Part shown: in pieces, positions 1 through 64,000 of the stretch
Layout of the letters: every line of letters starts with the position of its first letter
How positions within the stretch are numbered: the stretch's first letter is position 1
From: a bacterium
GTDB lineage: Bacteria > Hydrothermota > Tepidihabitantia > Tepidihabitantales > Tepidihabitantaceae
NCBI GenBank assembly: GCA_035505375.1
Contig: DATJQV010000075.1
Coordinates: 83,393 to 147,392, forward strand
DNA length: 64,000 bases
Reading direction: 5' to 3'
Translations under genes and position numbers: made by a program
Notes under the pieces: generated by a model
What the model was told of the DNA's origin: nothing
Databases searched by the model: none
The model's input: only the letters and a program-made list of their open reading frames with translations

Positions 1-204
1 TACTTCGGGCAGCACCGCGACAACTTCACGTCGCCGGACACGCACCAGGTCGCGGGCACGATTCGCAACCGGTTGCTCAACGAGGGACGCGAGAAGCGAA
101 TGCGGGAATACCTTGCCGAGTTGAAGGCAAAGTCGAAGATAGCCGTTAACCAGGCGGCGCTTGCCGCCGTAAGCAATGATGCGAAGGGGAAACCCCAACC
201 GTAA
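1..204 (+). CDS. C-terminal fragment of a SurA-like periplasmic chaperone/PPIase paralog (5' end outside window)
   Basis: Frame-1 translation ends at TAA 202-204. The motif YFGQHRDNFT matches YFNQHKDEFT in the downstream gene, and the C-terminus resembles that of the 1114-2457 protein. Confidence 0.35.
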   Translation, partial: YFGQHRDNFTSPDTHQVAGTIRNRLLNEGREKRMREYLAELKAKSKIAVNQAALAAVSNDAKGKPQP

Positions 205-210
205 GGAGCG

Positions 211-1086
211 ATGATGACCAACCGACATCTGACCATCTCGGCCGCAGTTCTGGCGGCGGCATTCCTGGCCGGCTGCGGCAACAAGCAACAGCCGAAGAGC
301 AGCGCGCCGGCCGTCACGACCGGGCCGGTAATCGCCACCGTGAACGACGACAAACTGACGACCACCGAACTCGACTCGCTCTCACCGGAAGGGTTCCAGA
401 TTACCCGCGACAACCTGCCCAAGATACTCGACAAGTGGGTGTCGAACACGCTCATCTACCAGGAAGCGGTACGCCGCGGCATCGACAAAGAGGCGGCGGT
501 GCAGGCCCACATCGCCCGGCTCCAGCGCGACTACCTGGTCAACGAACTGCTCGACCGGTTGACGACCGGGATCAAAGTCGGCCAGGACCAGGAGATGCAG
601 TACTTCAACCAGCACAAAGACGAATTCACCTATGAAGTGAAAATCTCCCGCATCGTCTTGTCCGACAGCGAAGGGGCGGTGCAGACCCTCGCCGACCTCA
701 AATCCGGGGGCGATTTCACGAAGCTGGCCAAGGAGCGGTCGCAGGACGTGGCGCTCGAGGCCGGGCAGGAGTCGCGCTACTTCGCCCGGAGCATCGGCGA
801 CCCGCGCATGGGCGGCGACCCGTCGGTAGCCGAGGCCATCTTCGCGCTCGGGCCCGGGCAGATTTCCGGCGTGGTGCCGAGCCAGGAAGGCTATCAGATT
901 ATCAAGCTCACGGACAAGAAGAAGGTGAAGGCGAACGTCACCTTCCCCGAGGTCAAGGACCAGATCGATGCGATTCTCTCCTACCGCCGCAGCCAGACGG
1001 TGGTGGACAGCATCCTTACCTCGCTGCGGGGCAAGGCCAAGATCGAGTTGAAGCCGGACTCGTACTTCGGGCCCGCCGGAAAGTAG
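211..1086 (+). CDS. SurA/PpiC (parvulin)-type peptidyl-prolyl cis-trans isomerase lipoprotein
   Basis: AAGGAG RBS precedes ATG 211. The signal peptide carries an LAGC lipobox. A SurA-like N-domain is followed by a parvulin PPIase domain. Confidence 0.7.
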   Translation: MMTNRHLTISAAVLAAAFLAGCGNKQQPKSSAPAVTTGPVIATVNDDKLTTTELDSLSPEGFQITRDNLPKILDKWVSNTLIYQEAVRRGIDKEAAVQAHIARLQRDYLVNELLDRLTTGIKVGQDQEMQYFNQHKDEFTYEVKISRIVLSDSEGAVQTLADLKSGGDFTKLAKERSQDVALEAGQESRYFARSIGDPRMGGDPSVAEAIFALGPGQISGVVPSQEGYQIIKLTDKKKVKANVTFPEVKDQIDAILSYRRSQTVVDSILTSLRGKAKIELKPDSYFGPAGK

Positions 1087-1113
1087 CAAGTTCAAACGAC
1101 TAGGGACAAACCA

Positions 1114-2457
1114 ATGAGGAAGAGCGGAAAGGCAGACGGCGAAACCCGCACGTTTGGCTTGCCGCGCCTTGTCCTTTCCGGCCTGATTGGCCCTTTGTCC
1201 CTGGTCCTTGGTACCTTTCTGGCAACGGTGGCCGCGGCCGCGCCGGCGGACCGCGTCGTCGCCGTGGTTGGTGACCAGCCGATTCTTCTGAGCGAACTAT
1301 CCCAGGCCGCGACCTTCCTGCGGCTGTCACAGCCGGACAGCGCGCTGTCGGACTCGGCGCTGGAGGATGCGGCGTTGGGCCGCCTCATCGACGACCTCGT
1401 GCTCGAGGAACAGGCGCGGCGCGAGTCGGTCGAAGTCGCGCCCTCCGACGTGGCGGCCGACGTCGACGCGGACATGGCCGCCGTCAAGGGCCGGTTCGAG
1501 AACGACGACATGTTCAAGCAGGCCCTCGCCGGCGAAGGCTACACCGAACGGGCGCTGCGCCAGCGGTACGAGACGGACGCCCGGCGCAAGCTCCTCGCCC
1601 GCAAGCTGATGGACAAAGAGGGCCTCACCCAGATCTACGTCTCGCCGGCCGAGGCCGAGCGGTTCTACAACGAGAACCGGGACTCCATCGCCCGCGTGCC
1701 GGGGCGCGTGACGCTGGCCCATGTCCTCATCGCGTTCGCGCCGAGCCCCGCGGCGGATTCTGTCGGCCAGCGCCGGATGGTCGAAGTGCTGGACGTCCTC
1801 ACCCGGGGCGGCGACTTCGCCACCGTGGCCGCCTCATTCTCCGACGACCCGAAGACCGCGGCGCGCGGCGGTGACCGCGGCTGGGTGAATGTCGCGCAAC
1901 TGTCGCCCGGATTGTCGATGGTCCTGTCCCAGCTCAAGCCCGGGCAGACCTCGCCGCCGTTCCCCACGCCCGACGGCTACCTGGTGGTCCAGCTCGAGGC
2001 CAGGACCCCGGACAGCGTCCGCTACCGTCAGGTACTGGTCCGCGTGCCGCTGACGCCGGCCGATTCGGCCCGGGCGAAGAATCTCGCCGCGAGCATTCGA
2101 CGGAAGGCGCTGGCCGGCGTGCCGTTCGACTCGCTCGCCCGCCAGTACTCGCAGGACCCGACGACCGTCGACTCCGGCGGGCGGCTGGGCGAGTTCCTGA
2201 CTGCCGGGCTGGCTCCGCCGTTCAACCAGGTCGTCGCCGGCATGGACTCGGGAGCGGTCAGTGAACCGGTGCTGTCCGAGCACGGCTACCACGTCATCAA
2301 AGTGCTGGCCAAACAGCCCGACCGGACGCTCTCCTACCTCGAACTGCAGGACAATATCCGCAACTACCTGTATCAGAAGACGCTGAACGACCGGCTCACG
2401 AAGTACCTCGATCGCGTCCGGGGCAGCGTGTATGTCCAGCGACTCAGCACGACCTGA
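1114..2457 (+). CDS. SurA-like periplasmic chaperone with two parvulin PPIase domains
   Basis: N-terminal signal peptide/TM segment. Two parvulin-like domains (GDFATVAASFSDD...GWV and GEFLTAG...HVIKV). Same orientation and spacing as the upstream paralog. Confidence 0.7.
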   Translation: MRKSGKADGETRTFGLPRLVLSGLIGPLSLVLGTFLATVAAAAPADRVVAVVGDQPILLSELSQAATFLRLSQPDSALSDSALEDAALGRLIDDLVLEEQARRESVEVAPSDVAADVDADMAAVKGRFENDDMFKQALAGEGYTERALRQRYETDARRKLLARKLMDKEGLTQIYVSPAEAERFYNENRDSIARVPGRVTLAHVLIAFAPSPAADSVGQRRMVEVLDVLTRGGDFATVAASFSDDPKTAARGGDRGWVNVAQLSPGLSMVLSQLKPGQTSPPFPTPDGYLVVQLEARTPDSVRYRQVLVRVPLTPADSARAKNLAASIRRKALAGVPFDSLARQYSQDPTTVDSGGRLGEFLTAGLAPPFNQVVAGMDSGAVSEPVLSEHGYHVIKVLAKQPDRTLSYLELQDNIRNYLYQKTLNDRLTKYLDRVRGSVYVQRLSTT

Positions 2458-2466
2458 CGTCACTCC

Positions 2467-3837
2467 ATGAGCCACGCGAGCCAAAGACAAAGCAGTAAGG
2501 ACAAAGGATCAGGCAAGCCGGCAATGACAAAGGGCGAGAACTGGGTCTTTCTACTTCGGACTTGCTTTGTCCTTTGTACCTTGTCCTTTGGACTTTCACC
2601 GGCGGCGCAGCCGCGGCCGGCCGCGCCGGTGGACACGTTCCCGCGGGCCGACGTAGTGGCGGCGGCAAAGCAGGCGCTCGATGCCGCAAACCGCAGCTTC
2701 GGGCACTGGCTGACGATGATTATCATCGCCGTGCTGTTCGCGGCCGTGCTCGTCGCGTGGCGCATCTGGGCGCTGGGCCGGCGCCTGGCGCGAGTCGATG
2801 AACTGCGGGCGGCGTGGGATACGCGGTTTGCCGGGACGACCGACGAAGTGCTGCGGCTCAAGCGAAAACTGGCCGATGACGAAAGCAGGGCCGAGCGGCT
2901 CGAGATCGACATCGCCTCCCTGCGTCCGGACGGGCCCGACGCCGTGAAAGACCAGGTGGCGGCGGTCCAGTCCGAACTGGCGGCGCTGCGCGAGCGGCTC
3001 GACCGGGCCGAGGAAAAGCTCGATGCGTTCGCCGACCATACCGTGGTGACGCAGCAGGAACGGGCCGCGGTCGAGGAACTGGTCAGGACCGCAGGCCGGT
3101 CGCAAGACGCGGTCGAAGGATTGGTCAAGAGCGCGGGTCAGTCGCAGGCCGCGATTGAGAAGATGGTCCGTACCGCAGGCCAGTCGGAGGCCGCGGCTGA
3201 GAAGATGGCCCGGACCGCGGGCCAGTCGCAGACCGCGGTTGAAAAGATGGCCCGGGCTGCGGGCCAGGCACAAGCCGCGGCCGAGGCCGCAGCCGACCGT
3301 GCCGAGGCCATTGTAAAGCGGGCCGCGGCGAGGGACTCATTGCGCGCCGCCGACGAGAAACTCGCCAAACGGGAGTACCCGGCGGCGGTACGGGCCTACT
3401 CGCTGTGCCTCGAAGCGCTCGAAGGCAGCGGAGTCGAAGACGCGGGACTCCGGTTCCACGCATTCCACAACCGCGCGCTCGCCAACCTCCGGCAGCGTGA
3501 GTTTGATGCGGTGCTGACCGATGCCGCCACGATCGAGGCTTTCGCTTCGGCCGATGCGGGCGACGTCGACGCCGCACGGGCGCAGGGCGCGGCCAAACTC
3601 CTCGCCGGCGTCGCCCGGCTCTGGCAGGGCAAAGTGCCGCAGGCGCTGCAGGACCTTACCGCGGCGGTCGAGCGCGACGAAGGCGCGCGCGCGGCTCTGC
3701 AGCAGGACGAAGACATCGCGGCATGGATGGAGGTCAACACCAAAAAGGCCGCTCCGGTGAAACGGTTCATCCGCGCCGCGGCCAAAGGCCCCAAAGTCCC
3801 AAAGTCCAAGCCCTCCAGCCCCGACTCCGAGTCCTGA
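2467..3837 (+). CDS. membrane-anchored coiled-coil protein with tandem ~17-aa repeats (VRTAGQSQAAxEKMxRTAGQS...)
   Basis: One hydrophobic TM segment (IIIAVLFAAVLVAWRIW). Coiled-coil and Ala/Gln-rich repeats. Directly follows the SurA-like genes. No recognisable catalytic motif. Confidence 0.5.
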   Translation: MSHASQRQSSKDKGSGKPAMTKGENWVFLLRTCFVLCTLSFGLSPAAQPRPAAPVDTFPRADVVAAAKQALDAANRSFGHWLTMIIIAVLFAAVLVAWRIWALGRRLARVDELRAAWDTRFAGTTDEVLRLKRKLADDESRAERLEIDIASLRPDGPDAVKDQVAAVQSELAALRERLDRAEEKLDAFADHTVVTQQERAAVEELVRTAGRSQDAVEGLVKSAGQSQAAIEKMVRTAGQSEAAAEKMARTAGQSQTAVEKMARAAGQAQAAAEAAADRAEAIVKRAAARDSLRAADEKLAKREYPAAVRAYSLCLEALEGSGVEDAGLRFHAFHNRALANLRQREFDAVLTDAATIEAFASADAGDVDAARAQGAAKLLAGVARLWQGKVPQALQDLTAAVERDEGARAALQQDEDIAAWMEVNTKKAAPVKRFIRAAAKGPKVPKSKPSSPDSES

Positions 3838-3952
3838 CCCCCGATCTCTAGTCTCCAGTCCCTCGCCCCTCGTCCCTAATCCCCACCCCCAAGTCCTTCT
3901 TCCCCAACTTCTCGCTTCTCGCATCCAGCTTCTCGCTTCTGACTTCGTCTGC

Positions 3953-4140
3953 CTGCATTCTGGTCTCTGAATTCAGCTCTATCCGATGCCGTATCCGTGT
4001 TCATCAGTGTTCATCCGTGGTTCCCTATTCGAACTTCCCCGGCCGGGCATTCTGAATTCTGGACTCTGGACTCTGAATTCATCTCTATCCGGTGCCGTAT
4101 CCGTGTTCATCTGTGTTCATCTGTGGTTGATTCCCTCGGG
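3953..4140. repeat. MITE-like dispersed repeat, two tandem units; left inverted copy flanking the R-M island
   Basis: Units begin and end with CAGAGACCAGAATTCAGA-type inverted termini. The core ATCCGTGTTCATCNGTGTTCATCCGTGGTT recurs at 17641-17800 (inverted), 60465-60500 and elsewhere. Confidence 0.6.
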
Positions 4141-5181
4141 ACCTTGGTACTTTTGGCTGTCGGCTTTTGGCTTCTGACCTTTGACTTGCGTCCGCCTCCG
4201 CCGTCCGCACTTCTCGCCTCTAGCTTCTCTCTTCTGCTTCACCTGACTGCCGAGAACCATGAAATTCCTTCATTGACTGAGGGATTTTCATGGTGTCGGA
4301 TGTCCGTGGTCCAGCACAGAACCAACGTCCACGTCATCCCCCTGTCCCAACTGGTCGGCGCCAAGTAGTACAACTCCTCGCCGGCTGACCGTCCGCCCGC
4401 CCGATAGCCCCGCTTCTGCTAACCGCTCTCCGCCATCCTTCTCCCACCGTCCGTACTTCTAGCTTCTCGCATCTAGCTTCTGACTTCCGCTGACCGCTCG
4501 CTCGTAACCCGTTACCCGCTCTCCGCTAACCGCCACTCGGCCCCTCGAATCCTGCACTGTCAGACAGGGGTCGCTGCGGCCAATCCTGGGAGCCTCGTCC
4601 TATCAGCTAGCTACCGGTGTCAGGCAATTCGGCGGTCGTGGTTCGGCCTTTGGCGTTTCTATGGCGTCAGGAATGTCTTATCGCGTCCCCGGAATTACCC
4701 CGAAGGACGATACCCGAGGCGTTCTTCCATCTGTCGCGCCAGCCACTCGTAGGCCTGCCGATGTCTCCCTCGAACCCGCCGAGCATCTGCCCGCAATACA
4801 CCGTCCTTCTGCAGCTTGGACCATGCGCCGACCGTTTGAACCGTCCACAGCGTCACTTCTTTCGCGTGCCGCGCGTCTTCCTGACGACGCCGACAGTCAG
4901 CCATCCTCATCGCGGACATCGTAATGGCCGCGACAATGAAGTCAAGGCGGCGGGCGTGTTAAATAGGCGGATCGATCTCTAGTCGCCCTGCGACCAATCT
5001 GCAATCGACGATCTTGGACCCAGAATGAGAGGGTTCACTTAAATGAACCGCGTGGGGCGGGCAGCAGGGATTGGGACTCGGAACCGGAGTCTATGGACCA
5101 AGGACTGATTGACTTGCGCCAAGGGAGCGTGGCGTGTCAAATGGGCGGGCGGACAGGGAATCCTGCGGGCGATCGGCTGAG

Positions 5182-5706
5182 TTACTTGCCTCGCCTCTTC
5201 GTCTTTGGCTTCGCGGACGACGTGGACGCGGCAGGCTTCGTCGGTTGCTCGCACAGCCGTTCTGCCCAGAACCTCAGTGTTTCGTCATCCTGGTCTTCCC
5301 AAGGTTGCCATTGCGGCCAACAGAAGGCGATGAAGGCGTCGACAAACGCCTTCTCGGCGGCATCAGAGTCTGTCTCGATGGTGTAGTCGTCGGCCTCTGC
5401 CTTGTCGTAGTACGTGAAGTAGTATGCCTTTGTCTCGGGGCCGAGTCCCTTTGCCACAAATGCCTTGCGCAACTCGGGCTCGCAATCCTCGTCTATTTCG
5501 GAGAGCGACTTCGGTCCTACGACGCCACCGGTGCCAACGTCAGACTCGTTATCTGCAACGCCTTCCGCACTCGCGAATTGGAACGCTGCCCCGAACATGG
5601 AGACACCTCCACTCTCGTACCCGCTCTTCTCCGTGGACTTCAGGAGCTTGGTCAACTCCTCGCGCGGAATCGACTCGACCCAGCTCTTTTGATCGTTGTC
5701 TGCCAT
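5182..5706 (-). CDS. acidic hypothetical protein (Asp/Glu-rich) adjacent to hsdR
   Basis: Strong CAGGAGG RBS upstream of ATG 5706. 174 aa, highly acidic, no recognisable domain. Confidence 0.5.
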   Translation of the reverse strand: MADNDQKSWVESIPREELTKLLKSTEKSGYESGGVSMFGAAFQFASAEGVADNESDVGTGGVVGPKSLSEIDEDCEPELRKAFVAKGLGPETKAYYFTYYDKAEADDYTIETDSDAAEKAFVDAFIAFCWPQWQPWEDQDDETLRFWAERLCEQPTKPAASTSSAKPKTKRRGK

Positions 5707-5858
5707 CTAGGCCTCCTGTAGTGACCTCTCATCGATGCGGCCCTTCGGAAGAAACCGAGTCATGGGCGGATTCTAGAGAGGGCTGGCGGGCGAGTCAAAT
5801 TCGAGGCCGCGCGTCAGGAATCGCCGGTTGCGTCGCCGGGGACTTGTCCGATGCCCAG

Positions 5859-8800
5859 CTAGGCTGCGTCCTCTTTGTAGGTCAGGCCGAAAACGGTGTC
5901 GGCCAGCCACTTGCGGAAGTCGTCGTTGTCGCTGTACTGCTTGAACAGCTCGGTGTGGTCGGACAGAAGCTCAACCAGCACCCGCTTCAGGGCTTTGTCG
6001 TGCTCGATGCGGGCGTTCTGCTTATCCGAGTTCTTCATTGCATTCTGATACGCCTTATCCGCGCTGACTTTGGCCGGAATCTCCTGTGCTATGACGGCCC
6101 GAATCTTGTCGGCGTCCTTCCAGTCGATGTTGCCGAAGAGGTCGTTGAATGCCTTGAGGATGTTACTCAACTTGTCCATCTCCGGTTCAGGCTTGTGTCC
6201 GCCCTGTTCGACTGGAACCGGGCCGACTTCGCCATCTTGGTCAGGCAGTGCAATGGTCCGCGTCGACTGCATCTCCGCCCTGTAGCTGTCCATATCAACG
6301 GCATCGAGGATACCCTTGGCCAGGTCTTCTTCCTCGGGCGCCGGCAGCTTCGGTATCAGGAAGTTCAGGAATATCGACAGCTTCTCCCACGAAGCATTGG
6401 TATAGGGTAGCACGGTTGCCAGAAATGCGTAGGTGCGGACGAAGCTTTTAGCTCCGCCCTTGAAGCCAACCTGCCCGTCCTCATCCAGGTTCAGCTTGTA
6501 CACGGCGACGCAGGCATCGAGAATCGGGTCGAGCCGGTCGCGCTCAGCCCCGCCAAGGTACAGCTTCACCAAGTCTTCAACCTGGCTCCAATCATAGACC
6601 TGAGCTGCATCCAGCTTTGCCTTCAGATCGTGCAGCTTGTTGGGATCGGTTTCCTCGCTCAGAATCGTCGTCCGGTAGTAGGGCGCGAAGTCGCGCTGGA
6701 TTCCCTCGGTGGTGTTTGTGAAGTCGAGCACAAACGTGTCGTACTTGCCGGGCATCGCCCGGTTCAAACGCGAGAGGGTCTGAACCGACTTCACGCCCGA
6801 CAGAATCTTGTCCACGTACATCGTGTGCAGCAGCGGCTCGTCATAGCCGGTCTGGAACTTCTCGGCGCAGACCAGTAACCGGTACGGGTCTTCGCGGAAC
6901 CGCTCGGCAATCTGACTTCCGGGGGATCCGTTCATGGATGTCTCGCTCAACTTCGCACCCTTGAATTCGTGCTCTCCCGAGAATGCGACCAGAGCCTTGA
7001 ACGGCAGTTTCATCTCGCTGATGTAGCCGGCTATTGCCTGGTAGTACTCGATCGCCCGCACGATGCTGCCCGTGACAACCATCCCCCTTGCCTGCCCGCT
7101 TATCTTGTGCCGTGAGTATACCTGGTTCAGGAAGTGGTCGACGATGATCTCGGCCTTCTTCTCGATGGCATGCTCGTGGGTTTCGATGTAGCGCCTGAGC
7201 TTCTTTGCGGCCTTCCTCACGTCGTACTCGGGGTCGTCCGGCACGGTCTTCACCAAACGGTAGTAGTTGTTCACCGGCGTGTAGCCCTTGAGCACGTCGA
7301 GGATGAAGCCCTCCTGTATCGCCTGCTTCATTGTGTAGCTGTGGAACGGCCGGTGCTTGACCTCCTCGCCCTCGGCGTATGGCACGCCAAACATCTCAAG
7401 AGTCTTATTCTTGGGCGTGGCCGTGAAGGCGAAGTAGCTGGCATTGGAGAGCATCCGGCGCGATTCGATGATGCGGTTGATGGTATCTTCGTACGTCTCC
7501 TCTTCCGGTTCCTCGCCCTCGGGCGAGAGCGCGATGTTCATCTTGGCCGAGGTCCGACCGCCCTGGCTGGAGTGGGCTTCATCAATGATGATGGCGAACC
7601 GGCGGTTGCGATGCTCGCTGCCGATTTCCTCCAACACGAACGGAAACTTCTGCACCGTGGTGATGATTATCTTCTTGCCCGATTCGATGAACTGGCGCAA
7701 CTGCTGCGAACCTTCGGTCACAGCGCCTACGATCGCAGACACCTGCGCGAACTGCCTTATCGTGTCGCGTATCTGCTTGTCGAGCAGACGGCGGTCAGTG
7801 ACCACGATGGTGGAGTCGAAAGCCGGCTTCCCCTCCCGCTCCAGGCCGACAAGTTGGTGGGCCAGCCAGGCAATCGAGTTCGACTTGCCCGAGCCCGCCG
7901 AATGCTGAACCAAGTAGCGCTTGCCGACGCTGTCCGCCAGAGCGGCCGCCAGCAGCTTGCGCACCACATCCAACTGGTGGTATCGCGGGAAGATCTGCTT
8001 GCGCTTCTTCCGGCCAGTCCTTTCATCTTTCTCCTCGACTACCTGTGCGTAGTTCTCAATGATGTTGGTCAGGCCCTCGCGCGTCAGCGCCTCTTCCCAG
8101 AGATAGGCAGTCTTAAGCCCGTTCGGGTTGGGCGGGTTGCCGGCTCCGTCGTTCCAGCCCTTGTTGAACGGGAGGAACCACGAGGCCTCGCCCTTCAGGT
8201 GCGTACACATCATCACCTGCTGGTCGTCCACCGCGAAGTGCACCAGACACCGGCTGAACTCAAACAGCAATTCATGCGGGTTCCGGTCGCGCTGGTACTG
8301 CACGACGGCATCGTCCACGGTCTGTTTGGTCAGGCTGTTCTTCAGCTCGAATGTCGCTATCGGCAGGCCATTGATGAACAGACATAGGTCGAGCGCGCGC
8401 TGCGTCTCGTCGCGGCTGTAGCGCAACTGGCGCGTGACGCTGAAGACATTGGACTCAAACAGCCTCACTGCCTCTCTGTTGCCCAGTGACGGAGTGCCGT
8501 AGAACAGGTTCACCGAAGCAGGACCGTGCTGGATGCCCTTGCGCAAGACATCGATGACGCCGCGCCTGGCGACCTCCCCGCGCAGCCGGTCAAGGAACTT
8601 CAGCCGGTTCGGGCCATCCTCAGCCAGACCCAGCGTCTCAACCGCCTTGGGCTGGGTTGCGTTCAGGAACTCCAGCAAGCGAACAAGGTCAACCGCGTGC
8701 TCGCGGTCATAGTGCGCAGGGTCGCCCTGCACATACCCAGTCCCGCCGATGGTGCCGACCTCGGTAGCAACCAGTTCCCCGCCGGCGTTATCCATGCGCC

Positions 8801-8861
8801 GGCCAGTCATGGCCGCGACAATCAGGCTCTCGAGGCCCTTTTCGCTGGTATCGGTAGGCAT
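5859..8861 (-). CDS. hsdR: type I restriction enzyme R subunit (HsdR), 1000 aa
   Basis: SF2 helicase motifs: Walker A SAGSGKSN and DEAH box IIIDEAHSSQ. The N-terminal nuclease region and the length are typical of HsdR. Confidence 0.9.
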   Translation of the reverse strand: MPTDTSEKGLESLIVAAMTGRRMDNAGGELVATEVGTIGGTGYVQGDPAHYDREHAVDLVRLLEFLNATQPKAVETLGLAEDGPNRLKFLDRLRGEVARRGVIDVLRKGIQHGPASVNLFYGTPSLGNREAVRLFESNVFSVTRQLRYSRDETQRALDLCLFINGLPIATFELKNSLTKQTVDDAVVQYQRDRNPHELLFEFSRCLVHFAVDDQQVMMCTHLKGEASWFLPFNKGWNDGAGNPPNPNGLKTAYLWEEALTREGLTNIIENYAQVVEEKDERTGRKKRKQIFPRYHQLDVVRKLLAAALADSVGKRYLVQHSAGSGKSNSIAWLAHQLVGLEREGKPAFDSTIVVTDRRLLDKQIRDTIRQFAQVSAIVGAVTEGSQQLRQFIESGKKIIITTVQKFPFVLEEIGSEHRNRRFAIIIDEAHSSQGGRTSAKMNIALSPEGEEPEEETYEDTINRIIESRRMLSNASYFAFTATPKNKTLEMFGVPYAEGEEVKHRPFHSYTMKQAIQEGFILDVLKGYTPVNNYYRLVKTVPDDPEYDVRKAAKKLRRYIETHEHAIEKKAEIIVDHFLNQVYSRHKISGQARGMVVTGSIVRAIEYYQAIAGYISEMKLPFKALVAFSGEHEFKGAKLSETSMNGSPGSQIAERFREDPYRLLVCAEKFQTGYDEPLLHTMYVDKILSGVKSVQTLSRLNRAMPGKYDTFVLDFTNTTEGIQRDFAPYYRTTILSEETDPNKLHDLKAKLDAAQVYDWSQVEDLVKLYLGGAERDRLDPILDACVAVYKLNLDEDGQVGFKGGAKSFVRTYAFLATVLPYTNASWEKLSIFLNFLIPKLPAPEEEDLAKGILDAVDMDSYRAEMQSTRTIALPDQDGEVGPVPVEQGGHKPEPEMDKLSNILKAFNDLFGNIDWKDADKIRAVIAQEIPAKVSADKAYQNAMKNSDKQNARIEHDKALKRVLVELLSDHTELFKQYSDNDDFRKWLADTVFGLTYKEDAA

Positions 8862-9161
8862 TAGTACCTCACCATCAAGTGACCATCAAGTAGAGCTAGT
8901 TCAAACCAATGCGTTGACTCATAGACACTCATGGCCATAGACATGCTTCTACAGACTGCCGCCGTCAGGATGAGTATCAAGTTCTGCGTCTGGCTTCGAC
9001 TAGAGTCGCCATCCACTAATCCGGCCTCGCTCAGTCGGGATTGCGTTACCGAATTGCATCCGAATTGCATCCAGAGCACTCGCGCTCGTGGATTGGCTAT
9101 ATGCCGTAACATCCTAAAGCAAGATGACTTACCGAATCGCGGCTGGGCCGCCGTACATGGG

Positions 9162-10819
9162 TCATTGCCGTCCGGATTGCTGTTCGATTGCATCTGGGTC
9201 CGGACCAATGAACCACCGTCCGGATCTGGTCTTGCCCCGGCAATGAACGCGGTTCTCGGCCTTCAACTCGCGGAGCAATGTCTGCATTTGGGCGCGCGAC
9301 AGGCTCGGGTCATTCAGCGCGCCGAGCAACTCGCGGAGCGGGCTGCCCTGCCCCTTGAAGGCCTCCAGATGCTGTAGTACCAGCTCCTTCAACCGCGCCC
9401 GGTCCAGTCCCCGACGCCTTGTGTAGCCGGCCTTATCACCCATTGCCGCGTAGAGCTTCCTTGCCAACAGGTACTTCATGCCCCGGGCGCGTCCTGTAGT
9501 CTCAACCAACCCCATCTCCCTGAGTCCGGCCAGGCGCGGTGCCAGGTTTGCGGGAACCACCTCGCCGCGGCGCAGAAGGTCGAGCACCAACAGATCCTCC
9601 GTCTGGAACGAACGCACACGTTCAGCGCCTACACGTTCCAGAAACCGTAGGAATCCCTCGTCCTGCACTGCACCCTGAAGCGTAAGCATGACCTGGTGCT
9701 CGTCGGTGCCGTTGAAGTCGGGCAGAGGCTTACTCTCGCGGATGGCAGTCTCGTACATAACGTTGGCCCTTGCCCAGAACGTTCGACCAGGCCGCACTTC
9801 GCGAGCACCTCGGCAATGCGTCGGTTGCGTGGACTCTGCCTGTAGAGGATGTTGTCGCGGGTGATGCCGCTGGGAAACCCGCCCGGGCTGACTACTTCCA
9901 GTCGCCGTGGGTATTGTCGCACAAACACCGACTCGGCCATTCGGTAGTCGCGATGACTCACGGCGTTTAGCAGTGCCTCGCGTACCACGCGCTCGCTGAA
10001 CGTCGGAATGTCCCAGATGAACAGCCCGTCTTGGAAGTGCTGGCTGTCGTTACGCAGGTTGATGGTCTTCCACAACTCGTCATCGAACGAGAAGAACCCC
10101 TGTCTGTATTCCTTCCTGTCCTGCGCAGGCCCGGTCGCATCGCTGGAACGATACTCGAAGACAATCTCCGCTTGAGCAAGGTCCCGCCCGAGGGCCATGC
10201 GAGTACCCAGCAGGATCAACGCCGCGTAGGTCACGCGTCCGTCCACCAGAAGCTCCGCGTCCGACAGAAGCTGCCCAGTGGACATGCCAAGCAGGTCGGC
10301 GCGTCCCGACTTCCGGTTCCACCGCTCGCGCAGTCGCTCGATGGCAACCTGGTCGAGCGCGTCCAGCGTCGCCCCGGGGCATATCTCTGCCGAGAAATCC
10401 GGCCCGGTCTCATCGAAGATGCGCCGCAGCATGTCTTCCGTCATGGCGGTCAGGCTATCACCTGAGCGCATCCAGTAGACACCGTCGTACCGCAACGGTA
10501 CGCCGATCGGCCGGGACGGTACATCGAACACGACCACCCGTCCGTGTGGGTGCTGAACCTCGACGCCGTCAATCCGCAGGTGCAGTATCTGAGTCAGGTC
10601 GCACCTGCGGTGCTCCAAGTCGCGGAAAGCATCAGTACCGACCACGCGGCGCGGCTTGAGGTTCGTAACACCAAGGATGAGCTTGCCGCCACGCTCGTTG
10701 GCCAGGGCGCAGCAGTACTTCCGCAGTTTCTCGATGTTGAAGTCGTGCTCGGCCTTCTTGAACTCAAGATGCTCGTCTTCCTCCGTCAGAAGCAACTCGT
10801 TCAACTGCTCAGCGGTCAT
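9162..10819 (-). pseudogene. RecG-like/Schlafen AlbA_2 (divergent AAA) + HATPase-type putative transcriptional regulator, split by a frameshift near 9765-9778
   Basis: ORF 9629-10819 encodes the AlbA_2 N-domain and ATPase-like region and runs out of frame after ...CGLVERSGQG. ORF 9162-9797 (GTG start) continues the same protein family (ANVMYETAIRESKPLPDFNGTD...) in another frame. The junction lies in a GGG/CCC run. Confidence 0.65.
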
Positions 10820-10915
10820 CTACTTCATCTCCGCATACAGCCGCCCGTTCGCAGTTCTCCGGATTCACCAACGTCTCCGCATCCTCGTGGAGGATGTCCC
10901 CGCTAGTGAACTCCA

Positions 10916-12367
10916 TCACTCCTCGCCCTCCGCATCATGGCTTGCGAGAGCTTCCTCGTTCGCCTCCTCCAATTCCTCCGGCGCTTCCGCCTCCGGTTCC
11001 TCAACTTCCTCCGTCTCATCCGGCAGATTCGTGGCGGCTTCGCGCACGTCCAGTTTGCCTGTCACCACGTCCGCCACAAGCCGAGTCCGGTACTCGCGTA
11101 GAAGGAGCACCTCAGCCTCCACTCGGGCTATTGCGGCATCCAGCGCAGCGGTCTGTGCCGCTATGTGCTCAAGCAAGCTCTTCTGTTCCGCAATCCCCGG
11201 CAGCAGAATCGGAAACGCGCGCAAGGTTGTGCTGTTTGTAGAGGCGAGATTCGTGGTCTGCTTAGCTGTCAGTTGGAAGTAGGCACGCCCATGCATGGAC
11301 ACCATGAGGCCTTCAAGGAACTCGGGAATCATGATGTCCTGTCTGCAACGGACGGCGAAAATGTGATTCTGGTGCAGGCAGTTCGGAATCTCGTCATGCC
11401 ACACACAACCGCGGCCGAGCTCGTCGATGTCTCCTCCCTCGGTCATCAGAACGTCTCCAGCACGCAGCGTCGCGCCGGATGCCTCTTTCACAGGGACGCT
11501 GATGTGCTTGATATGTCCGAGGTCAAGGCGGCCGGCTTGAACGTTAGCCACGCGGAGGTAGGGTCGTGACTCAATGGTGACTCCTTCGTAGCGCTTCCCA
11601 AGTGTTAGTCCGGTCTGCACGGTCGCCGCGTCTTTGAGCCGAGCAATTCTCCAATGCTCAGGTATGCCTCCCAGCCAAGCGACCCCGGACGGTTTGTACT
11701 TTGGATACGGCTTCCCAGTGCGGACGTCAATCTGACCGGTCACGGCCTGGTGGATAATGGCTTGCTTCTGCTCGTTCAGCCGCGCAATCAGCCTCTGCTT
11801 CGCCCGGATGTACTTCCGAATCCGCCGGTCAACGTGGTCAAGGTAGCGCACGATGGCGGATTGCTCCGCCAGAGGCGGTTTGCACGATACGATCATCCTG
11901 AAGTGCTCGGGCCTGAGGCTCCACATATCTGACGTGATGCCGTAGGACCAACGTTCCGCCTCCTTGGCGAAAACCGGAGTTCGCATGAGGTAGTGGAAAT
12001 AGCGCGGACTCGATCCCTCGCGCGGGCGCTGCACGACGTATGCAGGGCTAACGATTCCACGTAGGTCGGACACTCCGACCGCACCTTGCCATGCCCGCAT
12101 CTTGTTGTAAGCGATGTCTCCGGGACGAACGAGCTTGTAGGCGGACTTGTCCAGATTCGAGCCGTCCTTCTTCGAGCTATCTGCCAGCAATGCTTGCTGA
12201 CGAATCACGCCCCTCGTGATAGTCACGGACAGCATCGGTTCGTCTGGATGGTCGCGCTCTTTGACTTCGGCGAAGAGGGCGCGGTTAGGCAACACATCCC
12301 AATGCTCCGGCACGTCTCCCAGCCACGGCACGCCGGAAGGCTTGTAGGATGGGTAGGGTGTTTTCAA
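10916..12367 (-). CDS. hsdS: type I restriction-modification specificity subunit (HsdS), two target-recognition domains
   Basis: Duplicated YPSYKPSGVPWLG / YPKYKPSGVAWLG motifs with conserved central and C-terminal coiled-coil spacers typical of HsdS. Confidence 0.85.
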   Translation of the reverse strand: MKTPYPSYKPSGVPWLGDVPEHWDVLPNRALFAEVKERDHPDEPMLSVTITRGVIRQQALLADSSKKDGSNLDKSAYKLVRPGDIAYNKMRAWQGAVGVSDLRGIVSPAYVVQRPREGSSPRYFHYLMRTPVFAKEAERWSYGITSDMWSLRPEHFRMIVSCKPPLAEQSAIVRYLDHVDRRIRKYIRAKQRLIARLNEQKQAIIHQAVTGQIDVRTGKPYPKYKPSGVAWLGGIPEHWRIARLKDAATVQTGLTLGKRYEGVTIESRPYLRVANVQAGRLDLGHIKHISVPVKEASGATLRAGDVLMTEGGDIDELGRGCVWHDEIPNCLHQNHIFAVRCRQDIMIPEFLEGLMVSMHGRAYFQLTAKQTTNLASTNSTTLRAFPILLPGIAEQKSLLEHIAAQTAALDAAIARVEAEVLLLREYRTRLVADVVTGKLDVREAATNLPDETEEVEEPEAEAPEELEEANEEALASHDAEGEE

Positions 12368-12373
12368 GCCTGT

Positions 12374-13312
12374 TTATTTCGCTATCGGAACGCCATACTG
12401 AAGAAGCAGGCTTTCAAGGTGCCGACCATCGATGAGCCTGACCATTTTCATCTCGGGGCGGTTGGCCTCCTTGATGGCCCCCGCGCTGAACTCCCCAGAC
12501 GTAACAACCATGCACTCGGCCGGGCCTGCGGCCCCTCTGATCTTCTGTATATCTGGAGCCTGCACTTTGGCCTTCCAGTGCTTCACCTGCACTTTGACGG
12601 CGACCGTGCCGCCCGAATCCAGCGGACGGTGTCCCTCGACATCTACTCCGCGGTCGTGCGTCGCTGGGGTCACGACGACGCGATCGTAGCCAACTGCCGA
12701 AAGGAGATCTCCCACCAGTTGTTCAAGTTGCGTTGGCGACAGGCTGCGCAATCCGGCCGGAGCCATTGGTGTGGCAGGAGCGCCTGCCTGTGAAGCTGGG
12801 CTGGGCGTGGACATGCCGACCAAACCCACTGCTCCCCCGGCAAGACGCACGAACCGGGGTTTCTCGCCGCGCGCGACGCGGTCTCGGGTGTCCTGATAGA
12901 CGCGCCCAAGAACCATGTTCTCAAACTTCCCGCTCCGCGAGGAGAACAGCTTCTGGCTGGTGATCTCTGCAGCCAACTCCTTCGCCGTCATAGGATGTCC
13001 AACGGACCGCAACACATGTTCTACGGCACCGAGTATCTTCATCGGCCCGCGTGGCACGGTCGTGACCGCCTCCCTGTCGGCAGGCTGCTCTGACGCCAGC
13101 CTGAACAAGCCGCCTCGTGAGCCGTGCCGAAAGCGCGAGGCGGAACCATTGCTCTTCGTGTCCGCGCATAGCCTCGACCCCACGACATGCCCGAAGTCCT
13201 TGGCGGTTGGCAGAAAGAGCTTCTGCGACACAATCCTCTTGGCGATCTCTCGGTAGTGCAGCTCGACTCGCGCTTGGGACAGCACTTCGTGGGCCGCGTC
13301 TAGAATCTCCAT
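12374..13312 (-). CDS. mrr: Mrr-like type IV restriction endonuclease with two N-terminal winged-helix (HARE-HTH / Mrr_N) domains and a C-terminal Mrr_cat PD-(D/E)xK domain
   Basis: Two repeats of a ~90-aa wHTH module. The C-terminal region has the D...(E/D)xK signature (DRGVDVEG...VKVQVKHW). Embedded between hsdS and hsdM, a known arrangement. Confidence 0.65.
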   Translation of the reverse strand: MEILDAAHEVLSQARVELHYREIAKRIVSQKLFLPTAKDFGHVVGSRLCADTKSNGSASRFRHGSRGGLFRLASEQPADREAVTTVPRGPMKILGAVEHVLRSVGHPMTAKELAAEITSQKLFSSRSGKFENMVLGRVYQDTRDRVARGEKPRFVRLAGGAVGLVGMSTPSPASQAGAPATPMAPAGLRSLSPTQLEQLVGDLLSAVGYDRVVVTPATHDRGVDVEGHRPLDSGGTVAVKVQVKHWKAKVQAPDIQKIRGAAGPAECMVVTSGEFSAGAIKEANRPEMKMVRLIDGRHLESLLLQYGVPIAK

Positions 13313-13429
13313 TGCGTTGCCTCCTTCGTCATCTCCGCAATCTCTTCCTCCGCTTTCGGGCTTCGTCTAGCTCATGGGGCGGCGGGCCAGCGTACATTGA
13401 GACCGTGCCTGCAAAGAACCGGCGCGGCG

Positions 13430-15556
13430 TCACTCCAACGCCTCCTTGAGCAATCCTTCGGTCTCCTTCTCCAGTGCCGCGATGTCGGCCTTGATCTCTT
13501 CAAGAGTCCGAAGCGGCTGGGGCTTGTAGAAGTAGCGGTTGAAGCTGATTTCGTAGCCAATCTTGGTCTTGGATTCGTCTATCCAGGCGTCCTTGGCATA
13601 AGGCAGGACCTGGCGTTGGATGAAGGCTTCGATGCCACCGTCTTCAAGCAAAGGCACTTGCTCGGTGTCGCGTAGCTCCGTATCCGGTTCGTACTCGACG
13701 GCATACTGCCTGCCGACAACCATGGCCTCGAACAGACCGCGCAGAGGATCCACCTTCGTCTTGAAGAGCGGGTACGCCTTCTTGACGACAGGCACCCCGT
13801 TCTCATCGCGCTCAGCCAGGTTGTTCTTGAGCAGGTTCTCTCGCTTCACGGGGAAGTAGAAATCTTCCTTCAGTGCTGCCTTGCGTGCTTCTGTCAGGAA
13901 GGCATTGAAGTCCATGTGCGGCCCTGAGCCGAGTGATTCGGCCAGCTTGTCGGCAAAGGCAGGCAGATCCTCGTCCTTGGCCTTGGCGCAGGCAAACTTG
14001 AGCCGCGCTCGGCTGGCGTGGTTGAACTCGACCTTGAGCCTCAGCGGACGCTCGACCGTGACCTTCCAGTAGCCGAAGGCCTCGTTCGGAAAGACCTTGG
14101 ACTGCTCGGTCTCTTTGAACTCAAGGAAGGTGTCGGCGATCCGCCTGATGTCAGCATCCGAGAGCCGGCAGTTCTTCTTGCCGAGGTTCTTTCGCAGAGG
14201 CTCGAACCACTGGGTCGCATCGATAAGCTGAACCTTGCCTTTGCGATGCTCGGGTTTGCGGTTGGAGAGGAGCCAGATGTAAGTGGCGATACCGGTGTTG
14301 TAGAAGATGTTGAGTGGGAGCGCGATTATCGCTTCCAGCCAGTCGTTCTCGATTATCCAACGCCGGATGTTACTCTCGCCCTGTCCCGCGTCGCCGGTGA
14401 AGAGCGACGAACCGTTATGGACCTCGGCGATGCGGCTGCCGAGCCTGGTGCCGACCTTCATCTTGCTGAGCATATTGGCAAGGAACATCATCTGGCCATC
14501 GCTGGAACGGGTCACGAGCGAATACTCCGGGTCGCCTGCGTGAGTGATGATGAATCGCGGGTCCTTGATGCTGTCCTTGCCGCCCATCTTCTCCATGTCG
14601 TTCTTCCAGCTCTTGCCGTAGGGCGGGTTGGAGAGCATGAAATCGAACTTCAGGCTGGCAAACCCGTCATGGGAAAGCGTGGACCCAAAGACGAAGTTGT
14701 CGGCCTCTTCACCCTCGCCCTTGAGCACCAGGTCTGCCTTGCTGATGGCATAGGTCTCGGGTTCGACTTCCTGACCGTAGAGGTGAATCGAGGGGTCCTT
14801 GCCGTGGTCCTTGGCCATATCGAGCAGACGTTGCTCGGACACGGTTAGCATCCCACCGGTCCCGCACGCGCCATCGTACACGAGGTACGCGCCGGACACG
14901 ACCTTGTCCGCCACCGGCTTAAGCACAAGGTCGGCCATGAGCGTTACAATGTCGCGGGGCGTGAAGTGCTCGCCTGCTTCTTCGTTGTTCTCTTCGTTGA
15001 ACCGGCGGATGAGTTCCTCGAAGATGGTGCCCATGCCGTGGTTGTCGAGTCCGGGCAGGCGCTCAGAGCCGTCACTGTTCAGCGCAGGCTTGGGGCTGAG
15101 GTTGATGGACGGGTCGAGGAACTTCTCAATCAGGCCGCCGAGGATGTCGGCTTCCACCAGAGTCGGCACCTGGTTGCGGAACTTGAACTTCTCGATTATC
15201 TCCTGGACGTTAGGCGAGAAGCCGTCGAGGTACGCCTCGAAGTCGGCCTTGAGTGTCTGCGCCCGGCCACGGGAGCGCAAGTCGCGAAGCATGAACGCAG
15301 AGGCGTTGTAGAACGACTGCCCGGCTGCCTGTCGCAGCGGCGCTTCCTGGCTGGAGATCTTCGACTTGTCGAGGCGATCCTTCATGTCGAGCACGGCCTT
15401 CTTGGTTGGCTCCAGCACGGCATCCAGCCGCCTGATGACCGTCATCGGCAGGATGACGTCGCGGTACTTGCCGCGTTTGTAATAGTCGCGGAGCACGTCA
15501 TCGGCGATGCCCCAGATGAAGTTGGCAATCCAGTCCAGTTGTGTCGGTTCCATCAC
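13430..15556 (-). CDS. hsdM: type I restriction-modification DNA methyltransferase subunit (HsdM, N6-adenine)
   Basis: HsdM N-terminal domain (MMEPTQLDWIANFIWGIADDVLRD...). SAM-binding region and catalytic NPPYG motif (LSNPPYGKSW). Confidence 0.9.
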   Translation of the reverse strand: MMEPTQLDWIANFIWGIADDVLRDYYKRGKYRDVILPMTVIRRLDAVLEPTKKAVLDMKDRLDKSKISSQEAPLRQAAGQSFYNASAFMLRDLRSRGRAQTLKADFEAYLDGFSPNVQEIIEKFKFRNQVPTLVEADILGGLIEKFLDPSINLSPKPALNSDGSERLPGLDNHGMGTIFEELIRRFNEENNEEAGEHFTPRDIVTLMADLVLKPVADKVVSGAYLVYDGACGTGGMLTVSEQRLLDMAKDHGKDPSIHLYGQEVEPETYAISKADLVLKGEGEEADNFVFGSTLSHDGFASLKFDFMLSNPPYGKSWKNDMEKMGGKDSIKDPRFIITHAGDPEYSLVTRSSDGQMMFLANMLSKMKVGTRLGSRIAEVHNGSSLFTGDAGQGESNIRRWIIENDWLEAIIALPLNIFYNTGIATYIWLLSNRKPEHRKGKVQLIDATQWFEPLRKNLGKKNCRLSDADIRRIADTFLEFKETEQSKVFPNEAFGYWKVTVERPLRLKVEFNHASRARLKFACAKAKDEDLPAFADKLAESLGSGPHMDFNAFLTEARKAALKEDFYFPVKRENLLKNNLAERDENGVPVVKKAYPLFKTKVDPLRGLFEAMVVGRQYAVEYEPDTELRDTEQVPLLEDGGIEAFIQRQVLPYAKDAWIDESKTKIGYEISFNRYFYKPQPLRTLEEIKADIAALEKETEGLLKEALE

Positions 15557-15715
15557 GAACCCTCTTTCTTACCGATAGGCCAGTCAATCACGCGGAGGTT
15601 ATAGCCGGAAAGCTCGCCGCAGTCAGGCGCGTGCCGTAGAACCTAGCAGTCGTCAGTGCCGCCGGGAGCGGCAGGGCTGTCGCTCTGTGGCAGATTCGTC
15701 GATTAGGCGTCCTCG

Positions 15716-16168
15716 CTAGCGACGTACCACCGGGAGGACAAGCGGCGGAAGGCCCATGCGCACGACAGTGCTTTGTACGTACTCGCGGAAGTATGGCCAA
15801 GTGTTCAGGGGGAGGTTGTTCGTGCAGAAGATCTGGAAGTAGTCCTTGGTCATCGGCTTTGCGACTCGGTATACGACCTCGAATGTGCAGCTGATTCGCA
15901 GTAGAGGTATCTTGGGTTCATCCTTGTACGCCGCCATGAAAACGCAGGTCTGAATAACCTTGCATGTTGCCTCGCCCTCCATCTGGAATGAGACTTTGTC
16001 TTCGATCCCCAGGTCCATCTCACGTTTGAAGTCGACTTTGTCTACGAGAAGCTCTGCGGATAGGGCCCGAGCCGCGATGTTCAGCAGATCGAGCCCCCGA
16101 ATGAACTCGGCATACTCCCTGGGGCTTACTTTCGGGCGTGCGGGCCGCTTGACCGCGGTTGCACTCAT
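15716..16168 (-). CDS. hypothetical protein, translationally coupled downstream of hicB
   Basis: Its start ATG overlaps the hicB stop by 4 nt (ATGA), with an AGGAAGG RBS. 150 aa with no recognisable family. Confidence 0.45.
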   Translation of the reverse strand: MSATAVKRPARPKVSPREYAEFIRGLDLLNIAARALSAELLVDKVDFKREMDLGIEDKVSFQMEGEATCKVIQTCVFMAAYKDEPKIPLLRISCTFEVVYRVAKPMTKDYFQIFCTNNLPLNTWPYFREYVQSTVVRMGLPPLVLPVVRR

Positions 16169-16725
16169 ATTGCCGCCTTCCTGTGGAAACTTATGTTGCC
16201 GGGGTCAGGGAGTGCGAACTCGCTGCCCCCGCATGATACACCGGCCAAACCCCTGAGCTGCTTGCGGGCGTTCCATGGATCACGAAGCACTATCTCTTCG
16301 AGGTCATCTCTCAAACGGTCAGCGGTGGACAGAGTTCTGGACAGACGAACGTCAAGCGCGTGCGTCACTACGCCCTGAGCGAGTACGACAGCCACAAACT
16401 GGTTTAGACTCGTTCCTTGCTCCTCTGCCTGTCTCGCAAGCTGGCGATGCAGAGCGGCCGGCAGGCGAACGACGAACTTGCCCGAGAATTCCCTTGCTTC
16501 CTCGGGCAGTGGTATCTCGATGTTTGACTGGTAGGCTTCCTCCAGCCAGAGTTCTCGCGCTTCCTTGATGTTGGCCATTGCCTCCTCTAGTGTTTCGCCT
16601 TGAGTCATACAGCCGGGCAGGTCCGGCACTGACACGAAGTACCCGCCTTCCTCCTGCTCATGCACCTGCACGGGATACTTCAGGTTCACGTAGTAGGCCA
16701 AGTCCTTCTCATTCCTGCGGTTCAT
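16165..16725 (-). CDS. hicB: HicB-family antitoxin with C-terminal extension
   Basis: N-terminal HicB/UPF0150 domain (YPVQVHEQEEGGYFVSVPDLPGCMTQGETLEEAMANIKEA). This is followed by an RHH-like DNA-binding segment (GKFVVRLPAALHRQLARQAEEQGTSLNQFV). Confidence 0.7.
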   Translation of the reverse strand: MNRRNEKDLAYYVNLKYPVQVHEQEEGGYFVSVPDLPGCMTQGETLEEAMANIKEARELWLEEAYQSNIEIPLPEEAREFSGKFVVRLPAALHRQLARQAEEQGTSLNQFVAVVLAQGVVTHALDVRLSRTLSTADRLRDDLEEIVLRDPWNARKQLRGLAGVSCGGSEFALPDPGNISFHRKAAI

Positions 16726-16957
16726 CTGTTGCCTCCAGGTCCAGCGTCGTGATAATGTCCTTTAAGTACGATTTCTTGTAGGATTTGCTGTGTGTGGCCA
16801 AGACGAGCCGGCGACCATTATCGCCCCAAATCTCGTGACTGCCTTTTGTTCTTCGCAGAGTCCATCCAAAGTGTTTGAGTATCGCTCGTACGTCTTGGCA
16901 TGCCATCTCGGCAGGCCTCGAAAGAAGTCGAGCGACGAGCTTCTTGACGCTGGACAA
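16709..16957 (-). CDS. hicA: HicA-family mRNA interferase toxin
   Basis: 82 aa with the conserved HicA core ...RTKGSHEIW... Overlaps hicB by 17 nt. Confidence 0.8.
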   Translation of the reverse strand: MSSVKKLVARLLSRPAEMACQDVRAILKHFGWTLRRTKGSHEIWGDNGRRLVLATHSKSYKKSYLKDIITTLDLEATDEPQE

Positions 16958-17289
16958 CGTCCCATGATACTACCCTTAGTATTAGATGTCAACATCGGAG
17001 TTGTGGATTCGTGTGGGCCCGCCATGAAATGGCCGGCTAGCCAGGTCCGCTGGTTTGGACACCTTCGCTGATCACGTGGAGTGTACCAGAGTGGTGTAGT
17101 GCCTTAGCCCGCAAGTTGAGCGGAAGCATTGGGCCTGGGGGCTAGCCTCTTCGGAACTCCAGGCAGGACATCTTGCCCAATGCTATGCGCCTCCGCCGGC
17201 CGCTGCGGAAGCACGATGGTCGACGTTGGCGGCTCTCGGTCACCCCCCCCTGCCCGAAGCCTGCAACCTGCGTTTGAGGTTTGCATTTC

Positions 17290-17530
17290 GCAGTTATCCA
17301 CGCGCTTCCGGTACAACAGCAATTATTAGCAAAAGAACCTGTTGCTGCTGTTGGGATGTGGATAATGTGGATAACTCACAATTTCTACCATTAGTAGTAT
17401 CAACCACTGTACACTACCACTAGTGGTTGATTATCCACATAGTTATCCACATCCTGTCCACATTCATCCACCATTTGGCCATTCCGGCCAGATACCACCT
17501 ATTGTATCCACCGAGTTATCCACACCACTA
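17290..17530. promoter_or_regulatory. cluster of DnaA boxes in a locally AT-rich segment (candidate replication origin or DnaA-titration/regulatory locus)
   Basis: Five perfect consensus boxes: TGTGGATAA x2 (17357-17365, 17366-17374) and TTATCCACA x3 (17431-17439, 17443-17451, 17516-17524). At least four 1-2-mismatch boxes (17294, 17454, 17464, 17504). The surrounding ~200 bp is markedly AT-rich relative to the window. A 9-bp inverted repeat TCAACCACT...AGTGGTTGA lies at 17399-17430. Confidence 0.6.
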
Positions 17531-17640
17531 CAGATAGGTGTTGACATTGGAGTCCTGTCCGGCATTGTTGGTTAATGACCGATGAGAAATCCGTTTCAGA
17601 CACCGGGCTATTCCCCGGGCAGTCCCGGGGCCTGCCCCCT

Positions 17641-17800
17641 AGCGAAGGCATGGGAGAAATCAGAATTCAGAGACCAGAAACCAGAATTCAGAATGCCCGG
17701 CCGGGGAAGTTCGAATAGGAAACCACGGATGGACACAGATGAACACGGATACGGCATCGGATAGAGCTGAATTCAGAGACCAGAAACCAGAATTCAGATA
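17641..17800. repeat. MITE-like dispersed repeat, inverted copy (right flank of island)
   Basis: The reverse complement matches 3953-4070 at ~95% over ~115 bp, including both CAGAGACCAGAATTCAGA termini. Confidence 0.6.
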
Positions 17801-17826
17801 CGCTGACGAAGAGCCAGGATGGCGGT

Positions 17827-18429
17827 TCAGCGCCTGCGTCGGCGCCGATCGCGAGCGACGAAGTCCGAGCCTGAGCCGGTGTGGCCGGGTTTGTCGTCGT
17901 CGGTGATGAATCCGATACGTTTCTTCCTTGGCGCAGGCGGCAGCATGAGCTGTTTGATAGTGGCAAAGACCACCTGGAAGTTCCGGTCGTGCGTGGCCAG
18001 CTTGCGTTCAAGTTCGGCGAGCTTGATGGCGAGCTGTCGCTGGTCGGCCAGCATGCGACGCATTCGTATGAACGCCCTCACCACAAAGACGCTGACATCG
18101 ACCGCCCGTTTGGATCGCAGGACGCTCGCGAGCATGACAGTTCCATGTTCCGTGAATGCGTAGGGGCGACTTGACGAGTGCCTGAGCGCCACCAACCGGT
18201 CGCATTTTGCGACCAGTTCATCCTTCTCATCGAGTGTCAACTCGAACATGAAACCTTCGGGGAATCGTTCCCGGTTGCGCCGGACTTGTTCCTTCAGTCG
18301 GCGGGTCGTGACGCCGTAGACTTCGGCCAGGTCGACGTCCAGCATGACACGTTCGCCACGTATCTCCAGAATGGCACTGTCTATTCGCTCGGCGGGGATG
18401 AGGTATCCGGAGTCTTTGGGCGCGGTCAC
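17827..18429 (-). CDS. ORF6N (KilA-N-like) DNA-binding domain protein
   Basis: The N-terminal ~110 aa matches the ORF6N/antirepressor-like fold (LEIRGERVMLDVDLAEVYGVTTRRLKEQVRRNRERFPEGFMFELT). Typical of phage/mobile-element cargo. Confidence 0.65.
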   Translation of the reverse strand: MTAPKDSGYLIPAERIDSAILEIRGERVMLDVDLAEVYGVTTRRLKEQVRRNRERFPEGFMFELTLDEKDELVAKCDRLVALRHSSSRPYAFTEHGTVMLASVLRSKRAVDVSVFVVRAFIRMRRMLADQRQLAIKLAELERKLATHDRNFQVVFATIKQLMLPPAPRKKRIGFITDDDKPGHTGSGSDFVARDRRRRRR

Positions 18430-18570
18430 GGGCCTAGGATACCGGCGAAGGGTGCTGAGTCAAGGCGCGGCGCGGGAATTCCCGGCGACGCAATAGGCGA
18501 TTCCCGCAGAAGGGGGTCCAGGATTCAAGGATCCGAGGAATCTAGTGGCGGGTGGCGGGCACCGGATGGT

Positions 18571-18636
18571 TCAGAAGTCAGAAACCAAAACGCGAGACGG
18601 GGAACAATCCAGAATCCAGAAACCAGAATTCAGAGT
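18571..18636. repeat. partial copy of MITE-like repeat family (terminal module)
   Basis: CAGAAGTCAGAAACC...CCAGAATCCAGAAACCAGAATTCAGAG, near-identical to segments at 20861-20935 and 21056-21100. Confidence 0.5.
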
Positions 18637-18717
18637 TGCCCAGGAAAGGAATCGAGAGATCGAGGGAGAGGGTGCGCGGCTTGCCATCGGAGAGAATCTG
18701 GCTATCATCTGGCCAGA

Positions 18718-19029
18718 ATGAAGTACCGGGTCGCATTCGCGCCCGAAGCCCTCGATGATTACCGCCGCCTCTCGGCCCGAACCAGGGCCGAAGTCAGGGA
18801 TGCCATCAACCGGCACCTGCTGCACCAGCCGACCCGGTTGAGCCGAAGCAGTATCAAGCGGCTGCGTGGGACCCGGAAGCCGCAATACCGCCTGCGCGTC
18901 GGGGACGTGCGCGTCTTCTACGACGTGCGAGAGGATGAGGTGGTGGTGCTGGCTGTTGTTGAGAAATCGCGCGCTGCGGAATGGCTTGAGAAGACTGGAG
19001 AATTCGATGAAGAGAGTAGCGCTGGCTGA
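18718..19029 (+). CDS. RelE/ParE-family type II toxin
   Basis: 103 aa: MKYRVAFAPEALDDYRRL...YRLRVGDVRVFYDVREDEVVVLAVVEKS. Typical RelE/ParE fold signature. Confidence 0.75.
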   Translation: MKYRVAFAPEALDDYRRLSARTRAEVRDAINRHLLHQPTRLSRSSIKRLRGTRKPQYRLRVGDVRVFYDVREDEVVVLAVVEKSRAAEWLEKTGEFDEESSAG

Positions 19030-19330
19030 GGTAAAGGACCACCTTTCCGAGTATCTGAACGAGGCGGCAGAGGAGGAAGTCGTCATCACCCGACATGGCC
19101 GTCCGGCCGGTGTGCTCATCGGCTTCGCCGGCGAGGACGACTGGTTCGACTACCGGCTGGAGAACGATCCGCGGTTTGTCGCACGGATCGCGAGGGCGCG
19201 GGGTAGTGCCCGGGCCGGGAAGGCCATTCCGTGGGAGGACGTGCAAGCGGGCGCGGAGTCGGCCTCGGGCGGGTTCAGCGTTTCAGACCGGCCGGCCACA
19301 CGTTCACCCAGGCGGCGAAGCCGCACTTAG
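19007..19330 (+). CDS. Phd/YefM-family antitoxin (toxin-first arrangement, overlaps toxin by 23 nt)
   Basis: MKRVALAEVKDHLSEYLNEAAEEEVVITRHGRPAGVLIGF... The internal ATG is in the same frame as the listed ORF 18866-19330. Confidence 0.6.
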   Translation: MKRVALAEVKDHLSEYLNEAAEEEVVITRHGRPAGVLIGFAGEDDWFDYRLENDPRFVARIARARGSARAGKAIPWEDVQAGAESASGGFSVSDRPATRSPRRRSRT

Positions 19331-19570
19331 CAGCCGGGCGCTGGCCGCGAGACACTGTCCTTCGTACGTCGTCCATCGTTCTTCGTCCTGAGTCTACTGT
19401 CCACAGTCCATAGTCCGTCCGTCTCCTCGTCCTTCGTCTGAGCTCTCTGCGTCATCTGCGCAATCTGCGGTTAGTCTTCTCCGGCCTGGCGGTTAATCCA
19501 TTTTCGATTGACGATTGCCGATTTCAGATTGCCGGACCGGTATCCGAAGCGGAGAGCGGTCGGCGGACTG

Positions 19571-19700
19571 CTTGACTGATAACTTGACTAATACACGCGG
19601 CTGCGCCGCGAGTTTCCAGTGACCAGTTTGCAGGTGGCGGCTGCGGACCGCGACTTGACCAATAACTTGACTAATACTTGACTGATTATTAGACTTGTCC
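19571..19700 (+). promoter_or_regulatory. iteron-like direct repeats (CTTGACTAATAC / CTTGACTGATAA) immediately upstream of fic
   Basis: Six or more copies of TTGACT(A/G)ATA(A/C) in two blocks (19571-19594, 19653-19700). A second copy of the block lies at 21186-21222. Confidence 0.4.
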
Positions 19701-19701
19701 G

Positions 19702-20709
19702 ATGACATTTGAGCCGAAGTTCACGGTTTCGGCCCGACTGCTGACGCTGGTCGAGGAGGTTGCGGCGCTACGCCAGCAGGTGGTCTCTTCGGCCGTGCAG
19801 GTGGCGTGGATTCCCCGGCTGCAGCAGGAGGCACGGGTGCGCAATACGCACAGCTCGACCGCCATCGAGGGCAATCCGTTGACCCAGGCCCAGGTCCGGG
19901 CGCTGGCTGAGGGCCGCGAGGTCCCGGCGATCGCGGACCGGTCCCGGCAGGAGGTGCTGAACTACTTCGCCGGGCTGCGGTTGATCGAGACGCACGCGAA
20001 GAAGAAGACGGTCACGCGCCGAGACGTGCTGCGGTTGCACGCGATTGCGGCGCACGGCGTGATGGACCAGGGACAATCGGGCGAGTTCCGCCGGATCCAG
20101 GTCTGGGTCGGCGGGCACGTGCCGCCTCCGCCGGAGCGGGTGGAGGAACTCATGGCCGCGCTCCTGGATTGGTGGAACGGGCCGGCGCGTAAGCTGTCTT
20201 CGGTCATTTCCTCCGCGGTCCTTCACTATCGGTTCGAGGAGATCCATCCGTTCGGCGACGGCAACGGCCGGGTCGGACGGCTGCTGGCTTTGTGGGAACT
20301 CTACCGGCGGGGTTTCGACACCCACCATATCTTCGCGGTTGACGAGTACTACTGGCATGACCGTCCGCGCTACTATCGGCAGTTGGCGGACGTGCGCAAG
20401 CACGGCGGCAATCTGACCGGCTGGCTTGAGTACACGGCCGAAGGTCTGCTTAAGGCGCTCGGCAATGCGCGGGACCGGATTCAGGCGATCTCGGCTGAGT
20501 CCGGGAGCGAGCCGATTCTGCTCCGTCCGAGGCAGGAGCAGTTGCTGCGCATGTTGCGCGACGAGGGACAGCTGGCCCCGCGCCGGATATGGGAAGGGCT
20601 GGGCGTCTCCCGGCAGGGCGCGATGGACCTGCTGCGACCGCTGCTTGCGGCCGGGCTGGTGAAGCGCATCGGCACGAGGAAGTCGGGCAAGTACACGCTG
20701 GCGCAGTAG
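19702..20709 (+). CDS. fic: Fic-family protein (AMPylation/adenylyltransferase domain) with C-terminal winged-helix
   Basis: Canonical Fic motif HPFGDGNGRVGR. C-terminal HTH-like region. Confidence 0.85.
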   Translation: MTFEPKFTVSARLLTLVEEVAALRQQVVSSAVQVAWIPRLQQEARVRNTHSSTAIEGNPLTQAQVRALAEGREVPAIADRSRQEVLNYFAGLRLIETHAKKKTVTRRDVLRLHAIAAHGVMDQGQSGEFRRIQVWVGGHVPPPPERVEELMAALLDWWNGPARKLSSVISSAVLHYRFEEIHPFGDGNGRVGRLLALWELYRRGFDTHHIFAVDEYYWHDRPRYYRQLADVRKHGGNLTGWLEYTAEGLLKALGNARDRIQAISAESGSEPILLRPRQEQLLRMLRDEGQLAPRRIWEGLGVSRQGAMDLLRPLLAAGLVKRIGTRKSGKYTLAQ

Positions 20710-20767
20710 GCGCGTCGCCGAAACGCGGGCACGGGACAGGTATTCACCACCAAGACGCGAAGGATCG

Positions 20768-21100
20768 GACAATTCAGAAACCAGAGACAAGAATGCGGGA
20801 GTGGTAGAAGAGGGGTCGAGGAGTCGAGGAGTCGAGGGATCCAGTGGCGGGCACCCGATAGTCCAGAAATCAGAAACCAAAACGCGAGACGGGGAACAAT
20901 CCAGAATTCAGAATCCAGAGACCAGAATTCAGAAGTGGTAGAAGAGGGGTCGGGGGTTCAAGTGGTCTAGTGGTCCAGTGGATGAGTTCGGATCAGGCAG
21001 GCGTCGGAAGCGGGAGAGAAGAAGGGATCGAGGGATAGAGTGGCGGCCACCGGACAACTCAGAAGTCAGAATTCAGAGACCAGAAACCAGAATTCAGAAT
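20768..21100. repeat. cluster of three MITE-like repeat fragments with associated CGAGGGAT..AGTGGCGG leader blocks
   Basis: Copies at 20768-20800, 20861-20935 and 21056-21100. Each is preceded by GTCGAGGGAT(C/A)(C/G)AGTGGCGG(G/C)CACC, as is 18541-18570. Confidence 0.5.
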
Positions 21101-21185
21101 TGCGGGCGGAACTGCAAGACATCCGAACGCAGTAGTCCACTGCCTTGGCGAGCTTGGAGGTTGTTCTGGCTGCGGACGGCGGCCT

Positions 21186-21222
21186 GCTTGACTGATAACT
21201 TGACTAATACTTGACTAATACA
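21186..21222 (+). promoter_or_regulatory. second copy of CTTGACTAATAC direct-repeat block
   Basis: CTTGACTGATAACTTGACTAATACTTGACTAATAC. Preceded by the GGCTGCGGAC motif also seen at 19639. Confidence 0.4.
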
Positions 21223-21670
21223 AACAGGGGTCCAGGATTCGAGGTTGGCCGCGGCGGCCCCTGTCGGACAGCGCTGCCCGGCAATCGGTGTAATCTGTGA
21301 AATCGGTGGATGTCCCTTCCTTGTCCGCCCGTCTCCTCGTCCCCCGTCCTTCGTCTGAGCTATCTGCGACATCTGCGTCATCTGCGGTTTACCCACTCTG
21401 TGCCCTTGTGTTGGACTCCCATGCCGGATTCCGGCGACTGTCTCCCCAGACCCGAGAGTGAAGGCACGAAAGAACGCATCAAACCCGAAGTCCGAAGCTC
21501 GAAGCCCGATTCAAGTGCGAAATCGGGCCTTTTGCACTTCGGGTTTCAATCGTCATTCTACCTTCGAGCTTCGAGCTTGGTACAAAAGTGTCTCCCCGGC
21601 CATCTATTTCGAATTCAGGGTGTCTGCGGCGGCTTGACTGAGGTGGAGAGGCCGGTAGGCTTTAAGGAGT

Positions 21671-23188
21671 ATGTTCGGAGCCCTGTGCGCGGTAGTGTTT
21701 GCCGTGGTGTTCTCCGCACCGCTGCCTGTCTCGGGCCAGGCGGAGAGCCTGCCCGCGCCGGTCCGGCACGGTTATTCGTTCGAGCAGCTCTCCAATAGCC
21801 GGTACTCGGTCCACGCCGGGTTCGACGATTCGCTGCCGGCTCAGGTGATGGCCAACGTCCTGTGGGCGATGAGCCGGGCGCCGCGCGCGGGCAGCGAGTA
21901 CCGTGAGTTCTACGTGGCCACGCCGGAGAATGTGTATCGGTACGACCCTTCGAATCTTCTCCTGACGCTGTACCGCGCCGGGGACCACCGCTACAATTCC
22001 GGCTCGGCGTTCGAGGTCGGTGTCGCCGCCGGCCGGCCGGAGGAGACCGGCATGGCGATTCAGGCCGGGCTGCTCGCCGGAACCGCGTTCCGGAGAATGA
22101 CGAATGACGAAGGTCGAACGTCGAATGGCGGACAATCAGCAATCAACGTGGTGAGCTGCCCGATGGAGTGGGCGGCAGACCACGCCGCGGCCGATTGGAA
22201 TCCCGCCCACCCGATTCGGATGGTGAACGTGTTCGGCAGCGCCCCGGCGGCACCGCTGGATACCGTCTGCGTGGCCCGGTCAACGGACTCGAGCCTGCCG
22301 CTGCCGCACGTGGTCGGGCCCGATACGTTCGAGGCAGTGGTCGCCGACCTGGGTCAGGATTCTTCGTTCAGCCCGGTTGAGCTTTCACAGGAGAACCTGT
22401 CGCAGCTCTGCTGGGCCGCCTACGGAGTGACCCCGCACGCCACCTACAATCGCCGGCAGGGGCTGACCGTGCCGAGCGCGATGGCCGACTATTATCTCAC
22501 GGACCGCATCTATGTGGTCGGGCAGGACGAGGTGGGCCGGTATCATAACCGGCTCGCCGACACCGAAGTGACGACGCGCGACCACCGGCTGGAGCCGGTG
22601 ACTATAGGCGACCGCCGGCCGCAGTTGCGGGCAGCCTCGACCCGGATTCCCGGAAGCGCGCCGACCTATTTCGTGGTCTGCGTGCCGGATACAACATCGG
22701 AATCGGCCTTGATGGAGGCGGGGTTTGCCGGGTTCCAGTTGCTCGCGCAGGCAAGGGCGCTCGGACTTGCCGGGTGTCTCGTGGTGCCGCTCAGCCGGGC
22801 CGAGCGGAGGGACATTGTCACGGCGCTCCAACTGCCCGACGGCCACGTTCCGGCGCTGGTCTTCGCGGTCGGCGAAGCCGGAGCCGGCGCAGCGCAGCGC
22901 GGTCCGGCGGCCGGGGTCGTCACCATCGTCCGGGCGCAGTCGGCGATGCGCCAAAGCAGCCTGCAGGTCGAGTACCGGCTGAGCCAGGCCGGGCAGGTAA
23001 GGGCCCAGGTCTACGACATGCTCGGTCGGCCGGTCAGGCTGCTCGTGAATGAGCAGCAGTCATCCGGCTATCACACGGTAGTCTGGGACGGGACCGGCGA
23101 AGACGGCGCGCGGCAGAAGCGCGGCACGTATCTGCTCGTCATCATCTCCGGCGGAACCGTCGCGCAGCACAAAGTCAACATCGGCTAG
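21671..23188 (+). CDS. secreted SagB-type dehydrogenase/nitroreductase-fold-like protein with C-terminal T9SS/FlgD-Ig-like sorting domain
   Basis: Signal peptide. A central region has weak SagB-like signatures (RRQGLTVPSAMADYYL...GRYHN). The C-terminal ~75 aa match the tail shared by the other T9SS-type proteins here (YRLSQAGQVRAQVYDMLGRPVRLL...GTYLLVI). Confidence 0.4.
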   Translation: MFGALCAVVFAVVFSAPLPVSGQAESLPAPVRHGYSFEQLSNSRYSVHAGFDDSLPAQVMANVLWAMSRAPRAGSEYREFYVATPENVYRYDPSNLLLTLYRAGDHRYNSGSAFEVGVAAGRPEETGMAIQAGLLAGTAFRRMTNDEGRTSNGGQSAINVVSCPMEWAADHAAADWNPAHPIRMVNVFGSAPAAPLDTVCVARSTDSSLPLPHVVGPDTFEAVVADLGQDSSFSPVELSQENLSQLCWAAYGVTPHATYNRRQGLTVPSAMADYYLTDRIYVVGQDEVGRYHNRLADTEVTTRDHRLEPVTIGDRRPQLRAASTRIPGSAPTYFVVCVPDTTSESALMEAGFAGFQLLAQARALGLAGCLVVPLSRAERRDIVTALQLPDGHVPALVFAVGEAGAGAAQRGPAAGVVTIVRAQSAMRQSSLQVEYRLSQAGQVRAQVYDMLGRPVRLLVNEQQSSGYHTVVWDGTGEDGARQKRGTYLLVIISGGTVAQHKVNIG

Positions 23189-23278
23189 CGGCAAGACCCG
23201 CCGCGCCGGAAGAGTGAATAGTGAAGTCAGAACAGTGAAACCCGGATCCGTCTTTCACCCTTCACCCTCTTCTGTTTA

Positions 23279-25042
23279 CTATTCCCGGCCGTAGGCCGGG
23301 GTCGGTCGGCTGACCTGCGTCCCCTGCACGACACTGAGGACGTAGAACTTGGGCGGCGACGTGGTGAAGAGCAGCGACCACAGACCTGGGTTGTCATGGA
23401 GCACGGGCATGAGCAACATGGGAGTGGTTCGGGTCCACTGGAAGTTGTCGGCCAAGACGTACTGGCACCGCCGGAGGGATAACTTGATCTTTGCGCTGTC
23501 CGTCGTGATGGGGTAGCAGTAGGATTGCCGGCCGGAGAGGAGATAGACGAATTCGGGCTTGCGGGCCATCACCACCGCGTCTGCGGGCGTTTGCGCCTTG
23601 ATCCAGTCAATAGCCTCAAAGTAGCGGCGCCAGTCCACTTCGTAGCCGGAGCAGCGATCACCCCGCAGGTATCCGAGGTTGTCGCTCACCGCCTTGCCGG
23701 CCAGCGAGGCCATGTGAACCGTATTGGCAAGCACAAGCGCCCCGATGAATGCGGGCGCGAACCGTCTCCAGCCCAGCTTCGCCCCGAGCCAATCCAACCC
23801 GTAGAACAGGAAAACGATGACCAGCGGCAGGAAGGGCAAGAGAAGCCGTTCACTCACCCAGATATTGGGCCAGCAGAGGAGCAGCGGCGCGGCGAAGACC
23901 GCACAGGACTGGAGTGCGCCGACCCGTCCGACAGGGGCCTTTGAGGCCAACTGTCCGACAGGGGTCTGCGAGGCCGGCTTTCTGAAGCTGCGGAGGAACC
24001 CGATTGCCGCCAGCAGGGACAGGATAATGCCGGAGATGATCTCGTACCAGGAGTCGTCGCGGGTAGGAAAGAGCATTCGGGGGATGACTGTTGCCGCATA
24101 GTCGCGCAGGTTCTGCCACACCCGCAGCGCCCAGTCGGAGATGCCGGCACGTCCCTGTTCAAGCGAATAGGGCTGCCTGGCCAGCAACTGTTCAAGGTAG
24201 GGCTGCGTGTGGCCGGCCCCGGTGTTGTGGAGCTGCCAGGGAAGGGTCGCGGCGGCAAAGAGCAGCACGAGCAGGACAAGCTCGCGGTATCGGCGGCGCA
24301 CGAGAAAAAAGAGGAGCACGCCGAGAACTACCGCCACACCCGCCGTCCGTATGAAGCTGGCTGCGACCGCCAGCCCGCAGGCTCCCACCCGCAGGCGGAC
24401 CGCCGTTGCCCTTGACCGCTGGTCCGCAAGCACGAGGCAGTACAGGGCCGCCACCGTAGCGAGGAGGAATGGCATCTCGGACAGGACCCAGTGGTTGTTC
24501 TCGACCAGTGCGGGCACTGAGGCAAACAACGCCATTATCGGCCAGGCCCTTTTCGGGAAGGTGAGCTCGCAAAGGCGATAGATGAAGAACATCGCCCCGA
24601 TACCGGTGAGGACGACGAAGAGCTTCGCGGCCAGAACGTTGACGCCGCCGCAAAGTAGTGTGATGCCCGCGAGTATGACCGGGAATCCGGGTGGGTACTG
24701 GGTGTGCACGGGCGCGCCCGGCAGGTACAAGTCCCGATAGCCGTTGCCCCCGGCCAGCGACTTGCCGAGTATCAGGTAGATAGCGTTGTCGCCGAACGTC
24801 CCAAGCTTGGGGTCAAACAGCAGGATCGACAACACCACGTAGAGGCCGAGCAGTGCGGGCAGGAGGAAGCGGCCAGGGTCGGCGGTCCGACGTCGCCCGG
24901 CGAGTGAGGCTCCGGACTGCCCGCTGTCGGCTGTCCGGGCGTGACGTCCGTGCTTCGTATCGCCAGGCTTTCTGGTCCCCGAAGCTCTGCCTGAGGAGTA
25001 TCCGGGTCCGGGCAGCCTGCTGGTCGGCGTTGCGGCAGTCAT
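23279..25042 (-). CDS. glycosyltransferase family 39 (ArnT/PMT-like) polytopic membrane protein, paralog 1
   Basis: At least 10 predicted TM helices. N-terminal loop FDPKLGTFGDNAIYLILGKSL..GNGYRDL....HTQYPPGFP resembles the GT39 signature. 60% identical to the upstream paralog. Confidence 0.55.
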   Translation of the reverse strand: MTAATPTSRLPGPGYSSGRASGTRKPGDTKHGRHARTADSGQSGASLAGRRRTADPGRFLLPALLGLYVVLSILLFDPKLGTFGDNAIYLILGKSLAGGNGYRDLYLPGAPVHTQYPPGFPVILAGITLLCGGVNVLAAKLFVVLTGIGAMFFIYRLCELTFPKRAWPIMALFASVPALVENNHWVLSEMPFLLATVAALYCLVLADQRSRATAVRLRVGACGLAVAASFIRTAGVAVVLGVLLFFLVRRRYRELVLLVLLFAAATLPWQLHNTGAGHTQPYLEQLLARQPYSLEQGRAGISDWALRVWQNLRDYAATVIPRMLFPTRDDSWYEIISGIILSLLAAIGFLRSFRKPASQTPVGQLASKAPVGRVGALQSCAVFAAPLLLCWPNIWVSERLLLPFLPLVIVFLFYGLDWLGAKLGWRRFAPAFIGALVLANTVHMASLAGKAVSDNLGYLRGDRCSGYEVDWRRYFEAIDWIKAQTPADAVVMARKPEFVYLLSGRQSYCYPITTDSAKIKLSLRRCQYVLADNFQWTRTTPMLLMPVLHDNPGLWSLLFTTSPPKFYVLSVVQGTQVSRPTPAYGRE

Positions 25043-25060
25043 GGCCGGTTTCTTCGGGGG

Positions 25061-26710
25061 TCAGCGGCCCGCTGACGTCGGTTGGCTTACGGCCGGCGCG
25101 CCAGGTTTGACACTGAGGACGTAGAATTCGGGCGGCGGAGTGGAGAAGATCAGCGACCAGAGGCCCTGGTTTTCCTGGAGCACGGGGCTGAGCAGCATGG
25201 GAGTGGTCTCGGTCCACCGGAAGTTGTCGGCGAGGACGTACTGGGACCGCTCGATGGCGGACTTGACCTTCGCGTGGTCGGGCGTGATGGGGTAGCAGAA
25301 GGAGCGCCGGCCGGAGAGGAGATAGACGAATTCGGGCTTGCGCGCCATCACGACCGCGTCCGGAGGCGTCTGTAACTTGATCCACTCAATGGCTTCGAAG
25401 TAGCGGCGCCAGTCTTCCGGATAGCCGGAGTACCGGTCGCCGCGCAGGTAGCCGAGGTTGTCCCTGACGGCTTTGTGCGCGAGCGAGGTCATCTGGACCG
25501 TGTTGGCGAAGACGAGCACGCCGACGACCGTGGCGCCGAGCCAGCGCCACCGGAGTCTGGCCCCGAACCATTCCACACCCTGGAAAAAGAAGATGACGAT
25601 CAGCGGCAGGAAAGGTAGCAGAAAACGTTCGGACGCCCAGGTGTTGGGCCAGCCGAGCAGCAGCGGTATGGCGCAGAGTGCGCAGGCCGTGAGCGGTCCA
25701 AGCTGTCCGGGCCCCCTCGCCGCCATCCGCCGGACCGCGCGCCCGAACCCGACCGCGGACACGAGCGATACGATGATGCCGCAGACGACCTCGTAGTTGC
25801 TCCCCTCGTAAGTCGGGCAGAGCAGGCGCGGCACGGCCCGGCTCGAGTAGTCTCGCAGGTTCAGCCAGATGCGCGACGCCCAGTCACCGAAACCGGCGCG
25901 GCCCAGTTCCAGAAAGTAGGGGTGCTTGGCCAGCAGCTGCTCAAGGTAGGGCTGGCCGCGCCCGGCCCGCGCGTTGAGGACCTGCCAGGGAACGACCGTG
26001 GCGGCGAACAGGAGCAGCAGGATGACGAGGTCGCGGTACTGGCGGCGTACCAGGAACAGAAGCAGCAGGCTGAGCACCACCGCCAGTCCCGCCGTCCGGA
26101 TGTAGCACGCTGCCACTGCCAGTCCTCCGGCCAGAATCCGCAGCCGGGCCGCGGTCGCTTTCGGCCGTACCTCGGCCAGCACCAGGCAGTACAGGGCCGC
26201 AAAAGTAGCGAGCATGAACGGAAGCTCGGAGAGTACCCAGTGGTTGTTCACGACGAACGCGGGCATCGAGGCGAAAACGGCCATGATCGGCCAGGCTTTC
26301 TCCTGGAAGGTGAGCCGGCAGAGGCGGTAGATGAAGAACATCGCCCCCACGCCGGTGAGGAGGACGAAGAGCTTCGCGAACAGCACGGTGGTCGGGGTGG
26401 CCCCGGTCGGGCTGTGCCTACCCCCGGTGAGGAGCGTGATGCCGGCCAGCATCAGCGGGAATCCGGGCGGGTACTGGGTGTGTACCGGCGCGTCCGGCAG
26501 GTAAAGGTCCCGGTAGCCCTTGCCCGCGGCCAGCGACTTGCCGAGCGTCAGGTAGATGGCGTTATCGCCGAAGGTCGCCGGCTTGGGGTCGAACAAGAGG
26601 AGCGAGAACACCACGTAGATTCCCAGCAGCAACGGCAGGAAAAGGCGATGGTGGCCGGCGACGGCGGTCTGAGTGCGCCGCCCGGTCCCGTCAGGTCGTT
26701 TGCTGCCCAA
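25061..26710 (-). CDS. glycosyltransferase family 39 (ArnT/PMT-like) polytopic membrane protein, paralog 2
   Basis: Same architecture as 23279-25042. Tandem duplicate. Confidence 0.55.
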   Translation of the reverse strand: MGSKRPDGTGRRTQTAVAGHHRLFLPLLLGIYVVFSLLLFDPKPATFGDNAIYLTLGKSLAAGKGYRDLYLPDAPVHTQYPPGFPLMLAGITLLTGGRHSPTGATPTTVLFAKLFVLLTGVGAMFFIYRLCRLTFQEKAWPIMAVFASMPAFVVNNHWVLSELPFMLATFAALYCLVLAEVRPKATAARLRILAGGLAVAACYIRTAGLAVVLSLLLLFLVRRQYRDLVILLLLFAATVVPWQVLNARAGRGQPYLEQLLAKHPYFLELGRAGFGDWASRIWLNLRDYSSRAVPRLLCPTYEGSNYEVVCGIIVSLVSAVGFGRAVRRMAARGPGQLGPLTACALCAIPLLLGWPNTWASERFLLPFLPLIVIFFFQGVEWFGARLRWRWLGATVVGVLVFANTVQMTSLAHKAVRDNLGYLRGDRYSGYPEDWRRYFEAIEWIKLQTPPDAVVMARKPEFVYLLSGRRSFCYPITPDHAKVKSAIERSQYVLADNFRWTETTPMLLSPVLQENQGLWSLIFSTPPPEFYVLSVKPGAPAVSQPTSAGR

Positions 26711-27233
26711 GACTCTGTCTTAGATAGAACTGAGCTCGGGCCGCGTAGTCGGTCGCGTTGCGGCGGATGCGTTCGGTCTCGTCGGGAGTAAGCGGCCGCT
26801 TGACCACGGCCGGCACCCCGGCCACGAGCGAGCCGTCCGGCACCTCGAAGTCCTCGCGAACAACGGCGCCGGCGGCGACGATGCAGTTCCGGCCGACCTT
26901 GGAACGGTTCAGCAGTATTGCGCCCATCCCGATAATGCAGTCGTCGCCGACGGTCGCGCCGTGGATGATGGCGCGATGGCCCACCACGACCCGCTTGCCG
27001 ATGACGGTGGGCGTGTTGTAGTCAACGTGGACCATCGAGAGGTCCTGCACGTTCGTCTCTTCGCCCACGGTTATCGGGGCCATGTCGCCGCGCAGGACGG
27101 TGTTGAACCAGACGCTTGCGCCGCGGCCGAGCGAAACCTGGCCGATAATCGTCGCGCTGGGAGCCACGAAGCAGGTCGGGTCGACCTGCGGAGTCCAGTC
27201 CTGAAGCTTGATGATCATCTGCCCGGAGGCCAT
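26691..27233 (-). CDS. gamma-class carbonic anhydrase / hexapeptide-repeat (YrdA/PaaY-like) protein
   Basis: Left-handed beta-helix hexapeptide repeats and conserved His ligands (VWFNTVLRGD..., VGHRAIIHG). Confidence 0.8.
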   Translation of the reverse strand: MASGQMIIKLQDWTPQVDPTCFVAPSATIIGQVSLGRGASVWFNTVLRGDMAPITVGEETNVQDLSMVHVDYNTPTVIGKRVVVGHRAIIHGATVGDDCIIGMGAILLNRSKVGRNCIVAAGAVVREDFEVPDGSLVAGVPAVVKRPLTPDETERIRRNATDYAARAQFYLRQSLGQQTT

Positions 27234-28384
27234 GATGCCGCGGCCGGACGGGCAATGCGGCAGACCAGGACGTCGTTCGTCTTGTTCTTGACGTTGGCGA
27301 CTACGTATGCGTCGCCGTTGACGACCAGGTCGACGCCTTCCGCATCCGAGCCGGCAGCGTACTGCCGTTCCCAGACCGACAACGCCGTGGGTTTGTACTG
27401 GAACACGAGCAGCTTGCCCGGCTCCTGCTTGCCGGCTACCGGCCTGCCGGCGTAGAGCTTGCCGCAGACGAAGACGTCTGCGTCCCTGGTGACGAAGATG
27501 CCTTTGCCGGTCGCCTGCGCCTGAGCGCCGTAGGCGGCCTTTCTTATCGCGCCGCCGGCAGCGTCATACTCGAGTATCACGCAGCGTACCGAGTCGCCGA
27601 CGGCCGCGGTCGCGGTCGCGAGGATGTTCCCGAACGGGTCGAAGACAATGTCCCCGGGCTCGTCGTCGCCGCCCGAGTCGTAGCGCCTGGACCAGAGCGT
27701 GTCACCATCCGGTTTCAACATCATGAGGGTGACGTCCGCGCCGGCCGCGTTGTCGCTGCGCAGCCCGACCAGCGCGAGGTTGCCCTTCGGGTCGCAGTCA
27801 ATGCGAGCGGCGACGTCGTTGTGGCTCTGGTCGTAGTTCCTGACCCAGTCGGTCCGGCCGTCGCTCCTTTCGAGTTCGGCGACCATGTAGTCGGTGTTCG
27901 TGTCGGAGCCGGCCGCGCCGCAGACTGCAATCTTGTCCCCGGGGACCGGGCAGATGCCCATACCCCAGGTTCTGTCGCCGACGCTCAGCGCCTTCTGCCA
28001 GGCGATATTGCCGTCCGGGGCGTAGCGGCAGACCAGGCAGAGCTGCTTGCCATCCACGCGTGTGCGTCCCACGGCGTATAGGTGTCCGAGGCTGTCGCAC
28101 CAGAGGTCCTGGCATTCCGCCCACGCCGAGCCCTTGTAGTTCTGCGTCCAGACTTCCTGGCCGTTCTTGTCCAGCTTGGTAACATACCAGCCGGCGTGGT
28201 CCGAGCCACCCGGCTTGGTGGCGATGAAGCTGACGTAGTAATTGGAGCCATCACTGGCGATGGCGGTGGCGGTTTCATCTCCGCCGAGGTCGATCAGTTT
28301 CTGCCAGACCACGACGTTCTGACCGCAGCCCAAGAGCACGAGCGCAAGCAGGGCTGCCGTCACGACGCGCACTGCCGTCTTCAT
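27215..28384 (-). CDS. beta-propeller (SBBP-like repeat) lipoprotein
   Basis: Start placed at internal ATG 28384 with an AGGAGG RBS. Signal peptide with LLGC lipobox. About seven ~45-aa repeats with the G.D..W..Y pattern. Confidence 0.5.
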   Translation of the reverse strand: MKTAVRVVTAALLALVLLGCGQNVVVWQKLIDLGGDETATAIASDGSNYYVSFIATKPGGSDHAGWYVTKLDKNGQEVWTQNYKGSAWAECQDLWCDSLGHLYAVGRTRVDGKQLCLVCRYAPDGNIAWQKALSVGDRTWGMGICPVPGDKIAVCGAAGSDTNTDYMVAELERSDGRTDWVRNYDQSHNDVAARIDCDPKGNLALVGLRSDNAAGADVTLMMLKPDGDTLWSRRYDSGGDDEPGDIVFDPFGNILATATAAVGDSVRCVILEYDAAGGAIRKAAYGAQAQATGKGIFVTRDADVFVCGKLYAGRPVAGKQEPGKLLVFQYKPTALSVWERQYAAGSDAEGVDLVVNGDAYVVANVKNKTNDVLVCRIARPAAASWPPGR

Positions 28385-28657
28385 GGGATTCCTCCTGGTA
28401 AGCATGCCTGCCGGTCTATCATCACACTCTGATATTGCCAAATAACCGGAGGGATTCAAGGACATGCGCGCGCAGGAAAAGGCCGAAGCTTGAATACCGA
28501 GGCTCGATTGAAGCTAGAATGGAGGCAAATGACGAAGTCGGATCCCAGTCTTCGAGCTTCGGGTTTTGCCCTCACTCAATCGTCATTCGAACTTCGCACT
28601 TCGAGCTTTGCCCTGCCTTTGCCTTCCGGCTTCACCTGAGGTATTATCCGACTCCAC

Positions 28658-29734
28658 ATGGCCACGGACTTCCTGGGTCGATTCGATAGCCAGGTCGCGC
28701 GGGTATTCAAGTACGCGGCGCGCGCGGCGTGGAATAACCCGAAGCAGGCGCTTTTCTTCGCCCGCACCCAGGCCGCCCAGGCGCGCTCGGCCCGGCGGCG
28801 CGACAAGCAGCGCGAGCGCGGCATTCAGGTGCCGCCGCTCGTCATCGCCAGCATCACCAGCCGCTGCAACCTCCACTGCCGCGGGTGCTATGCTCGAGCC
28901 CGGCACGGCTCGCGCCGGCCCGAGCTCACCGACCAGCAGTGGGCCGACCTTTTCTCGCAGGCGCAGAAGCTGGGTGTCTCGGTCATAATGCTCGCGGGCG
29001 GCGAACCGCTCCTGAAGCCGCAAATCCTCGATGTCACGCGCCAGTTCCCGGACATCACATTCCCGCTCTTCACCAACGGGCTGCTGCAGGACGATGCGAT
29101 TGTCGCCCGGTTCCGAGGCCAGCCGCAGGTCATCCCGGTGTTGAGCATTGAGGGCTGGGAACCGGAAACCGACACGCGGCGGGGCAGCGGCGTGTTTGAG
29201 TCCGTGGCTGCTGCCGCCGGGAAGCTGCGGGCCGCCGGGCTCTTCTTCGGGGTGTCGCTCACGGTCACGCGCCGGAATTTCGAGGCTGTGACGGCCGAAG
29301 GACTGGTCCAAGCGCTCATCGGGAACGGGTGCAGCCTGTTCATCTTCGTCGAGTACACGCCGGCCGAGCCAGGCACTGAAGACCTGACGCTCCTGCCCGC
29401 ACAGCGGCAGCAACTGGTCGAGTTCTCCGAAGGGATGCAGGTGCGGTCGCGTCCGGTATTCATCGTGTTCCCGGGAGACGAAGAGCAGTTCGGCGGCTGC
29501 CTGGCCGCGGGGCGTGGCTTCGTCCACGTCGGGCCGGACGGCAGTCTTGAGCCTTGCCCGTTCGCGCCCTATTCGGACACGAACGTGACCGACATGCCGC
29601 TCGAACAGGCGCTCGCGTCCGGCCTGCTCAAAGCGATTCGCGACAACCACGACGAACTGAAGGAAACCCGCGGCGGCTGCGCCCTGTGGCGCAGGCGGGA
29701 GTGGGTACAGAGCCTTGCACAGACCAGAAAGTAG
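28658..29734 (+). CDS. radical SAM enzyme with C-terminal Cys-rich (twitch/SPASM-like) region
   Basis: CxxxCxxC motif CNLHCRGC near the N-terminus. SAM-binding GGEPLL. C-terminal GGC...PCPF cysteines. Confidence 0.75.
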   Translation: MATDFLGRFDSQVARVFKYAARAAWNNPKQALFFARTQAAQARSARRRDKQRERGIQVPPLVIASITSRCNLHCRGCYARARHGSRRPELTDQQWADLFSQAQKLGVSVIMLAGGEPLLKPQILDVTRQFPDITFPLFTNGLLQDDAIVARFRGQPQVIPVLSIEGWEPETDTRRGSGVFESVAAAAGKLRAAGLFFGVSLTVTRRNFEAVTAEGLVQALIGNGCSLFIFVEYTPAEPGTEDLTLLPAQRQQLVEFSEGMQVRSRPVFIVFPGDEEQFGGCLAAGRGFVHVGPDGSLEPCPFAPYSDTNVTDMPLEQALASGLLKAIRDNHDELKETRGGCALWRRREWVQSLAQTRK

Positions 29735-29913
29735 AGTTGCAGAGGCCGGAACATTGCCGCAAAGGCACAAAGACACGAAGTCAAGAGGAGCGGCGAAGGC
29801 GGAAGCTGGAAGGCAGAGAAGAGGAAAAGGGGAGTGGATTGGGACATGAGGGAGCGGGTGAGCGTGACGGGCTTCGGCCTGTGTCCCGAGAGTGAAGAAG
29901 TACCGGGACCGGG

Positions 29914-30243
29914 CTAGAGGTTTCTGCAGACCTGCCGGAGGGTCAGGACAACAAGCGACCAGTCGCTGGGAGTGAGTCGCCCCAGCTTCCGATCAACGAT
30001 TTTCCGCGGCAGCGTGGCGACCGTGTGAAGACGGACGACCGACGGGACGAGTAATCCGGCCACGTGCCATTCTTCCAGCGTGACGTCCTGCGGGGTGTTC
30101 GAGAGCTGTCCGGTGACTCGCGCGACCACGATGTCGTCGCCGCCGGTGTCCAGTATCACCATCGCCGGCCGCCGTTTGGGATTGGGTGTGTCGAAGAAGG
30201 GAACCCGCAGGAGGACGATGTCGCCCGCCGCGTATTGTGCCAT
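29914..30243 (-). CDS. PemK/MazF-family type II toxin (endoribonuclease)
   Basis: 109 aa: GDIVLLRVPF...RRPAMVIL...DIVVARVTGQ. Typical MazF/PemK SH3-barrel signature. Confidence 0.7.
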   Translation of the reverse strand: MAQYAAGDIVLLRVPFFDTPNPKRRPAMVILDTGGDDIVVARVTGQLSNTPQDVTLEEWHVAGLLVPSVVRLHTVATLPRKIVDRKLGRLTPSDWSLVVLTLRQVCRNL

Positions 30244-30246
30244 GGC

Positions 30247-30465
30247 TTAGTGTTGGTCGTACACCGCATCCGCCGCGGCGTAGCCGGCAAGGAACTGTTC
30301 GGAGGTCAGTTCGTCCCACGCGGCCAGTTCGTCCGCGTCAGGGGTTTCGGGCATCAGGACCAGCAGTCTTGCCGTCTTGTCCGCGGCCAGCAGCCGGCGC
30401 AGCCGCTCGGGCAGTTCGACCTGGCCCTCGGGTGTAACCTTGGCTGAGAATGCGTAGGCCTTCAT
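30247..30465 (-). CDS. MazE/AbrB-like antitoxin (start at internal ATG 30465)
   Basis: 72 aa. N-terminal swapped-hairpin-like MKAYAFSAKVTPEGQVELPERLRRLL. GAGGA RBS. 3-nt gap to the mazF-like gene. Confidence 0.5.
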   Translation of the reverse strand: MKAYAFSAKVTPEGQVELPERLRRLLAADKTARLLVLMPETPDADELAAWDELTSEQFLAGYAAADAVYDQH

Positions 30466-30683
30466 GTATCCTCGTAATAGTATGCTGCTGATGGAGGCAG
30501 GAGTCAACCTCAGCACGGTCAGACTCTGTAGTCCCGGTCGCCGGACTCGGGCTCGGAGGGGAGGCGGGCGGCAGTGACTTGAGATTCCAGGCGCCGGATT
30601 GCGGATTGGCGCGGCGGAACCGGGAGTCCACGCACAGAAACGGCCGGCAGGGAAGCTGCCGGCCGCGTGTAGTCATGGGACTG

Positions 30684-32684
30684 CTACTTGATCGGTTTCC
30701 CCTGGGTGCCCGCTTGTTCCGGCTTAGAGGTCGGTGTGGCGGGCTTAGAATGCTGTAACGTTGGTTCGGGGCGTGTCCGTTCGCTGGTGCGCAGGAAGTA
30801 CACCTCGCGGAGTTGCGGGCGGTTGAGGGCGTCGGCTGCGGACTTGAGTTGCTTGAACTCGGAGAGCGAGTAGTCCGGTTTCATCAGATGCACCGTGTAG
30901 TAGAAGCTCACGCCGTCCGCTGTTTTCGCCCAGCCGCCTTGCGCCGAGATACCGGCCCCAACCGTGGCGACGGTGTCCGGCAGGATATCCACTTTCACGC
31001 CGGGCGGCAGCTTGATGGTGCACGTGTACTCGTAGCCGCGCGCCGGCTTGGTCTCTACCGGGTTCGTGCGCCGTGAGTTCGACGCGATCCCGAACAGCTC
31101 TTCGGTGACCACGGCCGGGGTGGGCGCTCGCATCGAGAGTTCGCCTTTCTGGGTCACGGCGTAGCGCGGTGCCGTGAAGTGGAAGCCCGCGGTCGCCGGT
31201 TCAGTCAGGTCCTCCAGGTTCGAGAACCAGAAGGAGTCGATTCTTGCGCCGGTCTTGATGGACGAGGCGATCCCGGCCATGTCCCGCTTGCGGTCGGTCG
31301 GAGTCAGGTCGCGCCACTCGTCGCGCAGGGAGTTGTCGTAGCAGCCGCCGGTCACTGTCGTCACGGTTCCGCTGAGGTCGCCGTTCAGCTCAAGCGACAT
31401 CTCGGCGGTCGTGACCGCCAGGTCGCTCGGGTTCGGGCCTGCGCCCGGGCATTTGCCAAGCTGCGTGCTGGTTGAGTCGAGGAGCAGCGCGTCATCTCCG
31501 GCGTCGTCGTCCGGGACGCTGCCGTAGATACGGTACTCGGCGAAGGGGTCGAGCAGCATCGGCTTGCCATCAACGGTGGCCAACGTGGCGAGCCCGTCAA
31601 AGGCGTCTGGCGAGGGCACGCCGACGGGCACATCAGTTTTCGTGTTCATGGCGATGGGCGTCGCCGGGATGCCCTGCGCGTCGAGCAGGCTGATGAGGAG
31701 CCGGTTCTTGTCCCGGCAGTCGCCGTATTTCCAGGTGAGAACATCGGCCGCTTTGTGGGTCTCGTAACCGGCGTCGCCGTAGCCGAGATCGACGCCGCGC
31801 ACCTTCTGGGTGACGTAGAGGAAGATGGCCTTGGCCGCTTCGGCCTTTGTCTTGCCCGCGCTCAAGCTGTCCGAGAACTGTTTCACCGCCGGCGAGGCGA
31901 CGCGGCCTTTGTCGAAGTCTTTGCGCAGTTTGGTCGCTACCTGCTTCCAGTCCTTGTACGACGAGTAGCTCAGCATGGGGACGAGCCGCCGGATGTCGGG
32001 CATCGCCCGCTCGTGGAATATCTGCGGGGTGTTGGTCACGGTCCAGGTGAAGCTGTAGCCGGCGGGCAGGGCTTCGACGACCGGCTTGACGCCGTTCTTG
32101 GACCATGCCTGCGAGAACTGGACCCCTTTGGGCACGACCAGCGTGAATGCGCGCTTCAGGATCGGGTTGGACGCGCCGAACATGACGGTTCCGGAAAAGC
32201 CGTCTTCTTTCGTGCTCTTCTTCGGCTTGACCCGCACGTGGTACTCGATGACCGCGCCCGGCTCCAGGGCCGGGAATGATATCACCTTGAGCATCGCGTT
32301 GGTGTAGGCCATCGCGTCGGCCACCTCGGGCGCCGACACGTCGGATATCGCTCTTGCCTCGGGCTTGACGATGGAGCCGTCGGGCCGGTGGGTGCAGGCC
32401 TCCAGCACTTCCACTGTCTGGCCGTCCTTGTTGAACTTCTGGGTGATTTCGCCAAACTCGTCTCTACCCCGGTCCTCGAATATCTTGACGACGAGATAAC
32501 GGTCCAGCGTGGTCGAGTTGTTCTTGTCCACTGTTACGGTCGTGCGGGAAAGCAGGATGAGCGCGCCGGCCTCGGGATAGGCATCATGGCCCGGCGCCGC
32601 CTTGATGATACTGTCAATCTCGCTGCCGAAGGACAAAGTGATAAGGACTAAGGACAAAACGGCAAGCCATTTTGCACCTTGCAT
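30684..32684 (-). CDS. DUF3857 + transglutaminase-like cysteine-protease domain protein (secreted), paralog 1
   Basis: Transglutaminase-core motif KYGDCRDKN with downstream His/Asp. The start is placed at ATG 32684, because the ORF-track N-terminus MQARIIQNSETRIQSAECK is encoded by a MITE fragment. Confidence 0.65.
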   Translation of the reverse strand: MQGAKWLAVLSLVLITLSFGSEIDSIIKAAPGHDAYPEAGALILLSRTTVTVDKNNSTTLDRYLVVKIFEDRGRDEFGEITQKFNKDGQTVEVLEACTHRPDGSIVKPEARAISDVSAPEVADAMAYTNAMLKVISFPALEPGAVIEYHVRVKPKKSTKEDGFSGTVMFGASNPILKRAFTLVVPKGVQFSQAWSKNGVKPVVEALPAGYSFTWTVTNTPQIFHERAMPDIRRLVPMLSYSSYKDWKQVATKLRKDFDKGRVASPAVKQFSDSLSAGKTKAEAAKAIFLYVTQKVRGVDLGYGDAGYETHKAADVLTWKYGDCRDKNRLLISLLDAQGIPATPIAMNTKTDVPVGVPSPDAFDGLATLATVDGKPMLLDPFAEYRIYGSVPDDDAGDDALLLDSTSTQLGKCPGAGPNPSDLAVTTAEMSLELNGDLSGTVTTVTGGCYDNSLRDEWRDLTPTDRKRDMAGIASSIKTGARIDSFWFSNLEDLTEPATAGFHFTAPRYAVTQKGELSMRAPTPAVVTEELFGIASNSRRTNPVETKPARGYEYTCTIKLPPGVKVDILPDTVATVGAGISAQGGWAKTADGVSFYYTVHLMKPDYSLSEFKQLKSAADALNRPQLREVYFLRTSERTRPEPTLQHSKPATPTSKPEQAGTQGKPIK

Positions 32685-32689
32685 CTTGC

Positions 32690-32735
32690 ATTCGGCACTC
32701 TGGATTCTGGTCTCTGAATTCTGGATTATCCGGGC
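32690..32735. repeat. MITE-like repeat fragment in the 60-bp spacer between the two DUF3857 paralogs
   Basis: CTGGATTCTGGTCTCTGAATTCTGGATTATCC is the reverse complement of the CAGAATTCAGAGACCAGAATCCAG module. Confidence 0.5.
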
Positions 32736-32744
32736 TTGCATTGC

Positions 32745-34685
32745 CTACTCCTCTACCGGCTTCAGCATCACGTGCTGCCGCTCAATCTCCTCGGTCGCGG
32801 CCAGGAGACTGCGCAGGCTCTGGTATTCGGCCACCCGCACCAGCGGGTCTTTGAGCCGGAACCAGGCTTCGTTGGTAAGCTGGTTGCCTTTGACCTTGGT
32901 CTCGGACTTCGCCTCGAACTTGTCGGACGCCTGCTCCAACGAGTCGGGCACGAGCACGGTCTTGAAGCTCTTGGGCAGGGTCAGCTGGTGAACCATGTGC
33001 CAGGTATAGGTGGAGTGGAAATCGATGTCGTACTTCCGTGCCGGCATCGACGAGGCCCAGGCGAAGGCGTTCGAGGTGAACATGCCGTTGCCCGCCTTGG
33101 GCAGGGTGAAGCGGATCGTAGATTTGCGATTGCCGGTTTTCGATTTGAGAACGGTGGCGAAGTCAGGCACCGAGAAGTGGAGCTTCACGACGAGCGGCTG
33201 GTTCAGGTCGCGCGGGTCGGTCATCGCCAGCGTGTCGAGATGTGCGTCGGGCCCGAGCACGTGGAGATAGTTTTCGTAGCGCTGCTTTTGCTGCTGCGGC
33301 GGCAGATACTGGGCGAGCGAGCGCAGGCCGAATTCCTGCTCACCGATCGGGACAAGAACGGCGACGCCGGAGAGCGAACCGTCAGGCGCGAGCGTGTCGT
33401 CGATGCGCACGTCGAGCCGGTTCGAGTCCGCCGGGATGAACGGCGTGTAGCGCAGGCCGTCACCCGCTTTGGTCGCGACCAGCACCCCGCGGTTCATCTC
33501 CGAGGCTGCGTAATACTGGCGCGAATTCTCGGCCGTCGGGTCGAGGTAGTAGATGCTCCCGTCAGCCCGCTTCACCGCCACGGTCGAGTGGTTGAACTGG
33601 TCCACCGGCAGTTCGGAGTCGGTCTGGGTCTCGCCGTTGGTCAGGGTGATGTAGGCGTCGACGCCGGCGTGGCGCAGCATGCCGGTGAGCAGCGCGGCCT
33701 TGTCGCGGCACACGCCGTAGCGCTTCTGATACGTCAGGCTTATCTTCTCCGGCTGATACCCGGCCTTCTTACCCGAGTAGGATGTTTCCACGTAACGGAT
33801 GCGCTGGTTCACGAAGTTGTAGAGCGCGCGGACTTTCGCATCCTCGGTCTTCGCGCCGGCAGTGAGCGAGTCTATGGCGCGGCCTAAGGCCGAATCCACA
33901 TCGTACTGGGTGGAGGAGAGGTTGTAGAACCAGCGGGACCAGGTCTGCCAGTCCGGCTGGGTGCAGATGAACAGCCGCGTCATCGACTCGCCGTACGGCA
34001 TCATCGGCTCGTAGACCAATTTGGGAACGTCGTGCGCCGACCACGTCAGGCGCTGGCGCTTGCCATTCACCGTGAAGTTCGTGTCCACGCTGCCGGCCTT
34101 GACCAGCCAACGCAGCTTCAAAGTGGTCGGAGCGTCGAGGGTATACGCCACGGACAGCAACGGGTCGCCCCCGCTGAAATACTCCTCGTTGTCGTACTGG
34201 CCGTCCATTACCGGGTTGAACGTGACGTCCTCGGTTATCCACTCGACCGACGAGCCGAGCGCGAGTCCGGGGAACTGGATGGACTTCACCCGCACGTTGG
34301 GCAGCACGAATTTCGACCCTTCCTCCAGCGGCATCGGCACGTCCACGATGTCGGACTTCGCGACATTCGTGACCTTGCCGTCGGGCGCTATCACCCGGGC
34401 CAGCTTTACGTCGGCCGTCGAATAGGTCAGGCAGTACCCATCCTCGGGCGTGGCGTATTCCTGCTTGCCCTGCTCGGTCAATATCTTCACCAGCCGGTGC
34501 TCGCGGGTCACGTTCCGGCCGTCGGCCTGGAGCGTGACGAGCGTGGAATCGAACACGATGACCGCGTTCGCGTCCGGGTATTTCGCAAGCGTGATGCCTT
34601 TCAGCAGCGCCACCGGCGGCGCGGCTGCGGCCGCGATGCTTGCGAGGAGCGCAAGAGCCGATACGAGCTTGTTGATTCGAGTCAT
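32745..34685 (-). CDS. DUF3857 + transglutaminase-like cysteine-protease domain protein (secreted), paralog 2
   Basis: Signal peptide MTRINKLVSALALLASIAAAAA. Transglutaminase-core motif RYGVCRDKAALL. Confidence 0.65.
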   Translation of the reverse strand: MTRINKLVSALALLASIAAAAAPPVALLKGITLAKYPDANAVIVFDSTLVTLQADGRNVTREHRLVKILTEQGKQEYATPEDGYCLTYSTADVKLARVIAPDGKVTNVAKSDIVDVPMPLEEGSKFVLPNVRVKSIQFPGLALGSSVEWITEDVTFNPVMDGQYDNEEYFSGGDPLLSVAYTLDAPTTLKLRWLVKAGSVDTNFTVNGKRQRLTWSAHDVPKLVYEPMMPYGESMTRLFICTQPDWQTWSRWFYNLSSTQYDVDSALGRAIDSLTAGAKTEDAKVRALYNFVNQRIRYVETSYSGKKAGYQPEKISLTYQKRYGVCRDKAALLTGMLRHAGVDAYITLTNGETQTDSELPVDQFNHSTVAVKRADGSIYYLDPTAENSRQYYAASEMNRGVLVATKAGDGLRYTPFIPADSNRLDVRIDDTLAPDGSLSGVAVLVPIGEQEFGLRSLAQYLPPQQQKQRYENYLHVLGPDAHLDTLAMTDPRDLNQPLVVKLHFSVPDFATVLKSKTGNRKSTIRFTLPKAGNGMFTSNAFAWASSMPARKYDIDFHSTYTWHMVHQLTLPKSFKTVLVPDSLEQASDKFEAKSETKVKGNQLTNEAWFRLKDPLVRVAEYQSLRSLLAATEEIERQHVMLKPVEE

Positions 34686-35153
34686 GATTTTCTCCGTTTA
34701 ACCTAGGGTGAATATACGGAATTTCCCGACAAGGTCAAAAGCGTGCTGCACAGCGAAGATGGGCCGCGCCGGTAGCGACCCTGATTTTCCCGCAGGGCCG
34801 GGGACGCAGGACGGGAGAGTCGAAGGCGGCAGTTCACCGCTTCCCGCCCTTCCATCTCCGGCTCCGACCCTTTTGACTTCCGGCTTCTCGCCTCTAAGTC
34901 TGCCAGTTGCCGGCTGGTTTGCGGGCCTTCCGGCTTCTTCGTGCGCCAGCCCGCCGGAACACCGGCAAATCAGACCGCTCTACTAAGCTTGACAGACACG
35001 ACCTTTCCCGCTATAACGTCCGCGTGCGAGACTGCATAATGGACGAGCAAACCACCGGCCGACCGCGTCCACTGACCGGAATGGAATACGGCTGTCCCGA
35101 CCGCATGGCATCCAGATGAAGCAGGCGGGAACCCGCCACGGGGGATTCAGAAC

Positions 35154-37976
35154 ATGACAGAATATCTTGACGGATTGATGAACTCCCTGCCGACGGTCAG
35201 GTCCCCGTTCGAGCTGGGCCGGGCCGCGATGAAGGCTTACAAGTGGGACAATGCCATTTTGCTCTTCAGGGTGGCGGCGAAGCAAGGGGCCGGCACCGAA
35301 CTTGTGGCGCTCGCAAACCTGGTCGGGTTGTGCCACGAGCCGCCCGGCAGGTGGCAGGATGCCAAGGAGAGTCACGAGGAATCGGCCAAGCTGGCGGAGC
35401 AGTTTGCCGACCGGTCGGGGAAGGCCGCGGCCTTCACCAATCTCGGGCGGCTGTGCTACGCCAAAGGCGAGCCCGACAAGGCCCTGAAGTACCACGAAGA
35501 GGCCCTGGTCTTGGCGAGCACGCCTCCGAATCCGCAACTGCAGGCCGACAACCTTTGCTGCATCGGCCGCATTGCCCTGTCCAAGGGCGAGCCCGACAAG
35601 GCCCTGAAGAACTTCGAGCAGGCGCTGACGGCGTACCGTGCGGCGAAGTACTGGCACGGCGAAGCAGCCGCCCTCAACGACATCGGGCTGGTTTGCCGCG
35701 CCACCGGCGAGCCCGACAAGGCCCTGAAGCTGCACGAGCAAGCCCTGGCGATTTACCGCGAGATTCACTACCAGCCGGGTGTGGCCGTAACCCTCGGCAA
35801 CATCGGCAATGCGTGCCAGGAGACGGGCAAGGCCGACCGTGCGCTGGAGTCCTTCGAGAAATCGTTGACGATGTCGCGCGATATCGCAAATCTGCAGATT
35901 CAGGCCGACAGCCTCAGCAATCTCGGCCGGGCTTACCTGATCCGACTCGACAACGCCAAGGCACAGGCCAACTTCGAGCAGGCGCTGAAACTGCAGCGCG
36001 GCATGGGCTACCAGACGGGCGTGGCGGCAAGCCTGAACGATTTCGGGCAGCTCTATTTGGCCCTGCGTCAACTCGACAAGGCACTGACGAATTTCGAGCA
36101 GGGGCTGGCGATTGGACGCACGCTGGCAAACCCGCAGTTGCTGGCAGCCAGTCTCACCGGCATCGGCACGGTCTCCCAGGACCGGGGCGAAAACGCCAAG
36201 GCGCTCAAGCACTTTGTACAAGCCCTGCAATTGTTCACTAACATCGGCGCCCGGTCGGGTGTGGAGCAGACTATCAAGCGGCTCAGGCCGCTGACAGCAC
36301 AGATGGGCGTCGACCGATTCCTGGCCGGGTGCGTCGAGGCCGGCATGCCGAAGCCGGAAGCCGAGAAGCTGCTCAGGCAATTGTCGCCAAGGGCCCCGGA
36401 GAAGCCGGCGGCCGCACCCGAGACGCCGGCGCGGCCCGCCAGGGAGGAAGCCGAGGCCAAGGCCCGCGCCGAGGCCGAGCGGGCCAGGCAGGAGGCCGAA
36501 GCCAAGGCGCGCGCCGAAGCCGAGCGCAGGCGGAAAGAAGAAGAACAGCGAATGGCCGCGCAGCGCGCCAAGGAAGAGGCCGAGGCCAGAACGCTGAGCG
36601 ATGCCGAGCGCAAGCGGCGGGAGGAAGAGGAGCGCAAGCGGAGAGAGGAAGAAGCGCGAGCTGCCGCGCAGCGCTCCAAGGAAGAAGCCGAAGCCAGAGC
36701 CCGGGCGGAAGTCGAGCGGAAGAAGAGAGAAGAAGAAGCGCGGATTGCAGCCCAGCGTGCCAGGGAAGAGGCCGAGGCCAAAGCCAAGGCCGAAGCCGAG
36801 CGCCGGCGGAAAGAGGAAGAGCGGAGACTCGCCGAGCAGCGTGCCAGGGAAGAGGCCGAGACCAGGCTCCGCGCCGAAGCCGAGCGCAAGCGGAAAGAGG
36901 ATGAAGCCCGCCGGGTCGCCGAGCAGCGCGCACGCGATGAGGCCGAGGCCAGACTGCGCGCCGAGACGGAGATCAAGCGACTGGCGGAACAGGAACAGCG
37001 GCTCGCCCAGCAACGCATCAAGGAAGAAACCAAGGTCAAGACTCGCCTCGATGGTGAACGCCGGAAAGTCGAGGAAGAAGAACGCCGGCTGGTTGAGGCG
37101 GAACGCAAACTCGTGGAGCGGCGGGGGCAATTGGAGGCCGAGGCCAAGGCCTACGCCGACGCGGAACCCAAGCGTAAGGAAGAGGAGCGCAGGCTCGCGG
37201 AGAGGCGGGCTCAGCTTGAGGCCGAGGTCAAAGCCTACGTCGAAGCCGAGCGTAAGCGGAAAGAGGAAGAAGCGCGGATTGCCGCGCAGCGCGCCAAGGA
37301 AGAAGCCGAGGCCCGAGCCCGTGCCGAGGCCGAACGCAAGCGGCGAGAGGAAGAGGAACGTAGGAAGCGCGAAGAGGAACAGCGCGCGCGGGAAGAGGCC
37401 GAAGCCAGAGCACGGGTCGAGGCCGAACGCAAACGACTCGAGGAAGAGGAACGCAACCTGAAGGAGAAGCGAGCCCGGCGGCAGGCCGAGGCCAAGGCCC
37501 GCGCCGAAGAGGAACGCAAGCTCGCGGAGCAACTCGCCAAAGAGGAAGCCGACGCCAAAGCCCGCGCCGAAGAAGAGCGCAAGAAGCTCGAGGAAACGGA
37601 GCGGAGGTTCGCCGAGCGCCGCGCCAAGGAAGAGGCGGAGGCCAAGGCCCGAGCCGAGGCCGAACGCAGGCTGGCCGAACTTCGCGCCAAAGAGGAAGCC
37701 GAGGCCAAAGCCCGCGCCGAGGCCGAACGCAAGCTGAGCGAACTGCGTGCCGAAGAGGAACGCAAGATCGCCGAGCACCGTGCCCAGTTGCAGGCCCAGT
37801 CCCAGGCCCGTGCCGACAAGGAACGCAGGCGTGCCCAGTTGGAGGCGGAGGCCAAGGCCCGAGCTGAGGCCGAGCGTAAGGAAGAAGAGGAAGAGGAGCG
37901 CCGCCTCGCCGAACGGCGCGCAAAGCTGGAGGCGGAGGCCAAGGCCCGCGCTGAACGCAAGACGACGCGCGGATAA
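35154..37976 (+). CDS. TPR-repeat protein with ~520-aa C-terminal E/R/K/A-rich single-alpha-helix-like domain
   Basis: Eight or more TPR units in the N-terminal 400 aa (GEPDKALKxxEQAL periodicity). From ~36400 there are quasi-periodic EAEAKARAEAERKRKEEE repeats. The antiparallel 1026-aa ORF is a shadow. Confidence 0.75.
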   Translation: MTEYLDGLMNSLPTVRSPFELGRAAMKAYKWDNAILLFRVAAKQGAGTELVALANLVGLCHEPPGRWQDAKESHEESAKLAEQFADRSGKAAAFTNLGRLCYAKGEPDKALKYHEEALVLASTPPNPQLQADNLCCIGRIALSKGEPDKALKNFEQALTAYRAAKYWHGEAAALNDIGLVCRATGEPDKALKLHEQALAIYREIHYQPGVAVTLGNIGNACQETGKADRALESFEKSLTMSRDIANLQIQADSLSNLGRAYLIRLDNAKAQANFEQALKLQRGMGYQTGVAASLNDFGQLYLALRQLDKALTNFEQGLAIGRTLANPQLLAASLTGIGTVSQDRGENAKALKHFVQALQLFTNIGARSGVEQTIKRLRPLTAQMGVDRFLAGCVEAGMPKPEAEKLLRQLSPRAPEKPAAAPETPARPAREEAEAKARAEAERARQEAEAKARAEAERRRKEEEQRMAAQRAKEEAEARTLSDAERKRREEEERKRREEEARAAAQRSKEEAEARARAEVERKKREEEARIAAQRAREEAEAKAKAEAERRRKEEERRLAEQRAREEAETRLRAEAERKRKEDEARRVAEQRARDEAEARLRAETEIKRLAEQEQRLAQQRIKEETKVKTRLDGERRKVEEEERRLVEAERKLVERRGQLEAEAKAYADAEPKRKEEERRLAERRAQLEAEVKAYVEAERKRKEEEARIAAQRAKEEAEARARAEAERKRREEEERRKREEEQRAREEAEARARVEAERKRLEEEERNLKEKRARRQAEAKARAEEERKLAEQLAKEEADAKARAEEERKKLEETERRFAERRAKEEAEAKARAEAERRLAELRAKEEAEAKARAEAERKLSELRAEEERKIAEHRAQLQAQSQARADKERRRAQLEAEAKARAEAERKEEEEEERRLAERRAKLEAEAKARAERKTTRG

Positions 37977-38078
37977 GAGCGCCCGGAGCGCAATCTCCGG
38001 TCCATAGTCGAGACATTTGTCCTGCGGCCGCTGGCCGCGGAAAACGGGCAGTGTCCACATCATAAAAGGTGGCTGAGC

Positions 38079-38240
38079 TTGACACGTGAGGGAGAATCGT
38101 GTCTAATCAGAAGGTCGGACACGAGCCCGGTGGTTGAGATGGCCGTGCGAGCTCGAAGCCGACGTCCGGCTGCAAGGGGAGGCCGGTCGGACGCCACATA
38201 AGCGATGAAGCCTCCAACTGGTTCTCTATGAGGAGGAAAG
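38079..38240 (+). promoter_or_regulatory. promoter (TTGACA-17-TCTAAT) plus conserved ~125-nt leader of paralog A
   Basis: The leader shares the core GCCGAC(A/G)TCCGGC(T/C)GCAA(G/C)(A/G)GGAGGCCG...CGCCTCC with the four downstream paralog leaders. Confidence 0.55.
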
Positions 38241-41078
38241 ATGCGCAAGACTGTGATGGCTATCATGCTCTCAATGGCGATGCTGGCAACAGCAGGCCTC
38301 GCGAACACCGCGACCGGCACAGCCGGAATGCCCAATCGGAGCCCGGTCATTCGGCCGATCCCGAAGCCGATCCCGGTGGTGCAGGCGCACGCTCCGGCCC
38401 TTTCCATCGCCAACACCACACTCATCCACTGGGACAAGTTCTATGACCGGCACGGCAACCCACTGCCGGCGGGCGCGCCGGAGGACGTCAGCCCAGACTC
38501 GCTCTACTGGAAGGACCTTAACAGCTCCATCTATCTGAAGTCGTCGGCGAAGGTCGCTAGTCCTTCCCCGGCCAACCGTTCAGCCATGTCGTTCCCGGAC
38601 GGTCAGTCCACGGTGTGCATGGACCCGGTCGGCAACTATGTCTACGAGGCAGATGGGGACACACTGTATCGGTTCAGCACGGTTGACGGTTCGATGACGA
38701 CATACACCCTGGCAGATAGCGGTGGATCCGGATGCGCGACCGACGGCCAGTACATTTACTGTCCGAACGGCACGACCATGTACAAGTACACGATGAACGG
38801 GAACTACGTCAGCTCAACCACCACGGACTACACCTGCGATGCTTACTCGATATCCTGCTGCCGGGATACGGTCTGGTTCACCAACGACCGGTACAACGGA
38901 GTGACCCTCTACGGCTATGCCTGCTCGAAGTTCACCGGCGGCAGCATCACGCACGACGCCACCTGGAACGTCGGCACCGGCACCGACGGAGTGGGCAATG
39001 TCGCCTGGGACGGCGTCTACTACTACCTCCCCTGGATTGGCACGAGGCCCATCACGTTCAAGAGATTCTATGCGGACCGGACACTCTACTCGAGCGGCAC
39101 CGTGAGCATCGACTCGCGCGGGGTGATGTGCTCGGTGCAGGGAGCGCGGTCGACGGCGCAGGATTCGCTCTACTGGAAGCTGAATTCCAGCACGACTAAC
39201 CTCTACTCGTCGCCCAAGGCGCAGGAAGTAACCGCGGCCCAGGCCTCGCCGTTTGCCTGGCAGAACAGCCAGACGATATCCTGCATGACCCCGGACGGGC
39301 TGTACATGTTCGAGGTCTACGCCAACAACATGCGCCGGACCAATCTCGCTACCGGCGAGGTAATCAATTACGCCCTTGCCGACTCCAGCGGCGGCGCGTG
39401 CGGAACCGACGGCCAGTATGTCTACGTCCCGAAGGGCACGATGACACGCAAGTACAATTTGACCGGCTCGCTCATCAGCACGACCACTACTGATTACGCA
39501 CCGGTGTTACTTGCCAGCACCTTCGGCTTTGGCGTAGCCAACGACACGGTGTGGCTGACACCAGTGGATACGGGCAAGACCTGGTACGGCTATGCGTGCT
39601 CGAAGTTCACTGGCGGCAGCATTACCCACGATGCGATGTGGTCCACTGTTGGCGGCGCTGTGACTGCGATGACCGTGACTTGGGACGGACAATACTACTA
39701 CATGTGCTGGGGCGGCCACCCCGCTGATACGCTCCTGCGCTTCTACCGCGACCGCACGCTCTACTCGACCGGTACGGTAACCGGCGACGCTCGCAGCGTC
39801 ATGTGCAAGGCGGGGAGCTACCCAGTGATGCTCTGCGAGGCCACCTCCTATCCGGATCACGTCGCGAGTTTCAGCCTGATGCTCGTGGACTCCTCCGGTG
39901 GCAAGTTCGCGGCGGCTGACACGTACCACATCGGCACCAGCGGGCATGACGCGTTCCCGGCTACTGATTGGTACAACCACGGCTACCGCGCGATAATGAC
40001 TTTCACCGACCAGACCCCTACGGATCCGTCCGGTCTGGGCGACAGCATGGCACGGTTCATCCAACTGGGCGGTGGCGTTGTTGAGGCCACATTCTCGGAC
40101 TGCACGAACTGGCAGATAACCGGTAACTGGCGCTTGATGTACGCCCCATTCACAGTGCAGAGCGCGTCCTTCTCTTCGGGCACCATGGGAACGGTGCACC
40201 AGCCGCTCCATCCGGTCATGCTCGGCGTGTCCGCGCTCAGTGTAGGCGACTACCGCAGCGGCAACACCGACAGCACTCTGCGCGGCCAGCATTCAGTCTG
40301 TCTCTCCGAGTATACTGACGGCAACATATGCCTTGCCGCGTGCTTCGATAGCGCGGGTCAGCGTGCGCTCTCGATCGGCATGGACCCCATGGATTACTGG
40401 ATCACGCCCACCACCGGCCAGTGGTGCAGGCTGATGGTGAACGCACTTGACTGGGTTGCGGTCGGGCCCAGCGTGGGCGTGACCGCGCCGAATGGCGGCG
40501 AGACCTGGGATGTCGGCTCGGTCCACAATATCACCTGGACCCAGACCGCCAACGGCGTCAGTGATTCTATCTACTACTCGACCGACGGCGGTGCGAGCTG
40601 GACCGGCGTGACCTGGTTCGCCGCTCCGCCGAGTCCGCTCCAATACGCCTGGACCGTTCCCAACGATACCACCAAGCAGGCCCAGGTGAAGCTTGTGACC
40701 TGGAATTCGGACGGCGGCAGGGTCGAGGACGCAAGCGACGCCGACTTCACGATCGCGCCGCCGATGGCAGTCGAACAGCCTCGGAACAGCGCCTTGCCGC
40801 TGGTGTTCGCGCTGCATCAGCCCCAGCCGAACCCGGCAACGTCAGGCGCAACAGTCCGCTACGACCTGCCGCGACCGGCGCAGGTCGAGCTGAGCATCTA
40901 CGATGTGTCCGGCGCGCTGGTGCGGCGGCTCGTGCGCGGAGCGCAGACCGCCGGTTACCGGAGCGCGTACTGGAACGGGACCGACAGTCGCGGCCGTGCC
41001 ATCGCGCCCGGCGTGTACTACTGCCGGTTCACGGCCGGCGACTCTCATGCGACACAGAAGCTGGTCGTGCGGAGATAG
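38241..41078 (+). CDS. large secreted T9SS-sorted surface protein, paralog A (internally duplicated N-module)
   Basis: Signal peptide. Two copies of the WDKFYDRHGNPLP...CSKFTGGSITHDA module. A GPI-anchor-like/Ig module (TAPNGGETWD...SIYYSTDGGASWTG). C-terminal sorting domain (RYDLPRPAQVELSIYDVSGALVRRL...GVYYCRF). Confidence 0.7.
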   Translation: MRKTVMAIMLSMAMLATAGLANTATGTAGMPNRSPVIRPIPKPIPVVQAHAPALSIANTTLIHWDKFYDRHGNPLPAGAPEDVSPDSLYWKDLNSSIYLKSSAKVASPSPANRSAMSFPDGQSTVCMDPVGNYVYEADGDTLYRFSTVDGSMTTYTLADSGGSGCATDGQYIYCPNGTTMYKYTMNGNYVSSTTTDYTCDAYSISCCRDTVWFTNDRYNGVTLYGYACSKFTGGSITHDATWNVGTGTDGVGNVAWDGVYYYLPWIGTRPITFKRFYADRTLYSSGTVSIDSRGVMCSVQGARSTAQDSLYWKLNSSTTNLYSSPKAQEVTAAQASPFAWQNSQTISCMTPDGLYMFEVYANNMRRTNLATGEVINYALADSSGGACGTDGQYVYVPKGTMTRKYNLTGSLISTTTTDYAPVLLASTFGFGVANDTVWLTPVDTGKTWYGYACSKFTGGSITHDAMWSTVGGAVTAMTVTWDGQYYYMCWGGHPADTLLRFYRDRTLYSTGTVTGDARSVMCKAGSYPVMLCEATSYPDHVASFSLMLVDSSGGKFAAADTYHIGTSGHDAFPATDWYNHGYRAIMTFTDQTPTDPSGLGDSMARFIQLGGGVVEATFSDCTNWQITGNWRLMYAPFTVQSASFSSGTMGTVHQPLHPVMLGVSALSVGDYRSGNTDSTLRGQHSVCLSEYTDGNICLAACFDSAGQRALSIGMDPMDYWITPTTGQWCRLMVNALDWVAVGPSVGVTAPNGGETWDVGSVHNITWTQTANGVSDSIYYSTDGGASWTGVTWFAAPPSPLQYAWTVPNDTTKQAQVKLVTWNSDGGRVEDASDADFTIAPPMAVEQPRNSALPLVFALHQPQPNPATSGATVRYDLPRPAQVELSIYDVSGALVRRLVRGAQTAGYRSAYWNGTDSRGRAIAPGVYYCRFTAGDSHATQKLVVRR

Positions 41079-41124
41079 CGGGCGTGTAGACAGCAGACAG
41101 TAGACAGGATACAGCACAACGGTC

Positions 41125-41153
41125 GGGGCGAGCTTCGGCTCGCCCCTTGGTTT
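41125..41153 (+). terminator. GC hairpin + T-tract terminator after paralog A
   Basis: GGGGCGAGC-TTCG-GCTCGCCCC followed by TTGGTTT. Confidence 0.55.
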
Positions 41154-41203
41154 GACACCGGCCGCGCGAGGCGTGCAGAGCCCGAATCACCGACTGGTCT
41201 GGC

Positions 41204-41366
41204 TTGACAGCATAGGGACGCGAGTGTTTAATGAGACACGCTCGCACGAGCTCGGTGGTCGAGATTGGCCACCGCTGGTCTGCAGCCGGCGTCCGGCTGC
41301 AAGAGGAGGCCGACCGGACGTCGCACAGGCGTTGTCGCCTCCAGTTCGGTTCGCCAAGGAGGAAGA
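41204..41366 (+). promoter_or_regulatory. promoter (TTGACA-17/18-TTTAAT) plus conserved leader of paralog B
   Basis: Near-identical to the other four leaders. Confidence 0.55.
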
Positions 41367-43517
41367 ATGCCCAAGACGGTGATAGCTCTGATGCTACTAG
41401 TCGTGACGCTCGCCCCGACCGGGTTGGCGGCTACGACCGGACTGACCGCGAACCCGGTTTCGGAAGCTTCAGTTCAGTCTACCACTGGCCCGACCTGCCA
41501 GGCCGCAAGGCAGGCATTGGCCTCAGCACCCGCGCGCGCAGTTGTTCACTGGGAAAGGTCCTACGACCGACACGGCAACCCGCTGCCGGGTGGGCCGCAG
41601 GAGAACGTCGGCACCGACTCGCTCTACTTCAAGAACTACTACTCGCTGACGGCCCTGTTGGGTAGCCCTAAGTCGGAGGTCCCGAATCCAACCCCGGAGA
41701 GCTGCGGGCCGGCGTTCGCATGGCAGCTCAACCAGACCTCGGTCGGGATGGACCCGTTCGGCAACTACTGCTACGAGGTGTACAGCACCACGCTGCGCCG
41801 GACCAGCACGGCTGACGGCAGCCACACGGACTATACTATCGGACACGGTTACTGGGCGTGCGGCACTGATGGCAGCTACGTCTATGCACCGGTCGGCGAT
41901 ACAGTCTTCAAGTACACGCTGACCGGCACGTTGGTGAGCTCGACACTGCTCGACGTTACTCCGACATGGTACGAGTTCTCGGTGGCGAACGACACCGTCT
42001 GGTGCGCCCCCGGAGACAGCATACTGCATGGCTACGCCTGCTCGAAGTTCAGCGGCGGTTCGATAACGACCGACGCGACCTGGAACGTCGGTGCCGGCAC
42101 CAATACTCCGGCGCTGGTGGGGTGGGATGGCCGCTACTACTACGTATCCTGGGACGGGCAGACGTCAAATACCTTCAAGCGGTTCAACGCCGACCGGACC
42201 CTCTCGGCCAGCGGGATGATCAGCATCGACACGCGGGGCGTGATGTGCAAGCGGGGTAGCTACGGGGTGAAGGTCTGCCATGGCTCGTGGCATCCTTCCT
42301 ATCTGGCGAGTCTGCGTCAGATGCTCCTCGACTCCTGCGGCGGGAAGTTCGCAGCGGTCGACACGTACGACATTAGCTTAGGAGCCCACGCCACGTTCCC
42401 GGCGACCGAGTGGTATGACGGTGGCTATCGGGCGATACTGGTGTTCACCGACGACAATCCCCAGGATTCCATCGCGCTGGGCGATTCCCTCGCGCGGTTC
42501 ATACAGCTCGGCGGCGGCGTGGTTGAGGCCGTATTTGCGGACCAGCCCAAAAACGACGTCCGGGGTGAGTGGCGTTCCGTGTATGCTCCATTCAGCATCG
42601 AGAGCACGTCCTACTCTGCCGGGTCCATGGGCACGGTACATCAACCGCTACACCCGATAATGACGGGAGTCTCCGCACTGACGGTCGGCAGCTTCCGCAC
42701 TGGCAACAAGCCCGGCACGCTGCGTAGCGCCAACTGCGTGAGCCTGGCGGAGTACACGGACAACAACTGTGTCGCCACCTGCTTTGACAGCGCGGGCCAG
42801 CGGGCCGTCTCCCTTGGCACAAACCCGGAGGTGTACTGGCTCTCGTCGGCTTCCGGCCAGTGGTGTCGGCTGATGGTGAACGCGCTCAACTGGACTGCGG
42901 TCGGGCCCAGCGTGGGCGTGACGGCGCCGAACGGCGGCGAGACCTGGGATGCCGGCACGGTCCACAACATCACCTGGACCCAGACCGCCAACGGCGTCAG
43001 CGACTCGATTTACTACTCGACCGATGGCGGTTCATCCTGGATTGGTGTGACTTGGTTCGCCGCACCGCCGAGCCCGCTCCAGTATGCCTGGACAGTCCCG
43101 AATACACCGAGCACACAGGCTCGGGTCAAGGTTGTGACTCGGGACGCGGACGGCGGCAGGGTCGAGGACGCAAGCGACGCCGACTTCACGATCGCGCCGC
43201 CGATGGCACTCGAACAGCCTCGGAACAGCGCCTTGCCGCTGGTGTTCGCGCTGCATCAGCCGCACCCCAACCCGCTGGCGTCGGGTGCACAAATCCGTTA
43301 TGACCTGCCGCGCCCAACGCAGGTCGAGCTGAGGATCTACGACGTGTCGGGTACGCTCGTGCGGCGGCTGGCGGGCGGAGCGCAGACCGCCGGTTACCGG
43401 AGCGCGTACTGGAACGGGACCGACAGCCGCGGCCGGACGGTCGCGCCTGGTGTGTACTACTGCCGGTTCACGGCCGGCGACTTCCGCGCGACACAGAAGC
43501 TGGCCGTGCGGCGGTAA
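41367..43517 (+). CDS. large secreted T9SS-sorted surface protein, paralog B
   Basis: Start at ATG 41367 after an AAGGAGG RBS, where the signal peptide MPKTVIALMLLVVTLAP begins. Same domain order as A, D and E. Confidence 0.7.
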   Translation: MPKTVIALMLLVVTLAPTGLAATTGLTANPVSEASVQSTTGPTCQAARQALASAPARAVVHWERSYDRHGNPLPGGPQENVGTDSLYFKNYYSLTALLGSPKSEVPNPTPESCGPAFAWQLNQTSVGMDPFGNYCYEVYSTTLRRTSTADGSHTDYTIGHGYWACGTDGSYVYAPVGDTVFKYTLTGTLVSSTLLDVTPTWYEFSVANDTVWCAPGDSILHGYACSKFSGGSITTDATWNVGAGTNTPALVGWDGRYYYVSWDGQTSNTFKRFNADRTLSASGMISIDTRGVMCKRGSYGVKVCHGSWHPSYLASLRQMLLDSCGGKFAAVDTYDISLGAHATFPATEWYDGGYRAILVFTDDNPQDSIALGDSLARFIQLGGGVVEAVFADQPKNDVRGEWRSVYAPFSIESTSYSAGSMGTVHQPLHPIMTGVSALTVGSFRTGNKPGTLRSANCVSLAEYTDNNCVATCFDSAGQRAVSLGTNPEVYWLSSASGQWCRLMVNALNWTAVGPSVGVTAPNGGETWDAGTVHNITWTQTANGVSDSIYYSTDGGSSWIGVTWFAAPPSPLQYAWTVPNTPSTQARVKVVTRDADGGRVEDASDADFTIAPPMALEQPRNSALPLVFALHQPHPNPLASGAQIRYDLPRPTQVELRIYDVSGTLVRRLAGGAQTAGYRSAYWNGTDSRGRTVAPGVYYCRFTAGDFRATQKLAVRR

Positions 43518-43556
43518 GCAGACAGCATTCAGTAGGCAGTAGACAGGATACAGGTC

Positions 43557-43579
43557 GGGGCGGCCTGCGGGCCGCCCCT
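43557..43579 (+). terminator. GC hairpin terminator after paralog B
   Basis: GGGGCGGCC-TGCG-GGCCGCCCC, preceded by a TAGACAG repeat array. Confidence 0.5.
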
Positions 43580-43707
43580 GACCGTCATGGCGGCGTTGAT
43601 AAGAAGGGAGCGGTGCACGGTCCACGGTGTACGGTTCACGGATAGCGGCCTGAGGCTTGAGCTTGTGCTTGAGCTGCGACGCAGTCGCCATGGCGGGGCT
43701 GGCTTTG

Positions 43708-43865
43708 CTTGACAGCTTGTCGTGCTGGGTGTTTAATGAGGCGGCTTTGCACGAGCGCAGCGGTAGGAATCGTCTGCTACCGGCTCGCAGCCGACATCCG
43801 GCCGCAACAGGAGGCCGGCCGGACGCCGCAAGAGGAGTTCCGCCTCCGGTCATCGGGGAGGATAT
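43708..43865 (+). promoter_or_regulatory. promoter (TTGACAGC...TGTTTAATGAG) plus conserved leader of paralog C
   Basis: Shares the SD-like GGAGGC, the anti-SD-like GCCTCC and the true SD GGGGAGG triad. Confidence 0.55.
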
Positions 43866-46322
43866 ATGCTCAGAGTGAGGATGTTCCTTGTGGCAGTGCT
43901 CGCTGCCGTCGGGTTCGCGGCAACGACCGGGTTGACCGCAAGGCCGGTTTCAAGCACGGCCATTCAGCCTAATCCGACGTCCGTGATGCACGGCGTGGTC
44001 GCGGGAGGTGAGCGTCCGGTTGTTCACTGGGACAGGTTCTACGACCGGCCCGGCGGCCCGCTGCCCGCCGGCCTGCCGAGGAACGTCAGCACGGACTCGC
44101 TCTACTGGAAGCTGTACAGCAGCACCACATACCTCTATTCATCACCCAAGGCGGATAGCGTGACCCCGGGCGACTCAACGGCGTTAGCCTGGCAGAACGA
44201 GCAGACCATACCGTGCATGACCCCGGACGGCCACTACGTCTTTGAGGTGTACGCCTTGACCATGCTGCGCACCAATCTGACTACCGGCGCGGTGGATACC
44301 TTTGCCCTCGCCGATGCAAGCGGCGGCGCGTGCGGCACCGACGGTCACTACGTTTACGTCCCGAAGGGTACCACGACGCGCAAGTACACACTTGACGGAG
44401 CCCTGGTGAGCGCTACCACGACCGACGACTCGTGCTGGGTCGCCGCCAGCACCTTCGGCTTTGGTGTGGCCAACGACACGGTGTGGCTTACCCCGTCCAG
44501 CGCGGGCACGACCTGGTACGGCTATGCCTGCGCCAAGTTCGTCGGCGGCAGTATCACCCACGACGCGACGTGGCCCACGATTGGCGGCTCGGGTGATGCG
44601 ATGTCCTTGACCTTCGACGGCCAGTATTACTTCATGACCTGGGGCGGCTACGCCAAGGATACGCTCCTGTGCTTCTACAAAGACCGTACACTCCACTCGA
44701 CCGGCACGGTGCACGCCGACGCCCGGAGTGTGATGTGCAAGACGGTTGGCTACGGAGTCATGATCTGCCACGGCTCGGGAAACCCCTCATACGTCGGCGG
44801 ACTGGGTCAGATGCTTGAGGATTCATCCGGCGGGAGGTTCGCGGCGGTCGACACCTACTTCATCGGCACCGGTGGACACGCCACGTTTCCGGCCACGGAC
44901 TGGTATGACCTCGGCTATCGGGCGATACTGACGTTCACAGACTACTCTCCCGAAGATGCGGCCACGCTGGGCGACAGCCTCGCCCGATTCATTCAACTGG
45001 GCGGCGGCGTTGTGGAGGCCACATTCGCGGATGCCTCCGGCTATCAAATCGCCGGGAATTGGCGCTCCACGTATGCGCCTTTCACCGTCCAGAGCGCCTC
45101 CCTCACTCCCGGCACGATGGGCACGATCCACCAACCGCTCCACCCGGTGATATCGGGTGTGTCGGCAATCACCATGGACAACTTCCGCACCGGCAATACA
45201 CCCGGCACCCTGCGCAGCACCAGCTGCGTCGGCCTGGCTGAGTACACGGATAGCCACTGCCTCGTGGCATATTTCGACAGCGCCGGCCAGCGTGCCGCCT
45301 CCCTGGGCATGTTCCCGCTGACGTACTGGCAGGATACGGCCGCCGGTCAGTGGTGCCGGCTGATGGTGAACGCGCTCAACTGGGCTGCAGTCGGGCCCAG
45401 CGTGGGCGTAACCGCGCCGAACGGCGGCGAGAGCCTGTATGCCGGCACGGTCCACAACATTACCTGGACCCAGACCGCCAACGGAGCCAGTGATTCAATC
45501 TACTACTCGACCGATGGCGGTGCGAGCTGGACCGGCGTAGCCTGGTGCGCCACTCCGCCGACGCCGCTCCAGTACGCCTGGACCGTTCCGTTCGCGCCGA
45601 CCACGCAGGCCCGGGTCAAGGTTGTGACCTGGGATGGCGACGGCGGCAGAGTCGAGGACAAGAGCGACGCCGACTTCACCATCGTGGTGCCGTCCCACGA
45701 CGTCGGCGTGACCCAGATAATCCAGCCGGTAGACACGGTTGACTCGGGCATGGTCGTCGTGCCGACTGCGGTGGTGAAGAACTTCGGCGGCGTACAAGAG
45801 ACTTTCCCGGTGCGATTCAGCATCGGTGGCAGCTACACGCACGACACGACGGTGACAGTCGGCTCGGGCGTGACCGACACCGTCGCCTTCCCCCAGTGGG
45901 TGGCCGGTCCGGTCGGCACGTTCGAGGTCCGCTGTTCGACCCGGCTGGGGTCGGACGTAAACAATGCCAACGACCGGGCCACGGACACGGTTGTGGTGAA
46001 GCCGTCAGGCGGCATTGAGCAGTCGAAGAACAACGCTTTGCCTCGGGCGTTCGCCCTGCACCAGCCGTACCCTAACCCGCTGGCGTCGAGTGCGCTAATT
46101 CGATACGACCTGCCGTGCCCAACGCAGGTCGAGCTCAGGATCTACGACGTGTCGGGTACGCTCGTGCGGCGGCTGGTCGGCGGAGCGCAGACGGCCGGTT
46201 ACCGGAGCACGTACTGGAACGGGTGCGATGACCGTGGCCGGATGGTCGCGCCCGGCGTTTACTACTGCCGGTTTGCAGTAAGCGACTTCCGCGCGACACA
46301 GAAGCTCGTCGTGCGGAGATAG
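43866..46322 (+). CDS. large secreted T9SS-sorted surface protein, paralog C (with CARDB-like domain)
   Basis: Signal peptide. Conserved family modules. A CARDB-like domain (HDVGVTQIIQPVDTVDSG...NNANDRATDTVVV). C-terminal sorting domain. Confidence 0.7.
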   Translation: MLRVRMFLVAVLAAVGFAATTGLTARPVSSTAIQPNPTSVMHGVVAGGERPVVHWDRFYDRPGGPLPAGLPRNVSTDSLYWKLYSSTTYLYSSPKADSVTPGDSTALAWQNEQTIPCMTPDGHYVFEVYALTMLRTNLTTGAVDTFALADASGGACGTDGHYVYVPKGTTTRKYTLDGALVSATTTDDSCWVAASTFGFGVANDTVWLTPSSAGTTWYGYACAKFVGGSITHDATWPTIGGSGDAMSLTFDGQYYFMTWGGYAKDTLLCFYKDRTLHSTGTVHADARSVMCKTVGYGVMICHGSGNPSYVGGLGQMLEDSSGGRFAAVDTYFIGTGGHATFPATDWYDLGYRAILTFTDYSPEDAATLGDSLARFIQLGGGVVEATFADASGYQIAGNWRSTYAPFTVQSASLTPGTMGTIHQPLHPVISGVSAITMDNFRTGNTPGTLRSTSCVGLAEYTDSHCLVAYFDSAGQRAASLGMFPLTYWQDTAAGQWCRLMVNALNWAAVGPSVGVTAPNGGESLYAGTVHNITWTQTANGASDSIYYSTDGGASWTGVAWCATPPTPLQYAWTVPFAPTTQARVKVVTWDGDGGRVEDKSDADFTIVVPSHDVGVTQIIQPVDTVDSGMVVVPTAVVKNFGGVQETFPVRFSIGGSYTHDTTVTVGSGVTDTVAFPQWVAGPVGTFEVRCSTRLGSDVNNANDRATDTVVVKPSGGIEQSKNNALPRAFALHQPYPNPLASSALIRYDLPCPTQVELRIYDVSGTLVRRLVGGAQTAGYRSTYWNGCDDRGRMVAPGVYYCRFAVSDFRATQKLVVRR

Positions 46323-46366
46323 TAGGGAGTAGACAGCAGACCGTAGACAGTAGACAGGATACAGGT

Positions 46367-46389
46367 CGGGGCGGGCTTCGGGCCGCCCC
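46367..46389 (+). terminator. GC hairpin terminator after paralog C
   Basis: GGGGCGGGC-TTCG-GGCCGCCCC. Confidence 0.5.
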
Positions 46390-46505
46390 TGACCGTCATG
46401 GCGGCGTTGATAAGAAGGGAGCGGTGTACGGTTCACGGATGAAGGCCTGAGGCTTGAGCTTGTGCTTGAGATGCGACGCGGTCGCTATGGCGGGGCTGGC
46501 TTTGC

Positions 46506-46663
46506 TTGACAGCGTATGGACGCGGGTGTTTAATGAGGCGGCCTTGGACGAACGCGGTGATCGGAATTGTCTGCCACCGGTTCGCAGCCGACATCCGGCC
46601 GCAACAGGAGGCCGACCGGGCGTCGCGCAAAGAATCCCGCCTCCGGCTAATCAGAGAGGGAAG
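46506..46663 (+). promoter_or_regulatory. promoter plus conserved leader of paralog D
   Basis: TTGACAGCGTATGGACGCGGGTGTTTAATGAG, then the same leader core. Confidence 0.55.
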
Positions 46664-49162
46664 ATGCCCAGAGTTGTGATAGTTCTGGTATTCAGTGCCG
46701 CGATGTTGGCCACGGCCGGATTCGCCAGCAACAATAGTCTCACCGCGGCGGGCGCCAGCCCGCTTGCTCGGTCGACCCCCGCGCCAAACCCGGCGTCTGC
46801 GGCGTGGGCCGCGCTTCCCGGGAACGCGGGTCCGACGACCATTCACTGGGACAAGTTCTACGACCGGTCCGGGAAAATGCTGTCCGGCGGCCGGGGAGAG
46901 GCGGTTGGCGCCGAATCGCTCTACTGGAAAGACTACAACGACTCTGCCCACCTGAAGTCGTCGCCGAAGGTCCAGAATCCGTCTCCGACCAATCGGACGG
47001 CGATGGCGTTCCACGACCAGCAGTCCACCACGTGCATGGACCCGACCGGCGACTATGTCTATGAGGTAGGCGGCACCAGCCTGTACCGGTACAGCACGGT
47101 TGACGGTTCAATGATGACCTACACCCTTGCATACACGGGCGGGATTGGCTGCGCGACCGACGGCCAGTACATTTACCGGCCGCGCGGCGCCAGCAGCAAG
47201 ACCATCGACAAGTACACGATGACCGGGACCTTCGTCGACTCGACCACAACTGACGTGAGCTGTGACGCATACTCGATATCCTGCTGCCGGGACACGGTCT
47301 GGTTCACCAACAATCGGTCCAGTCCCGTGACTCTTTACGGCTACGCCTGCTCCCGGTTTGCCGGCGACAGCATCAACTACGATGCCACGTGGGACGTCGG
47401 CTCCGGTAACTCCAGCGTCGGCCCGGTTACGTGGGACGGTTACTACTTCTATCTGACCTGGATCGGCACGACCAACGCTACGTTGAAGCGGTTCTACGCC
47501 GACCGGACGCTCTATTCGACCGGCACGGTAAGCATCGACCCGCGCGCCGTGATGTGCAGGAAGAGCGCGTCGTTCAAGGTGCTGTTCGCCGGGACCGAGG
47601 GCGACAATCCTACCCTTCAGGCCCAAATCGTGAGCGCTTCGGGCGGCCAGATAACCTCGGTCGACTACTTCGCCGCGCGCAACGGGCCCCTGCCGGCGTA
47701 TGCTCTCTACCAGCAGGGCTACCGGGTGATAATAACCTTTGGCGGCAACTACCTCTGGGGCAGCGGCGACATATTCGGCGACAGCCTGGCGGCGTTCGTT
47801 GACCTGGGTGGTGGGGCGCTGAATATGACCTATACGACATGCGCCGGTGGCGACTGGTGTATCGGCGGCCGGTACAAGGACCAGTACATGCCGGTGCCGA
47901 CCGTGACCTATGACAACGTCCACTGTCCTTCAATTACCATCCTTGATTCGCTACACCCGATAATGAACGGGGTCACGGCAATCGGCAACTTCACGTGCGA
48001 GCCCTACACGATGGACGTTCGCTCTCCGACATACTCCGTGCGGCTTGCGAACTGGGACGTCACCAATTCCTACATCGAGTGTGCTGCGTTCGATTCCGGC
48101 GGCAGGCGCACCGTGTTCCTCGGCTACCACCCGAACTACAACCCGGGCGGGACCGGCCAGTGGCTCACCCAGCTCGTCAACGCCCTGATTTGGATGGGCA
48201 ATCCGGTTCTCGACGCGAATGTGACCGTGCCGAATGGCGGCGAGAACTGGGTGACCGGTTCGGTCCACAACATCGCGTGGAGCCAGACCAGCAATGGCAT
48301 CAAGGACTCGATCTACTACTCGACCGACGCCGGCGCGAGCTGGACCGGCGTGGCCTACTATGACCCGCCGCCGGCACCACTCCAGCATGTCTGGACCGTT
48401 CCGTCCACGCTGACCTCGCAGGCGCGGGTGAAGGTAGTGACCTGGGACACCGCCGGCGTCAGAGTCGAGGACGCGAGCGACTCCGACTTCACTATCGCGG
48501 CGCTGGTCCACGATGTCAGTGTCCTGCAGGTTATCCAGCCGGTGGACACGGTGGACTCCGGTACGACCGTGGTGCCGACTGCGGCGGTGAAGAACTTCGG
48601 CCAAGTGCAGGAGACCTTCCCGCTCCGGTTCAGCATCGGCGGTTTCTACACAGCCGACACATCGGTTACAATCGACCCCGGCATGACCGACACCGTCGCC
48701 TTCCTCCAGTGGGTGGCCGGTCCGGTCGGCGCGCACGCGGTCCGTTGCTCAACACGCCTGGATTCAGACCAGAACAGTGACAACGACTATACAGCGGGCA
48801 TGGTCGTTGTCGTGCCGCCGCCGCCCGGCATCGAGCAGTCCAAGAGCAGTGCATTGCCGCGAGTGTTCGCGCTGCATCAGCCCCGGCCGAACCCGTCAAC
48901 GTCGGGGGCGCAAATCCGCTACGACCTGCCGCGGTCGGCGCACGTCGAGCTGAACATCTACGGCGTGTCGGGTACGCTCGTGCGGCGGCTGGTCGGCGGA
49001 GCGCAGACGGCCGGTTACCGGAGCGCCAACTGGAACGGGTGCGATGACCGTGGCCGGATGGTCGCGCCCGGCGTGTACTACTGCCGGTTCACGACCGGCG
49101 ACTTCCGGGCCGGGCAGAAACTGGTCGTGGGAGATAGTAGGGAAGTAGACAGCAGACGGTAG
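46664..49162 (+). CDS. large secreted T9SS-sorted surface protein, paralog D (with CARDB-like domain)
   Basis: Start at ATG 46664, where the signal peptide MPRVVIVLVFSAAMLATAG begins. The N-module is closest to paralog A. Confidence 0.7.
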   Translation: MPRVVIVLVFSAAMLATAGFASNNSLTAAGASPLARSTPAPNPASAAWAALPGNAGPTTIHWDKFYDRSGKMLSGGRGEAVGAESLYWKDYNDSAHLKSSPKVQNPSPTNRTAMAFHDQQSTTCMDPTGDYVYEVGGTSLYRYSTVDGSMMTYTLAYTGGIGCATDGQYIYRPRGASSKTIDKYTMTGTFVDSTTTDVSCDAYSISCCRDTVWFTNNRSSPVTLYGYACSRFAGDSINYDATWDVGSGNSSVGPVTWDGYYFYLTWIGTTNATLKRFYADRTLYSTGTVSIDPRAVMCRKSASFKVLFAGTEGDNPTLQAQIVSASGGQITSVDYFAARNGPLPAYALYQQGYRVIITFGGNYLWGSGDIFGDSLAAFVDLGGGALNMTYTTCAGGDWCIGGRYKDQYMPVPTVTYDNVHCPSITILDSLHPIMNGVTAIGNFTCEPYTMDVRSPTYSVRLANWDVTNSYIECAAFDSGGRRTVFLGYHPNYNPGGTGQWLTQLVNALIWMGNPVLDANVTVPNGGENWVTGSVHNIAWSQTSNGIKDSIYYSTDAGASWTGVAYYDPPPAPLQHVWTVPSTLTSQARVKVVTWDTAGVRVEDASDSDFTIAALVHDVSVLQVIQPVDTVDSGTTVVPTAAVKNFGQVQETFPLRFSIGGFYTADTSVTIDPGMTDTVAFLQWVAGPVGAHAVRCSTRLDSDQNSDNDYTAGMVVVVPPPPGIEQSKSSALPRVFALHQPRPNPSTSGAQIRYDLPRSAHVELNIYGVSGTLVRRLVGGAQTAGYRSANWNGCDDRGRMVAPGVYYCRFTTGDFRAGQKLVVGDSREVDSRR

Positions 49163-49183
49163 ACAGTAGACAGGATACAGGTC

Positions 49184-49205
49184 GGGGCGGCCTCCGGGCC
49201 GCCCC
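49184..49205 (+). terminator. GC hairpin terminator after paralog D
   Basis: GGGGCGGCC-TCCG-GGCCGCCCC. Confidence 0.5.
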
Positions 49206-49327
49206 TGACCGTCATGGCGGCGTTGATAAGAAGGGAGCGGTACTCGGTCCACGGTGTACGGTTCACGGACAGCGGCTTGAGCTTGTGCTTGAGCTGCGAC
49301 GCAGTCGCTATGGCGGGGCTGGCTTTG

Positions 49328-49486
49328 CTTGACAGCGTATGGAGGCGCGTGTTTAATGAGGCGGTCTCGCGCGAGCGCGGTGGTCGGAATTGTCTGTCAC
49401 CGGCCCGCAGCCGACATCCGGCCGCAACGGGAGGCCGACCGGACGCCGCGAGATGAGTTCCGCCCCCAGTCCAGCAGGGAGGATGT
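49328..49486 (+). promoter_or_regulatory. promoter plus conserved leader of paralog E
   Basis: TTGACAGCGTATGGAGGCGCGTGTTTAATGAG, then the same leader core. Confidence 0.55.
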
Positions 49487-51922
49487 ATGCGCAGAATGCC
49501 CGTGTTTCTTGTCTCGGTGCTCGCCTTGACTCCGCTCGCGACCGGCCTGATCGCAAAGCCGGTTTTAAGCACAGCCATTCAGTCTGCTCCGAGGCCCGCA
49601 GGGCAGGCGGTGGTCGTAGAACCAGCGCGTACTGTTGTTCAATGGGACAGGTTCTACGACCGACATGGGAACCCGCTGCCGGAAGGGTCACAGGAAGACG
49701 TCGGCACCGACTCGCTCTACTTCAAGCAGTACAACGTGACCGATATCCTCTACGGGTGCCCCAAGTCACAGGCCCCGAATCCGACTCCGGCCGACTGCCG
49801 GCCGGCGTTTGCGTGGCAGAATAGCCAAACGGTGGCCTGTATGGACACGGCGGGCGTCTATGCCTACGAGGTCTACAACACCAACCTGCGGCGGACCAAA
49901 ACGGATGACGGGACGTACACCGATTACACAATCGCCAACGGATACTGGAACTGCGCGACCGACGGTGACAACCTTTACGTCCCGGTCAGCAACGTCGTGT
50001 ATAAGTACACGTTCACCGGGACCCTGGTTGATTCCACGGCCCTCGACATTACTCCGGCGTACTACGAATTCTCGGTAGCAAACGACACTGTCTGGTGCGG
50101 GACCGGTTCCGACACGATCCTCAAAGGTTACGCCTGCTCGAAGTTCACCGGCGGTTCGCTAACGCCGGACGCCACGTGGGACGTGGGCGCCGGCACCGCA
50201 TCCCCGGCCCAAGTCGCCTGGGACGGCCAGTACTACTACGTTTCCTGGGCGGGGTACGCCTCCAACACCTTCAAGCGGTTCAACCCTGACCGAACCCTCT
50301 CGGCCAGCGGGACGATAAGCATCGACACGCGCGGCGTGATGTGCAGGAAGAGCGGTTACACGGTCATGATTTGCTTCGCCGACCCGTACTTCTACGATGT
50401 TGACAGTCTGGGGCAGATGCTGGCGGACTCATCCGGCGGGAAGTTCACAGCGGTTGACACATACAACATCGCCACGCATGCCACTTTCCCGGCCACGGAC
50501 TGGTACAACAGCGGCTGTCGGGCGATACTGGCGTTCACAAACTACTCTCCCGCGGATTCGGCCGCGTTCGGCGACAGCCTCGCCCGGTTCATTCAACTGG
50601 GCGGCGGCGTTGTGGAAGCACCGTTCGCATCCGACCATGGATCTGAGATCACGGGAGCATGGCGCTCGACGTATGCGCCCTTCACTCTTCAGAACGACGT
50701 CCTGGCTCCCGGCACGATGGGCACCATCCACCAGCCGCTCCACCCGATAATGTCGGACGTGACGGCCCTCTATTTGAGCGACTGGCGCGCGGGCAACACT
50801 CCCGGTACGCTGCGCAGCGCTAACTGCGTGAGCCTGGCCGAATACACCGATAGTTTCTGCGTCGCCGCTTGCTTCGACAGCGCGGGCCAGCGTGCCGCCT
50901 CCCTGGGTTTCTATCCACTGGACTACTGGCGTTCAACTGCCACCGGGCAGTGGTGCCGGCTATTGGTGAACGCGCTCAACTGGACCGCGGTCGGGCCCAG
51001 CGTGGGTGTGACCGCACCGAATGGCGGCGAGAGTTGGGATGCCGGCACGATCCACAACATCACCTGGACCCAGACGGCCAATGGGGTCAGCGATTCAATC
51101 TACTACTCGACCGACGGCGGTGCGAGCTGGACCGGCGTGACCTGGTTCGCCACTCCTCCGGCCCCGCTCCAATACGCCTGGACCGTTCCGTTCACGCCGA
51201 CCACGCAGGCCCGGGTCAAGGTCGTTACCTGGGATGGCGACGGCGGCAGAGTCGAGGACAAGAGCGACGCCAACTTCACCATCGTGGCGCAGGCCCACGA
51301 CGTCGGACTACTGAGTATTATCCAGCCGGTAGACACGGTCGACTCGGGCACGGCCGTCGTGCCGACCGCGGTGGTGAAGAACTTCGGCGGTGTCCAGGAG
51401 ACCTTCCCGGTGCGGTTCAGCATCGGCATGCTCTACACGCATGACACCACGGTGACAATCGCTTCGGGCGTGACCGACACCGTCGCCTTCACGCAGTGGA
51501 TAGCCGGTCCGGTCGGAGTGTTCGTTGTTCGGTGCTCGACCCGGCTGGACGCCGACACCAGCCATGCCAACGACCGCGCCATGGACACGGTCGTGGTGAA
51601 ATCGTCCTCCGGCATTGCTCAGGCCGGGAACGGTGCCCTGCCGCTCGTGTTCGCTCTGCACCAGCCGCACCCGAACCCGCTGGCCACGGGCGCTCATATC
51701 CGCTACGACTTACCGCGGCCGACACAGGTTGAGCTGCGAATCTACGGCGTGTCGGGTACGCTCGTGCGGCGGCTGGTCGGCGGAGCGCAGACGGCCGGTT
51801 ACCGGAGCGCGTACTGGAATGGGTGCGATGACCGTGGCCGGATGGTCGCGCCCGGTGTGTACTACTGCCGGTTTGCAGCTAGCGACTTCCGCGCGACACA
51901 GAAGCTCGTCGTGCGGAGATAA
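49487..51922 (+). CDS. large secreted T9SS-sorted surface protein, paralog E (with CARDB-like domain)
   Basis: AGGGAGG RBS. Signal peptide. The N-module is closest to paralog B. Confidence 0.7.
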   Translation: MRRMPVFLVSVLALTPLATGLIAKPVLSTAIQSAPRPAGQAVVVEPARTVVQWDRFYDRHGNPLPEGSQEDVGTDSLYFKQYNVTDILYGCPKSQAPNPTPADCRPAFAWQNSQTVACMDTAGVYAYEVYNTNLRRTKTDDGTYTDYTIANGYWNCATDGDNLYVPVSNVVYKYTFTGTLVDSTALDITPAYYEFSVANDTVWCGTGSDTILKGYACSKFTGGSLTPDATWDVGAGTASPAQVAWDGQYYYVSWAGYASNTFKRFNPDRTLSASGTISIDTRGVMCRKSGYTVMICFADPYFYDVDSLGQMLADSSGGKFTAVDTYNIATHATFPATDWYNSGCRAILAFTNYSPADSAAFGDSLARFIQLGGGVVEAPFASDHGSEITGAWRSTYAPFTLQNDVLAPGTMGTIHQPLHPIMSDVTALYLSDWRAGNTPGTLRSANCVSLAEYTDSFCVAACFDSAGQRAASLGFYPLDYWRSTATGQWCRLLVNALNWTAVGPSVGVTAPNGGESWDAGTIHNITWTQTANGVSDSIYYSTDGGASWTGVTWFATPPAPLQYAWTVPFTPTTQARVKVVTWDGDGGRVEDKSDANFTIVAQAHDVGLLSIIQPVDTVDSGTAVVPTAVVKNFGGVQETFPVRFSIGMLYTHDTTVTIASGVTDTVAFTQWIAGPVGVFVVRCSTRLDADTSHANDRAMDTVVVKSSSGIAQAGNGALPLVFALHQPHPNPLATGAHIRYDLPRPTQVELRIYGVSGTLVRRLVGGAQTAGYRSAYWNGCDDRGRMVAPGVYYCRFAASDFRATQKLVVRR

Positions 51923-51942
51923 TCAGCAGCCCGTAGTTTGAG

Positions 51943-51978
51943 GGGCGGGACGTCGGCGTCCCGCCCCTTCTTGGTTCG
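51943..51978 (+). terminator. GC hairpin + T-tract terminator after paralog E
   Basis: GGGGCGGGACG-TCGG-CGTCCCGCCCC followed by TTCTTGGTT. Confidence 0.6.
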
Positions 51979-52017
51979 CGTTGGCGTCAGGTCAGTCGGC
52001 CGGACAAACGCACGGCG

Positions 52018-52953
52018 TCACTCGTCTGCCGGTGTGGAGTCGGTCGGGGTTCTTACGATGTACGGTATTCCCCATGCGGCTGCGACATACGGCTTCGTGG
52101 AGTCGCCCCAGAGCGTGCCCCAACCGATGGCGTCGTGGATGCTCGGTCGCACAACCGGTTGGTTGTAAGTCTCGTCGCTCACAAGCCAGGTTCGCTCGAA
52201 TGTCCATGTGCCGGTTTTCCACATCGGCCGGCGCCAGATATGCGGCACGCCGAGTCGGCCGTGATGGAGGAACACCCAGCTCGAATCACCGTCGCTCTGC
52301 ACTGTGACGTCGACCGTGACGGTGTCGTGGGGCGCAAACCACGGCAACTGGGACTTGGTGAGCATGGTGTCGGTTGTGGAAAGGTCAAACGTGTCGTGGG
52401 AGATGCGGCTGACAGCGTGGATGTTCGTGATGTTCAGGTGATAGGCCGGATTCTGAGTGGCGGTTGCGAGCGGCGACAGCTTCACGATGTGCCACTTGCC
52501 GTCGTACTTCTCAAGGTAGACCTTTCGGGTTGCCACGTCGGTAAACGGCTTACGCCAGACATAGATGGGATGGGTGGTCGTGTCGAAACACGTGCGGAGT
52601 TCGCCGGTGATGGTCCAGGTAATGGTAGCCAGCGCGGTGCTGTCCGGACCACCGGAGTCGGCGGGTATTTGGACCACCACCTTGCGCTGCACGCCGCTGG
52701 CCGGGATGTAACGGCGGAACCGGACAAAGGGTGGTATGAACTGGATGGACGCGGCGGTGCCCGTCATCGAATCGGGCCGCTCGAGCGTCGTGTCATTGGC
52801 GCCGTAGTTGACGGCGTGGGGGTCGTCGGTGTAGCCGGACGCGGCAAGCAGGCTGGTTATCGTCGCGCTCTCGTCGCCATTCGACTTGGCGCAGCCGACA
52901 AGGACGACCGCCGCAAGCGCGACCGCGACTGCGTACAGAGCTGCTCTCTTCAC
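52018..52953 (-). CDS. hypothetical lipoprotein
   Basis: Signal peptide with LVGC lipobox. No recognisable domain. Confidence 0.5.
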   Translation of the reverse strand: MKRAALYAVAVALAAVVLVGCAKSNGDESATITSLLAASGYTDDPHAVNYGANDTTLERPDSMTGTAASIQFIPPFVRFRRYIPASGVQRKVVVQIPADSGGPDSTALATITWTITGELRTCFDTTTHPIYVWRKPFTDVATRKVYLEKYDGKWHIVKLSPLATATQNPAYHLNITNIHAVSRISHDTFDLSTTDTMLTKSQLPWFAPHDTVTVDVTVQSDGDSSWVFLHHGRLGVPHIWRRPMWKTGTWTFERTWLVSDETYNQPVVRPSIHDAIGWGTLWGDSTKPYVAAAWGIPYIVRTPTDSTPADE

Positions 52954-53320
52954 GTATACCTCCCTGTGTTGTTATGGGCCAATCCGCCTTTTGCGGAAGG
53001 CTGAAGACATACGACGGACTTCATTTGAAGACCTTAGACACAGTATTCCCCAGTATCCCTTCGCCTGTCTCTCCCGGGCGACAAGCTCTGCGACGTCGCG
53101 CGGCTCCGGGCCCTGTCCGAAATCCTCATGAGCGACACCTTGCCTGCTCGGTCAAGCCCACCGTCCTGCCTTCCCGCGTCGCGGCTGTAAGACATGGGCC
53201 GCAAGCCGTCGGCTGTCAGCATCGGCTCGACCAGACCTACCATCTTCTCATGCCGCGCCGGATTCCCCGTCCTTTGTCTCCGGGGCCGCGCGATCGGCGG
53301 CAGCCTCGATGATGCGTTCT

Positions 53321-54724
53321 CTATCTCGCCTTCACAACGCGCAGGGAACCACCACGTTCATCGCCCGACCTGATGAAGTACACCGCCGGCAAAAGTCCTT
53401 CGCCGATTCGATTGCCCCGGTACGCTCCAACCATCTTTCCGGAAGCGTCGTAGACCTCGAACCGGTCGCCGTCGTGTCCGGGAATTCTGGTAGAAGAGAC
53501 GAACGGGTTTGGCACGGCCACGATTCTGGTCGCGCCTCTCATCTCTCGGCTCACGGCTGGCTCAGCCACGCCCGCATGTCCGTTCGCATCCGTCTTGATG
53601 AGCCAGACATCACACCAGTCGGTCTCAGATGACGTGGTCCCTGCGACGATGTAGCCGCCGTCCGAGGTTTGCCGGACAGAGGTGCTCCAATCGTCGCCCG
53701 TCGTACCCCAGGTTCTGGTCCAGAGGGTGTCCCCGAGGCTATCCGTTTTGACGAGGTAGACATCCTCGACGCCCGCCCCGAAGGAGCTTGTGTACCCTGT
53801 GACGATGTAGCCGCGGTCCGAGGTCTGCTGGACACAGTAACCCCCATCCGAGGAACTCCCTCCATAGGTCCTGGTCCAGGCGGTATCCCCCGAAGCTCTG
53901 GTCTTGACGAGATAGACGTCATCTCTGCCTGCTCCATAGGAGTTAGTGGATCCCGCGACGACATAGCCTCCGTCCGAAGTCTGCTGGACTGAGTAGACAT
54001 ACTCAACGCTGCTTCCTCCATAAGTCCTGGTCCAGACGGTATCCCCCGAGGCATTCGTCTTGACAAGGTAAGCATCATCCTCACCTGCTCCGAAGGAGGA
54101 CGTGGACCCCGCGACGATATAGCCTCCGTCCGAGGTCTGCTGGACGGAGTAACCGTAATCATCGCCATTCCCTCCGTATGTCCTGGTCCAGAGAGTATCT
54201 CCGAAGCTATCCGTCTTGACAAGGTAGAAGTCATATTCGCGTAGCCCGGCGGCCCAGGTGTATCCCGCGATGATGTAGCCGCGGTCCGACGTCTGCTGGA
54301 CGGAGTAGCCCTCGTCGTCGCCCGTCCCGCCATAGGTTCTGGTCCAAAGGGTATCCCCGGAGGCATTTGTCTTGATCAGGTAGACATCATTGCTGTCTGC
54401 GCCAAAGGAGTTGGTGTATCCCGCGACGATGAAGCCCCCATCCGAGGTCTGCTGAACAGAGTAGCCGAAATCACCGCCCGACCCTCCGTAGGTCCTGGTC
54501 CAGAGGGTATCCCCGGTGTCTTTGGTCTTGATCAGGTACACAGCAGTATCGTGTCCACCGGATGAAGTCGTCCATCCCGTTGCGATGTAGCCCCCGTCCG
54601 ATGTTTGCCGGACGGCCTCGCCGATGTTCGCTTCCGGCCCTCCGTAGGTCTTGGTCCAATTCTGCTGGGCCTGGCCGAACGACGCAAGGAGCAAGACAAG
54701 AAGGACAGCACTTACGGTTCTCAT
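53321..54724 (-). CDS. SBBP beta-propeller repeat protein with C-terminal T9SS sorting domain
   Basis: Signal peptide. Eight tandem ~48-aa repeats (TYGGxxxDxGYSVQQTSDGGYIVAGYTxSFGAGxxDVYLIKTxxxGDTLWTR). C-terminal tail RFEVYDASGKMV...AVYFIRSG. Confidence 0.7.
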   Translation of the reverse strand: MRTVSAVLLVLLLASFGQAQQNWTKTYGGPEANIGEAVRQTSDGGYIATGWTTSSGGHDTAVYLIKTKDTGDTLWTRTYGGSGGDFGYSVQQTSDGGFIVAGYTNSFGADSNDVYLIKTNASGDTLWTRTYGGTGDDEGYSVQQTSDRGYIIAGYTWAAGLREYDFYLVKTDSFGDTLWTRTYGGNGDDYGYSVQQTSDGGYIVAGSTSSFGAGEDDAYLVKTNASGDTVWTRTYGGSSVEYVYSVQQTSDGGYVVAGSTNSYGAGRDDVYLVKTRASGDTAWTRTYGGSSSDGGYCVQQTSDRGYIVTGYTSSFGAGVEDVYLVKTDSLGDTLWTRTWGTTGDDWSTSVRQTSDGGYIVAGTTSSETDWCDVWLIKTDANGHAGVAEPAVSREMRGATRIVAVPNPFVSSTRIPGHDGDRFEVYDASGKMVGAYRGNRIGEGLLPAVYFIRSGDERGGSLRVVKAR

Positions 54725-55318
54725 CTGAAAACCTTCCTTTCATTTGCGGACGGTTGTGAAGATGCCTTACTCGACACTCTACATGGCCACCACGCGGACT
54801 TTAGAATCTTGCCCGGAAACGCAGGCTGTGTCAATTCCTTTCCCGGGATTGTCGCTGCGGAGCGGGGATTTCCTGGCTTGGTGCAGAAAGGAGGGAAGGC
54901 ACCTTGGCCGGACTGCGGGCTCTCCTGGCTCACCTCGTTCCTTCCACAACTCGGACTTCGTCACCCGAGGTCCGTACAGTCCATGCACCGGTATGTCCAA
55001 GGCGCCGTCGGCGGTCATCATCGTCTCGACCTGCCACGTTGGCCCGGATGATTGTACAACGTTGACCTCTGAGGTCCCTGTCGGACGGCGCATCGCCTGC
55101 CGGCGCTGGACTCTTTCCTTCCGGGGAACGAATAACGATGTACGATGCAACGATGAACGATACACGCCGCGCCGCGCTCTTGCCAGCAGGCCACGCGCCC
55201 GCCCACGTTCCTGTTAGTGCAACACGGGTTTGATGCGTGCTTTCGTGGTTTCAATATCGGTTCTGGGGATGCGATGGAGGGCTTGCCTTGCGCTGCGGCG
55301 TGCATACACTCACACACG

Positions 55319-56122
55319 ATGCCGGTGGCCCATGGACTCGCACGCCTGAGCGCGACCATCGCTCTGGCGGCATCGCTCGCGCTCGCCTACTCGGACTACG
55401 AAGGCTACTCGGGAGCACCCGGGACGCTCGGGGCGTGCGCGGGCTCCTGCCACGGCACCCTCGACGGCAGCATGACTGTCACCGGATTCCCCGTGCAGTA
55501 CGTGCCCGGACAAGCCTATACAATCCGGCTGGGACACGACAGTGGCCCGGCGATCTGGAACTTCAATGCCTCGGCCCGAATTGGGACCGGCTCGCAGACC
55601 GCGGGCGTGATTTCGGCCGGCCTTTACACCGAAACCTACTCAGTCCCGACCGAATCGAACGGCGTGCACATGCCGACCTACGGCTACGACACGTGCAGCT
55701 TCGTCTGGACCGCGCCGTCTCCGGGCGTCGGCGACGTCCGGCTATATGTCGCCGGACATCAGGACCACACCACCGGCCCGAACACCACGCTCGTCCTCTT
55801 ATCGAACGAGGCTGCCGGGGTCAGGAGTCGGGCCGAGCCGCTACCGGTCGTGCGTTTCCGGGTGGAACCGACCGTCACGTCCGGGCCGGTCTCCTTCCAT
55901 TTCAGCAGCCCGAAGCCGGGTCCGGTTGTCATCCACGTCACCGATGCAACGGGTCGCATCCTGGCCTCATTCTCGACGGACCGGTGCGCCGCGGGCGAGC
56001 AGCTCCTGGTCTGGCCTGCCCTGGACTCAAGGGGAAGGCGGCTGCCGGCAGGATCCTACCTGGTCCGCGCGAGATTCGGCGGCCAATTGCTTGTCAGAAA
56101 TATCGTGCTCAAAGGTCGCTGA
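55319..56122 (+). CDS. secreted hypothetical protein with C-terminal T9SS sorting domain
   Basis: Start at ATG 55319 with a signal peptide. C-terminal tail PVVIHVTDATGRILASF...GSYLVRARFG. A CX3CH motif (CAGSCHG) of unknown significance. Confidence 0.5.
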   Translation: MPVAHGLARLSATIALAASLALAYSDYEGYSGAPGTLGACAGSCHGTLDGSMTVTGFPVQYVPGQAYTIRLGHDSGPAIWNFNASARIGTGSQTAGVISAGLYTETYSVPTESNGVHMPTYGYDTCSFVWTAPSPGVGDVRLYVAGHQDHTTGPNTTLVLLSNEAAGVRSRAEPLPVVRFRVEPTVTSGPVSFHFSSPKPGPVVIHVTDATGRILASFSTDRCAAGEQLLVWPALDSRGRRLPAGSYLVRARFGGQLLVRNIVLKGR

Positions 56123-56296
56123 ACGCCCTTCGCGGCAGCACCGTCGCCGCACCACAAGCGACAGCTTTAGCGGAATGCCCTCAGCGAGAAGGCGCAGCCG
56201 CGTCAATCGCGGACCTTGGGTTCTGGCTGCCTGCACTGCGACGTATCGCTCAACTGGCCGGGCGGAATTGAGTTCTGCCTTGCCGGAACCCGTTCG

Positions 56297-58816
56297 TTAC
56301 TGCCCTGACACCACCAGTTTCTTGTGGATGCGGTCGGACTTGTCACCGTGCACATAGTCGAGCACGTACTCGTACGTGCCGGGCGCTACGTGCCGGCCAT
56401 TGTCATTGGTTCCGTCCCACGGCACGATATGAACTCCGGCTGCCATGTCCTTTGTCGCCTGCACCCGACACACTCGCTCACCTGCTCGCGTGTAAACAGT
56501 CAGACTCACTTTGCCATCGTCCGGCAGGCCGATGACAAACGAGGTGCTGGTGCTGAATGGATTCGGGAAGTTGTGGACGGAGAAGCCCGGCACGAGGGTC
56601 AGGTTCAAGACGGCTGTGTCAGCTACAAGCGTGTCATTGCCCAGGTGCCCGGCTATCAGGAATGTCCTTTGAGCAAGCGAGGCCGTGTCGCCAATCAAAC
56701 CAGAGGGCGCCGTCACGTCGAGCGAGAACCAGCATGACTCGCCCGGCGCTACGTAGCCAAGGTCAGGTATTCCGTCACCATCCGTATCGGTCAGGTCGTT
56801 CGCACCGGTCGCGTTGCAGAGCCGAACGTCCCAGCCCGCCGGCGCAGATGGCCGTGCCAGCTCCACGATGCCTCCGGCATCCCCCTCCCTTCTGTTCCCT
56901 CCCCCTACAAGGGGGAGGGAGAGGGTGAGGGTGTCGCCTTGAACCAGAGCATAGAACCTATACGTCTTCTCTTGTCCGGCCTTGAGCTGGTCAGACTGGT
57001 CCGGCCCAACCTGTAACGACTGCGGGAACGTCCGCACCGAGGAGATGACCTTGTCGTTGGCACGATTCATGTCATTCGCCAGCATCGTCGAGCAACTGAC
57101 CGCCCATTGGCCCGGCGGCGCTATCCATTCTGAGAATGTCAGGTCCATGGTGGAGTCAGGCGAGAGCGCCTGCGTTACAGTCACCGTCTTGCTGTAGCTC
57201 GTACCGATGCGAAACTGTACGCCGAAGAGTCGCTCGGCGGTGTTTCCGAAGTTCTTGATTCTCACCTTCGGCATCACGGTGTCGCCGGCTCGCAGTATGC
57301 CGGGTGGTGCAAGAATCGCGACCGCCCCGACATCATGCCTCGGCGGGCCTTTCACCTGAATCGAGGTCCTGATGGTATCGTTGGCCGGTATTTGGTCACC
57401 CGCCAGCGATGTGAAACACGTCACTGGAAGGGAACCTACAGTACCTGCAGTCCACGCCGGAAACGTTAACGTGTCCTGCGGTACGGAGTTCAGTGTTTCC
57501 TGCACTGTCTGGGAGTAGTCCGAGCCAATCGTCATGGTCACCTGCAATACCGACCCCGAAGTCAGGCCGTAGTTGCGGACTACCACGCGCGGTGAATACG
57601 AGTTGCCGGAGTCCGCGACTGCGGGCGGGGACAGAAGCGCGGCCGGGCCAACGTCAAGCTCGCCATTGGTCTTGATGAGGTAGAATTCAGCGCCCGCATC
57701 GAAAGGCTTGGTATAGCCTGTGACCACGAAGCCGCCGTCAGAAGTCAGCTGGATGGAGTAGCCCTTTTCGTTGCTTCTTCCCCCGCCGTAAGTTCTGGTC
57801 CAGAGCGTATCGCCTTGAGCGTCAGTCTTGATGAGATAGACATCAATAGTCCTGGCAGCATAGAAGGTCTGGGTGAAGCCGGCGACGATGTAGCCGCCGT
57901 CAGCGGTCTGTCGGGCCGAGTAGCCCATTGCCTGGCCCGAGTCGGCATAGACCCTGGTCCAAAGCGTGTCGCCAAGGGCGTTGGTCTTGATGAGATAGAC
58001 AGCAGCTGCGCCAAACGAACTCGTCCTCCCGCCTACGATGTAGCCACCATCCGACGTTTGCTGGACCGAGTGGCCCTGTTCGACGCTCCCCCCGCCGTAG
58101 GTTCTGGTCCAAAGCGTATCACCTTGAGCGTCAGTTTTGATGAGCCAGACATCATCAGCGCCTGCACCAAACGAATAGGTTCGCGCACAGACGACATAGC
58201 CACCGTCGGTAGTCTGCTGGACAGCGTAACCCTCGTCCGCATTCGATCCTCCATAGGTTCTGGTCCAGAGCGTATCGCCTCGAGCATTCGTTTTGATGAG
58301 ATAGACATCATTATCTCCCGCACCGAACGACTGGGTGACGCCTGCGAGGACATAGCCCCCATCAGTGGTCTGTTGGACCGAGAGGCCCATTTCAGGCCAT
58401 GGCCCGCCGTAGGTTCTGGTCCAGAGCGTATCGCCCTGAGCGTCGGTCTTCACGAGATAGCAGTCACCACGACCTGCACCGAAGGATTCGGTAAAGCCCG
58501 TGATGATGTAGCCGCCGTCATTGGTCTGCTCGACTGAGTAGCCTTCTTCTCTGCCTGTCCCACCGTAGGTTCTGGTCCAAAGTGTATCGCCCTGAGCGTT
58601 GGTCTTGATGAGGTAGAAATCCTCATCCCCAGCGCCGAAGGAATTAGTGGTCCCAGCTATGATATACCCGCCCTCCGAAGTCTGTTGGACCGAACTGACA
58701 AAGTCAACAATAGCCCCGCCGTAGGTTCTTGCCCAGTTCGTCTGGGCAGAGGCAATTGAAGCGAGGCAGCCAGCGGACAGCAGGACGCTGACCACCAGCA
58801 AGACGCCGGTCCTCAT
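56297..58816 (-). CDS. SBBP beta-propeller repeats + CARDB-like domains + C-terminal T9SS sorting domain protein
   Basis: Start placed at ATG 58816, where the signal peptide MRTGVLLVVSVLLSAG begins. Seven SBBP repeats, then two CARDB-like modules, then a sorting tail. Confidence 0.65.
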   Translation of the reverse strand: MRTGVLLVVSVLLSAGCLASIASAQTNWARTYGGAIVDFVSSVQQTSEGGYIIAGTTNSFGAGDEDFYLIKTNAQGDTLWTRTYGGTGREEGYSVEQTNDGGYIITGFTESFGAGRGDCYLVKTDAQGDTLWTRTYGGPWPEMGLSVQQTTDGGYVLAGVTQSFGAGDNDVYLIKTNARGDTLWTRTYGGSNADEGYAVQQTTDGGYVVCARTYSFGAGADDVWLIKTDAQGDTLWTRTYGGGSVEQGHSVQQTSDGGYIVGGRTSSFGAAAVYLIKTNALGDTLWTRVYADSGQAMGYSARQTADGGYIVAGFTQTFYAARTIDVYLIKTDAQGDTLWTRTYGGGRSNEKGYSIQLTSDGGFVVTGYTKPFDAGAEFYLIKTNGELDVGPAALLSPPAVADSGNSYSPRVVVRNYGLTSGSVLQVTMTIGSDYSQTVQETLNSVPQDTLTFPAWTAGTVGSLPVTCFTSLAGDQIPANDTIRTSIQVKGPPRHDVGAVAILAPPGILRAGDTVMPKVRIKNFGNTAERLFGVQFRIGTSYSKTVTVTQALSPDSTMDLTFSEWIAPPGQWAVSCSTMLANDMNRANDKVISSVRTFPQSLQVGPDQSDQLKAGQEKTYRFYALVQGDTLTLSLPLVGGGNRREGDAGGIVELARPSAPAGWDVRLCNATGANDLTDTDGDGIPDLGYVAPGESCWFSLDVTAPSGLIGDTASLAQRTFLIAGHLGNDTLVADTAVLNLTLVPGFSVHNFPNPFSTSTSFVIGLPDDGKVSLTVYTRAGERVCRVQATKDMAAGVHIVPWDGTNDNGRHVAPGTYEYVLDYVHGDKSDRIHKKLVVSGQ

Positions 58817-59289
58817 AGCGTGATTGTAAGATTCATGGGCGGCCATGTCAAATCGGCGGGTCGGACGGCCAACAGCTAACGGCTCACGTCCGGAGGCTTC
58901 GGCGGCAGTTACATCTGATGCAAGTAAAAGGCCAGAAACCAAGAGCCGGCAATAATAGGGACGCTACCCATTTTCGGGACGTCCCGGCGACGTGGCAGGT
59001 GATTCCTGACGCGCGGGCGCGCGAATCGCCGATAGTGGCCAACAGGTTACAGCCGACGAGAGGCAGCCATCGGCGGGCGTGAACTCACGTCCGTGCGGAT
59101 GAGACGAATTCGTATCATTCATCAGGAGCGGGTCCTTGAGGTTATCTGCTTGCGGTCTCAGGCGTTAGGCTTGTAGCTCACGAATCGATTCCCCCGCCCG
59201 GGGGATAGTAGACAGGATTCAGTAGACAGTAGACAGGGAGGTTACCTCCACCGCAATTCTGGGATGAACCTCCACCGGAATTCGACGGG

Positions 59290-59470
59290 TTGGTCTACCG
59301 GTTGCTCTCCGGTTAGCTTCCCCGGTTAGTCTACCCGTTGCTCCACCGGTTCCTCTCCGGGTTGGTCGGAGCGTTGCGGCCCGAGTAGCTCCGCGGGTTG
59401 CTCTCCGCGTTGGTCCCGGAGTAGCTCAGGCCGTTGCTCGCCGAATTGCTCGGAGAATTGCCTCCGGAGT
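59290..59470. repeat. imperfect tandem repeat, ~12-nt unit (CCGGTTGCTCTC-like), ~15 copies
   Basis: Periodic (c)cggttgctc(t/c)cc variants. No spacer-like unique inserts, so not CRISPR. Confidence 0.5.
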
Positions 59471-59620
59471 TCCTCTGTCCGCCGACGCATCGTGAGGCCC
59501 GAGAGTCGGGGTCGAACCATCAGGGAGCGCGCCGGACGCATTCAGAATGCAGAATTGCCAACAACTGTGAACGAGCGTGGCGGCTGAAGCCAGGTTCGCG
59601 ACACACCGTCTGGGCGCGGC

Positions 59621-60391
59621 TTGACGCAGAGCGGAGAAATCTCTAGTCTTAGCGCCATGAATCGCCGCCAGCGGGTCCGCAGCGGGCTCTTAATCGTCTC
59701 TTTCTTTCTGTTCCCGGTGACGTTCTATTATCTGTCGCCGGCTATCTCGACTTTCGGGGCGTTTCAGGGCGTCGTTACGGGCGCGCTCTTGCTCTTCGGC
59801 CTGCAGTTCGTCTCCGCGTTCGTGCTGGGCCGGGCGTGGTGCGGCTGGGCATGCCCGAGCGGCGGCATGCAGGAGGCTTGTTTCCGCGCACGCGACCGGC
59901 GTGTTGCCGGTGGGCGCTGGAACTGGATGAAGTTCTTCATCTGGGTGCCCTGGCTCGGCAACCTCGTCTTCACCTTTGCCCGCTTCGGCTTGAAGCGCGT
60001 GGACCCGTTCTTCATGACCACGCACGGGTTCTCGCTGGGCAGCCTGCCGGGGATTGTCACTTATGTTCCCACCCTGGGCTTTCTGGTCCTGCTGCCTGCA
60101 CTGGTCATCGGCCGGCGCGCGTTCTGCCACTACGAATGCTGGATGGCGCCGTTCATGATCATCGGTCGCAGTCTCGGTCGTGTCCTTCGCATTCCGACGC
60201 TGCACATGAAGGCCGACTCCGCGAAGTGCGCCGGTTGCGGGACGTGCACGCGCGTATGCCCGATGAGCCTCGAAGTCCAGCCGATGGTGGCGCGCGGCAA
60301 GATTATCTCGAGCGAGTGCATCAATTGCGGCGTTTGCGCGGACAACTGTCCGAACAAGGCAATCGCCTTCACGTTCGGGCGAGAGAAGTAA
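59621..60391 (+). CDS. NapH/MauN-family membrane-bound 4Fe-4S ferredoxin (polyferredoxin)
   Basis: Four TM helices. Conserved CGWACP motif. Two C-terminal CxxCxxCxxxCP clusters (CAGCGTCTRVCP, CINCGVCADNCP). Confidence 0.8.
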   Translation: MTQSGEISSLSAMNRRQRVRSGLLIVSFFLFPVTFYYLSPAISTFGAFQGVVTGALLLFGLQFVSAFVLGRAWCGWACPSGGMQEACFRARDRRVAGGRWNWMKFFIWVPWLGNLVFTFARFGLKRVDPFFMTTHGFSLGSLPGIVTYVPTLGFLVLLPALVIGRRAFCHYECWMAPFMIIGRSLGRVLRIPTLHMKADSAKCAGCGTCTRVCPMSLEVQPMVARGKIISSECINCGVCADNCPNKAIAFTFGREK

Positions 60392-60396
60392 CAACC

Positions 60397-60500
60397 GGGG
60401 CCCGGACAATTCAGAGTCCAGAGACCAGAATCCAGAATGCAGAATTGGGATGGCGAAGCCGGAGCATCTGTGTTTATCCGTGTTCATCTGTGGTCAATCC
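60397..60500. repeat. MITE-like repeat copy between the napH-like gene and the downstream gene
   Basis: CAATTCAGAGTCCAGAGACCAGAATCCAGAATGCAGAATTGG ... ATCCGTGTTCATCTGTGGTCAATCC. The same modules occur at 3953-4140. Confidence 0.55.
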
Positions 60501-60635
60501 TGGTTGTGCTGCCTCGGGTTGACGACCGGAAACGGCCATCTACAATTATCCATGGCTGAGGCGCCGACGCCGAATTCTCCGGCGCAGCCGGCGCGCCATC
60601 AGCGACGTTGGTCTTACCGAAACAGAGGAGGCAGA

Positions 60636-62417
60636 GTGAAGAGTCTGTGTTTGCTTGCGCTGCTGGTCCCGGCGATGGTGCTCGGCACCCAGCGCGTGAT
60701 GGTGGTCGAGGAGCTGACCCGGGCCGGGGGCTGACCGTACTGTCCAGGCGCGGCCCGTGGGGTCTGCGAACTCGCGTCAGCGGCGTTCGATTCGGTAGTG
60801 TGCATCGCCTATCACTCCGGTGATGCGTATGCGAATACGGCGGCGGCGGCCCGGTACTCCTACTATGGCGAAAGCGGCACGCCGTACGTTCACCTGGACG
60901 GCGACTCCGAGGTCGTCGGCGGCATTACCAACGGCACGATGTACCCGGTGTACCGGGCGTACTTCGATACGCGCAAGAGCGTACCCAGTCCGCTCGAAAT
61001 CGACCTGACCTGCACTTACGATTCTGCTTCGCGGCAGGGGAACCTCGGGATAAAGCTGAAGAACACGACCGGCACAGCGGTGACCGGGCAGTTGCAGGTC
61101 GCGCTCTGCGAGAGCCACATCCACTACGTCTGGTACGGGCTCGACAGCCTGTACCACGTAGAGCGCAACATGCTTCCCGATGCCAACGGCGAGGCGGTGA
61201 CAATCCCGGCCAACGACTCGATAACGAAGGCCAGGAATTTCACCATCGACGCGGCGTGGGTGGCGCGGAACTGCAACCTCGTCGTCTTCGTGCAGGACAA
61301 TTCGACCAAGGCGATGTACCAGGGCGCGAGCATCGGCGTCTACCAGGTGCCGGCGCTGGACTATCGCGGGTATCAGGCCGCGTACGCCGAGCCGGGAGCG
61401 AACGTCAACCTCACGGTCGGGCTCGTGAACCGTGGCACGGGACTGGCGGACTCGGTGAGCGCGGTGCTCTCGACAACCGACCCGGATATCAACGTGACCG
61501 CGCCGAACGCGCTGTTCGGCTCGATTACGCTCGGAAAGGACGGCTATTCGCTGACGCCGTTCATCATCCATGTCGACAGCTCGCATGCGGACAACAGCCT
61601 GGTGACGATGAATCTCGCGGTCTCCGGTGCGAACGGCTACGCGGGCAGCGTGAGTTTCCCGCTGCTGGTCACGACCAACCGCGGGTTCTCGGACGACATG
61701 GAGCGTGGAACGAACGGCTGGACCCACTCGGGAACAAGTGACAACTGGCATCAAACCACACATCGGAGCCAGTCGCCGTCGTCGAGCTGGTACTGCGGTG
61801 CGGAGGGTTCGTGGCAGTACACCATCGAGAACGACGCGCGGCTGGTGACTCCGTACTTCGTGTCGGGCGATTCGGCCCGGCTTTCGTTCGACCACTGGTA
61901 TGACGTCGAGCAGGACTACGATTTCTGCATGCCGGAAATCAACAACGGCTCGCAGTTCTGGGTCCCGCTGGCGAGCTACACCGGAACGAGTACGAACTGG
62001 CAACACGTGCAGATCCCGCTCGCTGCCTGGTCGGGCCAGACCGTCAGGGTCGGGTTCAGATTCCTGTCCGACGGCGGCGTGAACGGAGAGGGTTGGTACC
62101 TCGACAACCTGCTGTTCGAGCCCTACCACGCGGGCGTGACCGAACCGGCACCGGGCGAGCCGGTCCGTAGCGCGAAGCTCGAAGTCCGAAGCCCGGCCCA
62201 ACGAACGGCGACGGTCAGCTATGCGATTCCGCCCGGAGCTTACGCGCGGCTTGCCGTCTACGACGTGAACGGCAGGCTGCTGTCGGTGATAGCCAACCGG
62301 CTCACCGGCTCGGGACGGGCGAATTGGAGTCTGGCCGGAGTTGAAGCCGGTGCGTACTTCATCCGTCTGACAGATGGCAAGTCGAGCAAGGTCGCCAAGG
62401 TCGTAGTGGCGAGATAG
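60636..62417 (+). CDS. candidate selenoprotein: signal peptide - thioredoxin-fold-like U-P-Y-C motif (in-frame UGA at 60732-60734) - CARDB/MAM-like domains - C-terminal T9SS sorting domain
   Basis: GAGGAG RBS, 5-nt spacer, then GTG 60636. The N-terminus MKSLCLLALLVPAMVLG is a signal peptide. The in-frame TGA is followed by P-Y-C, giving a CPYC-type redox motif with Sec in place of the first Cys. The reading frame then continues unbroken into the 539-aa ORF 60798-62417. That ORF lacks any signal peptide of its own but ends in a Sec-dependent T9SS sorting domain. A hairpin at 60749-60768 lies 15 nt downstream of the UGA. Confidence 0.45.
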
Positions 62418-62441
62418 CGAGCAGAGGTTCTAGACAGTGCA

Positions 62442-62470
62442 GGGGCGCGATTCCGCGCCCCTGTCGCTTT
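62442..62470 (+). terminator. GC hairpin + T-rich terminator
   Basis: GGGGCGCG-ATTC-CGCGCCCC followed by TGTCGCTTT. Confidence 0.55.
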
Positions 62471-62485
62471 ATGGCCCGGCCGTGG

Positions 62486-63058
62486 TCAGTCCGTCGTCTC
62501 CGCAGGCAGTGCGTTGAGCGAGTCGATGTAAGCCTGAGTCAGGCCGGTCGAGTCGGTGACCATGTACACCGCCCGCTGGACAATCCACATGTTGCTTCCG
62601 CTTGAGATGTCTTTGTGCTGGACCAGGCCGACGATTTGCAGCAGGTCGGAGTTGTCGGTCACCGGGCCGATGTCGAAGGTGTCGCCGGCGTCGGGCGACG
62701 GCCGGTTCTTGTTACAGCAGAAGACGCCGAGCAGCACGGTGCTCCCGGCAGTGTCGGCGGCGACCGACTGCGGTTTCAGCAGCAGCATATGCTGGGTGTT
62801 GTTGACCCGGCGCTTGAGCAGGAGCCCGGCCGGCAGCACATCGGTCGCGGTGCCCGAAGACCGCGACGCGATGGTCATGCCCATCGTGAACGGCCCGTAT
62901 GGGCTCAGGTCCGGGCTGCCGGTAATCGAGATGACGTTGATATTCGAATTGATGTTGAACTGGGTGCCGGACGGCTGGAACTCGTTCGTCAGCAGTTGGT
63001 CACAGGCAAGAAACAGCAGAGCCAGCGCAATCGCGCTGCGGAAAACAAGGTTCTTCAT
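62486..63058 (-). CDS. hypothetical lipoprotein
   Basis: Start at internal ATG 63058. Signal peptide MKNLVFRSAIALALLFLAC with lipobox. Confidence 0.45.
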   Translation of the reverse strand: MKNLVFRSAIALALLFLACDQLLTNEFQPSGTQFNINSNINVISITGSPDLSPYGPFTMGMTIASRSSGTATDVLPAGLLLKRRVNNTQHMLLLKPQSVAADTAGSTVLLGVFCCNKNRPSPDAGDTFDIGPVTDNSDLLQIVGLVQHKDISSGSNMWIVQRAVYMVTDSTGLTQAYIDSLNALPAETTD

Positions 63059-63128
63059 AGCGTCCTTTCGACGGGAGGAATGGGACGAACCGGACATATA
63101 GGACTTATAGGACATACAGGGCGGATTG

Positions 63129-64000
63129 TCAAGCGGAGACGCGGCCCGGGCTTCCCGGACGCAGCAGTGGCTTCAGGGCCTGAAGTCGTCGGAGAAGGTC
63201 GTGTCGGCCGAGCTTCTGGAGCGCGCGTTGCGCGTAGATGTAGTTCCCGGGTTCGTGGAGCTGGAGCAGCGCACGCTGGAGCTTCATCTCTTTCGGGTCG
63301 CGGGGAACGTACAGCGGCTGGTCGGTGAACGGGTCTTTGCCGGTGTGCCAGGCGGCAGCGGCCGCGGTCATCGGCAGCGGCGTGAACTGCTGGACCTGGC
63401 GGATGAAAAGCCGCTCGGTGCGCACGAGGTACTCGGCAAGCTCGATCGCGTCGTCAACCGTCGAGCCCGGGTGGCCGGAGATGAGATAAGGAATCAGGTA
63501 CTGCTTCTTGCCGAGGCGCCGGTTCGTCTCGGCAAAGCGGCGGCGGAAGGCCAGGTAGGAGGCGTGGGATGGCTTGTGCATGGCGGCAAGCACGCGCGGT
63601 GAGACATGCTCGGGCGCGACCCGGAGCTGGCCCGACACGTAGCGGCGGCAGAGCTGTTCGAGATAGCCCAGACCCGGTTGGTCGTCGATGAGGTCGAACC
63701 GGAACCCGGTGCCGACCGATGCCTTCTTCACGCCGGGTAGAGTGCGGACGGCTTCGAGCACCGCCAGTTCCTCTTTCGGCGCGAGACGCAGGCGCGGGCA
63801 ACGCTGGGGCCACGTACACTCGCGGTCCGGGCAGACACGGCCCGACGACATCTTCGCGCAGGTAGCCGCGTACATGTTGGCGGTCGGACCGCCGATGTCG
63901 GTGATGTGCCCCTTGAAGCCTTCGAGCCGCGTAATCCGCGCCGCCTCCCTCAGAATGGATTGCCGGCTCCGCCACTGGATGATGCGGCCCTGGTGCGCGG
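63129..64000 (-). CDS. YgiQ-family (UPF0313) radical SAM protein, C-terminal part (5' end beyond window)
   Basis: Collinear similarity to the YgiQ C-terminal region (GGPTANMY..., QYLIPYLISGHPG..., FIRQVQQFTPLP). The reading frame remains open upstream to the window edge (HQGRIIQWRSRQSILREA...). Confidence 0.7.
   Translation of the reverse strand, partial: AHQGRIIQWRSRQSILREAARITRLEGFKGHITDIGGPTANMYAATCAKMSSGRVCPDRECTWPQRCPRLRLAPKEELAVLEAVRTLPGVKKASVGTGFRFDLIDDQPGLGYLEQLCRRYVSGQLRVAPEHVSPRVLAAMHKPSHASYLAFRRRFAETNRRLGKKQYLIPYLISGHPGSTVDDAIELAEYLVRTERLFIRQVQQFTPLPMTAAAAAWHTGKDPFTDQPLYVPRDPKEMKLQRALLQLHEPGNYIYAQRALQKLGRHDLLRRLQALKPLLRPGSPGRVSA

Follow-up and report, generated by a model that had tools for sequence, protein, structure and literature searches.

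It is highly likely that positions 60636-62417 of the window, the whole 64,000-nucleotide stretch of DNA that was analysed, form one gene encoding an exported selenoprotein. The in-frame TGA at 60732-60734 very probably encodes selenocysteine (Sec), as part of the redox motif of a thioredoxin-like protein that is secreted to the cell surface. The original prediction, in which a Sec-UGA within a thioredoxin-fold UxxC motif links a signal peptide to a T9SS-sorted protein, is supported by cysteine homologues, by orthologues that carry the same TGA, by a hairpin past the codon, and by a structural model of the cysteine homologue P0005. The analysis shows the reading frame, the conservation of the TGA, the pairing of Sec forms with Cys forms, the domains, and the hairpin. 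All coordinates are window positions on the + strand.

Gene structure and conservation of the UGA codon

The complete coding sequence (60636-62417; 593 codons, including one Sec-UGA) was delimited by translation. Its frame runs from GTG at 60636-60638 to TAG at 62415-62417, and the TGA at 60732-60734 is the sole interruption. A ribosome-binding site is present upstream of the GTG, as had been proposed, but the motif read directly from the sequence is GAGGAGG (60625-60631), and the spacer to the start codon is 4 nt, not 5. The start position is common to the relatives, and the codon is ATG in L007, L009, and L018. The TGA shares one frame with the 539-aa ORF at 60798-62417, and no ATG, GTG, or TTG occurs in frame across 60735-60797; the order of signal peptide, RVMVVEEL, and TRAGG-[TGA]-P-Y-C-P is likewise present as originally described. 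TGA terminates 18 of the 45 ORFs in the window, which indicates that the genome is not recoded, and recoding was rejected on this ground. A scan of the window for further read-through candidates returned only non-coding repeated leaders.

By frequency, TGA ranks first or second among the stop codons of the window, and automatic gene callers break all of the homologues at this point, into 33-aa and truncated ORFs. Both observations would fit a true stop, resulting from an assembly error or from a mutation that inactivated the gene, in a locus that is a pseudogene or a fragment. In contrast, 27 distinct homologues retain the TGA at the identical column of the alignment; they come from separate samples and represent at least four diverged clades. 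These include the WOR-3 MAGs L005, L007, and L011, found by a genome scan, and a complete WOR-3 chromosome, as well as five sequences with TGTW-U-P-[YF]-C and one clade of ~52% GC. Among the TGA orthologues, conservation at the protein level extends over both flanks of the codon, covering the signal peptide on the 5′ side and the domain on the 3′ side, and the 560 codons after the TGA are intact with all domains. On the 5′ side, codons vary synonymously while the peptide is unchanged, indicating that this stretch is translated; synonymous variation was found on the 3′ side too. Given this conservation, the idea of a dead or broken locus appears close to refuted, and we hold its probability to be next to negligible.

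Alternatively, the locus may give two products, namely, a 32-residue peptide that stops at the TGA and a cytoplasmic protein that begins at GTG 60798 and lacks a signal peptide. GTG 60798 is the earliest start past the TGA, and UGA termination is expected when selenium is limiting; moreover, PMC2907840 reports that HBP35 of Porphyromonas gingivalis also gives N-terminally truncated cytoplasmic forms. However, a protein that is not exported through the Sec translocon has no use for a T9SS tail. The 21 codons from the TGA to 60798, which encode the second Cys and helix 1, are conserved at the protein level, and the Cys homologues are unbroken across the region. We see only a very slim chance that this locus makes two separate products, and we prefer a single read-through product.

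The alignment to homologues that had been proposed as a check for a Sec/Cys pair found the Cys of a CxxC at the U column. This column is an invariant Cys, the first of CxxC, in 9/9 and 55/55 aligned Cys-type sequences. Homologues with the invariant CxxC at this column are P0002, P0005, P0008, P0010, P0018, L030, and about 50 Bacteroidota-type proteins. The same column aligns with the Sec of the known selenoprotein family GOS_C. Together with the 27-sequence conservation, this points to the TGA as a Sec codon (U33). The Cys-homologue alignment, the P0005 model, and profile matches to the PDB place the redox motif U-P-Y-C (60732-60743) at the N-terminus of helix 1 of a thioredoxin-like fold.

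The motif had been likened to the CPYC of glutaredoxins, a comparison that did not hold. The domain is instead an Omp28/HBP35-type thioredoxin-like domain; most of the Cys homologues have C-[TQHS]-[YF]-C, and CPYC was found in one of them, L030. The glutaredoxin models of Pfam and NCBIfam gave zero matches at E <= 1, and only weak matches, to MJ0307-type thioredoxin (E = 0.065), were obtained in this comparison. Membership of the glutaredoxin (CPYC) class is thus ruled out by these profile searches.

SECIS-like hairpin downstream of the UGA

The GC-rich hairpin that had been proposed at 60749-60768, with its bulged U and GUG loop, is borne out by the sequence and agrees with the bSECIS constraints published in PMC13188914. 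It consists of 8 bp with a bulged U at 60765, and its apical loop, GUG at 60757-60759, lies 22 nt past the UGA. In our own implementation, the bSECIS constraints are passed by 27/27 Sec forms but by 2/5 Cys forms, and 16% of codon positions in the background pass as well; because of this background rate, a pass is weak evidence alone. The putative SECIS assignment gains weight from the synonymous constraint at the site and from the contrast with the Cys forms. The homologous hairpin was found in all of the relatives with Sec, whereas the Cys forms are without it, and the z-scores of local 26-nt folds range from -1.2 to -5.7 for Sec forms and from +0.1 to +1.5 for Cys forms.

Within the first ~600 nt, synonymous variation reaches its minimum at codons +1 to +15 past the UGA, and it does so in each of two independent clades, one high-GC and one low-GC. 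The invariant codons GCC CGT GGG CTG overlie the hairpin. The GU of the loop comes from CGT, which is invariant in 16/16 sequences and accounts for only ~7% of the Arg codons of the window. Stem pairing across the sequences is found in 83% of cells, compared with 30-48% when the partners are slid. A compensatory change, from C:G to A:U, was seen at one stem pair only, and two stem registers are in use within the clade.

The hairpin of the window has an energy of -11.4 kcal/mol in the 26-nt fold and -9.6 kcal/mol when evaluated in isolation, and it is only modestly better than shuffled sequences (z = -1.16; 27/200 shuffles equally good). Segments of 48-69 nt, which lie in a GC-rich background, did not exceed dinucleotide shuffles or synonymous recodings in stability, and the informative tests were those of the tight 26-nt segment and the comparative ones only. 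The RNAalifold consensus was a different, weak structure in which the hairpin was not recovered; therefore, the proposed hairpin was tested explicitly. Rfam gave zero matches at its gathering thresholds, and one chance match near the site (E = 9.7).

Sec machinery and gene neighbourhood

Within the 64-kb window, tRNA-Sec, selA, selB, selD, and further selenoprotein genes were not found, and tRNA scans of 26 related loci gave no tRNA-Sec. The lack of Sec machinery in the window would be in line with a UGA that is read through as another residue, either as Cys or Trp by near-cognate decoding or as Cys via the Sec machinery. In contrast, SelB-dependent decoding has a recognisable signature, and the hairpin shows it: the position is specific, the loop contains GU, the spacing is that of a SECIS, and synonymous sites are constrained. 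In the alignment, the UGA faces the nucleophilic Cys of CxxC, the homologous GOS_C is an accepted selenoprotein family, and a Sec-containing selD adjoins these genes in relatives. We give decoding as a residue other than Sec a slim chance and favor selenocysteine at this position.

The selD gene that adjoins the homologues carries its own in-frame TGA in L001, L002, L004, L032, L037, and L012/L013. In two lineages, two or three tandem Sec paralogues lie directly 5′ of the Sec-containing selD, and the cluster in L012 adjoins both selD and a TusA-DsrE fusion. Every organism named in the top matches of the L012 SelD belongs to candidate division WOR-3. SelD is common in WOR-3.

Upstream of the selenoprotein gene lies a NapH-like membrane 4Fe-4S protein (59621-60391; Pfam Fer4_5 and dicluster domains), which we report as context only. 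The original prediction drew attention to a NapH-type ferredoxin at this position. A membrane 4Fe-4S protein indeed adjoins the gene, but the arrangement is conserved in close relatives only, being kept in L003, L020, L021, and L036 and not in L007, L009, and L025; a role as conserved partner was thus ruled out.

Domain architecture and fold

The protein consists of four parts: a signal peptide, an Omp28/thioredoxin-like domain with U-P-Y-C, a choice-of-anchor-J/MAM domain, and a T9SS tail. The classical signal peptide expected from GTG 60636 is supported by inspection and by a helix at residues 2-16 of the P0005 model. This Sec-type peptide, MKSLCLLALLVPAMVLG (60636-60686), is kept in the relatives, in which the upstream codons vary synonymously. 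It is the N-terminal part of the T9SS-tailed product only if the TGA is read through.

The Omp28/thioredoxin-like domain and beta-sandwich (residues ~18-240; 60687-61355) were assigned by PF11551 (Omp28), which matches residues 74-235 with 66.2 bits against a gathering threshold of 34.9, and by sub-threshold matches to NF045500 and NF033782. Pro83, in this domain, is an invariant column in both Cys-homologue alignments and is, in our reading, the putative thioredoxin cis-Pro. The choice-of-anchor J/InhA-like MAM domain (residues ~349-492; 61680-62111) is matched by NF038128 (39.8 bits; cut-off 30) and PF20773 (46; cut-off 26.9). Of the CARDB/MAM-like domains suggested earlier, the MAM-like part thus stands, but CARDB is absent from the profile matches. 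The C-terminus (residues ~520-593; 62193-62414) is a T9SS type A sorting domain, as predicted: TIGR04183 scores 30.1 bits, above its cut-off of 23, and PF18962 scores 25.0, just below its cut-off of 27.

The structure modelled with AlphaFold2 was that of P0005, a Cys homologue 54% identical to the window protein, and the model has a pLDDT of 88.4. It contains a strand at residues 24-29 followed by C34/C37 and by helix 1 at residues 37-50, in agreement with the strand-CxxC-helix pattern originally proposed. The best PDB match of the model is HBP35 (5y1a; E = 2e-13; TM 0.54-0.58), and the family profile matches thioredoxins and HBP35 in the PDB by sequence.

Relationship to known proteins

The original prediction held that such a protein had not been described, which is overstated. 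An exported Omp28-related selenoprotein with U-P-Y-C-P has been known since 2008 as “hypothetical protein GOS_C” from ocean metagenomes (Zhang & Gladyshev 2008, PMC2398784; also listed in PMC13188914), and it is curated as NCBIfam NF045500, ‘Omp28-related selenoprotein’. An N-terminal signal peptide is common to both proteins, as is an Omp28-related thioredoxin-like domain in which Sec is the first residue of UxxC; U-P-Y-C-P is identical and follows a ...V-E-[DE]-[FL]-T... strand. In the BLASTP alignment (20% identity, E = 4e-10), the two Sec residues fall in one column. Both also have many Cys homologues and a SECIS-like hairpin shortly past the UGA. In contrast, GOS_C is from the marine surface ocean, whereas the window protein belongs to candidate division WOR-3. 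In the reads inspected, the C-terminus of GOS_C carries Asp-rich repeats, which in our reading resemble thrombospondin type 3 and dockerin motifs, while the window protein ends in a choice-of-anchor-J domain and a T9SS tail. Against NF045500 (cut-off 200), the window protein scores only 56.3 bits and its relatives 51-83, compared with 336.7 for a GOS_C read, which indicates a separate WOR-3 subfamily. Only this WOR-3 subfamily with a T9SS tail is uncatalogued in the sources searched. Literature searches for Omp28 with selenoprotein and for WOR-3 with selenoprotein gave no matches, and a full-text search for selenoprotein with ‘type IX secretion’ gave nothing relevant.

Other thioredoxin-fold UxxC selenoproteins that have been catalogued are the DsbA-like, thiol-disulfide isomerase-like, and redoxin families (PMC9312934, PMC13188914). 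They share with the window protein the Sec in place of the N-terminal Cys of CxxC, the thioredoxin fold, and the Sec/Cys pair; however, they belong to other domain families, and a T9SS sorting domain is listed for none of them. The Cys-type Omp28 T9SS proteins of Bacteroidota, Cloacimonadota, and others (PF11551 with PKD and Por_Secre_tail) are 27-35% identical to the window protein and have the Omp28 domain, CxxC at the same column, the invariant Pro, and the T9SS tail. They differ in having Cys for Sec, in lacking the SECIS hairpin at the homologous site, and in having a PKD rather than a MAM-like middle domain. HBP35 of P. gingivalis (PDB 5y1a; PMC2907840, PMC3120885) is surface-displayed; it has a beta-sandwich and a T9SS C-terminal domain in addition to its thioredoxin-like domain, whose active site contains two Cys. 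In contrast to the window protein, HBP35 has Cys instead of Sec, belongs to Bacteroidota, and is without a MAM/choice-of-anchor J domain; it is ~17% identical to the modelled Cys homologue P0005.

Predicted function

Selenium insertion, export, surface anchoring, and catalysis are predicted, and the steps of translation, decoding, and export given here are drawn from established knowledge of each pathway. Translation would start at GTG 60636, and codon 33, UGA, would be decoded as selenocysteine by SelB and Sec-tRNA(Sec), with SelB recruited by the hairpin through its GUG loop. The 17-residue signal peptide would direct passage via the Sec translocon, and the C-terminal T9SS domain would mediate crossing of the outer membrane. 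Type A T9SS cargo normally loses its tail and becomes attached to the cell surface. The mature Omp28/thioredoxin-like domain would then bear U33-P-Y-C36 at the start of helix 1. Most likely, U33 and C36 cycle between the selenol/thiol and selenenylsulfide states, and the protein acts as a cell-surface thiol-disulfide oxidoreductase. We propose this role because of the analogy to HBP35, a T9SS cargo with hemin binding and in vitro thioredoxin activity, the latter needing its two Cys according to PMC2907840.

A selenoprotein at this site may instead serve mainly in surface ligand binding or detoxification, that is, in the capture of haem, metal, or metalloid or in the removal of peroxide, rather than in disulfide exchange. 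PMC2907840 describes HBP35 as binding hemin and as required under hemin limitation. The tandem genes beside selD and the TusA-DsrE fusion in L012 would also suit such a role, and an electron donor for a surface reductase is not evident. However, what is conserved is the redox site of a thioredoxin fold, with UxxC/CxxC at helix 1 and with Pro83 invariant, and a selenoprotein gene is often found clustered with sel genes although they share no function. We consider a main role in binding or detoxification possible, though rather unlikely, and favor the oxidoreductase.

A more speculative idea, which we think improbable, is that these proteins are cell-surface selenoenzymes of selenium (or sulfur or haem) acquisition. 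The T9SS-displayed UxxC might trap or reduce selenium species outside the cell and supply SelD, with the NapH-like membrane ferredoxin as electron source in the lineage of the window. If so, this would explain why tandem Sec paralogues precede a Sec-containing selD in two lineages, and why the cluster of a third lineage lies beside a TusA-DsrE fusion and selD.

Our study also has implications for annotation. The Sec-form entries examined appear as two pieces, a 33-residue ORF and a protein that is truncated at its N-terminus and apparently has no signal peptide; once the Sec codon is recognised, the export signal and the active site are regained. The long-unexplained GOS_C is tied to HBP35, which has been studied structurally and biochemically, and this link makes the function of GOS_C testable. 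The predicted product would add a selenoprotein to the T9SS cargo and would place candidate division WOR-3 among the lineages with an extracytoplasmic selenoproteome; this uncultured anaerobe would then display a selenol-based redox site at its surface. The window also encodes other proteins with T9SS-type tails.

Evidence for selenocysteine at the in-frame TGA

The gene at window positions 60636–62417 (+ strand) begins with a GTG codon, 4 nt downstream of the ribosome-binding site GAGGAGG (60625–60631, + strand). The N-terminal part encoded from this GTG, MKSLCLLALLVPAMVLG-TQRVMVVEELTRAGG, is followed by TGA at 60732–60734, after which the same frame reads P-Y-C-P-G-A-A-R-G... into a 539-aa ORF ending with TAG at 62417. 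ORF lists give the start of this ORF as GTG 60798; inspection of the sequence between the TGA and 60798 found no in-frame start codon, as the original prediction had stated, and the GTG with its ribosome-binding site, the TGA before P-Y-C-P and the continuity with the ORF were likewise all read in the sequence. The read-through product has 593 residues. Profile searches identified an Omp28 domain (PF11551, 66 bits) and a choice-of-anchor J/InhA-like MAM domain; the sorting domain of T9SS type A also matched (TIGR04183, 30 bits; cut-off 23). The proposed MAM-like domain and T9SS tail are present, but CARDB was not detected by the domain profile search.

The genome is not recoded, since TGA is the stop codon of 18 of the 45 window ORFs that could be chosen with confidence. 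A scan of the window for other coding-like read-through candidates gave repeated non-coding leaders only. Database homologues fell into two classes: full-length proteins with CxxC at the TGA position (P0002, P0005, P0006, P0008, P0010 and P0018), and N-terminally truncated proteins starting just 3′ of it, whose DNA in every case had a signal peptide encoded in frame upstream and a TGA at this column. A species-representative genome scan showed that the closest relatives, candidate division WOR-3 MAGs with 83%, 78% and 74% identity, all carry the TGA, as does a 28% identical homologue in a complete WOR-3 chromosome. With 20 further loci from a metagenome scan, TGA at the column of the read-through residue U33 was found in 27 distinct nucleotide sequences in total. 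These Sec forms carry the motifs G-U-P-Y-C-P-G, TGTW-U-P-[YF]-C-P-G, G-U-[PA]-Y-C-Y-G and G-U-P-T-C-P. When homologues were checked for Cys at the U position, protein alignments placed the first Cys of CxxC, which is invariant, at the U33 column. On the 5′ side of the TGA, codons vary synonymously while the peptide is kept, so this frame is translated across the leader.

Some Sec forms (loci L022, L023, L024, L026 and L036) have retained exactly the flanking residues of the Cys forms (EEFTGTW-U-PYCPG versus EEFTGTW-C-HYCPG) and do not have the one-residue insertion present in the window (…TRAGG-U). This pattern suggests that Sec/Cys exchange within the clade was repeated or recent.

The SECIS-like hairpin

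The predicted hairpin exists in the sequence at 60749–60768 as CGCGGCCC-GUG-GGGU(C)UGCG. Its stem consists of 8 bp with a bulged U, and its GUG loop starts 22 nt after the UGA. The hairpin satisfies the bacterial SECIS constraints quoted in PMC13188914. In our own implementation of these constraints, 27/27 Sec forms passed, compared with only 2/5 Cys forms and 16% of background codon positions in window genes. Folded as 26 nt, the hairpin has an energy of -11.4 kcal/mol (z = -1.16 against shuffles), and longer segments around it did not outperform either dinucleotide shuffles or synonymous recodings. Thermodynamics alone is weak support for a SECIS in this 62% GC sequence.

The comparative evidence is stronger than the thermodynamic evidence. 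The homologous 26 nt gave fold z values of -1.2 to -5.7 in nine Sec forms; in four Cys forms z was +0.1 to +1.5, with no hairpin. Among 16 high-GC sequences, GCC-CGT-GGG-CTG, directly over the loop, was the only run of at least three invariant codons in approximately 600 nt; CGT accounts for only about 7% of the window's Arg codons. In the clade of approximately 52% GC (10 sequences), the minimum of synonymous variation fell on both arms of another hairpin, AAAGGUC-UGNNN-GACCUUU (nucleotides +25 to +43), and the loop between the arms was variable. An explicit stem (17–24/29–36) was paired in 83% of cells versus 30–48% with slid partners, and one pair showed a compensatory change from C:G to A:U. 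Two stem registers are in use within the clade, and RNAalifold did not find the stem unaided; support for the putative SECIS is therefore good from position and constraint and only modest from covariation.

Relation to known selenoproteins

The conserved TGA, the Cys pairing and the hairpin uphold the selenoprotein identity of the original prediction, and 60636–62417 is a real, and almost certainly functional, selenoprotein gene; the claim of novelty, however, was overstated. By its sequence, the gene is of a known kind, the exported Omp28-related UxxC selenoproteins. A 2026 prokaryotic selenoprotein inventory equates NCBIfam NF045500, “Omp28-related selenoprotein”, with “Hypothetical protein GOS_C”, motif UxxC (PMC13188914). 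GOS_C was reported in 2008 from Global Ocean Sampling data with a thioredoxin-like fold; 74 sequences had Sec, and 312 homologues had Cys (PMC2398784). Deposited GOS_C sequences read …VEDFTGLN-U-PYCPSASFA… after the signal peptide, the same U-P-Y-C-P motif as in the window protein. Aligned to the window domain along its full length, one GOS_C read showed 20% identity (E = 4e-10), and the Sec columns coincided.

On NF045500 this read scored 336.7 bits, and the window protein 56 bits against a cut-off of 200. The gene therefore falls outside the curated equivalog, and its architecture and lineage differ. In contrast to the window protein, the inspected GOS_C reads have C-termini with Asp-rich repeats resembling thrombospondin type 3 and dockerin motifs, and no T9SS tails. 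Cys-type proteins combining Omp28, PKD and a T9SS tail are abundant in Bacteroidota and related phyla. Full-text literature searches found no paper connecting selenoproteins with Omp28 or with WOR-3, and a single, irrelevant match for selenoprotein and T9SS. What is new is the variant, which comes from WOR-3 and has a T9SS tail; the selenoprotein type itself dates from 2008.

Fold and proposed mechanism

The family profile matched thioredoxins and Porphyromonas gingivalis HBP35 among PDB sequences. In the structure model of the Cys homologue P0005 (54% identical to the window protein; pLDDT 88.4), a signal helix precedes strand 1, and CxxC sits where helix 1 begins, at its N-terminus. The model also shows a thioredoxin-like core, then a beta-sandwich and the C-terminal sorting domain. 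Its best solved match was HBP35 (5y1a, E = 2e-13), followed by Atu2684 (2axo). Pro83 is an invariant alignment column, which we read as the probable thioredoxin cis-Pro. HBP35 is described as a T9SS cargo displayed on the cell surface (PMC2907840, PMC3120885); the recombinant protein has thioredoxin activity requiring its two Cys, and HBP35 binds hemin. From established pathway knowledge, Sec would be inserted at codon 33 via SelB/SECIS, and Sec-dependent export would be followed by T9SS secretion and surface anchoring. There, U33/C36 would most likely cycle between selenol/thiol and selenenylsulfide, and may act on extracellular disulfides or ligands.

Selenocysteine machinery and gene neighbourhood

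No tRNA, Rfam match or sel gene was found within the 64-kb window. Indirect evidence for the machinery comes from related loci. In the clade of approximately 52% GC, a tandem array of two or three Sec-form genes directly precedes selD, which has its own in-frame TGA (…TKCPG-U-ASK…). These tandem Omp28/T9SS paralogues with Sec selD (MRKGILSFTKCPG-U-ASK) lie at L001 841–5081 and L037 691–7089 and also in L032, L002 and L004; the adjacency recurs across contigs. L012, the locus of the closest Cys form (58% identity), has a Sec-containing selD and a TusA-DsrE fusion 3.5 kb downstream; positions 3456–9604 contain, in a row, an AhpC/redoxin gene, two Omp28-type genes, a 233-aa T9SS-tailed protein, the TusA-DsrE fusion and selD (AAG-U-ASK). 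A frameshift seems to separate the first Omp28 gene (P0002) from its MAM-like continuation at 5165–6124. All L012 SelD matches with an organism named by the source were from candidate division WOR-3. Many WOR-3-type SelD entries were about 321 aa, covering 93% of the query; these are probably SelDs with Sec that gene callers have shortened, as is L012's own product, P0099. Full-length NCBI WOR-3 SelD entries have Cys at the Sec position (AAG-C-A[AG]K).

The NapH-like 4Fe-4S membrane protein, noted previously as the upstream neighbour, is indeed present. It has the same position in L003, L020, L021 and L036, whereas it is not adjacent in L007, L009 or L025. The two genes downstream of the selenoprotein gene are syntenic across the clade.

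Elsewhere in the window, an intergenic repeat of about 150 nt is shared between ~46450–46650 and ~49280–49450, upstream of two of five large tandem + strand genes (38241–51922). One frame translates as GLSLCLSCDAVAMAGLALLDSVW.RVFNEA...RSRHPAATGGRP, and the repeat probably represents a leader or promoter duplicated among genes for paralogous secreted proteins. In a 505-aa protein (21671–23188, + strand), a nitroreductase-family domain is joined to a FlgD_ig-type domain at the C-terminus, which would make it a further redox enzyme with the look of an exported protein; in related loci, the FlgD_ig-type domain is listed on the same proteins as Por_Secre_tail. A defence or restriction island (9629–15556, - strand) encodes a Schlafen AlbA_2/HATPase_c_4 protein, a 483-aa ORF, an Mrr-type endonuclease with HARE-HTH and an HsdM N6-methylase, with a Fic protein nearby (19702–20709). 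Two tandem paralogues with DUF3857 and a transglutaminase-like core are located at 30684–34685 (- strand).
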